Shown here: positions 1-64,000 of the stretch, piece by piece
Position numbering within the stretch: the first letter of the stretch is position 1
Layout of the letters: each line of letters begins with the position of its first letter
Position numbers and translations under genes: made by a program
Virus record (IMG/VR): IMGVR_UViG_3300022701_000176
DNA: 64,000 bases
Strand: one strand, 5' to 3'
Source of the DNA: a virus
Lineage: Duplodnaviria; Heunggongvirae; Uroviricota; Caudoviricetes
The notes under the pieces: generated by a model
The model's input: only the letters and a program-made list of their open reading frames with translations
The model's database searches: none
Told to the model about the DNA's origin: nothing

Positions 1-2375
1 TCAGCCGATGATATTATCGTATCTACACTCGACTTAAATAAATCATACGTACCAACAATCGCATTTTTAACAGAATCTGGAAATAATCTTTGATATATTA
101 CTGATAAAACATCTGGAATAGTTTTCTTTTCAATGTCTCGTGGTAAATTTGTCAATGGATCAATTACATCTCTATTAAAAACACTGGCAATTTGAGTACC
201 AGTTTCATTAAGAAAATCTCTTATTATTTGTGGTAAATTTTTGACAACTTCAATTAATCCACCTTTATTTCCAGCAATTCCACCATAATACATTTTCATT
301 ACTCTAAATGTATCAAATAATGGTTGAAATACACCAGATCTCGCGTATAATGATTCCCATATGGATTCAAGTTTTTCACCAATTATCTCCATAACATCTT
401 TCATTCTACCGATTAATCCAGTCTTTTCTTTACCATCTCCAACAACTAATGTTTTTATATTCTTGCTTATACCTATTATGCTATCCCATATTCCTTTTAT
501 ACCATCACCCAATTTTTTAAATATACCACCACTAAAGAAATTAAGAATACCACCAAACATTGTACTGAAAAAACCACCAGTTTTTGGTTGGGTTTCTCCA
601 TCTTCATCCTTTTTATCTGCTTTTGCTGTAGTTCCAGCTTTAGTGACTTCTTCTCCACTATGCATAAAACCAAGACCGGCTTTAATAATTCTTTTTGGAC
701 TAAATTTTCCAGATGCCATAGAAGGTAAAACTGAGCCGTCTGAATAATCTTTAACTTCAGCAGGTATCAATCTATCTCGTAATATATCTCTTATATCTGT
801 TAATAATTGAACTCGTAATTCAATAGATGGTGATTTTTTAAAATCATCTTGAATTGATCTATTACTTACTGAAGAATCAAATGGTAATATTTTTCCCATT
901 AGAGATCTAAAGAATCCCTTATTTTTAGTCTCTTCTTCATCCATTCCAAACATCTTTTTAAATATACTTGATGTTCCCTTTTGAAGATAATCACCAATCA
1001 TTCCACCTATCCATGCAGATAATGATCTTGGTTTTGGGGAATATATCGTTCCTGGTAATTCAAATCCAAGTTGCAACATTCGAGATTGCTGGAGTAATAT
1101 GGCATTAACTTCTTCTGATGCAAATCTGGCATGAACATATGTCATACCAAGAGTCTTTAATATAGCTTCTTGATATCCACCTTTTCCTAATGTTGGTAAA
1201 TCTGCTCTATATCCTGTACCAAATATAGGCAACGCATAACCAATAGTTGCTTTTAATCCAAAAACAGAACCAAACATAGAAGATAATGATCCAAATATAC
1301 CACCTCTTGCGCCACTCGATTCAGAAATGGCTCTAGAAACAATATTAGCCATTCTCTGTTCTTGCTTAGTTGCTTTAACATCATCTGCTGGATCTAAAGC
1401 TTCTGCTATTCTATGAGTATCTTCTTTCATAGATTGATCTGGTGCAATATTAAGTGGCATTTTATCATCTGTTACTATATTCATAACACCAGATTTTTTA
1501 GAAGATTCTGGCATATTACCATACCACTGCTTAAATGATTCCATACCAGAACCCATATTTGTCATAGCAGTATTAAATGCACCAGCACCCATTTGTTTAG
1601 CACCACCAATTATGCTGGAGAACATACCTCCTTCTCCACCCCCACTCCCACCTTTATCTCCACCAAAAAACATTGATTCTACCGCTAAACCAACTGGTCC
1701 ACCAAATGCACCCAATAATGGTGCTAAACCAAGACCTTTCTTAAACGGATCAGTAAACTCTTCCCTTCCACCCACTATTTCCCTTGCTTGTGCAGTTTGA
1801 TTTCCAGCATATGATCCATATATGCTGGCAGGAACTGTTAATGGGGCGGCTGCCATTTTAGCAGCACCAGATCCCATCATACCTATACCTTTTGCATACA
1901 TCTTTCCAGCACCAGCAGCAGCACTAGCAGCAGCACCACCAGCAGCAGAAGCCAATGATATAGCAGATAATTTAGTTACTTCACTAAGACCAGATGCAAT
2001 ATAACCCATCTTAGTTTGCGACTCTTCTGTAGCAATTTTTAATTCTTCTGTTGCATCAGATAAATTCATCATAGTATCATTCAATGATGTTGACATCTCC
2101 ACAGAAGAATCCATTGCTTTTACAACTTTATCATTTGACGCAGATACATCTTTTGAATATTTATTTAATTCAGATTGTATTGATATGGTTCCAGCTTTTA
2201 TGTTAGCACCAGCATCTTCAAGCATTATTTTTTTAGCACTATGTATACTACTGGCGTAATCAACAGTTTTAGCTCTCATCTGAGTTGACATTTCTGTCAA
2301 TGATTTATTAAACGTGCCTACATTGTTTATAAGCTGTTTTTTCTCATTTTCTAACTGATCATTGTAATCAACCAT
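1..2375 (-). CDS. tail tape-measure-like structural protein; start at 2375, C-terminus beyond window start
   Basis: Uninterrupted minus-strand reading frame from ATG at 2375 (RBS GAGGGTGA upstream) to position 1, more than 790 codons. N-terminal coiled-coil-like region, then long Ala/Gly-rich stretches (AAGGAAASAAAGAGK, GGDKGGSGGGEGG) typical of tape-measure proteins. The listed plus ORFs 361..747, 1612..1800 and 1822..2004 are shadows of this gene. Confidence 0.5.
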   Translation of the reverse strand, partial: MVDYNDQLENEKKQLINNVGTFNKSLTEMSTQMRAKTVDYASSIHSAKKIMLEDAGANIKAGTISIQSELNKYSKDVSASNDKVVKAMDSSVEMSTSLNDTMMNLSDATEELKIATEESQTKMGYIASGLSEVTKLSAISLASAAGGAAASAAAGAGKMYAKGIGMMGSGAAKMAAAPLTVPASIYGSYAGNQTAQAREIVGGREEFTDPFKKGLGLAPLLGAFGGPVGLAVESMFFGGDKGGSGGGEGGMFSSIIGGAKQMGAGAFNTAMTNMGSGMESFKQWYGNMPESSKKSGVMNIVTDDKMPLNIAPDQSMKEDTHRIAEALDPADDVKATKQEQRMANIVSRAISESSGARGGIFGSLSSMFGSVFGLKATIGYALPIFGTGYRADLPTLGKGGYQEAILKTLGMTYVHARFASEEVNAILLQQSRMLQLGFELPGTIYSPKPRSLSAWIGGMIGDYLQKGTSSIFKKMFGMDEEETKNKGFFRSLMGKILPFDSSVSNRSIQDDFKKSPSIELRVQLLTDIRDILRDRLIPAEVKDYSDGSVLPSMASGKFSPKRIIKAGLGFMHSGEEVTKAGTTAKADKKDEDGETQPKTGGFFSTMFGGILNFFSGGIFKKLGDGIKGIWDSIIGISKNIKTLVVGDGKEKTGLIGRMKDVMEIIGEKLESIWESLYARSGVFQPLFDTFRVMKMYYGGIAGNKGGLIEVVKNLPQIIRDFLNETGTQIASVFNRDVIDPLTNLPRDIEKKTIPDVLSVIYQRLFPDSVKNAIVGTYDLFKSSVDTIISSA

Positions 2376-2458
2376 ATCACCCTCTTATATTGGTTTAAAC
2401 GCGCATATATCCTTATTTTTAAATTTACAGTTTGTCCGATCTTTGTAAATAATCGGAC

Positions 2459-2501
2459 AAAAAAAAGAAAATAGATAACAAACTGAAATCTTATCTATTT
2501 T
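2459..2501 (-). terminator. rho-independent terminator for the 2512..3192 gene
   Basis: Inverted repeat AAAATAGATAA / TTATCTATTTT (2468-2478 and 2491-2501) followed on the minus strand by a run of 8 T. A second hairpin TTGTCCGAT / ATCGGACAA sits at 2432-2460. Confidence 0.5.
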
Positions 2502-2511
2502 CTTTTTTTAA

Positions 2512-3192
2512 TTAGAACATTATTTTAACATATCTACTTATTTTTTTATTTACAGGATGATCATTGAAATTATCATATTTAATATAAACATCGTGTAAGA
2601 ATTTATTTTGCCATTTTTTAAATATATTATTTTTATAATAATGATCTATACCCATATTTTTAACATTATCACAAAATTCTAATAATGCTGTTCCATCTAA
2701 TCGTTTTATTATTTTAATATTATTTCTGATAGCAAACGATAATTCTAATTTATCTAAGTCATACACATTCTCTTTATGTGGATATATTATTTCATACTCT
2801 ATTTCTGATTTACATTCAGGGCATAACTTAAATTTTGGACGCCATTTAGCATGTACAGATAATTTATTACATTTATTACATTTAACTATAAATTTTGAAT
2901 TAGCCCACATTCCCTGTTTAAAAATAATAATATTTTGTTTTAATTTTAAATTATATTCATCTATAAATGAATCAACATAATCAAATGAATAAAACATAAA
3001 ATTAAATATTCTAATCAAATATATTTCAAAAAGTAAAAATTCTCTCTTCGATGAATCATTTCTTTTAATTTTTAATTCATTAAATATTCCTGTTTTATTA
3101 ATATTAATAAATGGAATAAATTTATTAAAAATGAATCTAATTTTTATGATTATAAAAAATGGTAATGTGAACAAACCATATATTAATTTCAT
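2512..3192 (-). CDS. hypothetical membrane-anchored zinc-ribbon protein
   Basis: Hydrophobic N-terminus (LFTLPFFIII) and a CNKCNK...CPECK four-Cys motif. Confidence 0.4.
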   Translation of the reverse strand: MKLIYGLFTLPFFIIIKIRFIFNKFIPFININKTGIFNELKIKRNDSSKREFLLFEIYLIRIFNFMFYSFDYVDSFIDEYNLKLKQNIIIFKQGMWANSKFIVKCNKCNKLSVHAKWRPKFKLCPECKSEIEYEIIYPHKENVYDLDKLELSFAIRNNIKIIKRLDGTALLEFCDNVKNMGIDHYYKNNIFKKWQNKFLHDVYIKYDNFNDHPVNKKISRYVKIMF

Positions 3193-3265
3193 ATTATATC
3201 TCCAAAACTTTTGGGGGAATATGCATTAAACATATTCCCCATTTTATAATAATTAATTTATATTA

Positions 3266-4219
3266 TTATATATTTAAACCATTTATAGTTTTAATAATGG
3301 ATGATGTGGGTTTAACTTGATTTACAATTGCGAGAACCTCAGATGGATAAGTATATTCTTGACATGGAATTGTATCTGGATTATTTACACCTATCTGTTT
3401 ATATGCTTCAAACAAAACCATCAAACTCTCTTTTAAATATTTTTTAAATGTTGGATTATTAGACCCACCAAGATAAAACATATCTGATGCGAACATTCTA
3501 ACAATTAATTCATCAACTTTATTTTTATCTTTCACATAATTACCAATTAAGTCTCTCCATATAGAAGTTGTGTTTGATCTATTTCCTACAACCCCTCTTT
3601 GTTCATTACGCATAAATAAATCTTTTATAGAAACAGATATTTTTTTATCTAAATCTGGATATTTATTTTGCAAATAATAAACCATTATAAATCTATAAAA
3701 TGGAACTAATATCGATGACATATTATTTTTAATAGTTGAGATTGTATCATTACACGATGTGTAATGAGCAAATTCATGTGTAATTATCGGTGGAACTTCT
3801 CTATATGCTTGACCTAATAATCCAACATTATCATCTAAAAATACATATACTTTATTTGTAGATCTGTCATAAAATGCAATCATCCCACCCCGACTTGAAT
3901 ATAAATCAGGGGTGATATTTAAAAAATCTCGTTTAAAATTATTGTATTTTCTTTTTATTTCTTTCCCAAGAAATTTAAACTTTGATTTACTAATATATCC
4001 AATATACATTACTTCTTTATCAATCGCTTCTATAAATTTAGAAGCAGTTGGTTTTGATATTGGATTTGTTTCAATCCAAGTTTTCATATAATCGTTTATT
4101 CGTTTATTACTATATACATTAATCCCATCATGCGTTGTAGTCACTAATTCCAGACCATATGGTGCCAACTCTGCGAATTCTCGTAACTCAACAAATTGAG
4201 TGTAATCATTATCATCCAT
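3266..4219 (-). CDS. putative zinc metallopeptidase (HExxH)
   Basis: Motif PPIITHEFAHYTS contains HEFAH. No other domain recognised. Confidence 0.4.
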   Translation of the reverse strand: MDDNDYTQFVELREFAELAPYGLELVTTTHDGINVYSNKRINDYMKTWIETNPISKPTASKFIEAIDKEVMYIGYISKSKFKFLGKEIKRKYNNFKRDFLNITPDLYSSRGGMIAFYDRSTNKVYVFLDDNVGLLGQAYREVPPIITHEFAHYTSCNDTISTIKNNMSSILVPFYRFIMVYYLQNKYPDLDKKISVSIKDLFMRNEQRGVVGNRSNTTSIWRDLIGNYVKDKNKVDELIVRMFASDMFYLGGSNNPTFKKYLKESLMVLFEAYKQIGVNNPDTIPCQEYTYPSEVLAIVNQVKPTSSIIKTINGLNI

Positions 4220-4274
4220 AAGTATATTCCCTTTAAAATATTAATTTTAAAGTTTGTCCGTAGAATATACTTCA

Positions 4275-5128
4275 CTATGTATTAACACACACCACATCTT
4301 TAATTATATTACGTAATATAGCAGCAATATAATTATCAATGAAATGATCATCTATTCCATTTGATAATGCCGTATCTACGGCAGGATTATCTTTGAATCT
4401 TCCATAAAATTTATCTTTGAGTCTATATATAAAACTCTTTTTTCTATCATCAGTTATAACATCACATCCAGAATTAATATAAACAAAATTACCAACATGT
4501 TTCCATCCAACTAATGGTATTAATGTTACTGCATCATTATTATTTACAAATCTAAAATAATTACCAATCTGTTCGTTAAAAAGTGGTTTAAAACTATACG
4601 ATGAAAATCTTGGAGATCCATACGTATAAGTTGCAACATGTCTATCTTTTAAATTACAATCATTACTATAAATATATGCAGTAAACAATGCAGCCATTGC
4701 TCCACCCAAGCTATGACCACAAATAAATATTTTATGCTTTTTAAATTCAGTAGATAATAATTCTATAATTTTATATCCAAATGTATTTACAGCACCATTA
4801 AATCCATCATGAACTTCAGACTCAAATGGACCATTAACTTTCTCTACATCAATATCAGTTTTCACATCACGAATATCATTTGTTCCAGCAAATGCTACAA
4901 CAACAAACTGATTATCCCATATAATCAATAATTCATCGTTTCCAGATACGAATTCATAACATCCACAAGTATCTTCAGAAAATAAATTTAAACAAGTTAT
5001 TGCATTTACATCTTTTGTCTTATATGCATACTTTGATATAACAGCTAATGCATATGCGTTCGTTAAATCGAGTTCATGAATTTCTTCTAATAAATTAACT
5101 GGATAAATTTTCTCTACGTCATTACTCA
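4275..5128 (-). CDS. lipase class 3 / alpha-beta hydrolase (Ser esterase)
   Basis: GHSLGGA nucleophile-elbow motif (FICGHSLGGAMAALF) typical of the lipase_3 family. Probable start is the ATG at 5128 with RBS GAGAGGAGAA; the ORF track starts at 5147 inside the RBS. Confidence 0.6.
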
Positions 5129-5212
5129 TCTTTAATTCTCCTCTCATTATATAATTTACAAAAAATTAAATTACGTTTAATGTGGGGGTTCTTGGCAATA
5201 ATAATGATTATT

Positions 5213-5236
5213 GGTTATTACTTAATATATATATAG
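5213..5236 (-). promoter_or_regulatory. conserved early-type promoter motif (minus orientation)
   Basis: The minus strand reads CTATATATATATTAAGTAATAACC, matching the repeated plus-strand motif cacTATATATATTAAGTAATAAC, upstream of the 5128 gene start. Confidence 0.4.
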
Positions 5237-5248
5237 TCAATTTATAAT

Positions 5249-5770
5249 TTATCTTCTATTAAATGTTGGTCTTTTTTTATCAACCATAATTTCTGATATA
5301 ATATCATTATATTTTATTTCTGTTTTAATATATGCATCGATCAATATATCATTATTATCAACAATAAAATCTATTATTAAAGCAACATATTCTTTAATTA
5401 TTAATTCATCTCTAATCTCATTAAATTGAAAATTCTTGAGAATATAATGTTTAAAAGTATCACTAAGTGCATAACGTACAATATCTCTGAAAGTAAGAGT
5501 TTCAGATTCAATATAATGCATCATAGAATATATCTTTTTATATTTACCCACAATATCATAAAATACATCGATAAGTTTATATCTTCGCATTTTTATATGC
5601 TCGATATTTTCTCCAGTTTCATATTTTAAAAAATATAATTCATTTAATTTTCCATAAAACACATCATGAAGTTTATTAGTCATAAGATACTTATATAATT
5701 TATCTTTTACTCTTCCTATATTTTTACCCATAAATTCATTATCATCAATTTTCAATATCACTTTATTCAT
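5249..5770 (-). CDS. hypothetical protein
   Basis: The ORF has an internal start at 5770 with RBS AAGGGGGA. It overlaps the stop of the upstream gene by 8 nt. Confidence 0.4.
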   Translation of the reverse strand: MNKVILKIDDNEFMGKNIGRVKDKLYKYLMTNKLHDVFYGKLNELYFLKYETGENIEHIKMRRYKLIDVFYDIVGKYKKIYSMMHYIESETLTFRDIVRYALSDTFKHYILKNFQFNEIRDELIIKEYVALIIDFIVDNNDILIDAYIKTEIKYNDIISEIMVDKKRPTFNRR

Positions 5771-6119
5771 CTTGTTTATCCCCCTTTCTGCAATCAAAAC
5801 CATCATCATGTGAACATTTATCACTACCATATAAATATTTTGCAGAATCGATATCTAATCCAGCCCTTCTAAATGCAGCAATTTCTTCTGGCATTAATTT
5901 AAGAACAGCAGAATGCATTAATTCCAAATCTGTTTTATTTCTTACACGAGTAGATGTATCATGAACATAAATCGATCTATAATGATACTCTACTCCTTCT
6001 GGTTTACCATCTTCATTCAGATCCAAAACCATATTTCTTGCATCAACTACATTTTTATAATAAAACTTAGTTCCAAAATCTTCACCATCAATAGTTTTAA
6101 ATATTCTATATATTTCCAT
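5763..6119 (-). CDS. hypothetical protein
   Basis: ORF with probable start MEIYRIF at 6119 and RBS GGTGA; the track start is 6131. Confidence 0.4.
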   Translation of the reverse strand: MEIYRIFKTIDGEDFGTKFYYKNVVDARNMVLDLNEDGKPEGVEYHYRSIYVHDTSTRVRNKTDLELMHSAVLKLMPEEIAAFRRAGLDIDSAKYLYGSDKCSHDDGFDCRKGDKQDE

Positions 6120-6165
6120 TATAATCACCAATAAAAAATTAATTAAGAGTTTATATTGCAGAATC

Positions 6166-6197
6166 TGAGATGCAGATATTAATTTATCTGCATCTCA
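6166..6197. terminator. 13-bp perfect stem-loop, terminator-like
   Basis: TGAGATGCAGATA ttaatt TATCTGCATCTCA lies between the stop of 6206..7174 and the next gene. Confidence 0.35.
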
Positions 6198-6205
6198 AAC
6201 CGACT

Positions 6206-7174
6206 TTAATCAACCCACGTCCTATATGCCGGTTGGGTTGATCTGGCTTCAGAGTTAAGAACGACTTTTCTCCAGTGGAGATATTTAATCGTTCTATGAT
6301 CGGAAGGTTTAGTTTTCGATCTGGAAACGTGACGTAATCTGCCACGCACAAATCGACCACCATTTGAGAACATAGATCTTTCTCTCGTAAATGGTGAGAT
6401 GTCTAAACCAGCATCGATTAGTTGACCAACTAATTTTGAATCACGAAAGAGTTTTACCGGAACACCAACAAATTCTTCCGCTTGATGCTGATTTCCATTC
6501 CGAATATTAAACGCTTCTCCTAAATTTTTCTTTCTCTCGATAAATACTCGATTCTTATCAAGAAGAAAGTTAACGATATCTCTTTCATTTTGATTTGTTT
6601 CTACGAAGAAATATTCCCCCTGTCGTGGAGGTGTCATCTTCCGTTTTCCATCACTGAATGTAATAGATGCACCAAGAGACAATTTCGCGTCAGCAACTGT
6701 TGAGCATGGCGTTCTGAGTTGAGAGATAAACAGTTGTCTCTCATCAACTCCCCCAAGATAATGCTCTTTTCTGCCAGACGTTTTCTCGGTGATGATGAAC
6801 TCGGTGTCTGTCTCTCTGAAATTGACACCTGTTCTTTGAAGAACATTTCTACGAACTTTTACAAAATCAGAACGTCGAGATTTTTCTTCCGTATACTCAA
6901 ACGTTCTTTCATTTTCATTGACAAAAAGAACAAACTGTTGACTCTCTTTATCGATGTTGAGAATTTGAACTTCATTCTCAGCATCTCCAAAGAAAATTTC
7001 GAACCATTCGTCGATTCGAGTTCCATTGATATCGTTGCCGATATCAATTTGAACAATATTGTTCAAATTTCTCCCTCTGCCTTTTGGTTTATCAATGAAC
7101 CGAAGTTCAATATCAAGTTCATCGAATTTCCGTTTCAATATTTCAAACCGTCTATCACTCATAATACCCTCCAA
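6206..7174 (-). CDS. hypothetical protein (GC-richer, Arg-rich)
   Basis: 322-aa ORF with no recognised motif. Its composition differs from the neighbouring genes. Confidence 0.4.
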   Translation of the reverse strand: MEGIMSDRRFEILKRKFDELDIELRFIDKPKGRGRNLNNIVQIDIGNDINGTRIDEWFEIFFGDAENEVQILNIDKESQQFVLFVNENERTFEYTEEKSRRSDFVKVRRNVLQRTGVNFRETDTEFIITEKTSGRKEHYLGGVDERQLFISQLRTPCSTVADAKLSLGASITFSDGKRKMTPPRQGEYFFVETNQNERDIVNFLLDKNRVFIERKKNLGEAFNIRNGNQHQAEEFVGVPVKLFRDSKLVGQLIDAGLDISPFTRERSMFSNGGRFVRGRLRHVSRSKTKPSDHRTIKYLHWRKVVLNSEARSTQPAYRTWVD

Positions 7175-7590
7175 ATCTAATAAAAAACTTAAATATAAAA
7201 TAAAAAGCTAACAAGTCTAATCTTATATAATTTAATATATATACTTATAACTAATTAAATTTACATTAGATATTTATGTTTATATCTATAATTATTAAAA
7301 TATAACTATGAGTTCAACATACTGACATTATTATAAATAAACATTAGAGAATTAATTAAGTTTTTAGCTTGACTTAGTAAAAACTAATCAACTATCAGAT
7401 GTAAAAACAGTGATGCAAGTTATTATAATAACAGAATATAATGCAGGACAATCCTTTTCTACATTTCACTAAAAAGTTACTAAATCCAATTAATACATTA
7501 TTAATTTCTCATTTAACCCACTTAACGTACTCATTAATTAATTTTTTTATTTGTTAATATCATACTATTCATATAATCATTTTATATTCT

Positions 7591-7653
7591 ACAAAAAAAA
7601 GCAGAGATGGTAACTCGACCCTTCACGGGGGAGTACCATTCCGCTTTTTTTGA
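7591..7653. terminator. bidirectional rho-independent terminator
   Basis: A-run, then a GC-rich hairpin (gcagagATGGTAactcgacccttcacgggggagTACCATtccgc), then a T-run, immediately downstream of 7656..7943 on the minus strand. Confidence 0.55.
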
Positions 7654-7655
7654 TT

Positions 7656-7943
7656 TTATTCGCGTTTGGGTTTCTTCAACCCGAGCGCTTCAGAAACGGG
7701 TTTGTTTAAATCGGCAGTTATTGCCGATTTCAACTTCCCTTTATTGATGACAGCCAGCGTGACGAACACGCCGACAACGATGCCAACCACCCACAACAGG
7801 GGGTCAGCGAACGATATCATTTTGTGGGAGTACATGAACAAATAGTACTCCCACAAAAGTCCGTCTAATCCTGCCGGTTTACCCCCATAAATGGAGATAA
7901 ACTCGAACAAAACAAATCCTTCTACCAAACACGTAAATAACAT
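7656..7943 (-). CDS. small membrane protein (2 TM)
   Basis: RBS AAGGAGGA seven nt upstream; hydrophobic segments LFTCLVEGFVLFEFI and LLWVVGIVVGVFVTLAVI. Confidence 0.45.
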   Translation of the reverse strand: MLFTCLVEGFVLFEFISIYGGKPAGLDGLLWEYYLFMYSHKMISFADPLLWVVGIVVGVFVTLAVINKGKLKSAITADLNKPVSEALGLKKPKRE

Positions 7944-8045
7944 GACAATTCCTCCTTATTATAAGATTAATGGTTAGTAGACCGTCCAACCTCCTCAGAC
8001 GATTCTACTTATTAATTAATATATATAATAAATGGTATACTATAT

Positions 8046-8456
8046 TTAATCTAATTTTTCCATATATCGATTTATCATCTTATCGATTTGGTTAAAGTCT
8101 CTTCCAATAACAAATCCATCTTTAAACTTCTTCAAAAATAATTCTTTTTCTCCTGTTACTTCACCAATATCGATCTTAGAATCAACGAATTCCATAAACG
8201 CTACACCATCACATAATTTGTTTAAAACAGCTACATCTATAATAATAGTTACATCATCTTTAAATCTGAAACATAACATATCATTATGTAAATCATACAC
8301 GCCACCCATAACATAATTCATAGATCTTTGGATTGATCCAAGTCGTACAATATCTGGAATTGTTACAAGTGGAATATATCTATATCCTTTCCCATATGGT
8401 TCACCATATTCGATTAAATTTTCTTCATTATTGATAAGATGATACATTTCACCCAT
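8046..8456 (-). CDS. hypothetical protein
   Basis: ORF in the minus-strand gene block, tightly packed with 8458..8763. Confidence 0.4.
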   Translation of the reverse strand: MGEMYHLINNEENLIEYGEPYGKGYRYIPLVTIPDIVRLGSIQRSMNYVMGGVYDLHNDMLCFRFKDDVTIIIDVAVLNKLCDGVAFMEFVDSKIDIGEVTGEKELFLKKFKDGFVIGRDFNQIDKMINRYMEKLD

Positions 8457-8457
8457 T

Positions 8458-8763
8458 TTATTCTCCTTTATCGTTTATAGTAATTGAATCAAGATATTTA
8501 ACTATTATATCATGATTATCTTTAGATATCTTATTTTTAGATATTAATTCATTCAAAAATAATCTCAATTCGTTTGTATAACCAATGGGAACACATTCAA
8601 CTCCATCATACTGCATTTTAAATTCTCGTTGATCAGTTATATTCTTTATCTCATTCATTAATTTCAAAAATAATTCTGATTCTTGTAAATCATCAGATAT
8701 TAATGAATAAGATAATGTAGTTCTTATTTGACTAACGTTTATCATATGTACTGATTCTAACAT
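8458..8763 (-). CDS. hypothetical protein
   Basis: ORF separated from the upstream gene by 2 nt. Confidence 0.4.
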   Translation of the reverse strand: MLESVHMINVSQIRTTLSYSLISDDLQESELFLKLMNEIKNITDQREFKMQYDGVECVPIGYTNELRLFLNELISKNKISKDNHDIIVKYLDSITINDKGE

Positions 8764-8774
8764 AATATCTCCTT

Positions 8775-9257
8775 TTAAGCTGGACTCCAGAAATAATCTC
8801 TTTGCAATTTTTCTTTATATATTGCACCAAGAACTTTAAGATCTTTGAGATATCTTAAAGATTGTGATCTTGATATGCCAGACTTATTAGCAACATCACT
8901 CGATCTAATCCATTCTTCATCGACTACAACTTTGAATATTCGATTTATGAATGAGTCTGCATTATTTAATCTCTCATTAACGATTTTTCTTAATTTGAAC
9001 TCAAGACAATCTTCACAAAAATCGATTGGTAAAACGTCATTGATCATTTTTTGAACTGTCAATTTCACTTGATTATCTTTTATATCAAACATTCCATTGA
9101 TATCTTCAAGTCTCGTTATTTTTATTTTACCCAATCGAACTGTAAAAAATTTATCATTTCCACATACTTTGCAGACATCACGATCTAATTGATCAAGATT
9201 AACATTATCATGAGTTACTCTTATTCCTACTTTATCATTAAACAATACGAGTTCCAT
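8775..9257 (-). CDS. putative DNA-binding protein (zinc finger plus C-terminal HTH)
   Basis: CKVCGN...CEDC pattern and a C-terminal SDVANKSGISRSQSLRYLKDLKVLG helix-turn-helix-like segment. Start MELVLF at 9257 with RBS AAAGGAG. The promoter motif lies upstream at about 9370-9395 in minus orientation. Confidence 0.4.
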   Translation of the reverse strand: MELVLFNDKVGIRVTHDNVNLDQLDRDVCKVCGNDKFFTVRLGKIKITRLEDINGMFDIKDNQVKLTVQKMINDVLPIDFCEDCLEFKLRKIVNERLNNADSFINRIFKVVVDEEWIRSSDVANKSGISRSQSLRYLKDLKVLGAIYKEKLQRDYFWSPA

Positions 9258-9522
9258 ATACACTACTCCTTTCGTAATAAATAAAAATAAATATGTTGTC
9301 GGCATGGTCATATTCCTCCATAATATGACCATTCTTTCCTCCTTTTTATATTTAAAATGGTTAATGGTTATTATTTAATATATATAGAAAAAAATAATAT
9401 GTGGATATCACCTCCTTTCACATATTATTTTTTTAATCACATTTTACCACCAACACGGTCTGACCGGAATCGGTATCGCGACCCGGTTCGCGTCAGAGAA
9501 GACGTGTAACCGTTCCCCCAAC

Positions 9523-9566
9523 AAAAAAGAGAAAATGGACTATACATCCATAATCTCTTTTTTTGT
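9523..9566. terminator. terminator hairpin with ATGGACTATACATCCAT core (copy 1)
   Basis: AAGAGAAAATGG actatacat CCATAATCTCTT followed by TTTTTTT. The same loop and stem core recurs at 12834-12875. Confidence 0.45.
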
Positions 9567-9572
9567 ATATTA

Positions 9573-10187
9573 CTATATTCCATCAACCAGCTTATTGCTG
9601 GTTTTCATCATTTTATTGCCCCATAGCATAGTGTTAGATATGATATGGGGCATATACTTTTCGTATAATGTACCCGTATCATATTCAATTTCTCTTATGC
9701 GGGTGCCTATGTAATACGATTGAGGACCATCCTTCTTCCTCATAATCGTAATAAAATTAAAATTATAATCGGCAGCTTCCCGCCGATTTTGGAATTCCGA
9801 CCAGTCGTGTTCGAAGATTACATCTTCGTTGCCTTCGAACAATTTAACCAACGAACCGGGTTTAACCGTTTCAATCATTACTGCAACGCAGTAATTTACT
9901 TGTCGTCCAATCTCGAAAATATAAAGAACATCTTTGAACATGCATACGTGTTTAAGATGTAGATTCTTTCTATCCCCGAATTCAATCCCAGTAATATCGT
10001 CTTTAATAACAAAAATGTTTTCTTTGCATGATCTCTCTCCCCATCCATGACCATGATAGAGTCTATGGTCATCTTTGTCTTGCGACAAAATGACGCCGGG
10101 AGTGTTTAAATCTTTCCTGGTTATCATTTTAATATTATTGACGACAATAATCTCCCCATTTTTTACATTAATGATAATTTGGCTCAT
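9573..10187 (-). CDS. hypothetical protein
   Basis: 204-aa ORF with the promoter motif upstream in minus orientation at about 10222-10245. Confidence 0.4.
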   Translation of the reverse strand: MSQIIINVKNGEIIVVNNIKMITRKDLNTPGVILSQDKDDHRLYHGHGWGERSCKENIFVIKDDITGIEFGDRKNLHLKHVCMFKDVLYIFEIGRQVNYCVAVMIETVKPGSLVKLFEGNEDVIFEHDWSEFQNRREAADYNFNFITIMRKKDGPQSYYIGTRIREIEYDTGTLYEKYMPHIISNTMLWGNKMMKTSNKLVDGI

Positions 10188-10221
10188 CTTTAATTCTCCT
10201 TTTTTTGGTAAAAGTTAATGG

Positions 10222-10262
10222 TTAAAATTTAATATATATAATCACAATATATATTAAATAAT
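10222..10262. promoter_or_regulatory. divergent pair of conserved promoter motifs
   Basis: The minus strand reads gtgattATATATATTAAATTTTAACC and the plus strand reads caatATATATTAAATAATAACtaatt, arranged back to back between divergent genes. Confidence 0.4.
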
Positions 10263-10300
10263 AACTAATTAACCACTTAAAATTAAAAGGAGATTTTATT

Positions 10301-10585
10301 ATGACAAAAAAAGAAAAACAAGAACTTATCATGAAGCTGAAAAATATTTTAGCTTTACTTGTAACAACAAGATCGGATGATATTACTGAAGATCAATTCA
10401 GTGATATCGTTCGAAAGATTGATGTACTGGATAATATTTTTAAGAACATCATGACCAACACAGATGGTCATAGATGCGAATCGTGCTATCATCCAGTAAA
10501 AGTGGGAGAGATTATTCCCACGGTAGAGTATAATGGACTATTCCGTTATTACGGAAAATCAAAATGTATTTATTGCGAAAAATAA
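10301..10585 (+). CDS. small zinc-ribbon protein
   Basis: RBS AAAAGGAG; CESCYHP...CIYCEK Cys pairs. Confidence 0.45.
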   Translation: MTKKEKQELIMKLKNILALLVTTRSDDITEDQFSDIVRKIDVLDNIFKNIMTNTDGHRCESCYHPVKVGEIIPTVEYNGLFRYYGKSKCIYCEK

Positions 10586-10599
10586 ATACATTATAAAAA

Positions 10600-10653
10600 A
10601 AAGAGAATGGGATATATTATACACATACGCATTTAATCTCATTCTCTTTTTTT
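10600..10653 (+). terminator. rho-independent terminator
   Basis: AAGAGAATGG, a 30-nt loop, then CATTCTCTTT followed by TTTTT. Confidence 0.45.
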
Positions 10654-10660
10654 AAGTTCA

Positions 10661-10735
10661 CATACACACACAGAGAGAGAGAAGAGGGGGTAAGAAAAGA
10701 AGGACAAATAAGTAGAAATAGAAAGAAAGATTTGT
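10661..10735. repeat. polypurine / (CA)n-(GA)n low-complexity tract
   Basis: The tract reads acacacacacagagagagagaagagggggtaagaaaagaaggacaaataagtagaaatagaaagaaag. Confidence 0.6.
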
Positions 10736-11680
10736 ATTCATGGGAATAAAGATCTCAAATAGAATTCAATAGAAGATGCCCATCTTTAATACATCACATT
10801 CTTTCTTTTTCAATTGATAGACCAACTCACCTATCAAGTTGAATGACAGATAAGAGAACTATACGGGAACTGTACCATTCTCACAAAATTATCCATTCAA
10901 CAAATCAATGAGCATAGTCATTTATTGGCTATTTGATACTTTATCTGTTATATTTATCAACCGATAAATTATCCGACAGAAATAAGCGTCACAATACTTT
11001 TAAACGTTTATTTTGCGTCAATATTTCTATATATGAGTTTATTCAATAATATCAACAACTTATCAATCTACAATTTTTAAATTACTTTTTTACACATCAA
11101 AGAAGTACATTTCACTGAAACCTTCCTTTTTCCCTTCCAAACCCATTTTCATCAATACACCCCATATTATAACCAAATCACCCATCTATCAATCCAATTT
11201 ATACGATTTTTACATAGTGCAGATAACCATTTTTCATCAATTTTTAATTGATTTCTATTTCATCAAAATCATCAAATTACTTCTATAATTACTATTCTAC
11301 AATACAAAAAACTGAAATAATGGAAATATACATTCATATCAATCTGGTTAAAAAATTAAGATTGATATATGTGATGATGTCTCTCAGAGAGAGAGAATAA
11401 GATTTATAAGTGTATTCAAAAAACATATGATCTCATTCTCTCTTTCTTTTTTTGTTTATATAAATAGTAGCATAATACTACTACTATTTATATATAAATC
11501 AATCTATATATATTCAAAAAATTATACCAAAAATTTTTCCACATCCAAATAATAGCTATTGAAAACTATATATCAGAAATAAATTCTCATGGAATATAAA
11601 ATTAAAGAATCTGAATATAGATATAATAATTATATTCAGATTTCTTTCAGATTTGGTATAAGTATATATATATGTCTCTA

Positions 11681-11850
11681 TATTGATTCAAAAAAATTGA
11701 TCTATTAATTTCAAAAAATGGTGTATTTTCGTTTTCAGATAGGACAGGTATATATATATATTGATTCAAAAAAGTTGATCTATCAGATATCCATTGATTC
11801 AAAAAAGTTGATCTATTGATTTCAAAAAATGGTGTATTTTCCCAACCAGG
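11681..11850. repeat. tandem direct repeats (about 3 copies, 30-55 bp units)
   Basis: Units share the core TTGATTCAAAAAA(R)TTGATCTAT...TTCAAAAAATGGTGTATTTTC. The listed ORF 11647..11922 is a translation of these repeats. Confidence 0.6.
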
Positions 11851-12155
11851 ACTGGTCCTTAAAGGTACCCTCATAAGTCGCCAAGTAAATCGAAGCTTGA
11901 AGCAATGGTATATGATGTTCATGTTTCAAGTATGCCAATCATTGAAGACCCACCCAAACATCAAAGCTTCAAGTATTTTTTTCGAAAATTTGAGTATTTA
12001 CCCACTCTATCAATATGTCCTGCTATTACCCTATTTCCATCCAAATCGCTCTCATTTCGTTTCTATGGAGATTTATTTTAAATCTATAGTGAGATATTCA
12101 TAAAAAAAGATCATCCAATGTTGACGAAATGAGATAGGAATAAATGGAAATGATG

Positions 12156-12200
12156 TGTCTACTGCCTTACGGCAGATTTAGAATTCCATATATATAGTGA
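12156..12200 (-). promoter_or_regulatory. promoter-like TATATAT motif plus CTGCC-TTAC-GGCAG stem-loop element (copy 1, minus orientation)
   Basis: The minus strand reads tcactatatatatggaattctaaatCTGCCgtaaGGCAGtagacac. The same architecture appears at 19581, 32481 and 56450. Confidence 0.4.
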
Positions 12201-12482
12201 ATCATTCTCTATGTCATGGATAATCTTTTTCTTCTCCAATTACTTCGATTTGTGTTTTGTTAACGAAATCAGTGGAATTTTTATTATTTTTGTTATGTGG
12301 GGGGATTAATGGATACAGGTCATGTTATGATGAATCAGGTCATTTTGGGGAGATTTTGATCAAAATCTATTCAATTTTCTCTATACGCTGATTAATGATT
12401 CCATAGTGAAAATTGAATAAAAAAATTAGTTCGATTATTGTCGAATACTTTCTTTTTACTTCTCTGAATGATCTTTCTAATT

Positions 12483-12510
12483 CACTATATATATATATTA
12501 ATAGATAATC
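12483..12510 (+). promoter_or_regulatory. conserved promoter motif
   Basis: cactatatatatatattaatagataatc lies 30 nt upstream of the RBS of 12542. Confidence 0.4.
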
Positions 12511-12541
12511 ATTAACCATTTTAATAAAAAAGGAGATAAGT

Positions 12542-12823
12542 ATGATTACATCAATGAAGGATTTAATGTTGTGGGGTCGATTTTTCATAGTTTCAATCAC
12601 TGTCATTCTGGTGATTGAGATTGCACGTATTGTGCACCCTACATTTCTGTGGGTGCATAAATACACGATAGTGGATTGGTTGCTTAATACCAATCCACTA
12701 TTCCACCAGCGTCGTCGTAACCGGATTATTAAAGGCTTTATCCGGGAGAGAACCATCATGCAGTATGATAGGTTCTCTCGATACGGGGTTATCCGCGTAT
12801 TAATTCAGAATATACGCGGATGA
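12542..12823 (+). CDS. hypothetical small protein
   Basis: Promoter motif, RBS AAAAAGGAGA and a downstream terminator. The listed ORF 12367..12759(-) is an overlapping shadow. Confidence 0.45.
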   Translation: MITSMKDLMLWGRFFIVSITVILVIEIARIVHPTFLWVHKYTIVDWLLNTNPLFHQRRRNRIIKGFIRERTIMQYDRFSRYGVIRVLIQNIRG

Positions 12824-12833
12824 GAAACCCCCA

Positions 12834-12875
12834 AAAGAGATCATGGACTATACATCCATGGTCTCTTTTTTGTTG
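12834..12875 (+). terminator. terminator hairpin with ATGGACTATACATCCAT core (copy 2)
   Basis: AAGAGATCATGG actatacat CCATGGTCTCTT followed by TTTTTTG. Confidence 0.5.
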
Positions 12876-13259
12876 CAATGCACATAAAAAAATAAAATCA
12901 AGCTGAAATTATTTTTTTATCTCGATCTGTCCTACCCGCACTATGTAAAAAGTTAATAACTCGAAAATTTGACGACATCAGAAATGGGTCATTTTCAACT
13001 ATATGTGACCTGTATCTTTGAAAATAGCCTATTTTTCTTTTTTTATAAATTTATACGATTTAGAGTATAGAAACATAGGACCATTTGGGTGATTTCTGCA
13101 TTGCACAAAAATGATAAATTACTATTATATATAAATTATAGTATATTGCTTCAGAAGCTCTCAGATGCGCCACATTGAACGCAAGCATTGGTGCATACAA
13201 GTATATTCAGAATGGTGCGAACGTTGAATACAGGACATTGAATAGATGGGTTATATATT

Positions 13260-15230
13260 CTATTTCGTCAAAAGATTATAAATATCGTTTTCATCTCCAT
13301 CTCTGAACAAATCAAATGTATTATTCATTCCACCCTTCATATTCCCCATATTGGCCCTTATATAAGAATCCACTTTCTTTTTAAATGTATTAAACTCATT
13401 ATTCATATATTCATCCAATAATGGTGCACCAAACCCATTTAACCCACGTATCAGATCAGTTGCATCTTCAGTTGGTGAATTCATTTCATTATATGTGCTA
13501 TCAAAATTATCAAATGAATCTAATACATCCTTCCTATAATGCCTCACATAACATATAAAGCCCAAAGCCATTGCTAAATCGTCATGCAATCCAACATCAG
13601 CCTGTATCTTATTCCCTTTATCAACTAACCCACTTAATTCTAACGCTAATCTTTCTGATTTAACAATAGATGGATCTTCTATTATGTATTGATATAGAGA
13701 ATCGAGTATTAATGGTCTTGTTTTAACATTAGTAGATAGTCCTGGATAGAATTTCTTATGTCCTGTTTGTCCTCTCCACTCTCCATACATATTATACTCA
13801 TATGATTCATCTCGTAATATCTCTTCTATTACTTGATTGCCATAGCTGTTGTTTTCTATGATCAGGATGGAGCGTGGATACAGTTTAGCTATATATTTGA
13901 CTACAGTAGTAAAATCAAATACTGCCATTTTCCCTTTAAACTCAGCAATTTGTTTCATATCAACAAATCTAAACACTTCTATCGTACTCCAATCACCATC
14001 CCCCAATCCACTCCCCGTATCAACCCCAATTAATACTTTAGAATCTTTATCAGTATGAGTATATCTAATGAACTCACCACCCTGTTGCGTCCAGCCGCTC
14101 TCAAACCCTTCAGAATCGTTTTCAATGTTAACCCCTATCTTACCCCTTATCCAGCGTCTTTCAAGCGGTCTGACGTGTCTGGTGGTTTCTTGCAGCACTA
14201 CAATCACATCATCATCAAATAAATTATTACCAGATCCAACAAACTTCATCTCAAGTTCTTGATTTATCTTACGTTTATTATTCTGTAAGATTGCACACTG
14301 TTGATCATACCACTTTGGATCATTCTTGAATATCGGAATTTCAGACCAATGAATCTTATATGGTCTGAATGCAGAGAGAATAGCATCACCACCATCATCC
14401 ACATTGGTAGTCAATACTGCCGAATCGGTAGTCAATACTGCCGACTTAGACGATTTATCAGCTTCTTCATTTGTCCTTCCCTCCCCCTCCCCACTCTTAT
14501 CCTTTTTCCCACCTATTACATTAGAACTCTTAGATAAATTATTGTTACTATCCAACCACAGCTTGTAATACCACTTTCCTATTCCCTGCTGACCATTCGG
14601 AGTTGATAATACGATGGTTCCATAGGGAATTCCACGCTCTTTAGCCACTTGTTGGGCATATGATAGGGTTGAACCGAGTCCAGTCCACGCTTCATCGATT
14701 TTCATAATGTGTGCAGCTTCGTCAATTACTAGTAATCCGATAGATTTTGACCGAAAAACCGATCCTGGGTTAGACAAACTTACTGCTGTGGAGTGAAGTT
14801 GGCACCCATTTGTGGTACTAAAACTCTGAACGGACTTGTGTTTATACTGTGGTTTCAGATAGTTAGGGAGTTTGTCTACTATGTCTTCCACCTTCTTGCA
14901 AAAATCCGAGGATTCGGCGCCTGATCTACTCAGTACCCCGCTTACCAGGTTAGAATTAAAGGTACTGATATAAGCAATTATAAGTTGGCACAATGTACTA
15001 AAGCCGGTTTGTCTTGATTTGAGTAAAATCAAGTGATGATATTTAAAAAATGCACGAATGATTTCTTTTTGTGGTTCATAGAGTTTGGGTAATGTATCTC
15101 CACCAGCTAATGGTAGATAACAGCATTCTTCCATGAATTTAATTGGATTGTTTTTATATTCTAAATACTTAGTTGCATATTTTAATGCGCTTCTTGATAA
15201 TTTTTCAGTATTATCTTGTTGTATTTCCAT
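13260..15230 (-). CDS. terL: terminase large subunit
   Basis: ATPase signatures (LKSRQTGFSTL Walker A-like; LLVIDEAAHI Walker B) and a C-terminal nuclease-fold motif VLIGVDTGSGLGDGDWS. It carries an internal low-complexity S/K/E-rich insertion. Confidence 0.75.
   Translation of the reverse strand: MEIQQDNTEKLSRSALKYATKYLEYKNNPIKFMEECCYLPLAGGDTLPKLYEPQKEIIRAFFKYHHLILLKSRQTGFSTLCQLIIAYISTFNSNLVSGVLSRSGAESSDFCKKVEDIVDKLPNYLKPQYKHKSVQSFSTTNGCQLHSTAVSLSNPGSVFRSKSIGLLVIDEAAHIMKIDEAWTGLGSTLSYAQQVAKERGIPYGTIVLSTPNGQQGIGKWYYKLWLDSNNNLSKSSNVIGGKKDKSGEGEGRTNEEADKSSKSAVLTTDSAVLTTNVDDGGDAILSAFRPYKIHWSEIPIFKNDPKWYDQQCAILQNNKRKINQELEMKFVGSGNNLFDDDVIVVLQETTRHVRPLERRWIRGKIGVNIENDSEGFESGWTQQGGEFIRYTHTDKDSKVLIGVDTGSGLGDGDWSTIEVFRFVDMKQIAEFKGKMAVFDFTTVVKYIAKLYPRSILIIENNSYGNQVIEEILRDESYEYNMYGEWRGQTGHKKFYPGLSTNVKTRPLILDSLYQYIIEDPSIVKSERLALELSGLVDKGNKIQADVGLHDDLAMALGFICYVRHYRKDVLDSFDNFDSTYNEMNSPTEDATDLIRGLNGFGAPLLDEYMNNEFNTFKKKVDSYIRANMGNMKGGMNNTFDLFRDGDENDIYNLLTK
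14405..14443. repeat. in-frame tandem duplication (18-bp unit, 21-bp period) inside terL
   Basis: ggtagtcaatactgccga atc ggtagtcaatactgccga encodes SAVLTTD SAVLTTN in the terminase insertion. Confidence 0.8.
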
Positions 15231-15493
15231 TTTTATTATCGTCTCTTTCTATTTTTATATATTAATATATACATATGTTATTTATATATGTATATTTACT
15301 GTCTGATGTATATACACATATTTGTCCTTCCGTGTATTGTTTCTCTTCCTCCCCTTTCACCCCCCATTTTTTTATTTATACATATATATACGTATAAATC
15401 ATTCTTTTTCTTCTTTTATTTTTTCTATATATTAATAGATATAATATAATCTTAATATAAATTAATCATAAAAAATTTAGGGGGATGTGTATT

Positions 15494-15697
15494 ATGACGA
15501 CAATGGAAAATTTGTACATTTCCATGTACAAAAAGAACAGGGAAGAGTTTATCAGTGGCGTAGATGATTTAGCTATAGTGGCTGAATCTTATATGTCATT
15601 AGTTGATAGTGGGATAAATACTCGGCAAGATTTACATATTTGTCGAGTGATAATTAGATGGTTTAAAGAGAAGAGAGTGTGTAATCATTCTCTTTAA
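15494..15697 (+). CDS. hypothetical small protein
   Basis: RBS TAGGGGGA precedes the start MTTMENLY. The promoter motif is at about 15428-15455 and a terminator hairpin follows at 15703-15745. Confidence 0.4.
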   Translation: MTTMENLYISMYKKNREEFISGVDDLAIVAESYMSLVDSGINTRQDLHICRVIIRWFKEKRVCNHSL

Positions 15698-15758
15698 ACT
15701 ATTTAAAAAAAAGAGATATATATATGTACGTATATCTCTTTTTTTATTGTTATATATT

Positions 15759-15782
15759 CAGCTATATATATTAAATAATAAC
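15759..15782 (+). promoter_or_regulatory. conserved promoter motif (cagcTATATATATTAAATAATAAC)
   Basis: The identical 24-mer recurs at 16646-16669. Confidence 0.45.
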
Positions 15783-15858
15783 AGATAAATATAAATTGTA
15801 TTTTTTCTATATATATATAATAATGGTTTGTGTGAAAAGAAAGGAGATATATAAAGAG

Positions 15859-16095
15859 ATGAATAATTTAAGTGATAGTGTAAATACTATTTCTTCTTAT
15901 ATGATGACTGATATAGAGTTCTTAATTATAGTCATTATTATTATTTTAATAATATTATTATTATTTGTTTATGTATTAATAAGTTATAAGATTAAAGAAT
16001 ATAAGATGAATAAGTATTTGAAATGGTATTATAGTAATAGACAGTATGGTGATGGATATAATAACAATAATCAACAGAAGAAGAGAAAGATATAA
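15859..16095 (+). CDS. small single-pass membrane protein
   Basis: RBS AAAGGAGA; hydrophobic stretch FLIIVIIIILIILLLFVYVLI. The track start at 15796 is probably too early. Confidence 0.4.
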   Translation: MNNLSDSVNTISSYMMTDIEFLIIVIIIILIILLLFVYVLISYKIKEYKMNKYLKWYYSNRQYGDGYNNNNQQKKRKI

Positions 16096-16206
16096 AGAGA
16101 TGAATATAATAGGAGAAGAGTGAAAGAATTACTTAAGGAACTCCCTCCTATTCCGTCTTCTAAGTTTGTGTAATCTGTAAATATATAAAGAAAAGGAGAT
16201 TTGATT

Positions 16207-16557
16207 ATGTTTATGAGTATAGATAAGAATATGTATGAAGTTATTGATGAAATATTAAATAATGGACTCATGTTCAACACTGTTGTAACAAATCGAATAA
16301 AAAAGATGATCATCGTCAATGATTCATCAAATTCGTTTAAACATATGTATTCAATGGAGTATGAGTATGAAGCAAAATGGAAAAACGAAGTGATGACATT
16401 GAGAATATTTCGGGATGATAATGAGCATGTAGATTTATTCATACTTGTCATATATAAATCGCCTATCAGAAAAACAAATGTCAAAATTGAAAAGTGTGAC
16501 GATACAATGAAAAACTTGAAAAAACAAGTTGAGTATATATGTAACAAAATGAAATAA
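16207..16557 (+). CDS. hypothetical protein
   Basis: RBS AAAAGGAGA; a terminator hairpin follows at about 16565-16625. Confidence 0.4.
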   Translation: MFMSIDKNMYEVIDEILNNGLMFNTVVTNRIKKMIIVNDSSNSFKHMYSMEYEYEAKWKNEVMTLRIFRDDNEHVDLFILVIYKSPIRKTNVKIEKCDDTMKNLKKQVEYICNKMK

Positions 16558-16701
16558 TATTCAACTTTATATAAAAAAAGAGAGCTATATATTTATATGG
16601 TTTATATATAATTCTCTTTTTTTTGTTATATATTCATTATATATTCAGCTATATATATTAAATAATAACTAATAACCATTTATAAAAAAGGAGAATTAAT
16701 C

Positions 16702-16860
16702 ATGACGACCTTCGTAGTAGTTTGTTTAGTTTTAATGGTAATAAGTGGTTTAATGTGGCTTGTTACAGAAGTCATGTTAAACCGGGATGCGGCAAGAGAT
16801 GAAATAGCCGCAAAAAATCAACAGAAAAAGAAAATTGATGAGTTGTATGGAAGAAAATAA
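16702..16860 (+). CDS. 52-aa small membrane protein (absent from the ORF track)
   Basis: Promoter motif 16646-16669, RBS AAAAAGGAGA, ATG at 16702. Sequence MTTFVVVCLVLMVISGLMWLVTEVML...; a terminator hairpin follows at 16868-16925. Confidence 0.45.
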   Translation: MTTFVVVCLVLMVISGLMWLVTEVMLNRDAARDEIAAKNQQKKKIDELYGRK

Positions 16861-16993
16861 AAACTCATTGATTTTCAAAAAAAAGATTGCACAAGCGTCA
16901 ACGTGTAATCTTTTTTTTGTTATATATATTAAATAGTATACTAATTGATTTATGTTTAAATTTATATGATGAATTAGGAGAAATAGGAGAATT

Positions 16994-17629
16994 ATGATGA
17001 ATTTTTTAGATGTCAATCGTAAAAGAGAAATTAATTTTTTAGACGCTGTTATGCTTATTATTGATACGATGATTAAATTTGATAATCATTTAATATTTCA
17101 GTTTCATAAATTAATTGGTCTTTTGAAAAATGATTATGAAAATAGTAACGTTAAATCATTTTTTAAAAATATAAATAAATATGGAGTCGTAACTACATGT
17201 ATATATTCAACATATAATAGTGATTGTAAAAAATTTCAATGTAAATTAAATGAACTTGATTTTAAAATATCTAAAATATTTGTATTAAAACGTAAAAATT
17301 ATGAAATCATAATTGCAGAGAATGCAGTAACTAAAAACTCACATATATCGGTGGTGGGAGGAGGAGGATTGATGAAAATGGATAATGTTATGCTTGAAGC
17401 GAAAAAGACGTTAGAGATACTTAACTCGTTGAAAAAGAGACTAAGTGCTGATTTGGGAGATGATCGAATCATTATTAGATATAAGTGTATATCTGATAAT
17501 AAATATTCTGTCGATCACATATCGGAAGATGAATATAAAAAGTTGTTTGAGAAACATGAACTCGTTTTGATGTCAACTCCAGAAAAATTACAATCATATA
17601 TAAAGTCTACGATATGGGTGGAGGATTAG
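16994..17629 (+). CDS. hypothetical protein
   Basis: RBS AGGAGAATT; first gene of a three-gene plus operon. Confidence 0.45.
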   Translation: MMNFLDVNRKREINFLDAVMLIIDTMIKFDNHLIFQFHKLIGLLKNDYENSNVKSFFKNINKYGVVTTCIYSTYNSDCKKFQCKLNELDFKISKIFVLKRKNYEIIIAENAVTKNSHISVVGGGGLMKMDNVMLEAKKTLEILNSLKKRLSADLGDDRIIIRYKCISDNKYSVDHISEDEYKKLFEKHELVLMSTPEKLQSYIKSTIWVED

Positions 17630-17633
17630 AGAA

Positions 17634-17996
17634 ATGATTAATTGTGGTGTCAATATTGAAAATAATAGATATGTATCATCGTTTATTGGTAAAGTTAGCA
17701 GACATGATGATTATAAGATCTTCATGAATGCTGTAATTAATATCTATAAAATGAGACGTTCCAGAAGGAAATATAATGGAACATTGATAACTCATAGAAC
17801 CATGTTATGTATGGGTGTATATAATGGTGTTGTCGTGACTGAATATATTGTTACGATTGATAATTTTGAAGATGAAAAAACAGTTCTTCATGTTGTCAGT
17901 TATAATGGTGATGATATAGAATTTCATATAACCACATCAGTGTATTCAGTTAAACGTGAAGTTGAATCAGTGTATGGGAAGATATATTGGGGATGA
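17634..17996 (+). CDS. hypothetical protein
   Basis: ORF tightly following 16994..17629. Confidence 0.4.
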   Translation: MINCGVNIENNRYVSSFIGKVSRHDDYKIFMNAVINIYKMRRSRRKYNGTLITHRTMLCMGVYNGVVVTEYIVTIDNFEDEKTVLHVVSYNGDDIEFHITTSVYSVKREVESVYGKIYWG

Positions 17997-18005
17997 GGAA
18001 TCATT

Positions 18006-18209
18006 ATGGAGAAAGAAGATGTTTCAATTATAGTTGGTTCCAGACATGATGTTATTAATATAAAACATTATATGTACGGAACTGAAGAATGGAAAATGAG
18101 ACAAAAACAAATAAAAATGCGTACTAAAGAGTTGAATAAACAGTACGCGAATCATGAATTTCGTAATACGATTGTTGCGAAATTCATAATGAAAGAGTTT
18201 ATTCTGTAA
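18006..18209 (+). CDS. hypothetical protein
   Basis: ORF with RBS GGATGAGGA; a terminator hairpin follows at about 18228-18275. Confidence 0.4.
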   Translation: MEKEDVSIIVGSRHDVINIKHYMYGTEEWKMRQKQIKMRTKELNKQYANHEFRNTIVAKFIMKEFIL

Positions 18210-18340
18210 TCGAACTCGTTCATAATTAAAAAAGATGATTGATTAGAGTTATATATCACTCATCTTTTTTTATTTAATTCCATCATATATATTAATATAT
18301 AACCATTAACCAGTTTAACCATATATAAAGGAGGAATGGT

Positions 18341-18778
18341 ATGATGATGGAAATTGTTGGGAACATGGTTGAAAATGTAGTTTTTAATCTTCTCGAACTC
18401 AAAGAGGAGATGAAACAAAGAATGGAGGCTGGTAAAGTCGCCATTTTAATGCAGAAGATCGACGTTGTCTCTTCTACGAGTTCATCGAATGATGGGGACG
18501 TATTCGATGGGCTTAACATTGACGTTCTCAAGACGCCGGAAAAGATAATGGAAAAGTACGGCGTCGAGTTCCCCAACTATCCCATAGTCGAATCCACCGA
18601 CGACTATGGGCTGGTGTGGTGGACCGATGTGTCTAAGTTGGATCAGGATGAGATTATGAAGTTTAAGATCATTCTGATCGCCATCAATAACGTTAAAGAT
18701 GGCTCCACTGCCGAAACCACTTGGCTTCGGCAGTGGCACAAATGGGTTGAGCGGAATGGGCAATGCGATCCGATTTAG
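18341..18778 (+). CDS. hypothetical protein (GC-richer centre)
   Basis: RBS AAAGGAGGAA; the promoter motif is at about 18283-18310. Confidence 0.4.
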   Translation: MMMEIVGNMVENVVFNLLELKEEMKQRMEAGKVAILMQKIDVVSSTSSSNDGDVFDGLNIDVLKTPEKIMEKYGVEFPNYPIVESTDDYGLVWWTDVSKLDQDEIMKFKIILIAINNVKDGSTAETTWLRQWHKWVERNGQCDPI

Positions 18779-18837
18779 CATTGCCCGAAAATTAGCTACG
18801 ATGATTGTATATATCGTGGCTAATTTTTTATACGATT

Positions 18838-18860
18838 CACTATATATATTAAGTAATAAC
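18838..18860 (+). promoter_or_regulatory. conserved promoter motif (cactatatatattaagtaataac)
   Basis: The identical 23-mer recurs at 19638-19660. Confidence 0.45.
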
Positions 18861-18896
18861 ATAGTAAATAAATTATCAAGAAAGGAGGTGAGAACT

Positions 18897-19067
18897 ATGT
18901 TAAGCGGTTTCTTTAAAGCCGCTGGTTGGGTGGCAGGGGCAACCTTGTCCGCCTACGCCAGCGTGAAACTCGTCGAGCACTGTGAGAGAGTGCTCGACGA
19001 GAATCGGGAAATGCGGAAGCGTCTGGGGATCGAAGATCCCCTCAAGACTTCCACTTCCAAAAAATAA
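18897..19067 (+). CDS. 56-aa small protein (GC-rich)
   Basis: RBS GAAAGGAGGTGA then ATG at 18897: MLSGFFKAAGWVAGATLSAYASVKLVEHCERVL... The track ORF 18699..19067 starts too early. A terminator hairpin follows at 19078-19130. Confidence 0.45.
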   Translation: MLSGFFKAAGWVAGATLSAYASVKLVEHCERVLDENREMRKRLGIEDPLKTSTSKK

Positions 19068-19181
19068 CCTCTACGAAAAAAAGGACCCAGATATATTGTC
19101 TGTATATGTATCTGTGGTTCTTTTTTTGTTATATATTAAATTATAACTTTAAACCATTTTATTTATATAGGAGATGTTATT

Positions 19182-19511
19182 ATGGGTAAAATCTCTATTA
19201 AAACGTTTTGGATCGCATTTTGGACAGTTGCAACTATATCGGTAGGAAGTATCTTGATCTGGTTTGTAATTCAGATGGGATTTCAATTGTATATTAATAA
19301 AGAATATAACAATCCTCCCATCACATCATCATCATCAGTTAAAAATGATAAAACAATAATGTTCGACAATGGGATTGAAATGAATGTTGGATGTAATAAA
19401 GAATATGGCATTATTTGTTTTTTCAGTCATTCAAACACGTTGCAGTACGCCTCATGTGTACCTCTCACCTCAGATTCAAATCAAAAATTATACTCATTAT
19501 GTTCAGAATGA
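19182..19511 (+). CDS. membrane protein
   Basis: RBS TAGGAGA; N-terminal TM WIAFWTVATISVGSILIWFVI; a terminator follows at 19515-19562. Confidence 0.4.
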   Translation: MGKISIKTFWIAFWTVATISVGSILIWFVIQMGFQLYINKEYNNPPITSSSSVKNDKTIMFDNGIEMNVGCNKEYGIICFFSHSNTLQYASCVPLTSDSNQKLYSLCSE

Positions 19512-19580
19512 GTATAAAAAAGAGAAAATTGGTGAAATATATGCCAATTTTCTCTTTTTTTGTTATTTTTTACCATATTT

Positions 19581-19626
19581 CACTATATATATAAAATTGT
19601 AATATCTGCCGTAGGCAGTAGAGACG
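19581..19626 (+). promoter_or_regulatory. promoter-like motif plus CTGCC-GTA-GGCAG stem-loop element (copy 2)
   Basis: cactatatatataaaattgtaatatCTGCCgtaGGCAGtagagacg sits immediately upstream of the regular promoter at 19638. Confidence 0.4.
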
Positions 19627-19637
19627 TTTTTCAAATT

Positions 19638-19660
19638 CACTATATATATTAAGTAATAAC
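19638..19660 (+). promoter_or_regulatory. conserved promoter motif
   Basis: cactatatatattaagtaataac lies 35 nt upstream of the RBS AAAAGGAGGAAG. Confidence 0.45.
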
Positions 19661-19695
19661 ACAACCAATAACTCATTAACTTAAAAGGAGGAAGT

Positions 19696-19863
19696 TATGA
19701 ACATGAATGGATGGGCGAAATTCGGTATGGCGGTAGGTGCAGTTGTGGTTGCGAATATAGCGTGCGCCGCCGCAGCAGGGACGTGGAACATGGTGAAAAA
19801 CGCGGCCACTGCTGCTCGCGAGCAGCAGGAATCGATCGATGCGGCAAAGAAGGCGGCTAACTA
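19696..19863 (+). CDS. 55-aa Ala-rich hydrophobic peptide (GC-rich micro-gene, absent from the ORF track)
   Basis: ATG at 19696: MNMNGWAKFGMAVGAVVVANIACAAAAGTWNMVKNAATAAREQQESIDAAKKAAN. GC is far above that of the surrounding genome, with a strong promoter, RBS and terminator. The listed minus ORF 19676..19900 is its shadow. Confidence 0.5.
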
Positions 19864-19868
19864 ACCCC

Positions 19869-19938
19869 CAACCCCAACCTATCTCACTCTCAGCCGGCAT
19901 GCATCCCGCTTACGCCCAAGAGTGAGATAGGTTGGGGT
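19869..19938 (+). terminator. 21-bp perfect inverted-repeat hairpin
   Basis: AACCCCAACCTATCTCACTCT, a 28-nt loop, then AGAGTGAGATAGGTTGGGGTT. Confidence 0.5.
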
Positions 19939-20036
19939 TAACTTAAAGTTAAATTTTTTGTTCATGATTTTATTTTTTTCTATATATATTAAATTATAAC
20001 GAACAAAAATTTATTAACTATTTTAAAAGGAGAGTT

Positions 20037-20333
20037 ATGATGTTTATTTCGATTATTCTTTCTGTTGTGTTAATGCTTAAATTTTTTATTTTCGTTCGAT
20101 ATAGATTATCATGGAATGGATCATATATCATATCATGGAAAATAGTATATAAATCGATTTTAAATATAAGAAATAGACATAAATTAAAATTGATAAAGAG
20201 TGGAAATAATTACATAACATTAAGAAATAGCATGATAAAAGATTTAAATTCATGTAAAACATGGGAAGATCGTAATAGTGTAGGTGACGCGATTAATGCT
20301 CTCGATTATGTTTATAAACTTGAAAAAATATAA
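20037..20333 (+). CDS. hypothetical membrane protein
   Basis: RBS AAAGGAGAG; hydrophobic N-terminus. Confidence 0.4.
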   Translation: MMFISIILSVVLMLKFFIFVRYRLSWNGSYIISWKIVYKSILNIRNRHKLKLIKSGNNYITLRNSMIKDLNSCKTWEDRNSVGDAINALDYVYKLEKI

Positions 20334-20347
20334 AGGGTAATTCTATT

Positions 20348-20626
20348 ATGTGTCTTAATCGTATGAAAGAAGTCAGTGATGATTATTTGATTCGATTGGT
20401 ACGATATAATGAATCTAATAATATTTTCATTGGATGGAAATCATTTGTTATTGATGAATCAACGGGAAAATTAACATGCCCGCGTATTATAATAATTATC
20501 CTGAGCCTCCTCTACTATACAACAAATGGGTTTATTCTGGTGCATCTGTTGATAAGGGATATGAGGAGAGAGGGTGGCATGTGTTTACTGAATACAAAGA
20601 TGCCAATTCACTTACTAAAACTATGA
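20348..20626 (+). CDS. hypothetical protein (its 3' part overlaps the next ORF out of frame)
   Basis: The ORF degenerates into low-complexity sequence (RIIIIILSLL) after 20476. Possible frameshift partner of 20476..20820. Confidence 0.3.
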   Translation: MCLNRMKEVSDDYLIRLVRYNESNNIFIGWKSFVIDESTGKLTCPRIIIIILSLLYYTTNGFILVHLLIRDMRREGGMCLLNTKMPIHLLKL

Positions 20627-20820
20627 ATTATAATAGTGTTAGTAAATACTATTATCATGGAACTCGACCAATACTATTTCGAAAAGAAGACATAATAGTA
20701 GTTGGTAAAAATATGGTTGATAAAAGTGTCATTGCATTATCTCATATGAAAATTTTAAGAATGAGTGAAATAAATGAATTTAAAATAGCATCTGAAATAA
20801 GAAGGATAGATAACTTATGA
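20476..20820 (+). CDS. hypothetical protein
   Basis: Normal-looking protein; the upstream part of its frame is open into 20348..20626. Confidence 0.35.
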   Translation: MPAYYNNYPEPPLLYNKWVYSGASVDKGYEERGWHVFTEYKDANSLTKTMNYNSVSKYYYHGTRPILFRKEDIIVVGKNMVDKSVIALSHMKILRMSEINEFKIASEIRRIDNL

Positions 20821-20992
20821 ACTGGGAGGATAACTGGAAGACAACAGAATAATTATATCCATAAATGGTAATGGGATACTGAGTTTGTTTTATATGAATG
20901 TTTGGGGATATAATTACGAATGCGTAATTAAGAAAAGAAGAATTATCGAAAGTTAGCAAATATGTATTTTAAACCCATTGGAGACTATTATT

Positions 20993-21301
20993 ATGTTTTA
21001 TTATGCGTGTTTAATTTGTGATGAAGCTGTTCCAAGACCAGAACCGATACCTGAATGGTCAGCAGTTGTTTGTGATAAATGTCATGAAGATATGTGTGAT
21101 ATTGATCCAAATGACATGAAAATCATTGTTGAATCGAAAAGTTTCGTTAAGTGTCGGAAGACTGTGATTATTAGAAATCATATTATTCCGAAACTCAGTG
21201 AAGATGGAGAAACAATTGTTTCCCAAATATGTGGAAATCGATCTGTAAATGGATTCTCCGTTTCAAATGATCGATGGAAACAATGGATGGAGAAGATTTA
21301 A
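20993..21301 (+). CDS. Cys-rich hypothetical protein
   Basis: CLICDE...CDKCHEDMCD pattern; the track start 20978 is a TTG codon. Confidence 0.4.
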   Translation: MFYYACLICDEAVPRPEPIPEWSAVVCDKCHEDMCDIDPNDMKIIVESKSFVKCRKTVIIRNHIIPKLSEDGETIVSQICGNRSVNGFSVSNDRWKQWMEKI

Positions 21302-21359
21302 CATATATGACCACATAGATCATTATAATATGGTCTATGTGGTCTGAAAGGAACTGAAA

Positions 21360-21872
21360 ATGGATTCTTTTAATGAAATTGAATGTATTAATATTGATAG
21401 TGATTTAAAACCGGCATTAATTCATATCTATGCGATATTAAGAAACGATTTCAGAAGTCATTATGGTTTTGATTTACCAAGAACAGAACGAGAATGTGAA
21501 ACTATTTTTGGTTCGATTGGTTTGGCGTATATTCGAATCAAAAGAGAAATAACAAATTATGCAAATTTCAATATAATTGATTTTACAAGACTTATATTCA
21601 TATATATAAAATGGCGAACGTATGGTGGAACGCTTGTCATAAATAAAATTCGTCTTATTTGGGATAGAAACGTAAGAGATGCACCAATTATAATAACTGG
21701 TTATCGTGGTAATTCTTTGATAATAAATATATATGGATATGATTTCTTGAGAGTATTTGGTTTCGATCACGAAGAAAATTTAGATGGGATATCACAATTT
21801 GTTGTTAATGATCATGATCTTACAGTAAAAACAATAGAAGAAATTAAAAAGAATTCACGTCACGTTGTATAA
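21360..21872 (+). CDS. hypothetical protein
   Basis: 170-aa ORF in the plus-strand gene block. Confidence 0.4.
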   Translation: MDSFNEIECINIDSDLKPALIHIYAILRNDFRSHYGFDLPRTERECETIFGSIGLAYIRIKREITNYANFNIIDFTRLIFIYIKWRTYGGTLVINKIRLIWDRNVRDAPIIITGYRGNSLIINIYGYDFLRVFGFDHEENLDGISQFVVNDHDLTVKTIEEIKKNSRHVV

Positions 21873-21898
21873 ACCATTATAAATAAGGAGATATGGTT

Positions 21899-22204
21899 AT
21901 GATTAGTGGAAGACCATCGCATCCAGGACAAATATTAGTAGAATTTATCAATAATATTAAAGGGTTAACTGTTGATAAATTATCTGATGTCACCGAGATT
22001 GAAGAAAGATATTTATTGGAGTTAATGATTGAAAAAGAATCAATGACTCCATATGTGGCGCAGGTATTTTCCAGGGTATTTTCGACAACACCTTCTTATT
22101 GGATAGATCTTCAATCTAAACTCGATCTGTGGGAAAACCATGTTAAACATGAACAGTTTTTAAGTGGGTTAGAATCATTGGTTGATACAAATATAGAACA
22201 ATAA
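21899..22204 (+). CDS. HigA/VapI-family HTH (Xre-type) antitoxin-like protein
   Basis: HPGQILVEFI...GLTVDKLSDVTEIEERYLLELMIEKESMTPYVAQVFSRVFSTTPSYWIDLQ matches the HigA-family pattern HPGE.L.E....GLS...LA.......I..I..GKR..T...A..L...FG.S...W.NLQ. Confidence 0.5.
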   Translation: MISGRPSHPGQILVEFINNIKGLTVDKLSDVTEIEERYLLELMIEKESMTPYVAQVFSRVFSTTPSYWIDLQSKLDLWENHVKHEQFLSGLESLVDTNIEQ

Positions 22205-22290
22205 TATTTATTTAAAAATTGGCTAAATAATAATCACATAGATTAGAATATCATTTTAATCTATGTGATTATTTGAAAGGAGATATGGTT

Positions 22291-23733
22291 ATGTGTGGAA
22301 TAGGATGTGTTTGGTTCAGAGAAAGTGTTGATGTGGAAATTTTGGAAAAAATGCTGGAAGCAACTGAAAAAAGGGGAAAAGATGCATTTGGATATGCAAT
22401 AATACGATATGATAAAACTGAAGATGATTATGTTTTATTTGATATAAATCGATATGGTAAATCTTATAGTGAAATCAAACAAAATATCAATCTTTTTACA
22501 GTATTAAAAGTTGGAGATATAATTATATGGAATAATAGAGCAAAACCAATGACTGAATTTTCATCTGTAGATGGAGATGATAGAACAATTCAACCGATAT
22601 GGTACAGAGATGAAGGGATCATTATGGTTCATAATGGTGTTGTATCGAATGAAGATGAAAAATTTAAAAGAAGAACAAAAATAGATTCTGAATTTTTCAT
22701 TCATAGATATTTAAAAAATGGAAGAAATATTAAAAAGACAGCAGAAGAAATGATTGGTGGATCTGCTTATATATACGTTGATCTAAGAAGAGATATACTT
22801 GGTGTTGTAAGAGATTTCAGACCATTGGGGAAAGCATATAAGAAGGGTGTTGGTTATTTTGTAATGACTGATACTGATGAATTCTATAATGTCTTTGGTG
22901 ATATGGATGTGGCTATATGGGAAAATTTCTATTATAGCAATATACAACAATTTACTACAAATGAGGTAGATTTAAATTCTGGTCTAATTAACAGAAAAGA
23001 ATTTGAACCAAATTATATATCATCTCTTCCAGAACAAGATCCAAATAAAGTACTTGTAATGTCATCTGGTGGAGTTGATTCTTCTGTTGCTGCATGTGTT
23101 GCTGCAAAATTATTGAGAAAAGAAGTTACACTTGTTCACTTTGATATTAAACAAAAGAATAATCCAGGTGAAATTCGTGCAGTTAATTACTTAAGAGAAT
23201 TTCTAAGATGTAGACTCGATTATGTTGATTTACGATGGCTTGGATCATATGGAAAAAGTGTATTAACAGATAATCAATTAAAAGTTCCAAGTGGGTCAGT
23301 TAAATCAAATTTGAAAAATACAGTATGTTGGGTGCCAGCAAGAAATCTTATAATGTTATCATGTTTGATGGGTGTTGCTGAAGCTATAGGTGCAAGTGAA
23401 ATATATAATGGTTTTACTCAAGAAGAAGGCACGGTTTACAATGACAATTCAACATCATTTTTCAATGCAATGAATTATGTGTCTGATTTTGGTACTCTTA
23501 AACGACCAAAAGTAAAAACCATTCTTGGGAATCTGATGAAGCCAGAAGTTATTAAACTTGGATGGTATTTTGGATTAGATTTCAGTCAATTGTGGTCATG
23601 CGATACATATAATGAAAAAACTGGTAAAGAATGCGGTGAATGTGGTGCGTGTACGCTTAAGGCTTTAGCGTTAGAACATGCTAAACAATTAGACAGACCA
23701 CCAGAAGAAATAATAAATAGGTTGAAATATTGA
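22291..23733 (+). CDS. glutamine amidotransferase (class II, Ntn) - QueC fusion (7-deazaguanine pathway, Gat-QueC type)
   Basis: ATG at 22291 gives N-terminal Met-Cys (MCGIGC), as Ntn amidotransferases require, plus an HNGVVSN motif. The C-terminal half has the PP-loop VLVMSSGGVDSS, VPARN, and a terminal CGECGACTLK zinc motif as in QueC. Confidence 0.7.
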   Translation: MCGIGCVWFRESVDVEILEKMLEATEKRGKDAFGYAIIRYDKTEDDYVLFDINRYGKSYSEIKQNINLFTVLKVGDIIIWNNRAKPMTEFSSVDGDDRTIQPIWYRDEGIIMVHNGVVSNEDEKFKRRTKIDSEFFIHRYLKNGRNIKKTAEEMIGGSAYIYVDLRRDILGVVRDFRPLGKAYKKGVGYFVMTDTDEFYNVFGDMDVAIWENFYYSNIQQFTTNEVDLNSGLINRKEFEPNYISSLPEQDPNKVLVMSSGGVDSSVAACVAAKLLRKEVTLVHFDIKQKNNPGEIRAVNYLREFLRCRLDYVDLRWLGSYGKSVLTDNQLKVPSGSVKSNLKNTVCWVPARNLIMLSCLMGVAEAIGASEIYNGFTQEEGTVYNDNSTSFFNAMNYVSDFGTLKRPKVKTILGNLMKPEVIKLGWYFGLDFSQLWSCDTYNEKTGKECGECGACTLKALALEHAKQLDRPPEEIINRLKY

Positions 23734-23835
23734 AATGGGATTATTGGTAATTCACTGAAATGTACGATAAGATTTAATTATATATATTAATTAATAATCA
23801 ATAATCATTTAACCATATATAAAGGAGGAAATATT

Positions 23836-24066
23836 ATGGTTACGTCTAAAAGAGAGTCGTGGAATCAGGGTGGCGTTTTTCACGCCGCTTCCACGATTTC
23901 AATTGGTGGTTCCACAACATCTGGTTATGGGACCGCCGCCTCAATCAATGGCCGAGTATACGTACATGTATACTCGACTCCAACCAACAAAAATAGGCGG
24001 GAGTTCTATAACCGCCTTAACTCGGAATTGAGATGGGCGAGACAAATGACAACGCCCATCATGTAG
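23836..24066 (+). CDS. hypothetical small protein (GC-richer)
   Basis: Promoter motif at about 23781-23810 and RBS AAAGGAGGAA. Confidence 0.4.
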   Translation: MVTSKRESWNQGGVFHAASTISIGGSTTSGYGTAASINGRVYVHVYSTPTNKNRREFYNRLNSELRWARQMTTPIM

Positions 24067-24154
24067 CCAAAAAGCCATGCATACACTAAGCGAGTATCAT
24101 TCAAGTATGCATGGCTTTGCCCGATTTAATATTTTTTATCAAAAAGGAAATAAA

Positions 24155-24601
24155 ATGACTGATATAGAAACAAATGAAAAAATTGGATTTGATTTAGATG
24201 GTGTTATTTGTTTTGAACCAGCAGATCTGTGGCAGAAATTTGTATTTAATGCAGAAGATGGTGTAAAATATCGGCATGAACAACCCGTATGTTATAGACC
24301 AATGGTGAAGGGGCATATTATAACGGGTAGAAGAATTGACGATGAACAAATCACATATGATTGGTTATCTATGAATGATATTGAATTTATAAATGTTCAT
24401 TTTGGACTAAATCATTATATGCCTCAAATTCTTCTTCATAAAGCTGATATGATAGACCAACTCGATTTAGATATTTATGTCGAAAGTTGTAGTTATATCA
24501 CAATGTGTTTAATGAGAATGATCAATTCAAATTGCAGAATTGTATTGCCTGACAGTTCAATTGTAAGAAACTATTTAAAACTTGAATATAAATTATCGTA
24601 A
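24155..24601 (+). CDS. hypothetical protein with HAD-like DxDGV motif (possible nucleotidase)
   Basis: RBS AAAAAGGAAA, then MTDIETNEKIGFDLDGVICF. Functional assignment is weak. Confidence 0.3.
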   Translation: MTDIETNEKIGFDLDGVICFEPADLWQKFVFNAEDGVKYRHEQPVCYRPMVKGHIITGRRIDDEQITYDWLSMNDIEFINVHFGLNHYMPQILLHKADMIDQLDLDIYVESCSYITMCLMRMINSNCRIVLPDSSIVRNYLKLEYKLS

Positions 24602-24612
24602 AAAAAGGAGAG

Positions 24613-24849
24613 ATGATGGAGAGAAAAGTAGATAGTGTCAATATTGTCAGTAAAATAATAAATGAAAATGGTAAACGAATAGTTGTATATCACCCCATTG
24701 TAGATGGAAGAGAACTTCCGATGTATTCAGAGAATCCAGACGTAGCTCTTCTTGCTGGTCTTGGATACAAATACGATAATGGGTTAAGTTCAGACTTTAC
24801 CAAGTATGCATGTCGTATGCTTGGTATAAACAGTAAATGGGCAGAGTAA
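24613..24849 (+). CDS. hypothetical protein
   Basis: RBS AAAAAGGAGAG; a terminator hairpin follows at about 24860-24905. Confidence 0.4.
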   Translation: MMERKVDSVNIVSKIINENGKRIVVYHPIVDGRELPMYSENPDVALLAGLGYKYDNGLSSDFTKYACRMLGINSKWAE

Positions 24850-24983
24850 AGTTTGCCCTTTATGTCATGTAAAAAAATCTTATTAAACGCTGTCATTTAA
24901 TAAGATTTTTTTATTAAAATTCACTATATATATATTAATAGATAACCAATAACCTATTTAATCCAAAAGGAAGGAGGGCGCAT

Positions 24984-25151
24984 ATGCCTTACCATAGGAG
25001 AGACGATATAAGTTGTTGGTCCTGTCGTAAAGACGGGACCAACGATTGCCCGAATGGTCATCATTCGGGCAATTATTTTAACGGGCAAGATTGGTGCCAC
25101 GCCTGGGCACCGATCCGCCGCGAAGAAACCCGGGAAGAGTCCGCCGAGTAG
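24984..25151 (+). CDS. 55-aa Cys/His-rich small protein (GC-rich micro-gene, absent from the ORF track)
   Basis: Promoter motif 24922-24948, RBS AAAAGGAAGGAGGG, then MPYHRRDDISCWSCRKDGTNDCPNGHHSGNYFNGQDWCHAW... The listed minus ORF 24954..25175 is its shadow. Confidence 0.45.
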   Translation: MPYHRRDDISCWSCRKDGTNDCPNGHHSGNYFNGQDWCHAWAPIRREETREESAE

Positions 25152-25157
25152 ACTCTT

Positions 25158-25207
25158 CCCACAACCCCCCATCAAGTCAGTATGATTGGTGGGGGTTTCT
25201 TTTTTTC
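25158..25207 (+). terminator. rho-independent terminator
   Basis: CCCACAACCCCCC, a loop, then GGTGGGGGTTT followed by a run of 9 T. Confidence 0.5.
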
Positions 25208-25268
25208 TATATATATTAAATTATAAGTATTTGAATTCGTTTTAATTTTTTATTTGAAAGGATATAAT

Positions 25269-25625
25269 ATGAGAATGTGGATGATTGATCCAAAGAAATT
25301 ATGTCGTAAACACTTACTTGGGGAGCATGGCGAAATACATAAACATCGTCATAATTTTGTTAAGCATCATCGTATCGATGGTAGACTATTACCCATAGTT
25401 CAAATACAACCAGCAGACATGAGTAAGAGACATGATGAACTGGCTGAAGAAATGTTAAGAAGGGGATATAATCATCAATCTCCTTATGACCAACCAGATA
25501 TTTCTTATTTGGCAGAATGGAAACAACAGTCGAAAGTTGATCTATTAATAAGTGAAAAAGACTTATGTAAACGATGTAAACAATGTAGAGAACTAATTAT
25601 GGGAGAGGAAAACAATGATAAATGA
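25269..25625 (+). CDS. pyrimidine-dimer DNA glycosylase (T4 endonuclease V / DenV-like)
   Basis: WMIDPKKLCRKHLLGEHGEIHK aligns with T4 EndoV [22 protein letters not shown], and RHDELAEEMLRRGYNH with RQIELIAECLKRGFNI. Confidence 0.5.
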   Translation: MRMWMIDPKKLCRKHLLGEHGEIHKHRHNFVKHHRIDGRLLPIVQIQPADMSKRHDELAEEMLRRGYNHQSPYDQPDISYLAEWKQQSKVDLLISEKDLCKRCKQCRELIMGEENNDK

Positions 25626-25666
25626 AATAGTTTTAGACAAAACTAAAAAATAGGAGATAATATAAT

Positions 25667-26569
25667 ATGAATTATCAATCATCTTTATTATTTAGAAGAG
25701 CTATAGCACGAATTTTATATAGAGTTGATATAAACACTTCTATAGTTTCAAAGTATGAATTTGAAGATTATGTTAATTTAATGATAAGTATTATGATAAG
25801 ATTCAAAAAATACGATATATCTGTAGATAATTTTATTTTCAGAAATATTTATTTATTATGGGATAAAATAGATGATAAAGATATATTTTGGATAAATAAA
25901 TTTGGTGATGATTTTGAATTGTATATAGATGGTAATAAAATAGTTAGACTTATGCTGTACGGAAAGATAAATGAATCTATAAAATTCGAAGACATAATTA
26001 TTTATGATAAATTAGTTCAGTTTAAATATGATGAAGTTGGAGAATATGTTGACGAGTTTGAAGAAGATACAATTTATAATTTTATAGATGAAGATGTAAT
26101 TCATGAAATAAAAACTTCGATTAATGAAGTAATATATACAAGTGCATATGACGAAGTTAATAATAACCGTATTATTAATCAGTTAACTTGTCATATACTT
26201 GATTCAGTAAATAGTTGTTTATATTATCCCATATTCTATGCATATGAAATAAAGAAAATGTTGTATGTATTAATGAGATATTATTTTAATCTATATGTAT
26301 CATGTACTTGTGATCTACGTCAAATTGTTGGAGTAGCAACAATTTGGGATGATGAATCTGCTGAAGAAGTTATGGGTATATATGATATAAAAGAATTTTT
26401 ACATATGTGTGTTCAATTAGATATTGTTGATATTACAGATTATGAAATTGGTTATTTTATGATAATAGACTGTAGAAAAATTTTACAAATAACTGGTGAT
26501 GATAATTTTTCTGAACGAAGAAACATATATTTGATTAAGGAATTTTATAATGCTTACAATAAGAAATAG
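25667..26569 (+). CDS. hypothetical protein (Ile/Tyr/Asp-rich)
   Basis: 300-aa ORF with no recognised motif. Confidence 0.4.
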   Translation: MNYQSSLLFRRAIARILYRVDINTSIVSKYEFEDYVNLMISIMIRFKKYDISVDNFIFRNIYLLWDKIDDKDIFWINKFGDDFELYIDGNKIVRLMLYGKINESIKFEDIIIYDKLVQFKYDEVGEYVDEFEEDTIYNFIDEDVIHEIKTSINEVIYTSAYDEVNNNRIINQLTCHILDSVNSCLYYPIFYAYEIKKMLYVLMRYYFNLYVSCTCDLRQIVGVATIWDDESAEEVMGIYDIKEFLHMCVQLDIVDITDYEIGYFMIIDCRKILQITGDDNFSERRNIYLIKEFYNAYNKK

Positions 26570-27653
26570 AGATGATAATTTTTCAATGAATCGGGTGTTG
26601 GAAGTTGTTTATAATTTATCTAATCAAAATGTAGGTTGTAAAGATTTATCTGAATTTAGAAATAAACTATATGATAAAATAGAAGCTGTATTTGGAGAAT
26701 ATCCTATTAAAATATCTCATGTTGAAATATTTATTAATTTTGTTAATAGTAAATTTAAATCTTATAAAGATTCAGATAACAATATATATTTATATACAAC
26801 TTCTGATACAAGTACTTCTATATCTTATTCAATTAATTCTGATGGATATGAAGAAATAACTGATGGTAATATGCATGTTAACAATCAATCATCAACATCT
26901 GCACCCATAGATCCATTACCAACACCAGATTTGTTTGAATTTATTTCAAATCATGATGAAACAAAGTCAAATATATTACGAATAAACATAAGTAAGTGGG
27001 TTAAGGAATATCATTATAATGAAGAAAATACAAATGAAAAATATAATTTAGAAGTGTTTGATTATCTTAATGAAACAGATATCGAAATATGGAATATGCT
27101 TTATACAAAACGACATATTGCATTTTCAAAGTTACAAATGATATCTATGTCATTAGCTATGGTCATAAATTATATATTATCATATTATGGTATAAATACT
27201 GTTAATTATTTTAATATAATGGATATCATATGTTGTTGTCTTAGATTGACTAAAAGAGCATTGAGTGATAATTCAAATTCAGATATATCTTATACTATTT
27301 ATGATCACATCGATTTAATAATTTTTGATTGGGTTATTGATGATGATAGAAGTATTTATTTTAAACTGCAAAATATGTCTAAACTGAATGGTAAGTATAA
27401 ATATGACATAACTAGAAAATGGAAAAATGATGTTTATAAACGATGTTTATTTATAAATATATATCCCCTTTTAAGAGATTATATATTATTAAATGATCCT
27501 TATGATATATTTAACAAAGAATCAATAAAAGCGTATGAAGATTTTTCATATCGTGAAATCCAATTGAAATATAACAAGCAAGAAGTGGAATTAGCTCTTG
27601 ATACTTGGTATAGTAAACTGGTCAGTAGGGTTGAGTTTCCAGTAGATATATAA
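26550..27653 (+). CDS. hypothetical protein
   Basis: ORF overlapping the 3' end of the previous gene by 20 nt. Confidence 0.4.
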   Translation: MLTIRNRDDNFSMNRVLEVVYNLSNQNVGCKDLSEFRNKLYDKIEAVFGEYPIKISHVEIFINFVNSKFKSYKDSDNNIYLYTTSDTSTSISYSINSDGYEEITDGNMHVNNQSSTSAPIDPLPTPDLFEFISNHDETKSNILRINISKWVKEYHYNEENTNEKYNLEVFDYLNETDIEIWNMLYTKRHIAFSKLQMISMSLAMVINYILSYYGINTVNYFNIMDIICCCLRLTKRALSDNSNSDISYTIYDHIDLIIFDWVIDDDRSIYFKLQNMSKLNGKYKYDITRKWKNDVYKRCLFINIYPLLRDYILLNDPYDIFNKESIKAYEDFSYREIQLKYNKQEVELALDTWYSKLVSRVEFPVDI

Positions 27654-27748
27654 CTAAAAATCACCCGAATGCAACTACTACATTGTGTTCGGGTGAATCG
27701 TTAAATGGGTGGGAAGGACATATAATAAAATAAAGGAGACTATTTCAT

Positions 27749-28192
27749 ATGAGAAGAATGGATATTGGTAGAGTTAATTTTTTGGATGAATTATTTGATG
27801 TTTATAGCTTTCCTCCTAATATGGTGTTTATAGTTGGAGGAGAGGGTACACTTGCATTACATGGAATAAAACGGAATCAAAAGTATCTAAGTATTGTGGT
27901 TCCATATGAAATATTTGAATTCTTGAAAAGTCATCCGTGGGTGGAAATTTATAAAGATAGAATAAATTTGTTAACATATCTTGTTAATGGAAATATTCGA
28001 ATATACCATCATCATCCAAGAATCGGAATGATGTATGAGCAGATTGTTGAATTTTACAATCTTTTAAATGTTGAAGATATTCTATTTTTTACATTGAAAA
28101 TGGCTATAGATGCTAAATCATCTAAGCATGAAAAATATGCAATGAAAAAAATAATTACTTATTTAGATGAAAAAGAAATATATATTAATTAA
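27749..28192 (+). CDS. hypothetical protein
   Basis: ORF with RBS AAAGGAGA. Confidence 0.4.
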   Translation: MRRMDIGRVNFLDELFDVYSFPPNMVFIVGGEGTLALHGIKRNQKYLSIVVPYEIFEFLKSHPWVEIYKDRINLLTYLVNGNIRIYHHHPRIGMMYEQIVEFYNLLNVEDILFFTLKMAIDAKSSKHEKYAMKKIITYLDEKEIYIN

Positions 28193-28286
28193 TATTAAAT
28201 CAATGCATATTATATTTGTTTCAATTTAAATAGTATATTTTTATATGAATATATTATTTCACATTAAAATGGAGACGTATTGAGTA

Positions 28287-29333
28287 ATGAAAACAGAACA
28301 CAGTCTATATTATGGTCATTCAAAAGAGTTACTTAAATCAACAGCTTCAGATTGTGTTGATTTAATAGTAACATCTCCACCATATCCCATGATTAAAATG
28401 TGGGATGATATATTTATAGATCAAGAACCATTACTGAAACAATATTTAAATGATGGTTATGGTAAAGATGCATTTAATGCAATTCATAATAATATATTAA
28501 CTCCAATATGGATTGAATCATATAGAGTTCTTAAAGAAGGTGGTATATTATGTATAAATATAGGAAATGCAGTAAGAACATTAAATAGTAATTTTAGAAT
28601 GTATGATAATTGTTCAAGAATATCTAATACTTTGAATAATATGCGACTATTAGTTCAATTACCATCTATAATATGGAGAAAACCAACAAATTCACCAAAT
28701 AAATTCATGGGATCTGGAATGTTACCAGTTGGTGCATATATAACATTAGAGCATGAATTTGTATTGATATTTAGAAAAGGTGAGAAAAGAAAGTTTAATG
28801 GTGTAGAACAAGATATAAGACGAGAGAGTGCAATATTTTGGGAAGAAAGAAATAAATGGTTTTCAGATGTTTGGACTGATCTCCCTGGGATATCACAAGA
28901 TTTAAACAATAAAGAAACAAGAAAAAGAAGTGGTGCATATCCACTTGATTTACCATATCGATTGATAAATATGTTTTCTATAAAAGGAGATACTGTTCTT
29001 GATCCATTTCTTGGAACTGGTACAACTATGATTGCTGCTATGGCTTCAGAACGAAACAGTATTGGTTTAGAATTAGATAAAACTCTTGAACCAATAATAA
29101 ATATTTATATGAATAATTTGAAAAATATAAGTGATCTAATTATAAAAGAAAGATTGTTAAATCATAAAGCATTTGAAACACGTATGTCTAATGATAATAA
29201 AGAACTTAAATATAATAATAGATATCATGATACGCGAGTTGTATCAAAACATGAAAGATTTATTAAACTGAAGCATGTAAACAAAATAAATAAAAAAACA
29301 CCAACTAAATTTGAAGTAACATATGGTAAGTGA
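28287..29333 (+). CDS. DNA methyltransferase, beta-class amino-MTase (N4-cytosine or N6-adenine)
   Basis: Motif IV DLIVTSPPY is near the N-terminus and motif I LDPFLGTGTT near the C-terminus, a beta-class permutation. No adjacent endonuclease was recognised. Confidence 0.7.
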   Translation: MKTEHSLYYGHSKELLKSTASDCVDLIVTSPPYPMIKMWDDIFIDQEPLLKQYLNDGYGKDAFNAIHNNILTPIWIESYRVLKEGGILCINIGNAVRTLNSNFRMYDNCSRISNTLNNMRLLVQLPSIIWRKPTNSPNKFMGSGMLPVGAYITLEHEFVLIFRKGEKRKFNGVEQDIRRESAIFWEERNKWFSDVWTDLPGISQDLNNKETRKRSGAYPLDLPYRLINMFSIKGDTVLDPFLGTGTTMIAAMASERNSIGLELDKTLEPIINIYMNNLKNISDLIIKERLLNHKAFETRMSNDNKELKYNNRYHDTRVVSKHERFIKLKHVNKINKKTPTKFEVTYGK

Positions 29334-29338
29334 TTATG

Positions 29339-29390
29339 ATATGCCGTGCGTATAAATACATATATACACACGGCATATTCTTTATTTTTC
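29339..29390. terminator. bidirectional terminator between convergent genes
   Basis: A 16-bp stem, ATATGCCGTGCGTATA / TATACACACGGCATAT with one mismatch, followed by TCTTTATTTTTC. Confidence 0.5.
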
Positions 29391-29630
29391 GTCACATATT
29401 TCAGCCATGACGAAATACTGGTCGTTTATATTTACGACCGTTTTTCCGTCGATGCATTTGACGGAATATGATACTTGTGAACTCGAAGAGTTTTTACACT
29501 CTTTGAGTTCATCATTCAACTCAAATATGTTGATCACCAAAACAACTATGATGATTAACTGAATCCATCCAATTAACCCAAGTACACTACTTCGGGTTAT
29601 TATTCCATTATCCTCTTCTCTTCTTCCCAT
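29382..29630 (-). CDS. small membrane protein
   Basis: Hydrophobic segment LGLIGWIQLIIIVVLVINIF. Confidence 0.4.
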   Translation of the reverse strand: MGRREEDNGIITRSSVLGLIGWIQLIIIVVLVINIFELNDELKECKNSSSSQVSYSVKCIDGKTVVNINDQYFVMAEICDEK

Positions 29631-29661
29631 TCCTATTCCTATTTCTCCTTTTCATTTATTA

Positions 29662-29889
29662 TTATTCTAAGCCCATGATTTCTTTCATTGTCATAAATTT
29701 CATGGGTTCAGAGTTAGTATTATCATATTTTTTTATTTTTTTATCTTCTTCTATTTTATTTTTTATATTATCTATCTTTTTCATTATTATTATTTGGTTA
29801 TGTATTATTTCATCTATTTCTTTTCTTATATTATGCGTCATTATTTTGAGTTTCCTCTTTACATTCTTCCGACAACTCATAATTATCAT
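29662..29889 (-). CDS. hypothetical protein
   Basis: ORF whose 5' end overlaps the next gene; the start is uncertain. Confidence 0.3.
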   Translation of the reverse strand: MIIMSCRKNVKRKLKIMTHNIRKEIDEIIHNQIIIMKKIDNIKNKIEEDKKIKKYDNTNSEPMKFMTMKEIMGLE

Positions 29890-30193
29890 TTACTTCGACT
29901 TCCCAATCTTCTAAATGTTCATTATCTACAGACGAGAAGCCATAGTTGAGCCAAGGTCCACCTTTAAAATGGTCTACCTTGTTTTGCTCATCAAGATCAA
30001 TAAACAATCTAAAAAATTGTTTATTAGTCTCTTCATTTATTTTTGGATGACCATTAATCTTTTTTATCTTTTCAAATAATTCTTTTCCATATACTAATTC
30101 AAAAAGATTTACGATGACATCAGTAGACTTAACCCCGTCTACTTTAAACATTTTTTCAATTTCTTCTTTTTCTAATTTGACGATTTTTTTCAT
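29831..30193 (-). CDS. hypothetical protein
   Basis: ORF with the promoter motif at about 30245-30270 in minus orientation. Confidence 0.4.
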   Translation of the reverse strand: MKKIVKLEKEEIEKMFKVDGVKSTDVIVNLFELVYGKELFEKIKKINGHPKINEETNKQFFRLFIDLDEQNKVDHFKGGPWLNYGFSSVDNEHLEDWEVEVNDNYELSEECKEETQNNDA

Positions 30194-30355
30194 TTTTAAT
30201 TTCTCCTTCTGTTATATAAAGTGATTAAAAAATTGGAACAAAATTTGATACTTAGAATTTAATATATATAATAGAAGAGATAAGGACAAATTATAAAATT
30301 TTAAACATTAATTAACCTATAGAGGGAATTTAAAATGTTTATTTCGGAATAGTTT

Positions 30356-30769
30356 TTGAATGAAAGTTTAATCAAAGATCAATCAGTAGTTGTAACAATC
30401 TTAAATTACAAAGATAACACTTATATATTTTTTAAGGGTGATTTACCAATAGGTAATATAAAATTTGGAATTATACTACCTGGAAGAGATAATATTCCTG
30501 TTAGAAATAAAAATTACAACGTATCAATATCGGCTGTATATAAAGCACATAAGTTATATAAAATGATAATTAAAAATAAAGCAGAAATTATAGATTCTGG
30601 ATTTGGAGATCTTAATTATGCATATTGGTCAGTTGATACAAATTTAATAAATTTACGTGGATTTAATAAAATGAACATAAATGGTATTCATTTTAAACAG
30701 GGATATTTTAAAAAAGCTTCTAACCATAAACTCATAGATATTAAAGAAATTGTCATGACAACTACTTAA
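30356..30769 (+). CDS. hypothetical protein
   Basis: 137-aa ORF opening a short plus-strand gene block. Confidence 0.4.
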   Translation: MNESLIKDQSVVVTILNYKDNTYIFFKGDLPIGNIKFGIILPGRDNIPVRNKNYNVSISAVYKAHKLYKMIIKNKAEIIDSGFGDLNYAYWSVDTNLINLRGFNKMNINGIHFKQGYFKKASNHKLIDIKEIVMTTT

Positions 30770-30805
30770 CATATATTTAAAGCATAAATAAATGGAATTA
30801 TTAAA

Positions 30806-31573
30806 ATGGAATATGTATCAGAACAATATATTATAAATGAACTTTTTTCTAAAAGTGATTTTAAAAAAACACTGGAATATATTAAGTCGAATAAGCGAGA
30901 ATTAACTGAATATATTTCATCAACAAGTAAAAATTTTACATCGGGAATAAATGATGTTAATAGAATTGGGAGAAAGATAGGAAAAGGTTTAGTTAATGAT
31001 ATAAATTCTAAAAATGATAGAAAAGTATCACAATCTTTAGATAAAGCTTCGCAGTTATTAGATACATTAATGGATAAATTATATACTACAATATTTAAAG
31101 AAATTGATGAAGATGCCGTACAAAAAGATAAAGGTTATACATTTATAGTATCTTTAAAGATGATGGTTATATTTATGGGAATAGGTGCATTCTTTAGAGG
31201 GATTTTATTTGCTATGAGATTTTCAAGAATTGGACCGATCATTGAACATTATGATAGACAATTAAAACATATAATAACTTCTATATCTGATGAATGTACA
31301 ATGTATTATTGTATTAAGTATAAAATTAGTGTTGGATTTTTATCTGGTGGTATATTTATAGGTAAAATTGGTGAAATACTTGGTACATTGTTTGCCAACA
31401 AAATGGATAAGAATTCTAACATACCATTACCATCTTTAAAATATCTAATTATAGATCTTGGCATTCAGAATTTTAATATTTTTATTCAAAAATATTTTAG
31501 AGAACATGATAGACCCGAAATTGGTCTTATTATAGCTATATTTTTAAGATTATCATATATAACAATAATATAA
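30806..31573 (+). CDS. membrane protein, degenerate paralog of 31596..32480
   Basis: Shares the N-terminus (MEYVSEQYIINELF versus MYVSEEYIFLELF) and C-terminal region (QKYFREHDRPEIGL versus QKYFNDHDKPGTGL) with the next gene, but lacks that gene's EEIGRH and HFSWN motifs. Confidence 0.4.
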   Translation: MEYVSEQYIINELFSKSDFKKTLEYIKSNKRELTEYISSTSKNFTSGINDVNRIGRKIGKGLVNDINSKNDRKVSQSLDKASQLLDTLMDKLYTTIFKEIDEDAVQKDKGYTFIVSLKMMVIFMGIGAFFRGILFAMRFSRIGPIIEHYDRQLKHIITSISDECTMYYCIKYKISVGFLSGGIFIGKIGEILGTLFANKMDKNSNIPLPSLKYLIIDLGIQNFNIFIQKYFREHDRPEIGLIIAIFLRLSYITII

Positions 31574-31595
31574 AATTAAAAATAAGGGGAATTGA

Positions 31596-32480
31596 ATGTA
31601 TGTATCGGAAGAATATATATTTTTAGAATTATTTGGTAGAGATAAAAAATATAGTTTTGATGAAATAATGGGTTATATAAGAGATAATAAAAATAAATTT
31701 GCTAAAGAATTAAAACAAAAGAGTGCTGGATTTAGATCTGGAATGAAAGAATTAAATTTCATTGCTAAAAAATCATCTAAAAATATTCGTAAACATATCG
31801 ATAATAAAGATGTTAAGGGTTTAAGTAATGAGATTGAATCAACTACTAAAACTGTTGATAACACAGTGATGAGAATGCTTATATCAATTAAAAAAGAGTA
31901 TATAACCACAGAGTCTTATGAGATAGTAGAAGATATTAATTATGAAAAAATTATAGAAAAACAAATGCTTGGTGCAGCAACATTTACACTAGTATTAGCA
32001 TTTAATACTTTTTGTCATTCAATAATTTCATATGTATTTTTTGGTAAATATGCAAAACAACAAAATTTAGATTTAACTAATCCGATTTTAATGGTTACTC
32101 CAGCCCAAAAGAAAAGATTAGACAGCGGTCAAAAAAATGTAATGAGTGTTATAACTTGGATAGTTGCACCCTTAAGTGAAGAGATTGGTAGACATTATGC
32201 TGTAAGAGTTGGATTGGGTCAAGAATTTACTAATGCTATTAATGCATTTGAATTTATTCAGTATATTAGAAAATATAGACATATTTTACCATTGGCGAAA
32301 CTTATTATTGCAAGATCACTTACTGCTGGAATGCATCAATTTAATTATTATGTTCAAAAATATTTTAATGATCATGATAAACCAGGAACTGGTTTAGCAT
32401 TAGCTATTCTTTTTCATTTTTCATGGAATTTTACTGCGATTGCAACAGGTCGAAAGAAAGCGGGACAAACCATTTTTTAA
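31596..32480 (+). CDS. membrane protein with CPBP/Abi (CAAX-protease-like) motifs
   Basis: LSEEIGRHYAV (EExxxR-like motif 1) and FHFSWNF (HxxxN) within hydrophobic segments. The assignment is tentative. Confidence 0.35.
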   Translation: MYVSEEYIFLELFGRDKKYSFDEIMGYIRDNKNKFAKELKQKSAGFRSGMKELNFIAKKSSKNIRKHIDNKDVKGLSNEIESTTKTVDNTVMRMLISIKKEYITTESYEIVEDINYEKIIEKQMLGAATFTLVLAFNTFCHSIISYVFFGKYAKQQNLDLTNPILMVTPAQKKRLDSGQKNVMSVITWIVAPLSEEIGRHYAVRVGLGQEFTNAINAFEFIQYIRKYRHILPLAKLIIARSLTAGMHQFNYYVQKYFNDHDKPGTGLALAILFHFSWNFTAIATGRKKAGQTIF

Positions 32481-32526
32481 CTATATATATCAAATATTGA
32501 TTTCTGTCGGAAGACAGTAGAGATAT
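32481..32526 (+). promoter_or_regulatory. promoter-like motif plus CTGTC-GGAA-GACAG stem-loop element (copy 3)
   Basis: ctatatatatcaaatattgatttCTGTCggaaGACAGtagagata. Confidence 0.4.
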
Positions 32527-32540
32527 GAAATATTTTTCAA

Positions 32541-32595
32541 AAAAAAAGAAAAGAATATTACGGGGTGGGGAAACCCCCACATCATCGTAATATTC
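32541..32595 (-). terminator. strong rho-independent terminator (nested GC hairpin)
   Basis: GAATATTACG GGGTGGGG aaa CCCCCAC atcat CGTAATATTC followed on the minus strand by TTTTCTTTTTTTTT. It overlaps the stop of the small minus ORF. Confidence 0.55.
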
Positions 32596-32716
32596 GAAAA
32601 TCGAAAAATTTGCTGATGGGGTGGAACAGGTTAAGGGTTAACATCGAAAATAGAATCGAATACGAATCAACATCGTATCGATTCTGACGATTTGCCGATT
32701 GTGTGGTGTTGGTCAT
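32582..32716 (-). CDS. 44-aa small ORF (absent from the ORF track)
   Basis: RBS TAGGAGAGAAAA, then ATG: MTNTTQSANRQNRYDVDSYSILFSMLTLNLFHPISKFFDFRILR. The promoter motif lies at about 32835-32860 in minus orientation. Confidence 0.35.
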   Translation of the reverse strand: MTNTTQSANRQNRYDVDSYSILFSMLTLNLFHPISKFFDFRILR

Positions 32717-32865
32717 TTTTCTCTCCTAATTGGTCAATGCGGTTTGGTCTTACCGTCATGATTGACAATAAAAATAATGACACATGTGTTCTGATATTAA
32801 TCACCTCCTTTATAGAACACGATTAAATGGTTTATGTTACAATTTAATATATATAATAAATAATG

Positions 32866-32905
32866 GGATGAGATGAATCCCACCCCATTATAATTTATAG
32901 CTTAT
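32866..32905 (-). terminator. terminator hairpin after the 864-aa gene
   Basis: The minus-strand RNA AUGGGGUGGGAU uc AUCUCAUCCCAU forms a 12-bp stem with two G-U pairs. Confidence 0.4.
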
Positions 32906-32911
32906 ATGCTA

Positions 32912-35506
32912 TTAAGATTTAAGATCTTCTTCATAGATGCCATCTGGTTTATTGGTAGATACAAATACATCACCCAATATATCTTTAGCGGCATCGATGT
33001 CTATATTTGATAATGCTTTGCGTACAACGTCTACTATGCTATCACCACCAAGAATACCACGTAACGATACATGTTTCGCCATATCTGTAGCAACATGTCG
33101 ATTTGAAATTGCTTGTATCACACCCATAAGTTCTGGTGATAATGCGCCGACTTGTTTGACAGCAGCAGCAGTTGCAATATTTATCAATTTTTCTCTCAGT
33201 TCTTGACGTATTGCTTCGTTACTTATTGCTTCAGCATTATTCTCTTTGGTTCTACTCAGTTCATGTTGAAAGATCACATCTTTAACTTTTTCAAGTTCAA
33301 TTCTGAAATCTTCATGTGCTTTCTGTTCAGTCTGCTGTGATTGAATATTGTGCATATTTAATTTCAATCTATTTTCAGATATTACCAATTGTTGATCAGT
33401 TTCTATATCACTAATATTCTTAGTTAATTCAGACTGTTGATTTTTCAACTGTTCTAATTGAGTAAGTTTATCATTCTTTTCTGTAATGAGTTTTATTTCA
33501 AACTCATTTGAAATGATATCAGTATTTAAATCATCTAATTGTCCGATAAATGAGCTATCTTCGAATCTTACTTTATTTATTTGGATAGCTTTTATTTCCA
33601 TATTATTATCATCAAATTTATTTCTTGCATCAGTTATGATTAGATCATTTAATATAGTAGTATAATTATAATACATATCTTCTGATGATGTTTCTAATAC
33701 TTTATTCTTGATTAATGATCTCATTTGTTCACAGAGAAAGAGAGGATAATTTGGAATGGAAAACCATTTAATTGGATCATCTCCAGTAAAGTTTACATGA
33801 TATCTTAATCTTATATTTACAATTTGACCATCAGAAGTTATACATTCAAATATGTCAGATATAAAATTATTCTTAATTTGGAGATAAACATCATTAACAA
33901 TATTATGTTCAGTTTTACATTTGCCAGTTGAAAATGTCAATATTTCTGGTAATTCATCAAATTTGAGATTATATGGTTTGTTTCCAACTACAACATGTCT
34001 ATCCCCACTCTCAGAAGCGATACACATGGCGTAGTTTTCAAATACACGAATATGAGGTGCACCAGAGAATTTGGTATCATCGAGTGATATCTCTCTTGGT
34101 TTCGTATATTTGACTTTACGTCGAATGGTTCTACCAAGATGTTCATCTGATATACCACCCTTTGATACTCCTCTTGTTCTAACTGAATCAGCAGATAAAT
34201 ATTGATCTTCTGTTCCAAGTTTATAATTTTTAAGAACTTCTGTGAATGAATCTTCGGATACCATTCCAGTATGTTGGTCTTTCGAAGATTTCCATAATTT
34301 CCTATTATATTCTATTACTTCATCATTTCCGGGATACAACAATTTTGCAGTTTTGATCGGAAGTGCTCTTCTTACAAACACTTCTTCGATGGGATTAAGA
34401 AGAGTGAGTGGTTTTGATTCATTTCTTATGTGTCCAGTTATTCTATCCATTACATATCGTTCGTGTCCAGGCTGAATAACTGTACCAAAATGAATCGGTT
34501 CACTATTTTCACCATATCTTATTATCGATTCATTTATATTTGGGAAATATATTCTTTGATCTGTAATGAATCTTTCATCTCCCATTTTATATTCAATACC
34601 ATTTTCATCAGTATATGATTCATTTACTTTTACATGAATACCTGCAACTGGTGGCAGTTCAAGAGCTTTATGAATGATATTTCCATTCTTGTCTGTTTCA
34701 AACTCTTCAGTTGGTTCAGGGACTACAATTACACCATTTGCATTCCCTTTTATGATTCGTGTCTTACCTGATTCATCTCTCAACATTACACATTGTATAG
34801 CTTCAAGACTTACGGCATTTCTTATATATTTATCGATACCATCATTATCATTATTCTTATATTCTGGATTTATTAATACTTGGAATCCATCATATGGAAT
34901 AAAGAACGGGAAATCAGAACCAGTTACATTAAATTTAACACCATTTTCAATATGATTTTCAAGTTTAAATTCTTCGTCTGGAATATCACGTTGAATAACT
35001 TTTTTGATGAAATATTGAATATTTTCATCTTCATATTTCAACGCTTTCAATGCTTGATCACGATCATATACTTCTATGACCAAGTAATTGTCGGTTCTCT
35101 GCTTATGACCTCTGATTCTCGTTGCAGATTGTCCGGGCCACAGTGGTTTATCGAATGGTCCACGAATGACAATTTTTTTACCAACCATTAATTTCATGTC
35201 AGCCGATCTACATTGAACTGAGTCTTTTTCTGGAGGGAATTCATCGTTTTCTGATGGATTTAGAAGCACAATATAGTATCCATTTGGAGCAACTATATTT
35301 TTAGTCATTGCTTCTCTGATAGATGCTTTTCTAAAATTTGTTCCATCTCCTGCTTTAGGGTCATATATAACCGGCACTTGACTTTTTTCAATTGTAACCT
35401 TCTTATCGCCTACAGTCATAGTTATAACTGCTGTAGATACATCCAATATACATAATGAAGATCCAAGAGGAACGGGAACTTCGCTGTTTTTGTAATCATC
35501 ATTCAT
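32912..35506 (-). CDS. large virion structural protein candidate (function unknown; C-terminal coiled coil)
   Basis: 864-aa ORF with its own terminator and a C-terminal heptad-rich region. No catalytic motif was recognised. Confidence 0.3.
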   Translation of the reverse strand: MNDDYKNSEVPVPLGSSLCILDVSTAVITMTVGDKKVTIEKSQVPVIYDPKAGDGTNFRKASIREAMTKNIVAPNGYYIVLLNPSENDEFPPEKDSVQCRSADMKLMVGKKIVIRGPFDKPLWPGQSATRIRGHKQRTDNYLVIEVYDRDQALKALKYEDENIQYFIKKVIQRDIPDEEFKLENHIENGVKFNVTGSDFPFFIPYDGFQVLINPEYKNNDNDGIDKYIRNAVSLEAIQCVMLRDESGKTRIIKGNANGVIVVPEPTEEFETDKNGNIIHKALELPPVAGIHVKVNESYTDENGIEYKMGDERFITDQRIYFPNINESIIRYGENSEPIHFGTVIQPGHERYVMDRITGHIRNESKPLTLLNPIEEVFVRRALPIKTAKLLYPGNDEVIEYNRKLWKSSKDQHTGMVSEDSFTEVLKNYKLGTEDQYLSADSVRTRGVSKGGISDEHLGRTIRRKVKYTKPREISLDDTKFSGAPHIRVFENYAMCIASESGDRHVVVGNKPYNLKFDELPEILTFSTGKCKTEHNIVNDVYLQIKNNFISDIFECITSDGQIVNIRLRYHVNFTGDDPIKWFSIPNYPLFLCEQMRSLIKNKVLETSSEDMYYNYTTILNDLIITDARNKFDDNNMEIKAIQINKVRFEDSSFIGQLDDLNTDIISNEFEIKLITEKNDKLTQLEQLKNQQSELTKNISDIETDQQLVISENRLKLNMHNIQSQQTEQKAHEDFRIELEKVKDVIFQHELSRTKENNAEAISNEAIRQELREKLINIATAAAVKQVGALSPELMGVIQAISNRHVATDMAKHVSLRGILGGDSIVDVVRKALSNIDIDAAKDILGDVFVSTNKPDGIYEEDLKS

Positions 35507-35559
35507 TGACCTCTCTCCTTTAATTTTAAAATTAAAATATTAACGTGTATATAAACACA

Positions 35560-36027
35560 TTAATCATAAGAAATAACTTTTTTAGTTTTTTCAACTATAT
35601 ATTTTACTTCTTTAATGATACATGATTTTGCTTTATATATAACACTTTCAACAATGTCATGTGCTAATCTATCAAAATCTTCCATAATGTCATCTGGAAC
35701 TTCATCATCTTCTATATCCTTTCCTGGATAACAAACTATTTGTTTATTTTTAACACCACCTTTATATAATACCAAATAACCACCACTTCGACCATTGAAG
35801 CCAGCTTGCCATTCAAAATCATGTTTTTCTCCAAAATTATGAATCATTATATTAATATCATCATAGAAATCTTCACATTCCATCATATCAAATACTTTAT
35901 CAGTTAAATCATTTGGTATGACATCCCATACTTTTAAATTATAAGCTGGTGCTTTAGACAAATTCCAACTATTCATTGTATGGTATCTTATTCTCTCCAA
36001 CCTTACTTTTTCTGTTTCTGTTTCCAT
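35560..36027 (-). CDS. hypothetical protein
   Basis: ORF with probable start METETEK; the track start 36069 overlaps the upstream gene. Confidence 0.35.
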   Translation of the reverse strand: METETEKVRLERIRYHTMNSWNLSKAPAYNLKVWDVIPNDLTDKVFDMMECEDFYDDINIMIHNFGEKHDFEWQAGFNGRSGGYLVLYKGGVKNKQIVCYPGKDIEDDEVPDDIMEDFDRLAHDIVESVIYKAKSCIIKEVKYIVEKTKKVISYD

Positions 36028-36218
36028 TTGATTGATTCCTTTTTCTCGTATGTTATACAATTTGAACACACACTATATTTATCAATATATTTTTTATCGA
36101 TTGGATATAATCGACTTTTACAGCGAGGGCAATACATATTGTCTCCTATATTATAATATAATAAATATATAACTTTATTATATTCCCAAGTCTCCTCTAA
36201 ATGCTCGTATCTTAGCAT
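36003..36218 (-). CDS. small zinc-ribbon protein
   Basis: CPRCKS...CSNC. Confidence 0.4.
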   Translation of the reverse strand: MLRYEHLEETWEYNKVIYLLYYNIGDNMYCPRCKSRLYPIDKKYIDKYSVCSNCITYEKKESIKWKQKQKK

Positions 36219-37419
36219 TACATACCCAAAGAACAGTATCTCTTTTCTTAAAAGTTAACATTGAACTACTAACTATATAGTTACCATCAAAATGTATGTA
36301 TTGGACAACGCGAGGCTTAAGTTGGATTGCTATTCCAACTTTTAATAGATTTTCTATTTTTAAATTTCTATCAAGAGTAAATTCTATTTCAGACATACTT
36401 GATATTTTACGTGCTATTCTTGATTTGAATATTGCTTCATTTTCTTCATTTCCAATTTCATTAATAGTATGATAATTAACACGATCTCCACTATTTAGAT
36501 GATGATACATCGTCTTGTTTTCAGCTACAGCATTACTTGAAAATACATCTTCTGATGATAGATTAACCCAACTGTATAATTTATTTATTGGTTTTGATAA
36601 AAACTTATTTTCAAATGCAGTTTGAGCAGTATCAAGAGTACCTCTCCCTACATGATTTATAGTTGATTGTGTATAAAATGTATCACCATAGCCAGTCTCT
36701 TCCATTATATCACTATCTGATTCACCTTGTGATAATTGATATACTTTATAAGCTATATTTCTCTGTTGTGATAAATCCCACATACAGAATACATTATCAT
36801 GTCTGCATTGAAAAAATAATGGGCCATTGTATACCCCAACACCTTCTCCATACATATCTTTTATTTTATTATCACTACCATCTATATATCTTATACAATC
36901 TATAAGAGACATTGGTGGTACAATATATTGAATATATGCTTCATTATTTTTATTCGTTTCATTTATATTTAATGTTATACTAGATACAAAATCTGATATT
37001 ATTGATTTTATCATTTCTATTGGTAATATATTTGATTGGAATAATTTATTGACAGTTGTTGTCATGAATTGAAACGGTTCTTTTGTAACACATACAAAAG
37101 TTACTCGTTCTTGAGTTGGGTGGGATGGTTCAATTGTTCCATGTATTTCGATAGGAGCATTTGATTTTAATGCTATTAATGTAAATTCAGTTGTTTCAAC
37201 TGGTTTTCTATCTTCAGTTGTCCAAGTTATAGATAATATTATATCGTTTTTACCAAAAATATCATAGACAGATACACTCTTTAAATCAATATCGAATGTT
37301 AATAAAAAAGTTTGATAAGGAACATTTATAGAGTTAACTATATTTATTTCACTTATGTTATTAGAGATATCAATATCTCCAACAACACAATTTATTCTAT
37401 AATATGCAATAGATTCCAT
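36178..37419 (-). CDS. hypothetical protein (possible structural)
   Basis: 413-aa ORF with a GGACAAAC motif 30 nt upstream. Confidence 0.4.
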   Translation of the reverse strand: MESIAYYRINCVVGDIDISNNISEINIVNSINVPYQTFLLTFDIDLKSVSVYDIFGKNDIILSITWTTEDRKPVETTEFTLIALKSNAPIEIHGTIEPSHPTQERVTFVCVTKEPFQFMTTTVNKLFQSNILPIEMIKSIISDFVSSITLNINETNKNNEAYIQYIVPPMSLIDCIRYIDGSDNKIKDMYGEGVGVYNGPLFFQCRHDNVFCMWDLSQQRNIAYKVYQLSQGESDSDIMEETGYGDTFYTQSTINHVGRGTLDTAQTAFENKFLSKPINKLYSWVNLSSEDVFSSNAVAENKTMYHHLNSGDRVNYHTINEIGNEENEAIFKSRIARKISSMSEIEFTLDRNLKIENLLKVGIAIQLKPRVVQYIHFDGNYIVSSSMLTFKKRDTVLWVCNAKIRAFRGDLGI

Positions 37420-37478
37420 GTAATTATCCCCTTTAGAATTTATGGTTTGTCCGTATCCTAAAGGGGATAATAACTATC

Positions 37479-37841
37479 TCATATGAACACTTTTAGGAAC
37501 TTCGTTCCTAAAGTTACTATAATATTCGCGATTATAGTATTTTTCAATATGTTTTTTTCGTCTGAGCTTGCCATTATCGATTTAGCGGCAATTATATGGG
37601 GTAATTCGAGAATACTATAATCACCAGATAAAATTGTCGATAAAATAACTTCCTTCTGACAATTGTACCCTTCCGAGTTTTCAACTTCATCCATAAGTTC
37701 AGACAAAACTTGTCTGAACGATTCATCTTTCATGTATTCAGACAATTTTGATTTAAAATTGTCCGATAATGGGCCTTCCTCTTGTGCTATCCTGTGCAGA
37801 TCAATAATACGATTATCATTCAACTCCACTTTAATACCCAT
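37479..37841 (-). CDS. hypothetical protein
   Basis: ORF with the promoter motif at 37893-37915 in minus orientation. Confidence 0.4.
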   Translation of the reverse strand: MGIKVELNDNRIIDLHRIAQEEGPLSDNFKSKLSEYMKDESFRQVLSELMDEVENSEGYNCQKEVILSTILSGDYSILELPHIIAAKSIMASSDEKNILKNTIIANIIVTLGTKFLKVFI

Positions 37842-37934
37842 CAGAAAAAATCCTTTCTCTTTAGATTAACTACATAATATTAAATTATAAGTTATATAAT
37901 TTAATATATATAATTCATGGAGTTGAATGATATT

Positions 37935-38138
37935 TTAATCTTTCTCCTTTTTTTCTCTATATGATAAATTAAACGTTTTGGAATCAGCATCATTCGTGAA
38001 ATCTATTGTAAGAATACCAACAGTGAAATCCAAGCATAAATCAATAGTAGCTTCTATATATTCGGTTATGTTGATTTTCATAGTTATTTCTTTAACGAGC
38101 GATTCCGCTATATAACATATAAGAGGTTTATCATTCAT
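37935..38138 (-). CDS. hypothetical protein
   Basis: 67-aa ORF in the minus-strand gene block, tightly followed by 38140..38550. Confidence 0.35.
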   Translation of the reverse strand: MNDKPLICYIAESLVKEITMKINITEYIEATIDLCLDFTVGILTIDFTNDADSKTFNLSYREKKEKD

Positions 38139-38139
38139 G

Positions 38140-38550
38140 TTAAAAATCCGTTAATGCTTGTTTAACGAAATCTTTAATTGACGATTTATCATAGTTGTCG
38201 TTTATATACTTCTCGATCTTATCTTTATCAAGATCTTTATTCGTATGTATGCATAAGATGTTTTTACCCAACATCTTTTCATACACAGCTTTGATTTTCA
38301 TCATTGTCAACTTCTCTTCAATTCCGATTTCATCATTATCTTTTTCATCTGGCGATTCATCGGAGACATTTTTGAGAATTCTCTTCGCCATTATCTCACG
38401 AATTCTTTGAGACTCTAGTAACTCAATATCGTCTACCTTGAATATATGACCATTATCATCTGGCTCATCCAGTTGTTTTAGTATGAATAGAAAATGGTTT
38501 TCATATGTGTTGATGATTTCTTCATTCATTTCTTCTGTTGATTGTCCCAT
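38140..38550 (-). CDS. hypothetical acidic protein
   Basis: 136-aa ORF rich in Asp/Glu, followed at 4 nt by 38555..39994. Confidence 0.4.
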   Translation of the reverse strand: MGQSTEEMNEEIINTYENHFLFILKQLDEPDDNGHIFKVDDIELLESQRIREIMAKRILKNVSDESPDEKDNDEIGIEEKLTMMKIKAVYEKMLGKNILCIHTNKDLDKDKIEKYINDNYDKSSIKDFVKQALTDF

Positions 38551-38554
38551 ATTA

Positions 38555-39994
38555 TTATTTCTCCATTGATTTCGTTATATGGATGGTTTTCGTATCACAA
38601 TCGCCAAGAGTTACATCCTGTCCTCTAAACATACTCCGTTCCGTGATAACCCATGTCATTGGGTACTCTTCCGTCCAATCATAATTATGATAAATCGATT
38701 CAACATCAGATTCGTAATCAGTTAAAAACAATACAGAACTGATCTCAATTTCTTCTGCCAAATCCTCTATACGAGAAAATGGTGGATCATGAGACGTTCC
38801 CCCTCTACCAGTAAATCTTCTTACCTTATCGAACACATCATTTGGTGATGGATCATCGAATAATTCAAATTCATCTTTAACTTTATGATCATGAATTATG
38901 AAGTATAATGATCTGAAATGATTTGCAGAATCACATGATATTCCTAAAAATCGTTTTAAATCATCGTCTGATATCGATGCAGAACAATCGATAACAATGA
39001 TTAACGATCTAACATCATCACCATCTATATATGATGGCAGATATGTTATATTGATATAGGGATTACGAATGGTCCAATCGGGTTCTTCATTTGAAGCAGA
39101 TTGGTATACAAGAGCATTTCTCAAGATCTCATCCCAAGGCAATTTAATCTCAAACAAGTCGTTTAACAATAACACGATATTGGCGGTCATATCACCTTTA
39201 CTTATCATGTCAGAATTCCACAACGCTTTTGCTTGAGATGCCAAGTCTTTTAATATTTCATAAGGCGACTTACCATCACCACTATCGCCATCATCATTAT
39301 CATCATCTTCTCCAGATTCAGATTTTCCATCGATTGCTTTTGAATCATTTGCAATAATCTGGCTTTTTCCATTTTTGTCGGTAATTTTTATTACTTTATA
39401 TTTATTACCGTCTTGATCAGTTATCTCTTCCTCCTTTGCTTTATTTCCATTTCCTAAATCGACTTCATTCCCGCATTCGCCTTTACAACTCTCATCACCA
39501 CATTTACATTCGGCTTGATTAATCATCATATCATATAGTTCTTCAGCCGATATGCCGGAATCTTTACTATGAACATCTTCCAGAAAGAAATGGTTGTCTG
39601 GAAGTTGCATATATCTCATTTGTCTAACTTCTCGATTTGTCACATGATCAATTGCTAAAGCCCAAATCATTGGAATCTTTCCAACACTTCTTTCTATATG
39701 ATTTGAAATAATATGAATTATTTCATGGACAATGATAGCAATTATATTTGATCTGTTGAACTGATCGGTTGCACCGAATACTATTCGTTTCCCATCAGTG
39801 TAGGCTAATCCAGTTACACCAACTACTGCTCTGGTATACGCCTGTAATTCTTTCATATTCATAACAACTTTATCCATACTCATGGATAAAATACCAAAGA
39901 ATTTAAGAGAATTTTTATTCAGCAGTATAATATTCGCTTCTGAAACGAGTTTTTCAAACTCTTTTAATGGTATTGGTTTATATTCAGTTGTCAT
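38555..39994 (-). CDS. von Willebrand factor A (vWA)-domain protein with N-terminal HExxH metallopeptidase-like domain
   Basis: N-terminal IIAIIVHEIIHIISNH (HExxH). C-terminal metal-ion-dependent adhesion site (MIDAS) motifs IIVIDCSASIS (DxSxS), TGRGGTSHD and LFLTDYESD. It overlaps the upstream AAA+ gene by 4 nt. Confidence 0.6.
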   Translation of the reverse strand: MTTEYKPIPLKEFEKLVSEANIILLNKNSLKFFGILSMSMDKVVMNMKELQAYTRAVVGVTGLAYTDGKRIVFGATDQFNRSNIIAIIVHEIIHIISNHIERSVGKIPMIWALAIDHVTNREVRQMRYMQLPDNHFFLEDVHSKDSGISAEELYDMMINQAECKCGDESCKGECGNEVDLGNGNKAKEEEITDQDGNKYKVIKITDKNGKSQIIANDSKAIDGKSESGEDDDNDDGDSGDGKSPYEILKDLASQAKALWNSDMISKGDMTANIVLLLNDLFEIKLPWDEILRNALVYQSASNEEPDWTIRNPYINITYLPSYIDGDDVRSLIIVIDCSASISDDDLKRFLGISCDSANHFRSLYFIIHDHKVKDEFELFDDPSPNDVFDKVRRFTGRGGTSHDPPFSRIEDLAEEIEISSVLFLTDYESDVESIYHNYDWTEEYPMTWVITERSMFRGQDVTLGDCDTKTIHITKSMEK

Positions 39995-41190
39995 TTTACT
40001 TCTCCCAATATCCCACTCGTCTTCATGAATTCTGCTAATTTTTTCAGCGGAAGAATATTCTTCGAAGCGAGTGTTTTTATAAGATCATGACCTTTTCCCT
40101 TGCCATGAACGTATTTTATCGAACAGATCATTAACTCTTTATTCGACTTATGAATCTTATTCAAAATATCTACGTAGATTTTTGAATAATATACTCTTTC
40201 TTTTTCATTATCTGTCGAATAATAGTGGGAATAATATGCATCAGTTACTGCATATATAAATGCAAATCGTTCAACTGATTTAACAGGAATATCAAACTGT
40301 CCTGTTGCAAAGATCGCTTTCGTATCAAACTGAGAATATATGTCTGTATAGATCTTGAACTTCGCTGCTGCTTCATGTCCAACGTATGCAGCATAAATGG
40401 AACTTTGCGTTGATCCAGACAATTTTTTCCACATATCTCTTTTCTGAAGAGCTTGAATCTTCGTTGAGAGATATGTCCAAGAACGAGGAGAGGGCCAGGG
40501 GTCAACCATTGATTCTTCACCCTGAAAGAATTCTCTATTTGACATATCTTCCAAAAACGAGATAATCGGACCATATACTTCATTTTTGAAAGCAAATTTA
40601 TCACGCCAATTCTTATACGATGGTTTGATATAATATTTGGCAACTCGGTTCATCACTGCACCGAATTGGGGTTTGGAGCCAGACAGTGCTTTATCATTGC
40701 CAGCAAGCATTATTAATGTGTCTGCCGGAAACCCTTTACCTCTAATTGTATAATCAGTAAATGCTTCGAATCCGACTGATTGAACTGATTTTGAGGCAAG
40801 ATGCCAATCATCGATTACAATCAAAACTGGTTTTTCTTTACTTAATTCTCTTGCTTCACATATAATATCTGGAATAGACCAGATTGTATGCATTTCTTTT
40901 CTCTTTCCTTCTTCCGATTCAATATGTAAAAAGTCGGGTATACCGCCCAACTCCTCAACTTTCAAGAATCCAGCATTTCGAACGATAAGATGGAAGTTTT
41001 GCTTTTTCGCAAGTTCACGAAGTGATTCAGTTTTACCGGAACCGGGAGGTCCAACGAAATAGTTGATTGCCATTTTTATTTCTGGGTTCTCGATCTTTTC
41101 TTTGTGATCGATAATAGCTATACTAATAGCTTCATGTAAATTAAGAACATGATCACTCATAACAGTACCACTTCTTCCATTTTCAGACAT
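39991..41190 (-). CDS. AAA+ ATPase (MoxR-like)
   Basis: Walker A FVGPPGSGKTESL and Walker B PVLIVIDDWH; translationally coupled to the vWA gene. Confidence 0.65.
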   Translation of the reverse strand: MSENGRSGTVMSDHVLNLHEAISIAIIDHKEKIENPEIKMAINYFVGPPGSGKTESLRELAKKQNFHLIVRNAGFLKVEELGGIPDFLHIESEEGKRKEMHTIWSIPDIICEARELSKEKPVLIVIDDWHLASKSVQSVGFEAFTDYTIRGKGFPADTLIMLAGNDKALSGSKPQFGAVMNRVAKYYIKPSYKNWRDKFAFKNEVYGPIISFLEDMSNREFFQGEESMVDPWPSPRSWTYLSTKIQALQKRDMWKKLSGSTQSSIYAAYVGHEAAAKFKIYTDIYSQFDTKAIFATGQFDIPVKSVERFAFIYAVTDAYYSHYYSTDNEKERVYYSKIYVDILNKIHKSNKELMICSIKYVHGKGKGHDLIKTLASKNILPLKKLAEFMKTSGILGEVK

Positions 41191-41202
41191 GTAAATCTCC
41201 TT

Positions 41203-41949
41203 TTAAATTATTTGCTTAGAATGACAATGTATAGTCAACGTTTCTGCAAAAGGCCATATAAGATCTTTCCACACAAACGATTTGTCGATTTCATTATGAT
41301 CTATAAAATTAAGAGATGATTTATTTATTGTTATGACACTATCATCATATATAAGTGGCATTATCAATTTATCATTCTCTTCTTTTACAAACCATTCGAT
41401 TTTATCAGATGATAATACAACTCGTCTGATTGATTCTAATCCAAATAATATAGACTTCTTAGTTCCGAAATCTATATTTTTAAATAAATCGTAGAATGAA
41501 GTATCAATTGTTCTATTCTTTATACCTTTAACAACGACATCTCCATTCATACATATAGCCATATATGCCGATCTATCTATAGTTATTATTAACTTAGATA
41601 TTATATTTCTCAGTTCTATCGGCATAGTATTCTTTATATTTTTAATTTTTTTATTCGTAACTATTCCATCTTTTGTTCTTATAATTACATCATTTTCCGA
41701 TAGATCATTTGTTTTTATATAATATTCCATTATATATGATGTTACTTTGTTTATGTAAATATTTAATGTTGGATTATCTCTTTGTAATAGTCCAATTTGT
41801 ACAACTCTTGTATTTTTATCTTCATAATTTATACCATTAACGTCCCATCCGATGCTTCTTAGGATATTGTATCCACATGCTCTTACATCATATATGTACA
41901 AATTAGAATATATAAGTGGACCATCTTTTATTATTCTCATTTTAAACAC
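41203..41949 (-). CDS. hypothetical protein
   Basis: 248-aa ORF with no recognised motif. Confidence 0.4.
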   Translation of the reverse strand: MFKMRIIKDGPLIYSNLYIYDVRACGYNILRSIGWDVNGINYEDKNTRVVQIGLLQRDNPTLNIYINKVTSYIMEYYIKTNDLSENDVIIRTKDGIVTNKKIKNIKNTMPIELRNIISKLIITIDRSAYMAICMNGDVVVKGIKNRTIDTSFYDLFKNIDFGTKKSILFGLESIRRVVLSSDKIEWFVKEENDKLIMPLIYDDSVITINKSSLNFIDHNEIDKSFVWKDLIWPFAETLTIHCHSKQII

Positions 41950-42004
41950 CTATCCCCGGCAGATATGTTACCCGTATATATGTATATCGTACCGGGGATA
42001 TAGT

Positions 42005-42790
42005 TTAGCCATTTATGGCATATTGTTGATTGATTGGTCTGTATGATAATTTAGTAATTGTTGTCAATAGCTTTTTTACATAATTAACATCAACCGTCTC
42101 AATCAACGTTTCATTCATAACGTTTAATGCATCTTCTATGCTGATAACTTCGTCATTATCAACCATATTGCGATACTTTGCCCCTATTTTTCTAAACGTT
42201 ATTTTATGGATGTCTGTTAGATTATCGTTTAGTCTATTTGGTTCAAGATGATTATCTTTTCTAAATGACCAAACAACATTCTTTGTCGCTTTAGTTACTA
42301 TCATCTGATAAACACGATCACAAGTTACATCATTGGATCTTTCTATGAATGCAACTATCTTTTTTCCTTTCATCGGATCATATGGGATATATGCAAATAT
42401 TCCATTATCACCATAGTACTGTTTAATCATAAATCCATTATTATGAATCTTCGATTTAGTACTGGTGTATATGTATGTTATTGCATTTTTATTCATAACG
42501 AATGGTATTAATGTGTTGTTATCTGATAAAATCATTCTTGTCTTTTCTTTATTTGAAAATGTCAAATTATCTTTTATCAGTAATTGACCCGTTATATTTG
42601 AATTAATCCCGATACTTGTTAGATCTACTACTTCGAACTCGTTTATATTCTCACAAAACTCATGCCATTTTAAATTTCCCAATTTAAAATCTTGGGAATT
42701 CTGTGATTCAAAAACATTGGTTTGTATGAATTTTATGGATTCTTTATATTTATTTATATTTTTTCTTAATAAATCATAAACAGTAGTCAT
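42005..42790 (-). CDS. hypothetical protein
   Basis: 261-aa ORF with no recognised motif. Confidence 0.4.
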   Translation of the reverse strand: MTTVYDLLRKNINKYKESIKFIQTNVFESQNSQDFKLGNLKWHEFCENINEFEVVDLTSIGINSNITGQLLIKDNLTFSNKEKTRMILSDNNTLIPFVMNKNAITYIYTSTKSKIHNNGFMIKQYYGDNGIFAYIPYDPMKGKKIVAFIERSNDVTCDRVYQMIVTKATKNVVWSFRKDNHLEPNRLNDNLTDIHKITFRKIGAKYRNMVDNDEVISIEDALNVMNETLIETVDVNYVKKLLTTITKLSYRPINQQYAING

Positions 42791-42802
42791 ATAAATATCT
42801 CC

Positions 42803-43474
42803 TTATATCATAGTGAATTTTCTATTTACGTGAGTCGTAAACTCTTTATTCACATCGAGATTTTTCAAAAAGCTACCTCTCAACGCAATCATCGTAACAC
42901 CATCTGCATGTTCGCCCTGTTCAACTCCCCGTGCACACATACAGTTATGTATTGCTTCAGTAGCAACCCCTAATCCTTCTACGCTCAATTTATCAACCAT
43001 TAGGGATGCCAATATATTTGTAAAGTCTTCTTGAAGTATTGGTGCACGACCAATCATTTTTACAGTTTCTGATATTTTTGATAAACCAGGAACTTTACAT
43101 CGCTTTGGTATATCATGCTGTGTTGGAATATACCCAACCACCACTTTATATCTTACATCTTCGAAGTGATGAGGACACAGGGAGTGGATTCTAATTACTT
43201 GAGATACAATCATTCCATTAAATTGTGTTGGGAATGATTTAGTCTCTAATCCACTGTAATCAAGATTATGATAATCTATTCCAGAACATCGTTCCAATAC
43301 CATTGATTTTGCAATTCGGGTTGGGGTATCTCTGAAATTTTCATCAGATCTCCAATCGACATAAAATGCATCTAATATTGTATTCCATGCATCTTCAATC
43401 ATTGATATTTTAGTTTCATTATCATTATTTGATGGTTTAACGCTACCAAACTTAAATAGATTGTTTTCAGGCAT
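42803..43474 (-). CDS. folE: GTP cyclohydrolase I (FolE)
   Basis: RDTPTRIAKSM (TPxRxAK), SLCPHHFEDV (the CEHH-type zinc site) and HNCMCARGV (HxCMxMRGV). Confidence 0.75.
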   Translation of the reverse strand: MPENNLFKFGSVKPSNNDNETKISMIEDAWNTILDAFYVDWRSDENFRDTPTRIAKSMVLERCSGIDYHNLDYSGLETKSFPTQFNGMIVSQVIRIHSLCPHHFEDVRYKVVVGYIPTQHDIPKRCKVPGLSKISETVKMIGRAPILQEDFTNILASLMVDKLSVEGLGVATEAIHNCMCARGVEQGEHADGVTMIALRGSFLKNLDVNKEFTTHVNRKFTMI

Positions 43475-43489
43475 TTTATATTTCCTGTT

Positions 43490-46489
43490 TTAATTTTTTA
43501 TTTTTAAACCAAGTATGTCTAAATATGCTTCTAATAATTTCATACTTTGTGGTCTGTCATCAAATGAATCATCAGATAAGCTTGGATTATTTAATATATC
43601 TTTTGTTAATAATTTATTCTTTAATCCCGGCGAATCACTCTGAACAGTTAACAAATCTCTTAAGAAATTTGTTCCACCATGAGCCAATAAAGCCCACGTT
43701 TCCATCTCACCAAATCTATGACCACCACTCCTTGATTTACCACCAAGTGGTTGAAGTGTCTTTTTACTATATGGTCCAATACTTCTTGCTGCCATTTTTT
43801 CAGATGATCGATGTATTAATTTAGTAAAGAATATATATCCAGATACGATAAATCTTTTTATATTCATTCCTGTTTCTGGATCAAATATTTCATATCTAAA
43901 TTCCGAATCAACAATAAACATTAAATTGAATAAATCATATATAGATATTGATTGGAATGGTGGTTGTATGAAATATAAGTTTTCTTCTGGATCATTGTTA
44001 TTATTATAATTTTCTATAAATTCAGATCTTATTTTATTTTTTATCCATTCATCATCTGTTTTATCAATTATATCAAGAACTTGATCCAAAAGTTCTAATT
44101 TATCATCTAAACCATCAATTTCTTTTAATTTCAATTTTAATTGATGAAGACATTCGCTCATGTGTAATTCATATAATTGACCAATATTCATTCTTGATAT
44201 AATACCAAGTGGATTTATAATAATATCTAAATTCCTTCCATCTGGTAATTTTGGCATTTTATTATCTGGAATTATTCTTGATATTATACCTTTGTTACCG
44301 TGTCTGTTTGCTACTTTATCACCTTCTCCTATTTGTTGTTCATATACTGCTTGCATTTTTACAAGTATCCCGCCAAATCGTTTTCCTTTGTGTGCATATT
44401 TCCCTTTTTGATTAACACAATCTAATCGAGATAGCCCATTTTTAGTTACAAATGCATTCACATCATCTTTATTGTCCATAAATCTCTCAAGCCGACTATA
44501 TAATTGAATATAATTATCAGTTTGAGTAATCATCATCCTTTCTATAAAATCATGAAATTCTTTTATTTGTTTATTCCAACTATTTGGATATATTTCAATA
44601 TCGGTTATCGTACAATCAACTGGAGCAGTTGGTTCAAATGGTTCAATATTTATTGATTCAAAACCATCTTCATCGTCAATAGTTTTAACTCTTGCATAAA
44701 TCTGACCCTTTTTAAGTTTATCACCAACTGAAAATAGTGGCATATATTCTTCATCGATTAAACTTAGGAGGACTTGTCCAGGTTCTATGCTAAAAGTAAG
44801 ATCAATACTATGTAATGAAGTGAATTTTTTTCTTGTTGATTCACTTATTACAATACCATCTTCATAGTTCCAACCTTTCCATATAGCTATACCTGTTAAT
44901 AAATTATGACCAAGTTTCAATTCACCATTATCAAGCGTTATAGATTCACATAAAATATCACCCTTTTTAAATTCTTCTCCAACTTTATAGTAACATTTTA
45001 TGTAATCAACGGTGTTTTGATACATGTTTCTATAATTTATATTTATAACTTCTGATGTTTTATCAACATACATTGCAATTACAAATTTATTATTGGCATG
45101 AACAATAGCACCATCATTTTTTGCAATATGGGTAAAAGTGGTATGCTCAATATTCATACTTTCTAAGCCACTTCGTATAAATGGTTTCTCAGAATCTTTT
45201 AATATTATTGATTGTTTCAATTGATTTGATGCCATTTGAAGTCGAATCTGGTCATCATTTTTAAGAAATGGAACAAGAGATATAGGGTAAGATGTTATAA
45301 CTTCTTGATCTGGAGTTCCAAATATTCCATTTTCTCCAATATCTATTGTTGGAATCATATTTAATATAACACCACAACCTTCCCGGTCTGGTGTATCTGC
45401 TGGACATACATATCCAAACTGACTATGATGAATATCTCTAAGATGGTTTGGAACATTTTCTTTCTTAAATCCACCTGGACCAGTTAGAGACAATTGACAC
45501 ATGGAAGCGATTTCTGTGACAGGATTTATTGGAAAGTTAAAATGAACAATACTACTCACATTACAACCATCCAATATAATATTTTTGTTTATCTTAAATT
45601 TCGTATTTTTTGGATCGTTGTTTATTGTTACAATCATATCATAAAATTTTTTGACCAATGGAAACAGTATATATTCTGATAATCTTATTCTTTTTCTTTT
45701 GAATGTTTTATCAGATTTAGAACCATCGTATATTCCCTGCAACAATTCGAATAGTATTGATTCAGTTTTCATTAATTTTTTGCTGAATATATCTATTTCA
45801 TATGCTGCTTTTAACGAAAATAAAACACTTTTCCCTTTTTTATATTTATCTATATTGGCAGAAGAGTATAATTTTCCTATATTTGTTGTTCTCTCCTTTT
45901 TGCTTATATCGTATAATTTTTTACACTCTACTATAAGATTATTTACATATTGATTATTTGGTCTTCCAGCTATAAACTCTTCAATTTCTTCTTTTGTATG
46001 AAATGTTGAAAGAAGAAGAGCAAGAGATATTTTTTTATTAAAAAGAGTTACTATATAATTCTCTCTATCTCTTATATTATTGAGATTAAGTTCTATATTT
46101 ATCGTATTTGTTCTTAATTTCAATAAACCATTTCGATATATAATTGGAAAATCGTATAATTGAAAGATTGGTATCTTCAGATATCCACCAATATAGAAAA
46201 AATGATTTTCTATGATATCAGGTATTTTAATATCATAATTAAGATCTTTTTTCTTTCGTGTATTTCCATTTTTTAAAGTAGCTCTAAGTATCGAATATAT
46301 ATTATATTTCAATTCTTCAAGACGCTTTGCATGAGAATTTATCCAATCACATTTCTCAAAAGTCCAGTTATTGATTAAAGATACATTTTCGAATATTTCA
46401 GTTATTAACCGTTTTATTCGATCTTTATCCCACTCGATACTTCTTCTAAAAAATATATCATTCTTCTTGTATCTTTTATCCATAATCAT
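43490..46489 (-). CDS. DNA-directed RNA polymerase beta subunit (divergent; C-terminal two-thirds clearly homologous)
   Basis: GPGGFKKENVPNHLRDIHHSQFGYVCPADTPDREGCGVILNM (beta region D), NRHGNKGIISRIIPDNKMPKLPDGRNLDIIINPLGIISRMNIGQLYELH, and GGKSRSGGHRFGEMETWALLAHGG. Confidence 0.8.
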   Translation of the reverse strand: MIMDKRYKKNDIFFRRSIEWDKDRIKRLITEIFENVSLINNWTFEKCDWINSHAKRLEELKYNIYSILRATLKNGNTRKKKDLNYDIKIPDIIENHFFYIGGYLKIPIFQLYDFPIIYRNGLLKLRTNTINIELNLNNIRDRENYIVTLFNKKISLALLLSTFHTKEEIEEFIAGRPNNQYVNNLIVECKKLYDISKKERTTNIGKLYSSANIDKYKKGKSVLFSLKAAYEIDIFSKKLMKTESILFELLQGIYDGSKSDKTFKRKRIRLSEYILFPLVKKFYDMIVTINNDPKNTKFKINKNIILDGCNVSSIVHFNFPINPVTEIASMCQLSLTGPGGFKKENVPNHLRDIHHSQFGYVCPADTPDREGCGVILNMIPTIDIGENGIFGTPDQEVITSYPISLVPFLKNDDQIRLQMASNQLKQSIILKDSEKPFIRSGLESMNIEHTTFTHIAKNDGAIVHANNKFVIAMYVDKTSEVININYRNMYQNTVDYIKCYYKVGEEFKKGDILCESITLDNGELKLGHNLLTGIAIWKGWNYEDGIVISESTRKKFTSLHSIDLTFSIEPGQVLLSLIDEEYMPLFSVGDKLKKGQIYARVKTIDDEDGFESINIEPFEPTAPVDCTITDIEIYPNSWNKQIKEFHDFIERMMITQTDNYIQLYSRLERFMDNKDDVNAFVTKNGLSRLDCVNQKGKYAHKGKRFGGILVKMQAVYEQQIGEGDKVANRHGNKGIISRIIPDNKMPKLPDGRNLDIIINPLGIISRMNIGQLYELHMSECLHQLKLKLKEIDGLDDKLELLDQVLDIIDKTDDEWIKNKIRSEFIENYNNNNDPEENLYFIQPPFQSISIYDLFNLMFIVDSEFRYEIFDPETGMNIKRFIVSGYIFFTKLIHRSSEKMAARSIGPYSKKTLQPLGGKSRSGGHRFGEMETWALLAHGGTNFLRDLLTVQSDSPGLKNKLLTKDILNNPSLSDDSFDDRPQSMKLLEAYLDILGLKIKN

Positions 46490-46765
46490 TCCTTTTTTTT
46501 AAAAAAGTACAATTTCGTTTATAAACTCTTTGAAATAATTTTTATCACATGACAATGTTATTAATTCACGACCAGCGCCATAAATCACTTCAAATGTCAT
46601 ATCATCTTTAGAACTATCATGTATTATCTTTAACTTAAGATAATTTGGTTTACCATCTTCAGATAATTGTCTTTCAACACTGAATTTGGTCTTTTTTTCT
46701 TTTTCAATAAAAACTTTATCAGGTATAATAAATCTCCTACTTATAATTTAATATATATATTCATA

Positions 46766-49700
46766 TTAATATTTAAATAATTCAGTCAGTGCTGATGAAT
46801 TATCAGATCTATTATTTATAAGACCTTCCAACAATTTAGCTTTCAAATTAGCAAACATAGCTCCAAGTAACCATGATGTTCGTGATGGTATCTGAAGAAT
46901 ACTCACGAATTCATAATCAACATCATTTCTGTTTGAAACTAATCTCCAAAGATCATTATCAACCCACATCATAGCAGATACAATTATTTCATAATGAACC
47001 ATATGTATATTTTTATATTCTCCGAATATACTATACATGAATTTGAGTAAATGTATTGGTTTACTTATATTCTCATCTCCATCTATTTGTTTTAATTTTG
47101 TTGGATTATGAAATAATTTATTTGCTATATTAATACCACTAATAATATCTTCATTGTGAGAACCACCATCATCTGAATCTTCATCACTTACTCTATTTAC
47201 AACACCGCTATTGTGAACAAATACACCAGAAGATACTGGAAAATTATGATATTCATTATCAACTTCTAAATCATAAAATTCTTCTTCTTTATCTAATTCT
47301 ATAAATTCTATATTATTAACTTTATGATTGTATCCGCATGGGATGTCATGGTTTGGATCGGGGATAGGAGCATAATCATTATATAATTTATTTCTAAGAT
47401 AATCTGGCGACCACTTGAGAAGATGTTCTCTATCATGTATTTTTCGACCATACATTTCTTTATTAATTTTATCAAATTGACTCAAACATAATCTAATATT
47501 GTTATCTTTCATATGTTGAAGTATTTTATCCATCATTGTTTCTGCAATACGTTGTTGTTTTGATCGATTATCTTCAACTCGATCATCAACAAGATGAGAC
47601 AGAAAATCTGGAGAATGTTTAAGAAGACCTTCTATCGTCTTCCTACTTAACGCTTTTGGATAAACAATTTCATTAGCTTTATCAAATGATGTATAAGTAA
47701 GAGGCATATCGAGTTCTTCCATCTTAGCAAGAACTTTTTTCATACGAGATTCACATTGAAGTTGTTGTCTCGATTTACCAGTTACTTTCCCTTTACTGTC
47801 ACTACTCACTATTCGTCTTTCACCACCAACTGGTTCGAGATGATTAAGATAATCTGGTGATAATTCTAACATCTTTTCTCTATGATGTGTTTTATCACCA
47901 TATATTTCTCTATTTGATTTATCAAAACTACCATATGTCATTGGAAGATTATTTTCTTCCATGTGTTTAAGAACTCTATCCATTCGTGATTCAGCATGAA
48001 GTTGTTGACGAGGTTTTTTAACTATATCATCAATAAATCCAATCATTAAATCTTCATGATCTTTTATTGCATATTTATATGTTGGATATCTTAATCCAGC
48101 AGATTTAAAATATTTTTCTCGAATCATATTAAAGTTCGTAGATGTTTTTTCTAACTTAAGATCAGATATTAATTTTAATATGTTTTCAATACATGTACGC
48201 CTTACTTTAATTGATATTTGTTTACTTTTTTCAGGATTATCAATGTGCCATTGTTTACGTGTTTCTGATGCTTTTATTCTTGCATCCTCTCCATGCATTT
48301 TTATATGTTCATCTGCATCTATTATTTGTATATTTGTAGGATAATCATTTTTAATATCATTATCGATATGATGTCTATGTATATTATTAGTTTTATTTAT
48401 TTTCTCACAATCTGAGTGGTCTGATGATAAATGGAATATTAAATCTCTCCTATAACCATTTGCTTTTGGTTCTTTATAATTTTGTTGAATTCTTCTTCTT
48501 CCCTCCATTCTACTACTAAGTGTACCATATTCTAATAGATAACAAGGCATTAAAGAATCCCATTTCTTTAAATCTTTTGCTTTCTTATATGTACCATTAC
48601 GCATCATCATTTCATGATCAGGTGTAACTTTTATTATTTTCTTATTGTCTAAAGTTATTTTTACCATCTTATTCGTTATATGATCTTTAAACACATTCAA
48701 TACTTTAGATACAACTATTTTTCCATCTGGTGAACATGAAAAAGTATAAATATCTTCACTATTAATATTTATACGTTCATATAATTCATCCATTCGTATA
48801 TGATTATTGTTTACATCTATTATACAAGTGTCGCGTGAAAGGCTTTCATGGAAGGTACGCAGTACAAGCTGCACGAGTCTCTCCCCGATTGAGTGAACAG
48901 CCATTATACCAATTTCATCGCTATGAAGTATTTTATGAAGATTACCATAACAAGTTTTACATATTTTTTCAGATTCACAATAAATTGGAGATCTTAGTTT
49001 TATATTTTTTCCAATTATATCATTTATGTTCGAAGTTCTAATTGGAATAACATTACCATTATCATCCACATAATTTCTCCAGAGTAGAACTCTTGCCATC
49101 TTTTTATCTCGTACATATATCTCCAAATAATCTTTAGTACAACAATCAATTTTATTGTGATCTATTTGATAATTAATACAACTGTATATTAATTGACGTG
49201 TTAAATATCCAGAATCACCAGTTGATAATGCTGTATCCAATAATCCCTTTCTTGCACCATAACACGATTCAAAAAATTCTTTCTGATTCAACCCTTCCAC
49301 CATACTACTTCGAATCAGATCTGGCCTAATATTTCCTTTTGAATCTGATACATAGCCCCTTGTGAATACAAGTTGCTTTGCTTGTTTCCATGAACCTCTC
49401 GCCCCCGACTTTATATACTGTGAGAATGGTAAACTATCTAATAATTCATGTACTTCTTCTGAATTTTCGATAATATTCATATCATCTACAATATTACCAG
49501 TTAATTCTTTATTCTTCTTCAATAATTCTTCTTTGAATATATCATCTAATCCAAGTGTATATCCTCGAATAGTTGACAATGAAAAACCAAGATTTTTAAT
49601 TTTATCCAGTGTTTTTATAACTTTAGATGGTGGATATGATAATACAATTTTATTTAATAAATTAAGTAATTTTCTCTTATCAATAACATCATCTATAATT

Positions 49701-50128
49701 GGATAATCTTCTGGTAAGCATTTATTAAATAATGCTCTCCCTCTTGATAATTGTACCCCTTTATATTCAACTAATTCAGTCAGCATATCATCAGTTGTTT
49801 CACCATTATTAATTTGAGTAGCACCATATATTCCAAGAATAATGTCTTGATTGGGGCGAGGTACAAGAGTAATATCTGTTTGAGATAATAAATTATTCCA
49901 TATTCCTATTCTTTCTTTCACATCATTTTTTGATTCTTCTGTAATTGGAAAGTATAATGCCATACAATCTTGTACATATACACCATCGTGAGTTGAAAAT
50001 GTAAAATAATCTTCAACAGTGAAATCATATCCAATTGTTTTAGATGGATCTTTTTTAATAGAGATAGAAGAAACAGGAATTAAATTATATTTTTCTTCCA
50101 ATTCTTTTTTTGATATTTTATTCGTCAT
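46766..50128 (-). CDS. RNA polymerase beta-prime C-terminal portion, carrying an Int-C-like N-terminus and a contiguous intein
   Basis: Extein motifs: CMALYFPITEES...LVPRPNQDIILGIYGAT (E. coli QMAVHVP...IIVPSQDVVLGLYYMT), GARKGLLDTALSTGDSGYLTRQLI, IGERLVQLVLRTFH (trigger loop), and C-terminal HYEIIVSAMM / SRTSWLLGAMFANLK. Confidence 0.8.
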   Translation of the reverse strand: MTNKISKKELEEKYNLIPVSSISIKKDPSKTIGYDFTVEDYFTFSTHDGVYVQDCMALYFPITEESKNDVKERIGIWNNLLSQTDITLVPRPNQDIILGIYGATQINNGETTDDMLTELVEYKGVQLSRGRALFNKCLPEDYPIIDDVIDKRKLLNLLNKIVLSYPPSKVIKTLDKIKNLGFSLSTIRGYTLGLDDIFKEELLKKNKELTGNIVDDMNIIENSEEVHELLDSLPFSQYIKSGARGSWKQAKQLVFTRGYVSDSKGNIRPDLIRSSMVEGLNQKEFFESCYGARKGLLDTALSTGDSGYLTRQLIYSCINYQIDHNKIDCCTKDYLEIYVRDKKMARVLLWRNYVDDNGNVIPIRTSNINDIIGKNIKLRSPIYCESEKICKTCYGNLHKILHSDEIGIMAVHSIGERLVQLVLRTFHESLSRDTCIIDVNNNHIRMDELYERININSEDIYTFSCSPDGKIVVSKVLNVFKDHITNKMVKITLDNKKIIKVTPDHEMMMRNGTYKKAKDLKKWDSLMPCYLLEYGTLSSRMEGRRRIQQNYKEPKANGYRRDLIFHLSSDHSDCEKINKTNNIHRHHIDNDIKNDYPTNIQIIDADEHIKMHGEDARIKASETRKQWHIDNPEKSKQISIKVRRTCIENILKLISDLKLEKTSTNFNMIREKYFKSAGLRYPTYKYAIKDHEDLMIGFIDDIVKKPRQQLHAESRMDRVLKHMEENNLPMTYGSFDKSNREIYGDKTHHREKMLELSPDYLNHLEPVGGERRIVSSDSKGKVTGKSRQQLQCESRMKKVLAKMEELDMPLTYTSFDKANEIVYPKALSRKTIEGLLKHSPDFLSHLVDDRVEDNRSKQQRIAETMMDKILQHMKDNNIRLCLSQFDKINKEMYGRKIHDREHLLKWSPDYLRNKLYNDYAPIPDPNHDIPCGYNHKVNNIEFIELDKEEEFYDLEVDNEYHNFPVSSGVFVHNSGVVNRVSDEDSDDGGSHNEDIISGINIANKLFHNPTKLKQIDGDENISKPIHLLKFMYSIFGEYKNIHMVHYEIIVSAMMWVDNDLWRLVSNRNDVDYEFVSILQIPSRTSWLLGAMFANLKAKLLEGLINNRSDNSSALTELFKY
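47210..48826 (-). mobile_element. intein (about 539 aa) with HNH endonuclease domain and three tandem ~58-aa repeats, inserted after RTFHESLSRDT
   Basis: Hint block A CIIDVNNNHIRM, block B VTPDHEMMM, and C-terminal block G SSGVFVHN followed by +1 Ser. Internal HRHHIDNDIKND...HIKMHGED (HNH-like). Three repeats: QQLHAESRMDRVLKHMEENNLPMTYGSFDKSNREIYG, QQLQCESRMKKVLAKMEELDMPLTYTSFDKANEIVYP, QQRIAETMMDKILQHMKDNNIRLCLSQFDKINKEMYG. Confidence 0.6.
49967..50128 (-). mobile_element. Int-C-like segment (C-terminal half of a split intein) at the N-terminus of the beta-prime C ORF
   Basis: 54 aa ending ...IGYDFTVEDYFTFSTHDGVYVQD (block F-like YDFTVED; block G-like GVYVQD with Gln-Asp in place of His-Asn), immediately followed by Cys+1 (CMALYFP). 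Confidence 0.45.
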
Positions 50129-50145
50129 TATAATTTTTTCCTTTT

Positions 50146-51258
50146 TTAAGCTGTTAATTTTTCTTTTTCTTCTACCAGTTTAAAATTATATTCATTTAAC
50201 TTTCGTTTTATATAATTTAAATTCTTATCTGAAACATCATGTAATGGATTTAATTTCCAACAATTTGTTTCATAATTTATTAATGATAAAGAACATATAT
50301 ATTTTTCATTTGTAATTATAACAAATGCATTATAACCATTATCTATTCCAGATTTTATCTCATATCTAATATTTCTATTCTTTTCAAAATGTAATAATTC
50401 AAAATGTTTTACTTCGATTAACCATTTTGAATTATTATTTTTAGAATCTGTTATCATGATATCTGGAAACCAATAATGATTAATTCCATTTTCATCATAA
50501 TAAGATAATCTTATTTTCGGTTGTGGAGTTATAATATGTGAACCATAATTTTTATATAGATAATTAAGAATAAATGTTTCTGATCCTTGTACATTTACTA
50601 TTTTGCCATCTGGTGTCTCATATTCATCACTATTTGATTCCGTTATCTTAGTACGAATATCTAAATCTTGACTTACATTTTCAACACCATACTTTTTATA
50701 AACACCATCTTTTTGAAGTTGTTTACCAGCTTCAGATTGCCACGGGTAATCTGTTCCCCAATTTTTTCTTGAAGTTTCAATCTTCTTTTGTTTAATATCT
50801 TCAAATTGAGAAATATTATCAACTCCATACTTCTTTTTTATCGTCTTTTTTGCAGTATCATGATAAGCTGATTTTAAAGATCCAAAATTCTTCTTAGCAG
50901 TTTTTTGCCGTTTAGCATTAACTTCTTTTAAACTCTGATAACATTTTTTATTACCACATGATATATTGAATCCTTCCGTAGCACTCTTAAATCCACATGG
51001 TTTACCACATTTACACATTGGAATATCATTTTCAGTATGAATATCATTCATTATACAATAAAGACGATAAGAGAAAGGTGCTCTTGGAACTTTTTTAGAC
51101 AATTTAAAAAATCGATCTAAATGTTTAGTTACTTCAGTTACTTCATTAAGAATAACTTTTGTTCGACTTAAACTTCTTATCATATTAGTTAAATCATTAT
51201 TAAATTTAGTTTCTAACTGATTTTCAAAATAATCTTTCAGTTCATTAAGAGTTCTCAT
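50146..51258 (-). CDS. free-standing endonuclease-like protein (zinc finger, YGV(E/D)N repeats, C-terminal PD-(D/E)xK motif)
   Basis: CKCGKPCG...CGNKKC; repeated KKYGVDNISQ / KKYGVENVSQ; YWFPDIMITD...WLIEVKHFE (PD...ExK). It lies exactly between the two beta-prime halves. Confidence 0.45.
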   Translation of the reverse strand: MRTLNELKDYFENQLETKFNNDLTNMIRSLSRTKVILNEVTEVTKHLDRFFKLSKKVPRAPFSYRLYCIMNDIHTENDIPMCKCGKPCGFKSATEGFNISCGNKKCYQSLKEVNAKRQKTAKKNFGSLKSAYHDTAKKTIKKKYGVDNISQFEDIKQKKIETSRKNWGTDYPWQSEAGKQLQKDGVYKKYGVENVSQDLDIRTKITESNSDEYETPDGKIVNVQGSETFILNYLYKNYGSHIITPQPKIRLSYYDENGINHYWFPDIMITDSKNNNSKWLIEVKHFELLHFEKNRNIRYEIKSGIDNGYNAFVIITNEKYICSLSLINYETNCWKLNPLHDVSDKNLNYIKRKLNEYNFKLVEEKEKLTA

Positions 51259-52843
51259 TATAATTTTCCTTTTGTTGAATCAAATATTTACCATATGGAT
51301 TTTCTAATAATTCTTTTGGTGATATTTTCTTTATTGATTCATCAACTTCATCATAAACAATTAATGAATGATCAGACGATGAATGAAATGGTTTGAATTG
51401 ATTGGAATCAGGATCACTTAATTCATACATTTCAATATTCTTATGAATAGAAAATTCAGTTATTTTCTTATATTCATTATTTCCAGTATCACAATCTATG
51501 GCTTTTATTTTAATATTATCAACTGGTTCATATTTTTCTACTGTGACTCCATCTGATCTGGTTTTGGTTTCTTTCAATTTCTTTGTATACTTCTTAAATT
51601 CTGATATGTGGAAAGTATCAAAATTCCCATCAGAAGTCAATACTTCAATATCTGCACTAACACTGTCGCCATCGAAATCTGCATTGTATGGAGGGCATAT
51701 CATTGGATGTATTCTAATAGTATGCCCAAGATGAACTTTGGCTTTAAATCCAAGAATACCAAGACGATGAAGAGTAGGTTGTCTATTAAGTATACATAGT
51801 TTATCAACCATAAATTCTTGAACATATCCATATAATTCATCACTATCATATTTCAAACAATCATCTATCCATTTAACTGCATCATTATATTTCTTTTTTG
51901 CTTTTCTATTTACAAGATATACTGTTAATTGAGGTTTAAGTATTTCAAGAATAACTTTATACGGAATACTACATTCATCCAAATTAAGATTTGGATCGGG
52001 TGATATAACAGCCCTTCCTGAAAAATCAACTCTTTTTCCAAGAATATTTGATCGTATTAATCCCTTCTTTTTACTCATTTTAGATAATACATAATCATAT
52101 AATTCAATTACGAGCAATTGAATATGTTTAAAATTAGTTTTATATATATCATCTGTTTCTGGAACTTTATATGGTAAAGAATTATATCTATTTATTTTAA
52201 CCAATAAATACGAATAAAAAGAATTAATTTCATCTATTATTCTTGTTCCATTTGCAGTTGTACTTCCACACGGTCTAAAATCCGGTGGAATTACAGTTAT
52301 CTCATCTATAGTTATATTATCAAAATTATCTCTGACATATTGAAATGATGTATCATATTTATCTATAAGATCTTTAACTATTTCAATTGCACCATTTAAT
52401 CCAACTAATTTTTTACTGGTGTCATCTATAGATTCATCAAATAATACAACATCACCATCTTCATTAAAAATATATTCTTTACTATATTTCAATGTATTTA
52501 ATATTATATCTTTATAGTTTGGTTTTATATATGTAATTATATAAAGAAATATTGGATTAAATATTTTGAATGGTATTTTTATTACACCGAATCTTCTCCT
52601 TCGTTCGTCAGATGATGTGATATCTACTCCACAAGATGGGCAGGTTTCTAAATCTAAATTTCTCCCTCTATAGCTTGATGATCGATTACAAGCACATTTG
52701 AAACTTCTTATTGGTCCAAATATTTGTTGGGAGAATAATCCGTCTTTTGAAAATTTTCCAGATTCAAAAATTTTGGGATTTAATATTCTGCTTATTTCTT
52801 CTTCTTCATTATTATCTCTTTGTTGTTTTAGCTCAAGTTTCAT
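51245..52843 (-). CDS. RNA polymerase beta-prime N-terminal portion (ends at catalytic NADFDGD plus Int-N-like tail)
   Basis: Zinc-binding CAC...CPSCG, FGVIKIPFKIFNPIF, NRQPTLHRLGILGFKAKV and ICPPYNADFDGD. Confidence 0.8.
   Translation of the reverse strand: MKLELKQQRDNNEEEEISRILNPKIFESGKFSKDGLFSQQIFGPIRSFKCACNRSSSYRGRNLDLETCPSCGVDITSSDERRRRFGVIKIPFKIFNPIFLYIITYIKPNYKDIILNTLKYSKEYIFNEDGDVVLFDESIDDTSKKLVGLNGAIEIVKDLIDKYDTSFQYVRDNFDNITIDEITVIPPDFRPCGSTTANGTRIIDEINSFYSYLLVKINRYNSLPYKVPETDDIYKTNFKHIQLLVIELYDYVLSKMSKKKGLIRSNILGKRVDFSGRAVISPDPNLNLDECSIPYKVILEILKPQLTVYLVNRKAKKKYNDAVKWIDDCLKYDSDELYGYVQEFMVDKLCILNRQPTLHRLGILGFKAKVHLGHTIRIHPMICPPYNADFDGDSVSADIEVLTSDGNFDTFHISEFKKYTKKLKETKTRSDGVTVEKYEPVDNIKIKAIDCDTGNNEYKKITEFSIHKNIEMYELSDPDSNQFKPFHSSSDHSLIVYDEVDESIKKISPKELLENPYGKYLIQQKENYNENS
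51248..51664 (-). mobile_element. Int-N-like segment (N-terminal half of a split intein) fused after NADFDGD
   Basis: 139 aa starting SVSADIEVLTSDG (block A-like with Ser1) and containing FHSSSDHSLIVYD (block B-like TxxH). Confidence 0.45.
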
Positions 52844-52859
52844 AAATTATCTCCCTCCT

Positions 52860-53567
52860 TTAAACTAATCTACTTATCCACTTTGGTTTCCAATAACAAT
52901 CGTCTAAATTATATGTTTCAATGCAAGATATTAACTTACATATATTTGCATAATTAAGTTCTTTAAGTTTAAATTCACCCAAGCAATATGCTCTATTTTG
53001 ATTAGCATTTGGATGATGGTGTGATAGAATTAAACTTATAATGTTACAATAAGGGTCTGTAAATATTGTACATTTTTCTACTATATCACATTTTATACTA
53101 ATTGGTATAGTATATATTTTTTTACGATATATGACTTTTTTAGGTCTAATTTTATCATATATATCCAAACTACTGTTAGATATTGATATATTTGGTGTCG
53201 CTTTAATTAGTTCACCAAATTTTTTATTTAAATTAGTTAAATATGATTGTATTTCGAATTGAGCAATATCCACATTATAATTGTTCTTATATTTATTTTC
53301 TAAATAAGATAATATATCATGTAAACCATCCCATAATAATAATATAAATATAGTTATATTTTTACTAATAATCATTATAGAATGTTCACTATATATTATA
53401 TCATCACTCAATCGTCTTAATTTATTTTTCAAATATTTTTCATTAACATGCAAATATTTAAATATTTTTAATTTATTTCTATGCTCGATAGATTCTATGA
53501 ACGTAAAACGAAATTTTGCTATAAGCCCCTTTCTCTCCAAATCTCTCACAATTTGATTTACATTCAT
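52860..53567 (-). CDS. hypothetical protein
   Basis: 235-aa ORF with no recognised motif. Confidence 0.4.
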   Translation of the reverse strand: MNVNQIVRDLERKGLIAKFRFTFIESIEHRNKLKIFKYLHVNEKYLKNKLRRLSDDIIYSEHSIMIISKNITIFILLLWDGLHDILSYLENKYKNNYNVDIAQFEIQSYLTNLNKKFGELIKATPNISISNSSLDIYDKIRPKKVIYRKKIYTIPISIKCDIVEKCTIFTDPYCNIISLILSHHHPNANQNRAYCLGEFKLKELNYANICKLISCIETYNLDDCYWKPKWISRLV

Positions 53568-53650
53568 CTGTTTGTCCTTTTAATTAATTCACGTAATATA
53601 TAATTTTTGTCGCTACCCGCCCCTTTCCTGATATATCCCCTTATTTTATA

Positions 53651-54082
53651 TTAAAAATTCATTTTTTTATTTCTCATATGTAGTTTTAATGTTTCTTTTG
53701 TTATATTCAATTCTTCATTTAATTGAGTTATTAACATGGATGCGCTATTTTCTTCTTCTTCAAGTTGTTTATATTCGCTTTCTAACTCTCTCAATCGTGT
53801 CGTTTGATTTCGTTTTAATTCAAGTAACTTTTTAATAGTGAAATCTTTTGCTTCAATTTCACTTTTTAAATCAATTATTTCATTAGTCATTTGATCATTA
53901 TCGTTTTCATTATTACATTCTTCAACGAGATCAACTAATGCATCTATTATTTCTACTGCTTCGGTATATGCATTAAACAGATCAATTTTAGTTATCTTGT
54001 TAAGTGAAGATTTTGTTATAATAGTATATTCATCAGTAACAAAATCACCACATAAAGTAACATCTACTTTTTTTGTTCTCAT
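53651..54082 (-). CDS. hypothetical coiled-coil protein
   Basis: Heptad-rich, E/K/L-rich C-terminus. Confidence 0.4.
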   Translation of the reverse strand: MRTKKVDVTLCGDFVTDEYTIITKSSLNKITKIDLFNAYTEAVEIIDALVDLVEECNNENDNDQMTNEIIDLKSEIEAKDFTIKKLLELKRNQTTRLRELESEYKQLEEEENSASMLITQLNEELNITKETLKLHMRNKKMNF

Positions 54083-54158
54083 TATTATATTTCTCCTATT
54101 TTATATTTGGGGATGATTTAAAACCATCCCCAAATATCATGTTAATTTTATCGATTGA

Positions 54159-55223
54159 TTACTTTTTGCCTTGAGAAATTTTTTCAGCGAACGATTGAAA
54201 CTGAGTCATCATATCTTCTGATTGTTTAGAAGATACAGTTGCTTCAGATAATTTTCTCATTTGCTCATATGCATTGTCGAGTTTATCAGTTGATTTTGCA
54301 AGTTCTTCTTCAAGATTCTTTATTCTTGATGATAATAGTACAGTCTTTTCATTAAGAACTCTGACTTCTGCATCGCTTTCAGCTTTAGTGACTGCAAGTT
54401 TATTCTCGTAATTAGATTTTACTGCGTTGGTGGCGATAGCTTTCTCTTTCTCGAACTTCTCTTTTAATTCATCGGGAATATCTTCGATTCTTTGTTCCAA
54501 TTCGTTGATTCGTTCAAGATACTCATCTTGTTCCATTTTCACTTTTTCGAACTCTTCTTTCTCATGTTCGAATTCTTTTCGACGTTGAGCAAGTAGAGTT
54601 TCAAATTCTTCCCTTTGAATTTTCAACTCATTTTTAAATGCGTCTCTATCATCTCGTTGTTTAATTTTCTTATTGTATTCATATTCTTCTTGTTCACGAT
54701 CAATTTTAATTTTGAATTCTTCTAATTCCCGTTCGAGTCTTGCCTTTTCTCCTTCATATTCTTGTCGTGTAGATGCAATCTTTTCAGCTTTATCGGCTTT
54801 ATGTTTAGCTTCAAATTCTTTTGCAGCATTCATCAATGTAAGAAGTGTTCCTGCCGCTTCTTCGATGCCATACAGTTCTTCAAGTTTAGATGATTGTTCT
54901 TCGATTGCTGTATTAAATGAAGATAATTCTTCATTCTTTTTAACAATCTCATCAGCCACTTTCCTGGTGATGGATGATAGTGATTTGATGAGTTGTTCTG
55001 AAAGTTCGTCTCTTAATTTATCAGAGTCACCACCAATAAGATTACCGATCATATCAAATGATGCCTGAACTTTTTGGGCATGTTCTTCTTTTTCGGGATT
55101 AAAATCATCAAATCCAAGCTGTTCAAGAAGCTCTCTCTGCTTTTCGACAATTTTTATAAATTCGGCTTTGGTAGTTCTTTTAACAACAGTCTTATTTTCC
55201 GTATCAATATTAATGTCTACCAT
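54159..55223 (-). CDS. hypothetical coiled-coil protein (E/K-rich)
   Basis: Long E/K-rich helical repeats; listed ORF 54673..55068(+) is its shadow. Confidence 0.4.
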   Translation of the reverse strand: MVDINIDTENKTVVKRTTKAEFIKIVEKQRELLEQLGFDDFNPEKEEHAQKVQASFDMIGNLIGGDSDKLRDELSEQLIKSLSSITRKVADEIVKKNEELSSFNTAIEEQSSKLEELYGIEEAAGTLLTLMNAAKEFEAKHKADKAEKIASTRQEYEGEKARLERELEEFKIKIDREQEEYEYNKKIKQRDDRDAFKNELKIQREEFETLLAQRRKEFEHEKEEFEKVKMEQDEYLERINELEQRIEDIPDELKEKFEKEKAIATNAVKSNYENKLAVTKAESDAEVRVLNEKTVLLSSRIKNLEEELAKSTDKLDNAYEQMRKLSEATVSSKQSEDMMTQFQSFAEKISQGKK

Positions 55224-55279
55224 TTTAATCTCCTAAAAAATATCTTTTAATTTTGTTTTTAACACTTCATGATAATTTC

Positions 55280-56440
55280 TTATTTTTCTTTATACTTTAC
55301 ATCAACTCTTTCTGATTTTTTGAAATGTCTTTTTCGTATAGCAACCCCCCTTTCACCTACTTTTGGTTGAAACAATATAAGCCGATCCCATTCAATTCTT
55401 TTTCTTGGAAGTTTAAATCCAGTTTGCCATGTTGTATCTTTTATCCATGATGGGAATGCATCTTTCTCACCGCGTTCTTTCCATTTTTTATAATATGAAC
55501 ATTCGGTTGCTCTTGTCATAAATCTTAAATTTTCAAGAGCAGATCTGTATTTCTTCGCCATAGTTGATAATAATTCAAGATTTTCTACATTGTGATCATA
55601 TAAAGGCCAATCACTATCATTGTATGGTATATCTATTTCTACATGAAATGCATCAACTTTTATTGATTTTCGTTCACCTACATCTTTTGATTTTGGTCTT
55701 GGTGGATAGAATACAGAATCTTCTTTATAGAATATTCCATTAGCTTTCATTTCTTTTATATGAAGATTTATATAACTTAATTCTCTTTTCAATCGATCAA
55801 TAAGTATCTTTGATATGAAATAATACTGACCATAAAGACCAGTCCATCTATTTGGGTGAACAAAGTTTTTAAACACAATTCTATTTGAACCTGTCAGCAA
55901 TTTATGTTCTGTTAAGAATTGATTTTCTTGTCGATCAGATGGGAATTGTATAGTTTCCCATCCACTATATAATGTTCCATCGAAATCAGTCATGGCATAA
56001 TTTCGAAAATCACCAACATCACTTTTAGTAATTACATTTGCATCCATCATTTTCAATGAGAAAATAAATGTGTCTTTGTTTGATACAAGTCTGAGAATCT
56101 TTCCATGTCGATTTTCTCCAGACACCACCAATTGACCTTCTTTTATACTTTTTCCTCTTATTCTTTCATATGTTGGAATATTTATAATCGCGCCTCTATC
56201 AATCAATGCGTACAAGAATACTGCAAGATCGAGATCTGTTCCAACGAAAACCTCATCTTTATATGCAGGACCAGGTTTTCTTGAATAAAGATCGTAATCC
56301 CAATAACCTAATACATCATCAATATATGATGATTCATATATATTGAAGTTACGATTGCAAATATCTTTTACAATTTGTCTATCTAATACACTTGTTAATG
56401 TTTTGGCAACATGTTTCGACATATTATTTCTCCTAATCAT
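55280..56440 (-). CDS. hypothetical protein with HAD-like DxDGT motif
   Basis: YAMTDFDGTLYSGW; no further assignment. Confidence 0.3.
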   Translation of the reverse strand: MIRRNNMSKHVAKTLTSVLDRQIVKDICNRNFNIYESSYIDDVLGYWDYDLYSRKPGPAYKDEVFVGTDLDLAVFLYALIDRGAIINIPTYERIRGKSIKEGQLVVSGENRHGKILRLVSNKDTFIFSLKMMDANVITKSDVGDFRNYAMTDFDGTLYSGWETIQFPSDRQENQFLTEHKLLTGSNRIVFKNFVHPNRWTGLYGQYYFISKILIDRLKRELSYINLHIKEMKANGIFYKEDSVFYPPRPKSKDVGERKSIKVDAFHVEIDIPYNDSDWPLYDHNVENLELLSTMAKKYRSALENLRFMTRATECSYYKKWKERGEKDAFPSWIKDTTWQTGFKLPRKRIEWDRLILFQPKVGERGVAIRKRHFKKSERVDVKYKEK

Positions 56441-56449
56441 ATAATCTTA

Positions 56450-56490
56450 CTAAATATATTAAATTTTAGATCTGTCGCAAGACAGTAGAT
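56450..56490 (+). promoter_or_regulatory. TATAT motif plus CTGTC-GCAA-GACAG stem-loop element (copy 4), antisense to the operon's last gene
   Basis: ctaaatatattaaattttagatCTGTCgcaaGACAGtagatc. Confidence 0.35.
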
Positions 56491-56755
56491 CTTTAATCGC
56501 CCCTTTTAAATCTTTCAATTTCAATAATCTTTTTTCATATTCAACATTCTCAAATATAAATTTTTCTTTATCTTCAGATATCAATTCAGCGTGAATATGT
56601 AATATTTCATCAAAATCCAATATTTTCATTACATCTAAATATAGTATCATTAAAGGTTTCATATCTATTATTTCTTTTGATGTTGTAATTATTACGTCCA
56701 TTACAAATTTTACAATATCATCAATATCTTCATCTGGTTCACAAAAAATCAACAT
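56459..56755 (-). CDS. hypothetical protein (last gene of the E1/JAB operon)
   Basis: 98 aa; overlaps the upstream gene by 7 nt. Confidence 0.4.
   Translation of the reverse strand: MLIFCEPDEDIDDIVKFVMDVIITTSKEIIDMKPLMILYLDVMKILDFDEILHIHAELISEDKEKFIFENVEYEKRLLKLKDLKGAIKDLLSCDRSKI

Positions 56756-64000: not shown

Follow-up and report, generated by a model that had tools for sequence, protein, structure and literature searches.

The open reading frame analysed here encodes a true fusion of Gat and QueC, which joins a known family as a distant new member. Its carrier is a novel tailed phage of ~200 kb, previously unsampled and equipped with a multisubunit RNA polymerase of its own. Most likely, with a probability of about 0.6, the protein performs a step in a phage pathway that modifies DNA with 7-deazaguanine. 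7-Deazaguanine bases shield the DNA of phages against restriction enzymes and Cas9. Because of this protection, every further lineage adds to the map of phages that carry such bases.

The stretch of DNA that was analysed (the window) is 64 kb of a 201,166-bp source contig, and window-wide searches cover these 64 kb. Both a T4-like TerL and a multisubunit RNA polymerase mark it as tailed-phage DNA. Megablast of its 20-28 kb part against GenBank phages gave no match, a scan of IMG/VR with the recorded protein P0001 gave no match, and neither tRNAs nor Rfam families were detected in the window. Coordinates of the features are collected in Table 1.

Table 1. Features of the window, with coordinates counted from its first nucleotide.
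Feature	Coordinates	Strand	Description and basis
Shine-Dalgarno AAGGAG	22276..22281	+	9 nt 5' of ATG 22291; read from sequence
Gat-QueC CDS	22291..23733	+	Uninterrupted ORF, 480 aa, stop codon included, Met-Cys start
Class-II (Ntn) glutamine amidotransferase domain, ~aa 1-245	22291..23025	+	Pfam, conserved columns, fold matches
QueC (PP-loop ATP pyrophosphatase) domain, ~aa 250-465	23038..23685	+	Pfam, TIGR00364, PDB, fold matches
Small PNKP-type HAD phosphatase-like gene	24155..24601	+	148 aa from ATG 24155; ORF opens 24077
FolE (GTP cyclohydrolase I), 223 aa	42803..43474	-	Pfam GTP_cyclohydroI 4e-29

The 480-aa window protein was identical to P0001. The start at 22291 was favoured over ATG 22285 and TTG 22273 because of the Shine-Dalgarno sequence upstream of it. 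ATG-TGT then occupies 22291-22296 and places Cys directly after the initiator Met, as Gat-QueC membership requires of the Ntn nucleophile. All Gat-QueC homologues that were aligned opened with MCG(I/L)G.

The N-terminal domain matched Pfam GATase_6 with 28.5 bits (1.7e-6), exceeding the 27-bit cut-off, and Pfam GATase_7 with 4.2e-5. The codon of the catalytic Cys2 is located at 22294-22296, and this residue was invariant or nearly so across 15 homologues. The other glutaminase motifs were R28-G29, N81-x-R-A-x-P-x-T-E89, Q101-P102, H114-N-G116 (22630-22638), and D132-S-E134. Conservation of R28, N81/R83/E89, H114-N-G116, and D132-S133, all invariant or nearly so in the homologues, indicated a class-II glutamine amidotransferase. 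In the model, the N-terminal fold matched the glutaminase domain of GlmS (1xff, TMt 0.65) and EgtC (TMt ~0.7).

The C-terminal domain is a complete QueC domain: aa 253-464 aligned with positions 1-209 of the 210 in the Pfam QueC profile (2.4e-41, 142 bits). It contains the PP-loop SGGVDS at 23065-23082 (S259-G-G-x-D-S264), the motif W347-x-P-A-R-N352, and a conserved Zn-type cluster of cysteines, C437/C448/C451/C454 (23599-23652), in the QueC-type spacing C-x10-C-x2-C-x2-C. QueC entries of the PDB were matched by sequence (3bl5, 6.3e-14; 2pg3, 1.8e-13) and by structure, with TMt 0.82 and 28% identity on 3bl5, TMt 0.76 on 2pg3, and identities of 25-28%. The scores stayed below the cut-offs of both QueC equivalog models, 124.5 versus 150.3 bits in TIGR00364 (4e-36) and 61.9 versus 378 bits in NF008317. 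Judged from its sequence, the protein is related to QueC and is not an orthodox QueC.

Could the protein instead resemble asparagine synthetase, or be some other amidoligase of the Ntn-amidotransferase/PP-loop kind, with an unrelated carboxylate as its substrate? The two-domain architecture is common to both, asparagine synthetases were at the top of the PDB matches by Foldseek E-value, and the NCBIfam model asn_synth_AEB matched weakly (1.2e-7). However, these matches to asparagine synthetases had TM 0.33-0.36, rmsd of 13-15 Å, and 13-16% identity, against TM 0.76-0.82 for the C-terminal domain alone on QueC. Pfam Asn_synthase (PF00733) aligned with the PP-loop only (aa 254-290; 0.033), and its 14.3 bits, under a cut-off of 21, compare with 142 bits for QueC. 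The conserved QueC-type cysteines and the gene neighbourhoods of the relatives, which are deazaguanine clusters, also argue against an amidoligase of this kind, and we regard it as highly improbable.

The whole protein was comparable with known Gat-QueC from end to end. With the AF2 model (pLDDT 89.1, pTM 0.79), the sole full-length structural match among viral proteins was Gat-QueC of Pantoea phage Vid5 (A0A2P1CKL5; E 3.8e-33, TM 0.79/0.78, 514 aligned columns, 23% identity). PHROG 10428, the phage Gat-QueC family, aligned with aa 16-462 (6.7e-38), and phmmer matched Gat-QueC of phage 9g with 5.4e-33. In tblastn, 80-95% of the length aligned with 9g, BRET, Vid5, PaMx25, and others at 26-29% identity. 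Identity to Gat-QueC of the 9g/Vid5 type, or to any characterised Gat-QueC, was only 23-27% (23-29% with the tblastn values included). The catalytic motifs Cys2, H114-N-G116...N120, S259-S264, W347-N352, and the four cysteines were invariant or nearly so in the 15 homologues. The original prediction, which had proposed a glutaminase-QueC fusion from the motifs Met-Cys, HNGxxxN, SGGVDS, VPARN, and the Cys cluster and had asked whether QueC or AsnB was closer, was borne out in these respects.

Its proposal that the fusion leads to 7-amido-7-deazaguanine did not agree with published work, in which Gat-QueC together with DpdA1 gives dG+ (2'-deoxyarchaeosine, 7-formamidino), and ADG is assigned to QueC* of Campylobacter phage CP220 and to DpdC of bacteria (PMC6884629, PMC10516641). 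[quoted passage not shown] The end product is expected to be dG+ or dPreQ0, not dADG, and a Gat-QueC gene should be annotated with the same prediction.

From the published chemistry of the family, the reaction of the window protein would proceed as follows. Cys2 would be exposed after removal of Met, and the glutaminase would free ammonia from glutamine and pass it to the QueC active site. There, ATP would activate 7-carboxy-7-deazaguanine (CDG), which would be converted to the amide (ADG) and then to the nitrile preQ0. A further ammonia, added onto the nitrile, would turn it into the formamidine G+, the archaeosine base.

FolE, whose reaction opens the preQ0 pathway, was the other gene of this pathway detected in the window. 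It matched FolE of phage 9g (phmmer, 1.5e-13) and FolE of the cluster in L004, one of the relatives described below (blastp, 1e-26). It was found directly downstream of the RNA polymerase beta gene, 19 kb from Gat-QueC and on the opposite strand, consistent with the earlier remark that the two are not adjacent. That remark had also pointed out the lack of DpdA, QueD, and QueE, and the searches of the 64 kb agreed. DpdA/TGT was not detected by Pfam TGT and DUF6610, by phmmer with DpdA1 and DpdA3, by an HMM built on TGT-like proteins of the L004 type, or by a search for the DSGGFQ motif, and the best hhalign probability was 1.4%. A tblastn search with DpdA3 of phiST yielded too few homologues for a useful profile. 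For QueD and QueE, the 64 kb contained no Pfam match to PTPS or Radical_SAM, and phmmer and hhalign gave nothing either. A stand-alone QueC gene and a radical SAM gene were likewise not found there with Pfam, phmmer, custom HMMs, or hhalign. Since DpdA, the signature of DNA modification (PMC10516641), was absent from the 64 kb, modification of the DNA of this phage is put forward as a hypothesis, and annotation of a Gat-QueC gene that comes without DpdA should say the same.

The absence of DpdA from the 64 kb is what would be seen if the same enzyme served base or tRNA metabolism. It would then be a glutamine-dependent preQ0 synthase that, together with FolE, boosts or redirects preQ0/queuosine of the host, and the phage DNA would contain no deazaguanine. 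FolE as the only other pathway gene in the window fits such a role, and phages with QueC or preQ0-pathway genes but without DpdA were listed by Hutinet et al. (PMC6884629). However, the window covers only about one third of the genome, and TGT-like genes adjoin the cluster in three lineages of the clade. In addition, since DpdA3/DpdA4, DpdA has been present in all examined phages with 7-deazaguanine synthesis genes (PMC10516641), and an E. coli queC deletion strain did not regain queuosine in its tRNA with Gat-QueC of 9g (PMC6884629). We therefore consider a role confined to base or tRNA metabolism unlikely.

The window Gat-QueC belongs to a small clade known from metagenomes only. When 185,579 species-representative genomes (GTDB) were scanned with the clade pattern, no member was obtained, only PP-loop fragments. 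The Gat-QueC genes of the relatives lie within queD-queE-folE clusters. In nine independent relatives, which were found through Gat-QueC itself, queE was present within 10 kb of Gat-QueC in six, folE in five, and queD in four. TGT-like (DpdA) genes were beside the cluster in three lineages, L004 (Pfam TGT 1e-3, DSGGFQ motif), L011 (phrog_887, 1.7e-14), and L017. The TGT-like gene of L004 used as a query gave six matches, none of which came from the source contig. The clusters of the clade and the TGT-like genes of the three lineages made the link to 7-deazaguanine DNA modification, which had been predicted from the fusion, plausible.

A radical SAM/SPASM protein of 314-387 aa, which is not QueE, was encoded in eight of the nine independent relatives, and a stand-alone QueC-like gene in seven. 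Because nearly all relatives have a second, separate QueC-like gene besides the fusion, the published rule derived from 9g, that Gat-QueC replaces QueC, fails for this clade. The relatives have both genes and the uncharacterised radical SAM/SPASM, and the closest ones also have the tiny HAD phosphatase. This gene company points to a possible unexplored chemistry. When metagenome contigs were scanned with an alignment of the radical SAM proteins, three loci were obtained, and the source contig was not among them, which does not imply absence of the gene.

In the closest relatives, the HAD-like gene is conserved as the partner downstream of Gat-QueC, and it is also present in the window. Its homologues follow Gat-QueC immediately in L002, L007, and L008, and in L001 the distance is within 1 kb. 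The product of the window gene had the HAD-like motifs D13-x-D15-G-V, I-I-T57-G-R59, K96, and E110, and matched positions 11404-11814 of L002 with 4e-26 in blastp. The L002 copy matched phrog_415 (polynucleotide kinase) and phrog_8630 (nucleotidase), and the family profile matched the phosphatase domain of Pnkp1 (PDB 4xrp) with E=2e-4. The family is rare, with only 35 cluster representatives in 1.84 billion proteins. AF2 prediction of this HAD-like protein of the window, made without an alignment, had pLDDT 32.5, too low to be of use.

These partners raise the question of whether the clade makes an undescribed 7-deazaguanine derivative, with the fusion, a second QueC-like ligase, the radical SAM/SPASM protein, and the HAD phosphatase as its enzymes and the window holding two of the parts. 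A phosphatase as partner in the clade would hint that an intermediate is phosphorylated or at the nucleotide level. The high frequency of the radical SAM/SPASM and QueC-like genes and the position of the HAD-like gene are consistent with a new derivative, as are the methyltransferase, glycosyltransferase, and sulfotransferase-like genes inside some clusters, and neither the radical SAM/SPASM, nor a second QueC-like gene beside the fusion, nor the HAD-like gene was found in the published pathways. Co-occurrence, however, is not chemistry, and the Gat-QueC motifs are identical to those of dG+ enzymes. Furthermore, neither the radical SAM nor the second QueC-like gene was found in the 64-kb window, and the matches of the radical SAM metagenome scan did not include the source contig. 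We rate a new derivative as rather unlikely. The same holds for the broader view that the clade is an undescribed deazaguanine branch building a new hypermodified base, with the pathway scattered in this jumbo phage and its transglycosylase perhaps too divergent to recognise, which appears doubtful. A toyocamycin-like nucleotide route, suggested by a phosphoribosyltransferase of the relatives, was weakened, as the L007 copy exceeded the cut-off with 130.8 bits and is an orotate PRTase of the ordinary kind; no PRTase was found in the window.

In the preferred reading, a step of a 7-deazaguanine DNA-modification pathway, the genes of the pathway would be dispersed in the phage genome, with Gat-QueC and the PNKP-like HAD gene at 22.3-24.6 kb and FolE at 42.8 kb. 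The genes for QueD, QueE, and the DNA transglycosylase would lie beyond the window, and supply of these proteins by the host seems less likely.

Several known systems resemble the window protein. Asparagine synthetase B, beta-lactam synthetase, and carbapenam synthetase, the top whole-chain PDB matches by Foldseek E-value, also have an Ntn glutaminase that feeds a PP-loop adenylating domain. They belong, however, to another PP-loop family, with TM 0.27-0.36 and 13-17% identity. Cap9 of CBASS (9nto_B) has the QueC fold with TMt 0.80 to the window protein, but Cap9/QatC defence QueC-like enzymes are without a glutaminase domain. Weak matches to QatC were seen, and they belong to the stand-alone QueC-like genes of the relatives, not to the window protein. 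Stand-alone QueC (3bl5, 2pg3) aligns over its full length and shares the PP-loop, the Zn cysteines, and the fold, whereas it uses free ammonia, has no glutaminase domain, and is the type whose equivalog cut-offs the window protein does not reach.

The closest likeness in architecture was with Gat-QueC of 9g (Nonagvirus) and Vid5, which share the two domains end to end, the Met-Cys start, HNG...N, SGGxDS, PARN, and the four-Cys cluster. In 9g, however, the gene is part of a compact folE-queD-gatqueC-queE-dpdA cluster, such as the 64-kb window does not contain, and the fusion takes the place of QueC. In contrast, the relatives of the window protein have the fusion together with a separate QueC-like gene, the radical SAM/SPASM, and the HAD-type phosphatase. 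Phage and archaeal Gat-QueC are held in one sequence-similarity cluster (Hutinet et al., PMC6884629). Archaeal Gat-QueC, according to its published description, resembles the window protein in the fusion itself and in the proposed addition of glutamine-derived ammonia onto a nitrile (PMC6884629, PMC10516641). It differs in that it works on tRNA, after arcTGT, where it amidates preQ0 as one of three archaeosine synthases that can replace each other, the other two being ArcS and QueF-L (PMC6884629, PMC10516641).

The Gat-QueC gene is a single long ORF on the plus strand, ending at 23733, with three in-frame starts. We took the ATG at 22291 as the credible one, because an AAGGAG Shine-Dalgarno sequence lies 9 nt 5' of it, translation from it gives the Met-Cys N-terminus required by an Ntn amidotransferase, and the product matches exactly a 480-aa protein on record (P0001). 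Pfam found a complete QueC domain at residues 253-464 and covered the N-terminal half with GATase_6 and GATase_7. The NCBIfam QueC model TIGR00364 matched at 4e-36, yet under its equivalog cut-off, and PHROG 10428, labelled 'L-glutamine-D-fructose-6-phosphate aminotransferase', aligned to residues 16-462 (6.7e-38). When the protein was aligned with 13 clade members and the characterised enzyme of Enterobacteria phage 9g, the catalytic positions were invariant or nearly so (Table). Judged by its domains, Met-Cys start and conserved motifs, the ORF is, as the original prediction had held, a genuine Gat-QueC; its glutaminase and QueC active sites are intact, and its membership of the Gat-QueC family is very probable. 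Directly 5' of the gene lies a HigA-like HTH antitoxin homologue (phrog_1381, 5.6e-14), and a perfect 13-bp inverted repeat stands between it and the ribosome-binding site of Gat-QueC.

The C-terminal domain was nearer to QueC than to asparagine synthetase B: Pfam QueC scored 2.4e-41 vs 0.033 for Asn_synthase, a match limited to the PP-loop and under the cut-off. The AlphaFold2 model, built from an alignment of 15 clade sequences, was confident (pLDDT 89.1, pTM 0.79). Its C-terminal half superposed on QueC (3bl5, TMt 0.82, 28% identity; 2pg3, TMt 0.76) and its N-terminal half on the GlmS glutaminase domain and EgtC. In a PDB fold search, the lowest E-values belonged to asparagine synthetases and GlmS, with a TM of only about 0.35 and an rmsd of 13-15 Å; these enzymes have in common with Gat-QueC an Ntn glutaminase followed by a second domain. 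An amidoligase acting outside deazaguanine chemistry is thus a very improbable reading of the protein. Among predicted viral structures, only one full-length match stood out, to a Pantoea phage Vid5 protein labelled '7-cyano-7-deazaguanine synthase' (E 3.8e-33, TM 0.79/0.78); PMC6266253 describes this phage with an archaeosine gene cluster.

Phage 9g's gat-queC together with its dpdA led to 2'-deoxyarchaeosine (dG+) in E. coli DNA, up to about 18% of G, and this insertion was also seen in a strain from which queC had been deleted (Hutinet et al. 2019, PMC6884629). 7-Amido-7-deazaguanine (ADG) was assigned to QueC* of Campylobacter phage CP220 and DpdC of bacteria (Hutinet et al. 2023, PMC10516641). 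The conversion of preQ0 to ADG that had been ascribed to such fusions is therefore unsupported, and the product expected by analogy is the amidine G+ (archaeosine base), or at least preQ0. Following the 9g precedent, Gat-QueC would use glutamine-derived ammonia in the ATP-dependent conversion of 7-carboxy-7-deazaguanine (CDG) to preQ0, and would then convert preQ0 to G+.

Only 18 related clusters were found in a large protein database at E<=1e-5, with 28-62% identity; identity to characterised phage Gat-QueC enzymes was 26-29%, and no clade member turned up when species-representative genomes were scanned by pattern. In two homologues, P0003 and P0008, the QueC domain is interrupted by an intein that sits between two conserved motifs, EEEG and (S)YPDN (residues 378-386 of the window protein). 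Nine independent neighbourhoods were reached via Gat-QueC (L001, L002, L004, L007, L008, L009, L011, L013, L015) and two further ones, L017 and L018, via a radical SAM gene. Their genes were compared by local phmmer and blastp, and counted within 10 kb of the fusion in the nine relatives. A recurrent gene cluster was observed around Gat-QueC, with queE in six relatives, folE in five, queD in four, and a stand-alone, divergent QueC-like gene in seven. TGT-like genes lie in or beside the cluster in three lineages (L004, L011, L017): that of L004 has a Pfam TGT match (1e-3), a DSGGFQ motif and homologues with PF01702 (P0023, P0024), and that of L011 matched phrog_887, 'queuine tRNA-ribosyltransferase' (1.7e-14). 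These clusters and TGT-like genes place the whole clade among gene clusters of the deazaguanine-DNA type, supporting the general idea of deazaguanine DNA modification at the clade level. The base would be destined for phage DNA and inserted via a DpdA-like transglycosylase from another part of the genome; it was argued that DpdA (DpdA1-4) is present in every phage with deazaguanine DNA (PMC10516641). We put the probability of a DNA-modification role of Gat-QueC in this phage at about 0.6.

Also within 10 kb, eight of the nine relatives encode a 314-387-aa radical SAM/SPASM protein distinct from QueE. This family has CxxxCxxC and C-terminal Cys motifs, gave only weak, sub-threshold NCBIfam matches, and is missing from published deazaguanine pathways; no copy of its gene turned up in the window. 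A gene of 135-173 aa with HAD motifs (D-x-D-G-V, T-G-R, K, E) is directly 3' of Gat-QueC in L002, L007 and L008, and <1 kb away in L001. The window has a homologue of it (blastp to L002, 4e-26), with a short GC-rich unit lying between Gat-QueC and this gene. The family is very small: 1.84 billion proteins yielded 35 representatives at E<=1e-3. Its profile matched Pnkp1, a polynucleotide kinase-phosphatase, over the phosphatase domain (PDB 4xrp, E 2e-4), the L002 copy matched PHROGs labelled polynucleotide kinase and nucleotidase, and no such partner was found in published deazaguanine pathways. That the clade makes an undescribed deazaguanine derivative with these extra enzymes is rather unlikely.

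All 80 ORFs called in the window were scanned against Pfam, and the deazaguanine genes detected were Gat-QueC and FolE only, the latter (4e-29) as predicted. The 80 ORFs held no TGT, DUF6610, PTPS or Radical_SAM domain, and six-frame ORFs gave no phmmer match to 9g DpdA1, QueD and QueE or phiST DpdA3, DpdL, QueD and QueE. An HMM of the TGT-like family from a relative found nothing in the window, the DSGGFQ motif was missing as well, and hhalign for deazaguanine genes reached no probability >1.4%. The lack of DpdA, QueD and QueE in the original prediction thus held in the 64-kb window, and for the window only, since the longest contig with P0001 is 201,166 bp, leaving about two thirds of the genome beyond the window. 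Weighing this lack with the TGT-like genes of the relatives, we consider a role in base or tRNA metabolism without DNA modification unlikely.

The window is tailed-phage DNA of about 30% GC. The T4-like large terminase has about 26% identity to many myoviruses, and no nucleotide-level relatives were found among GenBank phages. The window also encodes a class-3 lipase and two RNAP subunits: a bacterial-type beta and a beta' whose gene is split. The first beta' ORF ends soon past NADFDGD, a DUF7487 ORF sits between the halves, and the second carries an intein (Intein_splicing 2.4e-17). Gat-QueC is followed within 6 kb by genes for a DenV-like pyrimidine-dimer glycosylase (resembling T4 endonuclease V; Pyr_excise 4.7e-11) and for an N6/N4 DNA methyltransferase (1.6e-36), so this stretch is enriched in DNA-acting genes. 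Two ThiF/E1-like ORFs (Pfam ThiF 8.7e-7 and 2.8e-15) enclose an ORF with a JAMM-like H-x-H...S-x-x-D, read by eye; the three together resemble a ubiquitin-like activation/deconjugation module. Pfam places a major-vault-protein 'shoulder' domain (MVP_shoulder 2.5e-10) in an ORF of 864 aa. FolE and two unknown ORFs are followed downstream by a gene pair, an AAA ATPase and a DUF2201 metallopeptidase/VWA-like ORF.

The motif TATATATATTAA(T/A) occurs at 32 window sites at <=1 mismatch vs 3.9 expected. By eye, the sites are mostly intergenic and oriented to the downstream gene, suggesting a candidate phage promoter, perhaps serving the phage's own RNA polymerase; none is directly upstream of Gat-QueC. 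On either side of the HAD-like gene is a short GC-rich island (about 45-46% GC). Both contain the TATATATATTAAT motif, a small ORF and a strong SD, and end in a hairpin; neither matched a tRNA or an Rfam family. A third GC-rich island was also seen.

Table. Positions of features in the window, in the Gat-QueC protein and in the loci of relatives
Feature	Position	Strand
Gat-QueC	22291..23733	+
Glutaminase residues	Cys2, R28-G29, N81-x-RA-x-P-x-TE89, Q101-P102, H114-N-G116, D132-S133	
QueC residues	PP-loop S259-GG-x-DS264, W347-x-PARN352	
Cys cluster	C437 / C448-x2-C451-x2-C454	
HigA-like homologue	within 21893-22271	
Inverted repeat	about 22233-22271	
HAD-like partner	24155..24601	
GC-rich islands flanking partner	23779-24130; 24927-25200	
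Island ORFs	23836-24066 (76 aa); 24984-25151 (55 aa, Cys- and His-rich)	
Third GC-rich island	19661-19970	
TATATATATTAA(T/A), example sites	12490-12502; 19981-19993; 23779-23791; 24927-24939; 25208-25220	+
TATATATATTAA(T/A), example sites	8015-8027; 46747-46759	-
Large terminase	13260..15230	
DenV-like glycosylase	25269..25625	+
DNA methyltransferase	28287..29333	+
MVP_shoulder ORF	32912-35506	-
AAA ATPase/DUF2201 pair	38555-41190 (39991-41190; 38555-39994)	-
Two unknown ORFs	41203-41940; 42005-42790	
FolE	42803..43474	-
RNAP beta' (whole)	46766-52843	-
RNAP beta', first and second ORF	51245-52843; 46766-50128	-
DUF7487 ORF	50146-51258	-
Ubiquitin-like module	57475-59819	-
ThiF/E1-like ORFs	57475-58089; 58806-59819	-
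JAMM-like ORF	58149-58772	-
Radical SAM/SPASM genes of relatives	L001 7516-8541; L002 13191-14135; L004 8920-9972; L008 4472-5434; L009 7595-8758; L011 7507-8607; L013 6894-7922	

We concluded that the locus is a divergent Gat-QueC of an already known kind, and that its noteworthy features are the extra radical SAM/SPASM protein, the second QueC-like gene and the phosphatase partner of the clade. In 9g the fusion replaces QueC, whereas the architecture differs in the relatives, where a separate QueC-like gene accompanies the fusion in seven of nine.

Follow-up and report, generated by a model that had tools for sequence, protein, structure and literature searches.

A translationally coupled AAA+ ATPase and zincin-like vWA protein in an uncultured jumbo phage

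Gene pair and its surroundings

The 64,000-nucleotide stretch analysed here (IMG/VR record IMGVR_UViG_3300022701_000176; hereafter the window) belongs to an uncultured jumbo phage. It carries two translationally coupled genes on the minus strand, where all the features described below are located. The first gene (39991-41190) encodes an AAA+ ATPase of 399 aa (45.4 kDa, pI 8.9) that is MoxR/midasin-like (AAA_5 branch) and homologous to gp24 of phage N4. The second gene (38555-39994) encodes an acidic protein of 479 aa (54.4 kDa, pI 4.65) that is homologous to N4 gp25 and carries the Pfam domains DUF2201_N and DUF2201, a peptidase-like domain followed by a vWA domain. The two proteins matched PHROG 1297 (1.2e-30) and PHROG 1314 (7.8e-41), respectively. 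The genes overlap by 4 nt in an ATGA start/stop sequence (39991-39994), an arrangement also found in cyanophage S-TIM5 and in one other locus (L080). An AGGAG sequence is located 7 nt upstream of the ATG of the AAA+ gene, and a GGAG-type ribosome-binding sequence for the vWA gene lies within the 3′ part of the ATPase gene. The motif positions of both proteins were checked by translating the exact coordinates. Both ORFs, the overlap and the motifs named in a preliminary description of this DNA (GPPGSGKT, DDWH, HEIIHIISNH and the MIDAS) were all present as claimed.

A small acidic ORF (38140-38550; 136 aa, pI 4.67) begins 4 nt past the stop codon of the vWA gene. Genes of 137-145 aa also follow the vWA gene in two related jumbo-phage contigs (L005 and L006). 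Searches with the 136-aa ORF revealed no BLAST-level homology and no Pfam or PHROG match, and it is only a candidate member of the system. The surroundings of the pair in the window comprise RNA polymerase and FolE genes together with genes lacking an assignment, and contain no recognisable structural module. The FolE gene (GTP cyclohydrolase I, a metalloenzyme) is located three genes upstream of the pair. The phage encodes a multisubunit RNA polymerase, of which the beta subunit is unsplit and the beta′ subunit is split and intein-bearing, as well as 7-deazaguanine genes.

Domains and motifs of the two proteins

The core of the ATPase is complete, comprising Walker A (K53), Walker B (D127-D128), sensor 1, arginine finger and sensor 2. 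The Walker A motif (P-loop; GPPGSGKT, residues 47-54; 41029-41052) includes G50 and K53, which are invariant in 41 relatives. The Walker B motif LIVIDD (residues 123-128; 40807-40824) is followed by WH (to residue 130); position 127 is Asp in 39 of the 41 relatives, and position 128 is always acidic (Asp in 27, Glu in 14). Sensor 1 (Asn165; 40696-40698) and the arginine finger (Arg182; 40645-40647), which together delimit the segment 40645-40698, are both invariant in the relatives. The sensor 2 arginine (R236; 40483-40485) lies in the lid-domain motif PWPSPRSW, which we take to be the MoxR-like “SPR” motif, and P235 and R236 are kept in 40/41 relatives. The sequence thus predicts an active ATPase. 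Two features set the window protein apart from the ATPases of the bacterial MoxR-vWA pairs and from midasin: its C-terminal region (residues ~190-399) is long and helical, and the Walker B Asp is followed by Asp where Glu is classical, which may make hydrolysis slow.

The structural model of the ATPase (pLDDT 91) places both beta-hairpin inserts of the MoxR/midasin/dynein (helix-2-insert) clade in the protein. According to DSSP, the helix-2 insert (residues 85-104; 40879-40938) lies between beta2 and alpha2 and consists of strands 85-91 and 98-104, and a short hairpin at residues 148-153 ahead of strand 158-164 corresponds to the pre-sensor-1 hairpin. Directly before the helix-2 hairpin is the motif E-[DE]-L-G-G-I-P, in which conservation of G82, G83, I84 and P85 reaches 90% or more among the 41 relatives. 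When the family profile was compared with the PDB, midasin was the top match (E 1e-29), although over three stretches of this multi-module protein, and no solved bacterial MoxR protein was among the best 60 matches. In Pfam, the relatives matched AAA_5 (14 of 41), AAA_3 (2) and bpMoxR (2). The AAA_5 (dynein/midasin/MoxR-CGN) placement of the ATPase therefore rests on the family profile, the AAA_5 matches, the two hairpin inserts and the obligate vWA partner. The earlier label “MoxR-type”, taken in the sense of Snider and Houry (2006) with the CbbQ/GvpN/NorQ branch included (Pfam AAA_3 / AAA_5), is supported at the level of the family, whereas the window protein alone matches just the generic AAA model (PF00004), with a score (21.2 bits) that equals the cut-off exactly.

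The 479-aa protein (AF2 model, pLDDT 78) is covered over its whole length by a zincin-like and a vWA domain. Both Pfam models scored above their cut-offs and in the expected order: DUF2201_N (PF13203; 57.3 bits against a cut-off of 23.2, 2.4e-15) at residues 59-301 (39092-39820) and DUF2201 (PF09967; 33.0 bits against 26.4) at residues 331-430 (38705-39004). This is the architecture of the COG3864-type “predicted metal-dependent peptidase” with a VWA-like domain. The N-terminal domain is thus of the DUF2201 type, as had been guessed. Full-length matches of the 479-aa protein in BFVD were proteins of N4-like phages, a cyanophage S-TIM5 protein named “Metallopeptidase” and a protein of Bacillus phage PBS1. 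The Pfam scores, the PHROG matches and the invariant or nearly invariant motif residues of the two proteins place the pair far beyond chance.

The N-terminal domain carries HEIIHIISNH (residues 90-99; 39698-39727), a putative zinc site with a catalytic Glu. In the model, strands 64-66 and 70-75 precede a helix (residues 81-96) bearing the HEIIH. H90, E91, H94, H99 and R102 are invariant among 80 distinct viral homologues, as is Y154. A second motif, W-N-x-A-x-D-[YH]-x-x-N, is represented by WALAIDHVTN (residues 111-120; 39635-39664), in which D116 and N120 are invariant and W111 is kept in 79/80. In M48 peptidases, the third zinc ligand is Glu. Here, H99 and D116 are both invariant, and D116 is a candidate for this role. 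The profile of the N-terminal domain (A4) matched only zincin peptidases in the PDB: selecase MJ1213 (2.4e-4), an M48 peptidase (1.4e-3) and BepA (5.5e-3), followed by projannalysin, HtpX and Ste24. The alignments to these minigluzincin or M48-type peptidases (E 2.4e-4 to 0.2) extend over about 50 residues, that is, a strand and the active-site helix “xxLAHExxHxxxxH”, and the HEIIHIISNH segment aligns with the HExxH helix of selecase and the M48 peptidases. The HExxH segment therefore aligns to a metallopeptidase-like family. The window protein differs from M48-type peptidases by the W-N-x-A-x-D-[YH]-x-x-N motif downstream, the fusion to a vWA domain and the lack of a membrane anchor.

The peptidase-like domain is interrupted by a lineage-specific insert (residues 163-243; 39266-39508) composed of a CxCx4Cx3C cluster (Cys at 163, 165, 170 and 174), a small beta-meander and an acidic Gly/Asp-rich tail. 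Acidic residues account for 22 of its 81 positions. In the model, strands are found at 177-214, and pLDDT is low at 163-175 and 222-240. The insert varies in length among homologues, as seen from gapped alignment columns, and is missing in compact relatives of about 380 aa.

The C-terminal vWA domain has a complete MIDAS, a putative metal-binding site composed of DCSAS (D336-x-S338-x-S340; residues 336-340, 38975-38989), GRGGT with T400 (residues 396-400; 38795-38809) and TD with D426 (residues 425-426; 38717-38722). All five MIDAS residues (D336, S338, S340, T400 and D426) align and are invariant among the 80 homologues, and the domain model has a Rossmann-like vWA fold that superposes on vWA domains including those of NorD and the midasin MIDAS domain, in line with the first reading of the sequence. 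Neither of the two outcomes that the preliminary description had named as refuting it, an HExxH segment or MIDAS residues that fail to align, was thus observed.

This domain content bears on two existing interpretations. PHROG 1314 and many RefSeq records name the vWA protein “HNH endonuclease” (also “homing endonuclease”), the AAA+ protein is annotated as “DnaA protein”, “NTPase” or “DNA repair ATPase”, and replication genes recur as neighbours, which would fit a nucleic-acid enzyme or replication factor. However, Pfam shows no HNH or nuclease domain in the 479-aa protein, the zincin-like and vWA domains leave no space for one, and the ATPase profile is far nearer to midasin than to any clamp-loader or initiator protein. 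We regard this role as highly unlikely; by domain content, the nuclease reading of the 479-aa protein is already as good as refuted. Its endonuclease label, carried by many database records, seems to have spread as a copied mis-annotation and should be corrected there. In Pseudomonas phage PA5oct, a true homing endonuclease gene adjoins the gene for the vWA protein.

Cyanophages and other marine phages carry aerobic cobaltochelatase genes of the CobS/CobT type as auxiliary metabolic genes. CobS is a MoxR-like AAA+ protein and CobT has a C-terminal vWA domain; moreover, a CobT-like phage protein appeared in the BFVD list (rank 42, E 5.3e-4), and the AAA+ homologue of PA5oct has a faint match to a PHROG named “porphyrin biosynthesis” (2.3e-6). 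Nevertheless, no CobT or CobS family was among the Pfam matches listed (E up to 0.01) for either protein, the partner bears the DUF2201_N HExxH domain and not the N-terminal region of CobT, and its length is 479 aa compared with 607 aa for the CobT-like protein of Gordonia phage GMA7. A cobaltochelatase function is extremely improbable, its identity being ruled out by domain content.

Relatives of the pair in phages and in other systems

At least 313 contigs of IMG/VR carry a gene for a relative of the vWA protein, and the profile has matches in about 26,000 protein clusters, formed at 50% identity. In 76 of 80 IMG/VR loci, the AAA+ gene is on the same strand and within ~5 kb of the vWA gene; in the remaining four, the contigs end just upstream of the vWA gene. 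The pair also occurs in Schitoviridae, cyanophage S-TIM5, Thermus phage phiFa and the cultured jumbo phages Phosso of Sinorhizobium (469 kb) and PA5oct (287 kb), the last encoding members of the same two PHROGs (1297/1314) as gp335/gp340. The partner and the gene order are constant over phages of enterobacteria, Pseudomonas, cyanobacteria, Thermus and rhizobia and over marine contigs. The nearest relatives of the window pair are in metagenomic contigs of 150-306 kb (~33-41% identity). Frequent neighbours in other viral contigs are genes for primase-helicase, DNA polymerase A, exonuclease and terminase. A third gene of about 316 aa, with only a weak match to DUF3150, is found with the pair in 41 fetched viral loci, of which at least 34 have it between the ATPase and vWA genes; a search of the window detected no third gene of this type.

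The pair is already catalogued (Pfam DUF2201, PHROGs, N4 gp24/gp25, and the fusion described in 2021; PMC7824862), so that calling it here adds little. N4 gp24/gp25 of the Schitoviridae belong to the same two families and are arranged with the ATPase first and on the same strand. In phage LUZ7, tblastn with the window proteins matched features annotated as “N4 gp24-like” and “N4 gp25-like protein”, and in Erwinia phage Pastis the ATPase gene is followed, after a gap of 11 nt, by a gene for a DUF2201_N+DUF2201 protein. The window pair differs from N4-like pairs in identity (~21-31%), in length (399 vs ~345 aa for the ATPase; 479 vs ~383 aa for the vWA protein, the surplus being the acidic, Cys-containing insert) and in its carrier, which is no N4-like podovirus but a jumbo phage encoding a multisubunit RNA polymerase. 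The two genes have been listed as core genes of N4-like phages since 2009 (PMC2784036), and again in 2014, as two of 14 (PMC4193335). This core status points to a basic life-cycle function and not an accessory one (PMC4193335). Full-text literature searches found no experimental report on the function of a DUF2201 protein and nothing on the function of N4 gp24/gp25.

The core status also bears on the idea that the pair is a host takeover or counter-defence effector, in which the MIDAS would capture a host defence or stress protein for inactivation by the AAA+ protein and the peptidase. The expression of the N4 pair with early or middle genes (PMC4193335) and the non-structural surroundings in the window would be compatible with such a role, and bacterial conflict systems have MoxR-vWA pairs among their core components (Kaur et al. 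2020, PMC7159879). These ternary systems (with VMAP, iSTAND, FtsH or beta-propeller components) resemble the viral loci in having a MoxR-vWA core, at times with a third conserved gene, but the viral gene of ~316 aa is none of VMAP, iSTAND, FtsH or propeller, no such component was detected in the window, and only 2/41 ATPase relatives touch bpMoxR. Anti-defence genes are typically accessory and patchy, whereas this pair belongs to the core of a whole phage family and is stable over diverse phages and hosts. In addition, PADLOC returned a marginal match of the ATPase to the P-loop of IetA (0.0021) and nothing for the vWA protein, and the window shows no linkage of the pair to a known anti-defence gene. 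We consider a takeover function unlikely.

The sole viral MoxR-vWA pair with experiments is p618/p892, encoded by Acidianus two-tailed virus (ATV), an archaeal virus. The vWA protein p892 binds the MoxR protein p618 strongly and stimulates its ATPase, and a chaperone role in tail development was assigned to them (PMC4124505). In BFVD, the window vWA domain matched the structure of ATV ORF892 (E 2.7e-5). The ATV pair differs from the window pair in that p618 is a major virion component and in lacking a peptidase domain, according to Iyer et al. (PMC7824862).

MoxR-vWA pairs such as NorQ-NorD remodel their targets (PMC9976466, PMC13036017). The clients of the bacterial pairs and midasin are respiratory or carbon-fixation enzymes and pre-ribosomes, and the Pfam descriptions and paper abstracts of the partners in NorQ/NorD, CbbQ/CbbO, RavA/ViaA and midasin (Rea1/Mdn1) mention no zincin domain. 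No counterpart of the “finger” with which NorD reaches into the NorQ pore (PMC13036017) was seen in the window model.

Modelled on NorQ/NorD, CoxD/CoxE and the chelatases BchI/BchD, the phage pair might instead be a metal-insertion or cofactor-maturation chaperone without protease activity, which would supply a phage or host enzyme with a metal, or open that enzyme's active site, with the N-terminal His/Asp cluster holding the metal. According to the same two papers (PMC9976466, PMC13036017), the best-understood bacterial pairs act in metal insertion or active-site remodelling, and a FolE gene is near the pair in 11 of 88 clustered loci, including the window. Most of these co-occurrences, however, come from one syntenic jumbo-phage clade and are thus not independent, and most phages bearing the pair, such as the N4-like phages, have no obvious metalloenzyme client adjacent to it. 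Furthermore, E91 shows no more variation than the His residues do, although a pure metal carrier would have no need of Glu, and over the strand and the active-site helix the N-terminal profile aligns with genuine peptidases (selecase, M48, BepA and HtpX). A metal-chaperone function therefore appears improbable.

Possible mechanism and target

The preliminary description had offered a chaperone-like action, a role in maturation or counter-defence and a regulated protease as possibilities. We favour the reading that the pair works as a MoxR-vWA-type machine of two components that uses ATP to remodel proteins and in which the vWA cofactor bears a zinc endopeptidase-like domain (probability roughly 0.55). 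The 399-aa AAA+ protein would form a ring, probably a hexamer, onto which the 479-aa partner would dock. The MIDAS of the partner would use a divalent cation to bind a specific target protein by an acidic side chain, and ATP hydrolysis would remodel that target by pulling or twisting the complex. The N-terminal HExxH domain would then cut the target at a defined site or let it go. A close homologue (P0017) has lost the HExxH and kept the MIDAS, suggesting that peptidase activity is dispensable in some lineages.

The target would most likely be a phage-encoded protein that is matured or assembled in middle to late infection, for instance a component of the virion or one packaged in it, and the pair would act catalytically and not as a major structural part of the particle. 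We only tentatively assign the target to assembly or maturation. In favour of an assembly role, genes for virion proteins adjoin the pair in N4-like roseophages, and the GenBank record of the AAA+ homologue of PA5oct carries the note “ESI-MS/MS”, meaning that the protein was found in purified particles. The latter is weak evidence because the particle proteome of PA5oct also holds “virion-unrelated enzymes”. Homologues of gp24 and gp25 were absent from the 13 virion proteins found in roseophages RPP1 and RLP1. The N4 pair belongs to the middle genes, which counts against an assembly role, and the genomic context supports virion assembly only weakly, since the window lacks a recognisable structural module around the pair and the recurrent neighbours elsewhere are the primase-helicase, DNA polymerase A, exonuclease and terminase genes.

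In FtsH, Lon, ClpXP and HslUV, the peptidase is fused to or stacked beneath the ATPase ring. The phage pair could conceivably represent a distinct AAA+ protease, in which the peptidase and a MIDAS recognition module reside on a detachable vWA cofactor. Such a protease would be conserved across phages as different as N4-like podoviruses and jumbo phages, with binary and ternary forms (the latter with the DUF3150-like protein of ~316 aa), and would cut a phage protein, for instance one that is packaged in the virion or ejected, in an essential maturation step. We hold this more specific proposal to be possible but doubtful. The active sites of the pair are strictly conserved, and N4, LUZ7 and PA5oct offer tractable models for genetics and substrate trapping.

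For the “group 2.2” jumbo phages, a lineage from which the uncultured phage of the window differs, a MoxR ATPase and a metallopeptidase-vWA fusion (ASV44729.1 / ASV44728.2) were described by Iyer, Anantharaman, Krishnan, Burroughs and Aravind in 2021 (PMC7824862). These authors propose that the pair functions in virion assembly with proteolytic processing, and the idea of maturation by such a pair is thus already in print for jumbo phages.

A conserved gene pair of phages

The pair is encoded by two minus-strand ORFs, one for a 399-aa AAA+ ATPase (39991-41190) and one for a 479-aa peptidase-vWA protein (38555-39994). They are joined by an ATGA that confirmed the 4-nt overlap reported in the preliminary description, and translation of the exact coordinates placed every motif quoted there where it had been reported. 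An AGGAG lies 7 nt before the ATG of the 399-aa ORF, and a GGAG-type site for the 479-aa ORF is found within the 3′ end of the 399-aa ORF. A small acidic ORF (38140-38550, minus strand) begins 4 nt past the 479-aa ORF. Scanning for promoters and terminators was not informative, with 51 promoter-like sites found and 58.6 expected.

The pair is a new, divergent member of a phage module that is widespread and has already been catalogued and published. The 399-aa protein belongs to PHROG 1297 (“ATPase”) and the 479-aa protein to PHROG 1314 (“HNH endonuclease”), the families of gp24 and gp25 of phage N4. The two N4 genes, for an AAA ATPase and a vWFA protein, are middle genes and belong to the 14-gene core of N4-like phages (PMC4193335, PMC2784036). 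In tblastn searches of phage records, the ATPase was found in 47 records and its partner in 109 at a relaxed E-value, N4-like phages being the majority, and the matches in LUZ7 coincided with features annotated as “N4 gp24-like protein” and “N4 gp25-like protein”. None of 50,697 phage records matched the region in a search at the DNA level, and NCBIfam yielded nothing meaningful.

An AAA_5-type ATPase followed by a same-strand DUF2201_N+DUF2201 protein was present in all four annotated phages inspected, namely Erwinia phage Pastis (Schitoviridae), cyanophage S-TIM5, Sinorhizobium phage Phosso (469 kb) and Thermus phage phiFa. The two genes of S-TIM5 share a 4-nt overlap as in the window, and three genes separate them in phiFa. 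Pseudomonas jumbo phage PA5oct (locus L093) also carries the pair, as the ATPase gp335 (5079-6194; hhalign E 1e-38) and the vWA homologue gp340 (9081-10265; PHROG 1314, 1e-108), with a homing endonuclease gene inserted between them. In IMG/VR, a scan turned up relatives on at least 313 viral contigs. In 76 of 80 fetched loci, the ATPase and its partner share a strand and lie no more than about 5 kb apart, and the contigs of the other four end just upstream. Searched in full with HMMER, 1.84 billion representative proteins yielded 26,098 matches at E ≤1e-3 and 6,992 at E ≤1e-30. A scan of bacterial and archaeal genomes with the closer of our family alignments recovered only four distant MAG contigs, and therefore gave neither a hint of the host nor prophage copies of the window’s clade.

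The closest relatives (33-41% identity) are encoded on contigs of 150-306 kb, in a syntenic block of RNA polymerase beta′, beta, FolE, two unknown genes, the ATPase, the vWA protein and an unknown gene of 413-438 aa. Three minus-strand genes of the window, for proteins of 413 aa (36178-37419), 248 aa (41203-41949) and 261 aa (42005-42790), keep their synteny with the pair in every one of the closest jumbo-phage contigs (L005-L012). Their products had no Pfam match and, apart from a marginal one of the 248-aa protein (0.0005; unknown function), no PHROG match. These three genes are candidate clients or partners of the pair.

In 41 fetched viral loci (for example, locus L028, 5380-6330, plus strand), the pair is joined by a third gene, conserved and coding for about 316 aa; in at least 34 of these loci the AAA+ and vWA genes flank it. 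At 22.6 bits against a cut-off of 24.9, its product resembled DUF3150 only weakly, and it had no match in PHROGs. With this gene, the module would have a ternary form. The DUF3150-like component was absent from the window (hmmsearch, best E 0.87), and hhalign comparisons of its family with those of the 261-, 248- and 413-aa neighbours gave probabilities below 1%.

Domains and predicted active sites of the two proteins

The ATPase had been described as MoxR-type. The 399-aa protein itself matched only the generic AAA model, with a score exactly equal to the threshold. Its structural model (pLDDT 90.9; 41 homologues) contains a beta-hairpin (residues 85-104) that breaks helix 2 and a second, short hairpin that precedes the sensor-1 strand. 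Two such inserts reportedly define the MoxR/midasin/dynein/chelatase clade in the AAA+ classification of Iyer et al. 2004. The best PDB match of the family profile was midasin (1e-29), in three stretches from the P-loop through the arginine finger, and the next ones, Clp and p97, covered mainly the P-loop region. Among the 41 relatives, 14 matched Pfam AAA_5 and a few AAA_3 or bpMoxR. K53, N165 (sensor 1) and R182 (arginine finger) were invariant, position 127 was Asp in 39, position 128 was acidic throughout (27 Asp, the window’s among them, and 14 Glu), and R236 of the PWPSPRSW motif was kept in 40. Judged from this alignment, the catalytic residues are intact. Because of the two hairpin inserts, the midasin match, the AAA_5 relatives and these residues, we accept “MoxR-type” in the broad sense of the AAA_5 branch, although by strict profile matching this divergent protein can be placed no more narrowly than in generic AAA. 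TAL-effector matches in a single-sequence PDB search with the ATPase were artefacts, their scores being summed over many repeats, each with E >100.

The preliminary description proposed a DUF2201-type N-terminal domain followed by a vWA domain in the 479-aa protein, and Pfam searches found both above curated thresholds: DUF2201_N (“putative metallopeptidase domain”; 2.4e-15, residues 59-301) and DUF2201 (“VWA-like domain”; 7.4e-8, residues 331-430). A single-sequence PDB search with this protein gave no match. Its AlphaFold2 model, resting on 24 homologues, had a mean pLDDT of 78 and was confident except for an insert at residues 163-243. At its C terminus the protein has a vWA domain. As vWA dominated the structural matches of the full model, the N-terminal domain was assessed by a domain-only sequence profile (residues 1-162, 26 diverse family members). 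Its PDB matches were zincin peptidases only, namely selecase MJ1213 (2.4e-4), an M48 peptidase (1.4e-3), BepA (5.5e-3), projannalysin, HtpX and Ste24, with alignments spanning the edge strand and the HExxH helix. By this profile, the N-terminal domain is zincin-like, and the HExxH segment aligns to a metallopeptidase-like family. Eight of its residues (H90, E91, H94, H99, R102, D116, N120 and Y154) were invariant in 80 distinct viral homologues, as were the five MIDAS residues (D336, S338, S340, T400 and D426), so that the MIDAS residues align as well, and neither finding that would have refuted the preliminary reading was obtained. A close homologue, P0017, has lost the HExxH and kept the MIDAS.

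The insert is lineage-specific and of variable length; in it, a CxCx4Cx3C cluster is followed by a small beta-meander and then by an acidic tail. The cluster, CKCGDESCKGEC (residues 163-174; window 39473-39508, minus strand), starts this acidic, low-confidence insert. It is not kept in homologues and might be a small metal-binding knuckle, or meaningless.

The name “HNH endonuclease” of PHROG 1314 is a misnomer. RefSeq phage records widely label the peptidase-vWA protein “HNH endonuclease” or “homing endonuclease”. A nuclease domain was undetectable in this protein, and the label therefore looks like a propagated mis-annotation.

Possible role of the pair

The genes are coupled and obligately paired, and their products have the corresponding folds and intact sites. 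By analogy with NorQ/NorD, CbbQ/CbbO, RavA/ViaA, midasin and ATV p618/p892, the ATPase would form a ring and engage the vWA protein, whose MIDAS site may then capture a carboxylate of a target; ATP hydrolysis would remodel the target and the zincin domain would cleave it. ATV p618/p892 is the only viral MoxR-vWA pair studied experimentally (PMC4124505). Full-text and literature searches found no functional study of DUF2201, of COG3864/TM0930 or of the essentiality of N4 gp24/gp25. E91 is as invariant as the histidines, which favours catalysis over mere metal binding; that the pair is a metal-insertion chaperone appears unlikely. We also consider it improbable that it serves as a host-directed or anti-defence protease; a PADLOC search gave a marginal P-loop match only. 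A nuclease or replication reading and a CobS/CobT reading were ruled out on domain content.

For the peptidase-vWA/MoxR pair of jumbo phages, Iyer et al. (2021) proposed virion assembly with proteolytic processing (PMC7824862). A role in maturation or assembly is weakly favoured because the pair has core-gene status in Schitoviridae, adjoins virion genes in roseophages and Hsp20 and a structural gene in S-TIM5, and because the PA5oct ATPase was found in purified particles. However, its usual neighbours are genes of replication, transcription and nucleotide metabolism, and its expression in N4 is of the middle class. As to virion proteomes, a check proposed in the preliminary description, PA5oct gp335 but not gp340 is marked “ESI-MS/MS” in GenBank, meaning detection in purified particles, in a particle proteome that also has virion-unrelated enzymes. 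The 13 virion proteins identified in RPP1/RLP1 include no gp24 or gp25 homologue, which speaks against the role.

Genomic surroundings

The window is AT-rich (G+C about 25-37% in 2-kb windows) and is part of an uncultured jumbo phage. Identical copies of both proteins occur on a 201,166-bp JGI metagenome contig, and the nearby genes for multisubunit RNA polymerase, FolE, GATase-QueC and DNA methylase fit a jumbo-phage origin. The RNA polymerase beta subunit is unsplit (43490-46489, minus strand) and shares about 24-33% identity with any phage or bacterial beta in our collection. The beta′ subunit is encoded by two minus-strand genes (46766-50128 and 51245-52843) separated by a DUF7487 gene (50146-51258, minus strand), with an intein in the C-terminal part (residues 441-973; Intein_splicing, 2.4e-17). 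The joint occurrence of GTP cyclohydrolase I (FolE; 42803-43474, minus strand), a glutamine amidotransferase (GATase)-QueC fusion (22273-23733, plus strand) and an N6/N4 DNA methylase (28287-29333, plus strand) suggests 7-deazaguanine DNA modification. A FolE gene is near the pair in 11 of 88 clustered loci, including the window, mostly in one syntenic clade.

Two sign changes shared by GC skew and coding strand, one near 16 kb (~16000) and one near 32.5 kb (~32500), are borders between divergently and convergently transcribed gene blocks. The window also encodes a class-3 lipase (2.7e-25; 4275-5147, minus strand) and a ThiF-family (E1-like) protein (5.9e-16; 58806-59819, minus strand). Residues 546-648 of an 864-aa protein (32912-35506, minus strand) matched Pfam MVP_shoulder, the shoulder domain of the major vault protein, at 2.5e-10. 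Within the phage collection, this protein had relatives only in LR756500, LR756501 and LR756503, huge uncultured phages of 462-735 kb, with 30-33% identity over 82-93% of its length. These huge phages would carry a vault-like or SPFH-like domain.

Follow-up and report, generated by a model that had tools for sequence, protein, structure and literature searches.

How is the catalytic loop of a phage RNA polymerase completed when the gene for its beta-prime subunit is interrupted within that loop? The question arises from the window, the whole 64,000-nucleotide (64-kb) stretch of DNA analyzed here, whose large terminase gene identifies it as phage DNA. Genes for beta-prime N, an endonuclease, and beta-prime C lie co-oriented and tightly packed on its minus strand (Table 1). 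The N ORF reaches the NADFDGD motif (aa 387-393, DNA 51685..51665) and continues with a 139-aa tail, and the C ORF starts with 54 aa before beta-prime resumes at CMALYFP; the middle ORF shares 14 nt with the N ORF and stops 17 nt short of the C ORF. The preliminary description had reported these segments with their SSSDHSLIV, YDFTVED, and GVYVQD motifs, as well as a 370-aa middle protein with a zinc finger, YGV(E/D)N repeats, and a PD...ExK motif, and the sequences and coordinates are as it gave them. It had taken the segments for the two halves of a split intein on either side of a free-standing homing endonuclease. We consider it probable, at roughly 80%, that this is a fractured gene in which a class-1 intein, placed directly after the third Asp of NADFDGD, is made as two separately translated halves with the endonuclease gene between them, and the beta-prime active site is most likely joined after translation.

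Table 1 Features of the interrupted beta-prime locus (positions in the window)
Feature	Position	Strand	Details
N ORF	52843..51245	-	532 aa
Beta-prime N-extein	51665..52843	-	aa 1-393 of N ORF, NADFDGD at its end; Pfam RNA_pol_Rpb1_2 7e-29; PHROG RNA polymerase families
Predicted IntN, N-terminal split-intein half	51248..51664	-	139 aa; begins SVSADIEVLTSDG; contains SSSDHSLIV; stop codon 51247..51245
Direct repeat, left copy	51255..51271	-	AAGGAAAATTATAATGA; at endonuclease start (ribosome-binding site and ATG)
Middle ORF, free-standing homing-endonuclease gene	50146..51258	-	370 aa; Pfam DUF7487; PHROG homing endonuclease
Direct repeat, right copy	50125..50143	-	AAGGAAAAAATTATAATGA; at IntC start
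C ORF	50128..46766	-	1120 aa
Predicted IntC, C-terminal split-intein half	49967..50128	-	54 aa; precedes CMALYFP; own ATG and AAGGA ribosome-binding site
Beta-prime C-extein, first part	48827..49966	-	aa 55-434 of C ORF, from Cys+1 in CMALYFP; Pfam Rpb1 domains 3, 4, 5
Second intein, contiguous	47210..48826	-	539 aa (C ORF aa 435-973); Cys1 ... His-Asn, then Ser+1; Pfam Intein_splicing 73.1 bits vs cut-off 35.8
Beta-prime C-extein, last part	46766..47209	-	aa 974-1120 and stop; ORF continues past VHN-SGVVN
RNA polymerase beta subunit gene	43490..46489	-	999 aa; directly downstream of beta-prime C; Pfam Rpb2 domains 3, 6, 7

The two segments are not chance extensions, since every tblastn match of the N ORF to phage beta-prime genes stops at query aa 396-403 and intein-free genes carry no insert at this point. 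Among the fetched loci, 150 beta-prime genes have no intein, and in these the residue immediately after DFDGD is Q (68), E (48), T (about 22), A (11), or K (1), with M-x-x-(Y/H/F)-x-P coming next. The first part of the C-extein aligns with these phage genes and with E. coli NADFDGD-Q-MAVHVP, in agreement with the earlier remark that Cys replaces the Gln at the junction. The pattern of the direct repeat at the endonuclease and IntC starts occurs twice in the whole 64 kb, against a chance expectation of 0.01.

The key intein positions can be placed in both halves: Ser1, an invariant His74, and block B (S96-x-D98-H99-S100) in IntN, and block F (YDFTVED, with Asp173 in the numbering of the joined halves) and block G (GVYVQD, terminal residue Asp) in IntC, which has Gln in place of the penultimate His. 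IntN has six homologues at 46-53% identity and matched none of the curated sequence models in Pfam and NCBIfam; the best curated model for IntC was Pfam PT-HINT, which at E 0.006 did not reach threshold, and a PDB sequence search found nothing. When the halves were joined and modeled by AlphaFold2 with a 49-sequence alignment, a Hint domain was predicted at pLDDT 95.3 and pTM 0.89, weak only at residues 131-150, the artificial join, and with most of the fold supplied by IntN; a single-sequence prediction, at a pLDDT of 35, was uninformative. All 33 Foldseek matches in the PDB with E <= 0.001 were inteins, bacterial intein-like or BIL domains of the Hint superfamily, the best being 7oec, 9hth (the fused Aes123 PolB1 split intein), and 5o9i (the TFIIB mini-intein), with target-normalized TM scores of 0.72-0.75. 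The Hint fold on which the earlier reading depended is thus predicted with high confidence and matches solved inteins. Because the prediction used one fused chain and an alignment that includes contiguous relatives, the model depicts the fold of the family and not the meeting of two separate polypeptides.

Relatives at the same site connect the halves to recognizable inteins. Three beta-prime genes (L008, L026, L158) carry contiguous insertions of 456-517 aa at the identical position, reading DFDGD-S...VWD-T; that of L158 passes the Pfam cut-off for Intein_splicing (36.8 vs 35.8 bits), and those of L008 and L026 pass the cut-off for LAGLIDADG_3. In hhalign comparisons restricted to intein residues, the N halves matched these contiguous inteins with a probability of 94% (E 1.4e-7) and IntC matched their C-termini with a probability of 95% (E 2.5e-8), in an alignment that ends exactly at the terminal Asp. 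An exhaustive search with the IntN profile returned 126 protein clusters at E <= 1e-3, 88 of them at E <= 1e-10, and every match spanning the junction reads DFDGD followed by S, C, or T. The halves are members of a family of inteins, at least 126 clusters in size, whose position in beta-prime is always this one. Pfam Intein_splicing was matched by 9 of 49 family members tested singly (best E 3e-9). Contiguous relatives, which must splice, include P0073, a full-length beta-prime of 1146 aa that contains a mini-intein of 175 aa, and P0075, which pairs Ser1 with Cys+1 as the window's intein does.

Junction residues were tabulated for 129 family proteins, comprising the six first homologues and those from the exhaustive search. 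Residue 1 is S in 42, C in 8, T in 7, and A in 1; the last intein residue is Asp in 69/69, and the 69 residues at +1 are T (58), S (10), and C (1). Most members combine Ser1 with Thr or Ser at +1 and are therefore cysteine-less, and the Ser1 and Cys+1 pairing of the window is rare, shared by 1/69 other members. Block B follows the consensus (S/T)xDHS(L/M), and no member has His at the penultimate position. At least seven further metagenomic contigs, all independent, have the same arrangement of genes, with extein identities of 31-53%; between the window and its relatives, identity is 47-49% for IntN and 53-66% for IntC, against 31-34% for the flanking extein. Taken with the predicted fold, these sequence data strongly support a split-intein reading of the two segments.

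The gene between predicted IntN and IntC occupies the loop where intein endonucleases are canonically inserted. Its product matches Pfam DUF7487 (68.4 bits, cut-off 27) and two PHROG 'homing endonuclease' families (phrog_3339 at 8e-10, phrog_12131 at 5e-6), with Tn7_TnsA-like_N at E 5e-5 and 24.2 bits, under the cut-off of 26.5. It has a zinc-finger-like cluster of four Cys (CKCGKPCGF...CGNKKC), invariant among the five endonucleases compared, KYGVxN repeats (KKYGVDNISQ, KKYGVENVSQ), and a C-terminal PD-ExK-type, TnsA-like nuclease region (YWFPD...IEVK). DUF7487 genes occupy the equivalent position in L001, L086, and an ENA contig. The PD-ExK-type enzyme is intact in the window, L001, and L168, and L086 has a Vsr-like nuclease module. 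In L004 the endonuclease is truncated to zinc fingers and repeats beside intact intein halves, and in L085, L005, and L165 it is absent and the intact halves lie 12-160 nt apart with their own ribosome-binding sites, so the halves are kept irrespective of the endonuclease's fate. The fold, the homology to same-site inteins, the conserved catalytic positions, and the homing-endonuclease families together support the architecture originally proposed.

According to this reading, the locus would yield beta-prime(1-393)-IntN, the endonuclease, and IntC-beta-prime C, and IntN and IntC would associate into one Hint domain. Ser1 would undergo an N-to-O acyl shift at the Asp393-Ser1 bond, Cys+1 would take over the N-extein by transesterification, the C-terminal Asp, in place of the usual Asn, would cyclize and release the intein, and an S-to-N shift would leave a normal peptide bond in the product NADFDGD-CMALYFP. 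A C-terminal Asp is described in PMC4031507, citing Amitai et al. 2004, as an accepted variant of step 3, and a missing penultimate His with a terminal Asp slows that step in some inteins (PMC4031507). The endonuclease would be a selfish passenger, presumably cutting the cassette-less alleles of co-infecting phages, into which the cassette would be copied during repair.

Given these results, could the two beta-prime pieces remain separate? It is unlikely that the halves are intein-derived but non-splicing and serve only as non-covalent docking domains holding the pieces together in the polymerase. The NrdA of Aeromonas phage Aeh1, split by a homing endonuclease, does assemble without ligation (PMC3045599), multisubunit phage RNA polymerases tolerate split beta-prime subunits (PMC7598289), beta-prime in L001 and L004 is also cut elsewhere with no Hint signature, and the unusual Gln-Asp ending might be a sign of decay. 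However, every residue that serves the chemistry and not docking is kept family-wide: Ser1, the His of block B, the Asp of block F, the C-terminal Asp, and the nucleophile at +1. Each is the same in type as in contiguous members, which cannot work unspliced, and a domain of ~190 aa on the third Mg-binding Asp would, judging from RNA polymerase structure, occupy the active center. The alternative offered in the preliminary description, a beta-prime divided into two subunits with lineage-specific extensions unrelated to inteins, is the least probable reading. The missing at-threshold Pfam and NCBIfam calls on the window's segments would suit it, but it fits neither the high-confidence Hint fold matching solved inteins, nor the profile-profile homology to Pfam-confirmed inteins, nor the motifs and conserved junction nucleophiles found family-wide; as far as computation can, the fold and homology tests refute it.

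Joining at the RNA level is very improbable. Group I introns with endonuclease ORFs are frequent in phage genes, including RNA polymerase genes of AR9-like and Staphylococcus jumbo phages (PMC12880540), and a self-splicing intron holding the endonuclease gene would bring the coding regions of IntN and IntC back together as a contiguous intein, followed by cis-splicing. Yet an Rfam scan of 49500-52200 found no family, intron or other, at E <= 1; the endonuclease ORF fills the gap and leaves no room for an intron core; the IntN frame closes with a stop and IntC has its own translation start; and relatives carry the same two genes separated by very little DNA. We give equally little credence to a decaying, non-functional beta-prime gene broken by a mobile endonuclease in a phage that uses another polymerase. 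The window, which is part of the genome, holds just one beta-prime/beta set, but all ORFs are intact, an intact beta gene adjoins, the arrangement recurs in the divergent contigs described above, and the intein halves are more conserved than the extein.

Fractured genes were described by Dassa, London, Stoddard, and Pietrokovski (2009, Nucleic Acids Res; PMC2677866), and the architecture here is identical, with an enzyme gene broken by split-intein halves and a same-strand free-standing endonuclease gene between them. Both sets are mainly phage or metagenomic and broken at the canonical endonuclease-insertion loop, and the relatives lacking the endonuclease or the split that their evolutionary model involves are seen here too. 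Their eight host types are enzymes of DNA synthesis, repair, and packaging (gp41 helicase, IMPDH, DnaE, NrdA, NrdJ, ligase, terminase, and others), and the paper nowhere uses the term 'RNA polymerase'. Its endonucleases are GIY-YIG or Vsr-like, whereas that of the window is DUF7487 with a TnsA-like PD-ExK region, and the window's intein differs from theirs in ending in Asp. We found no literature report of a fractured-gene layout for RNA polymerase beta-prime or at the NADFDGD site; the host enzyme, insertion site, and endonuclease family seem not to have been reported, the layout itself being already known.

Among characterized split inteins, Aes123 PolB1, gp41-1, and NrdJ-1 (PDB 9hth, 8ubs; PMC11923092) have the Hint fold split at the same loop, and Aes123 PolB1, the second-best structural match, shares Ser1 with the window's intein (PMC11923092). 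They reside in other host proteins, show no sequence relationship at the sensitivity of phmmer or hmmsearch, and end in Asn, the terminal residue being mutated N-to-A in the solved 9hth, 8cpo, and 6zgq constructs. The C-terminal Asp or Gln inteins of Amitai, Dassa, and Pietrokovski (2004), as summarized in PMC4031507, likewise lack a terminal Asn and perform step 3 by Asp or Gln cyclization; they are presented there as sporadic variants, whereas Asp is universal in the window's family. The archaeal rPol A' and rPol A'' inteins (Mja, Nph; InBase, as cited in PMC1635734) also lie in the beta-prime homologue, the largest polymerase subunit, but are described there as contiguous and archaeal, unlike the split phage intein; the fetched loci include 48 DFDGDE genes of archaeal/eukaryotic type, and none has an insertion at the NADFDGD site. 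A related intein in L168 is split after 12 residues, giving an IntN about as short as the 15 aa of the atypically split PolB16 OarG (PMC10189870); in the window itself the break lies at the canonical position and residue +1 is Cys. The family His74, upstream of block B, may be the counterpart of the 'NX' histidine in Ser1 inteins (PMC10189870), although that His is preceded by Arg or Lys and His74 by Ile, Lys, or Val.

The C ORF also contains a second, contiguous intein, absent from the preliminary description, inserted after RTFHESLSRDT. It includes an HNH-like insert (PHROG HNH endonuclease, 4e-4) and three internal repeats. Lying 380 residues downstream of the first junction, it too would have to splice, in cis, so that mature beta-prime would need two splicing events.

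The preliminary description of this locus was accurate in every detail when the ORFs were re-read: an N-terminal beta-prime ORF with a 139-aa tail, a middle ORF, and a C-terminal beta-prime ORF in which a 54-aa segment precedes CMALYFP. The tail (IntN, the N-terminal half of the proposed split intein) begins SVSADIEVLTSDG and includes SSSDHSLIV. By Pfam, the N ORF contains Rpb1 domain 2, the C ORF contains Rpb1 domains 3-5, and the beta subunit gene has Rpb2 domains. The IntN frame closes with its own stop codon at 51247..51245, and the 54-aa C-terminal half, IntC, starts from its own ATG at 50128 with AAGGA 10 nt upstream; the halves are therefore carried by separate genes with their own stop and start, as is characteristic of a naturally split intein. 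A large terminase (13260-15230), along with several further phage families, identifies the window as phage DNA. No match was obtained for the region by megablast against annotated phages or for a single protein in a scan of viral contigs, indicating that neither set contains a sequenced close relative of the source phage. A promoter scan gave fewer promoter-like sites than shuffled sequences, and a terminator scan gave none between the genes.

Features of the beta-prime locus and their positions in the window
Feature	Position	Strand	Description
Beta-prime N ORF	52843..51245	-	532 aa; NADFDGD at aa 387-393; 139-aa tail
Middle ORF	51258..50146	-	370 aa; 14-nt overlap with N ORF; stop 17 nt ahead of C ORF
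Beta-prime C ORF	50128..46766	-	1120 aa; first 54 aa with YDFTVED, end GVYVQD, then CMALYFP
Second contiguous intein	47210-48826	-	539 aa; C ORF aa 435-973; Pfam 73 bits
Beta subunit gene	46489..43490	-	after beta-prime C ORF
Direct repeat copies	51255-51271 and 50125-50143	-	starts of endonuclease gene and IntC gene

In tblastn searches the N ORF matched 66 phage records, always with the match ending at query aa 396-403. Of 162 fetched loci with a DFDGD motif, 150 are insertion-free, and in these beta-prime genes DFDGD is followed by Q (68 genes), E (48), T (about 22), A (11) or K (1) and continues unbroken into M-x-x-(Y/H/F)-x-P. Compared with these genes, the two window segments form an insertion, in frame and at a conserved host site, which the homologues lack. 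Intein-free genes differ in the residue that follows DFDGD, so a Cys at this position in the mature beta-prime is probably tolerated.

Pfam and NCBIfam gave no match for IntN, and for IntC or the joined halves the only match was a sub-threshold one to PT-HINT in Pfam (E 0.006-0.013). PDB sequence searches, run with the joined halves and with a five-sequence profile, were empty, and the AlphaFold model predicted from the joined sequence by itself was uninformative, with a pLDDT of 35. As these approaches were insufficient, the case rests on the relatives of the element. With a 49-sequence alignment built from database proteins as input, AlphaFold2 modelled the joined halves of the window with a pLDDT of 95.3 and a pTM of 0.89, the model softening only at residues 131-150, where the halves are artificially joined across the split. 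Foldseek returned 33 PDB matches at E ≤ 0.001, every one an intein or a Hint relative, the best being 7oec, 9hth (fused Aes123 PolB1 split intein) and 5o9i (TFIIB mini-intein), with target-normalised TM scores of 0.72-0.75. A Hint fold of the combined segments, whose absence would have counted against the earlier proposal, is thus predicted. Pfam Intein_splicing is matched at E ≤ 0.01 by 9 of the 49 family members.

Searching with the 139-aa tail recovered six proteins (46-53% identity), and Rpb1 domain 2 is also present in four of them. The layouts were read from the contigs of these proteins and from loci recovered with an alignment; L001 derives from SRR29243423. In two metagenomic loci (L001 and L086) and an ENA contig, a beta-prime fragment with IntN is followed by a DUF7487 gene and then by IntC with the remainder of beta-prime. 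The middle ORF of L004 retains zinc-finger and repeat modules only, the endonuclease being truncated, and L085, L005 and L165 are without a middle gene, their halves lying 12-160 nt apart and each C gene having its own Shine-Dalgarno-like sequence. The halves have survived intact in loci whose endonuclease is degraded or missing, which indicates that selection acts on them independently of the endonuclease. All of these window-like relatives have S, C or T directly after DFDGD, and their IntC terminates in (V/I)QD, with T or C as the next residue. The same site also carries contiguous inteins: three further loci (L008, L026 and L158) have uninterrupted insertions of 456-517 aa, of the form DFDGD/S...VWD/T, in giant fused beta/beta-prime ORFs. 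That of L158 scores 36.8 bits against the Intein_splicing cut-off of 35.8 bits, and those of L008 and L026 are above the LAGLIDADG_3 cut-off, with Intein_splicing matches at 1e-5 to 1e-6. Profile-profile comparisons confined to intein residues matched the split N halves to the contiguous inteins (94% probability, E 1.4e-7) and the split C halves to the contiguous C-termini (95% probability, E 2.5e-8), with the latter alignment ending at the terminal Asp in both. Fold, same-site contiguous homologues and family-wide conservation together support the split-intein interpretation of the two extra segments, and we put the probability that the element is, in descent and fold, a true split intein at about 0.95.

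The ORFs of L008, L026 and L158 represent a very different phage background for the same DFDGD intein allele. They are single ORFs of 1900 to over 3000 aa fusing beta and beta-prime, contain up to two LAGLIDADG inteins each (the second one of L008 is in the beta part), and are adjoined by phage baseplate-like genes; L008 and L026 are GC-rich.

An exhaustive HMMER search with an IntN-only profile over 1.84 billion cluster representatives identified 126 proteins at E ≤ 1e-3, 88 of them at E ≤ 1e-10. Twenty-six representatives stop just past IntN as in the window (a count made without individual checks for contig truncation), 28 are contiguous with an insert of 300-360 aa, and four are contiguous mini-inteins, such as P0073, a full-length beta-prime of 1146 aa. 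A further 37 start inside IntN and continue through IntC into beta-prime C, an arrangement explained by locus L168 (5300-8500), in which the beta-prime N gene ends with DFDGD, the 12-residue IntN SLIGKVRLRIME and a stop codon, followed by an endonuclease gene, two small genes and finally beta-prime C with the remainder of the intein fused to it. This split class also includes P0028-P0093, L167 and L169; the upstream genes of L167 and L169 are unrelated, so the partner gene may lie elsewhere in those genomes. Among the genomes of 185,579 cellular species the family was found in only two MAG contigs, so it is essentially phage-confined, and the possibility of a cellular rpoC intein was rejected.

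Every stage of the proposed evolutionary cycle is present in this DFDGD intein family, from unsplit forms (contiguous with LAGLIDADG, contiguous mini-intein) to split forms in which the endonuclease gene is present, decayed or absent and a form with a second split point after 12 residues, which makes it a good natural series for testing the origin of split inteins. Identities between the window and L085, L086 or L165 are 47-49% for IntN and 53-66% for IntC compared to 31-34% for the adjacent extein, while in the closely related pair L085/L165 the extein is 52-53% identical and IntN just 42%. The intein is therefore well maintained and does not co-diverge with its host gene, a pattern that would be expected of a mobile element needing to keep working.

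At the window junctions the nucleophiles are Ser at intein position 1 and Cys at C-extein +1. Across the family, position 1 (the residue after DFDGD, by scripted classification) is S in 42 members, C in 8, T in 7 and A in 1, and the +1 residue is T in 58, S in 10 and C in 1. The last intein residue is Asp in 69 of 69, preceded by Q (45), Y (15), F (4), W (2), M (2) or N (1) and never by His. The block B consensus is (S/T)xDHS(L/M), represented in the window by S96-S-D98-H99-S100, and block F is Y-D173-F-T-V (numbering along the joined halves); D98, H99 and S100 are conserved in at least 90% of the family, and D173 is invariant among members including IntC. The one residue that never varies across the 49-sequence alignment is His74, possibly the counterpart of the NX-motif histidine that has been described as specific to Ser1 inteins (PMC10189870). 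The window intein ends Gln-Asp and lacks the block G His-Asn consensus at its C-terminus, a departure from consensus and not an exclusion from inteins, because a C-terminal Asp is a documented functional variant (PMC4031507). With Ser1 combined with Thr or Ser at +1, most members are cysteine-less; split inteins of this kind are scarce and sought after in protein engineering (PMC11923092, PMC10189870), and the natural 12-residue IntN would suit semi-synthesis.

We consider it likely that the window split intein actively trans-splices, and the steps most likely follow the established class-1 intein pathway (PMC4031507). The two precursors would associate via IntN and IntC, Ser1 would form an ester with Asp393, Cys+1 would take over the N-extein, the terminal Asp would cyclise, and an S-to-N shift would yield NADFDGD-C-MALYFP. 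The second, contiguous intein in the C ORF would also have to splice in cis, so that mature beta-prime would need two splicing events. Association of the halves as a non-covalent docking device without splicing has a precedent (PMC3045599), but we judge it quite improbable here, as it leaves unexplained both the universal retention of residues that serve only the chemistry and how a 190-aa domain could hang from the third catalytic Asp. The alternative entertained in the preliminary description, a plain division of beta-prime into subunits without a functional intein, is contradicted by the fold, homology and conservation of the segments, as is a pseudogene. It is also unlikely that the endonuclease sits within a self-splicing intron joining the IntN and IntC coding regions, since no Rfam match was found at E ≤ 1, the endonuclease ORF fills the gap between the two genes, and these genes nearly abut in relatives; the empty Rfam search and the gene packing led us to discard an intron.

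It is conceivable that transcription by the phage RNAP is gated by trans-splicing in the Mg-binding loop of the active site and that this phage lineage uses the step as a control point, with the family possibly forming a mechanistically distinct subclass, a proposal that we consider speculative and rather unlikely. If true, RNAP activity could be delayed until both precursors accumulate, or could respond to conditions affecting the Ser1/Cys+1 ester chemistry. Traits of such a subclass would be the universal C-terminal Asp, the absence of a penultimate His, the invariant His74, and natural breaks at two points, after ~12 aa or at the canonical loop.

The layout of split-intein halves flanking a free-standing endonuclease, as originally proposed, is found in the window and also in L001, L086, the ENA contig and L168, and is the one that Dassa et al. 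2009 (PMC2677866) described for fractured genes. The middle ORF matches Pfam DUF7487 (PF24308) at 68.4 bits against a gathering cut-off of 27, as well as two PHROG families annotated as homing endonucleases. These matches and an alignment of five endonucleases, which share a module with four invariant Cys and KYGVxN repeats, support the zinc finger, YGV(E/D)N repeats and candidate PD...ExK motif described for the 370-aa protein, whose nuclease activity and target are inferred. The nuclease modules are exchangeable across the five: the window, L001-HE1 and L168 enzymes have YW-FPD...E-x-K, with FPD...IEVK conserved, while the L086 endonuclease and L001-HE2 have the Vsr-like NG..WHSE...IFEDEW, the former with a weak Vsr match (E 0.017). 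Endonucleases of described fractured genes are GIY-YIG or Vsr-like (PMC2677866). Unlike the Vsr-like homing endonucleases (Dassa 2009; I-Bth0305I), the window enzyme gave no match to a Vsr-type catalytic core; its C-terminal region is possibly TnsA-like, with a match to Tn7_TnsA-like_N at E 5e-5 and 24.2 bits, 2.3 under the cut-off of 26.5.

A direct repeat, AAGGAAAA[AA]TTATAATGA, occurs only twice in the 64 kb (0.01 expected by chance) and brackets the endonuclease cassette, carrying a ribosome-binding site and ATG. It may be a scar left when the endonuclease entered an intein that was split beforehand. The repeat is confined to the window and is not in L001, L086, L004 or L168, and was rejected as a general feature.

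The second intein lies after RTFHESLSRDT in the trigger-loop region, has Cys1 and a terminal His-Asn followed by Ser+1, and contains an HNH-like segment and three internal repeats of ~65 aa (SRMDRVLKHMEENNLPMTYGSFDK...). A second fractured site is present in L001 (13170-16540), ~9 residues upstream of the position of this intein, where beta-prime fragment 3 ends ...SERIMK followed by CSNGLIETKDMLKTFDDIWENTEWV and a stop codon, a 25-aa IntN; a 610-aa DUF7487 and Vsr-like endonuclease gene follows, and fragment 4 carries the rest of the intein, ending ...VQNHN before SFHLGGA. Beta-prime N is cut once more, into ~310 and ~90 aa of extein, in L001 (7754-10687), L004 (7014-9947) and the ENA contig of cluster representative P0005, with unrelated genes (DNA ligase, NUDIX, a 283-aa ORF) or a DUF7487 gene between the pieces. 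No Hint signature is visible at this extra break, which therefore looks like a plain intein-less gene split.

Among multisubunit RNA polymerases no motif is more conserved than NADFDGD, and with trans-splicing the active-site loop of the RNAP itself would be a product of protein ligation. Fractured genes have been described for eight host types, RNA polymerase not among them (PMC2677866); these are DNA-metabolism and packaging enzymes, and the window case extends them to the transcription machinery. Archaea are known to have inteins in the largest subunit of RNAP (rPol A', A''), and these are contiguous (PMC1635734). Full-text literature searches gave no paper combining 'intein' with 'NADFDGD' and no mention of DUF7487, and the published jumbo-phage, crAss-like-phage and Jug-phage intein accounts examined do not describe the beta-prime DFDGD site. 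A split intein at this site is thus provisionally unreported, coverage of the literature being incomplete. Where a beta-prime gene of an uncultured phage seems to break off at DFDGD, this intein should be looked for.

Two other genes on the minus strand of the window carry unusual annotations. An 864-aa ORF (32912-35506) matches Pfam MVP_shoulder, the major vault protein shoulder, above the cut-off (E 2.5e-10), a domain unexpected in a phage. A 479-aa ORF (38555-39994) matches the PHROG 'HNH endonuclease' family phrog_1314 (8e-41), while Pfam assigns it DUF2201_N (putative metallopeptidase) and the VWA-like DUF2201, and the HNH label looks misleading.
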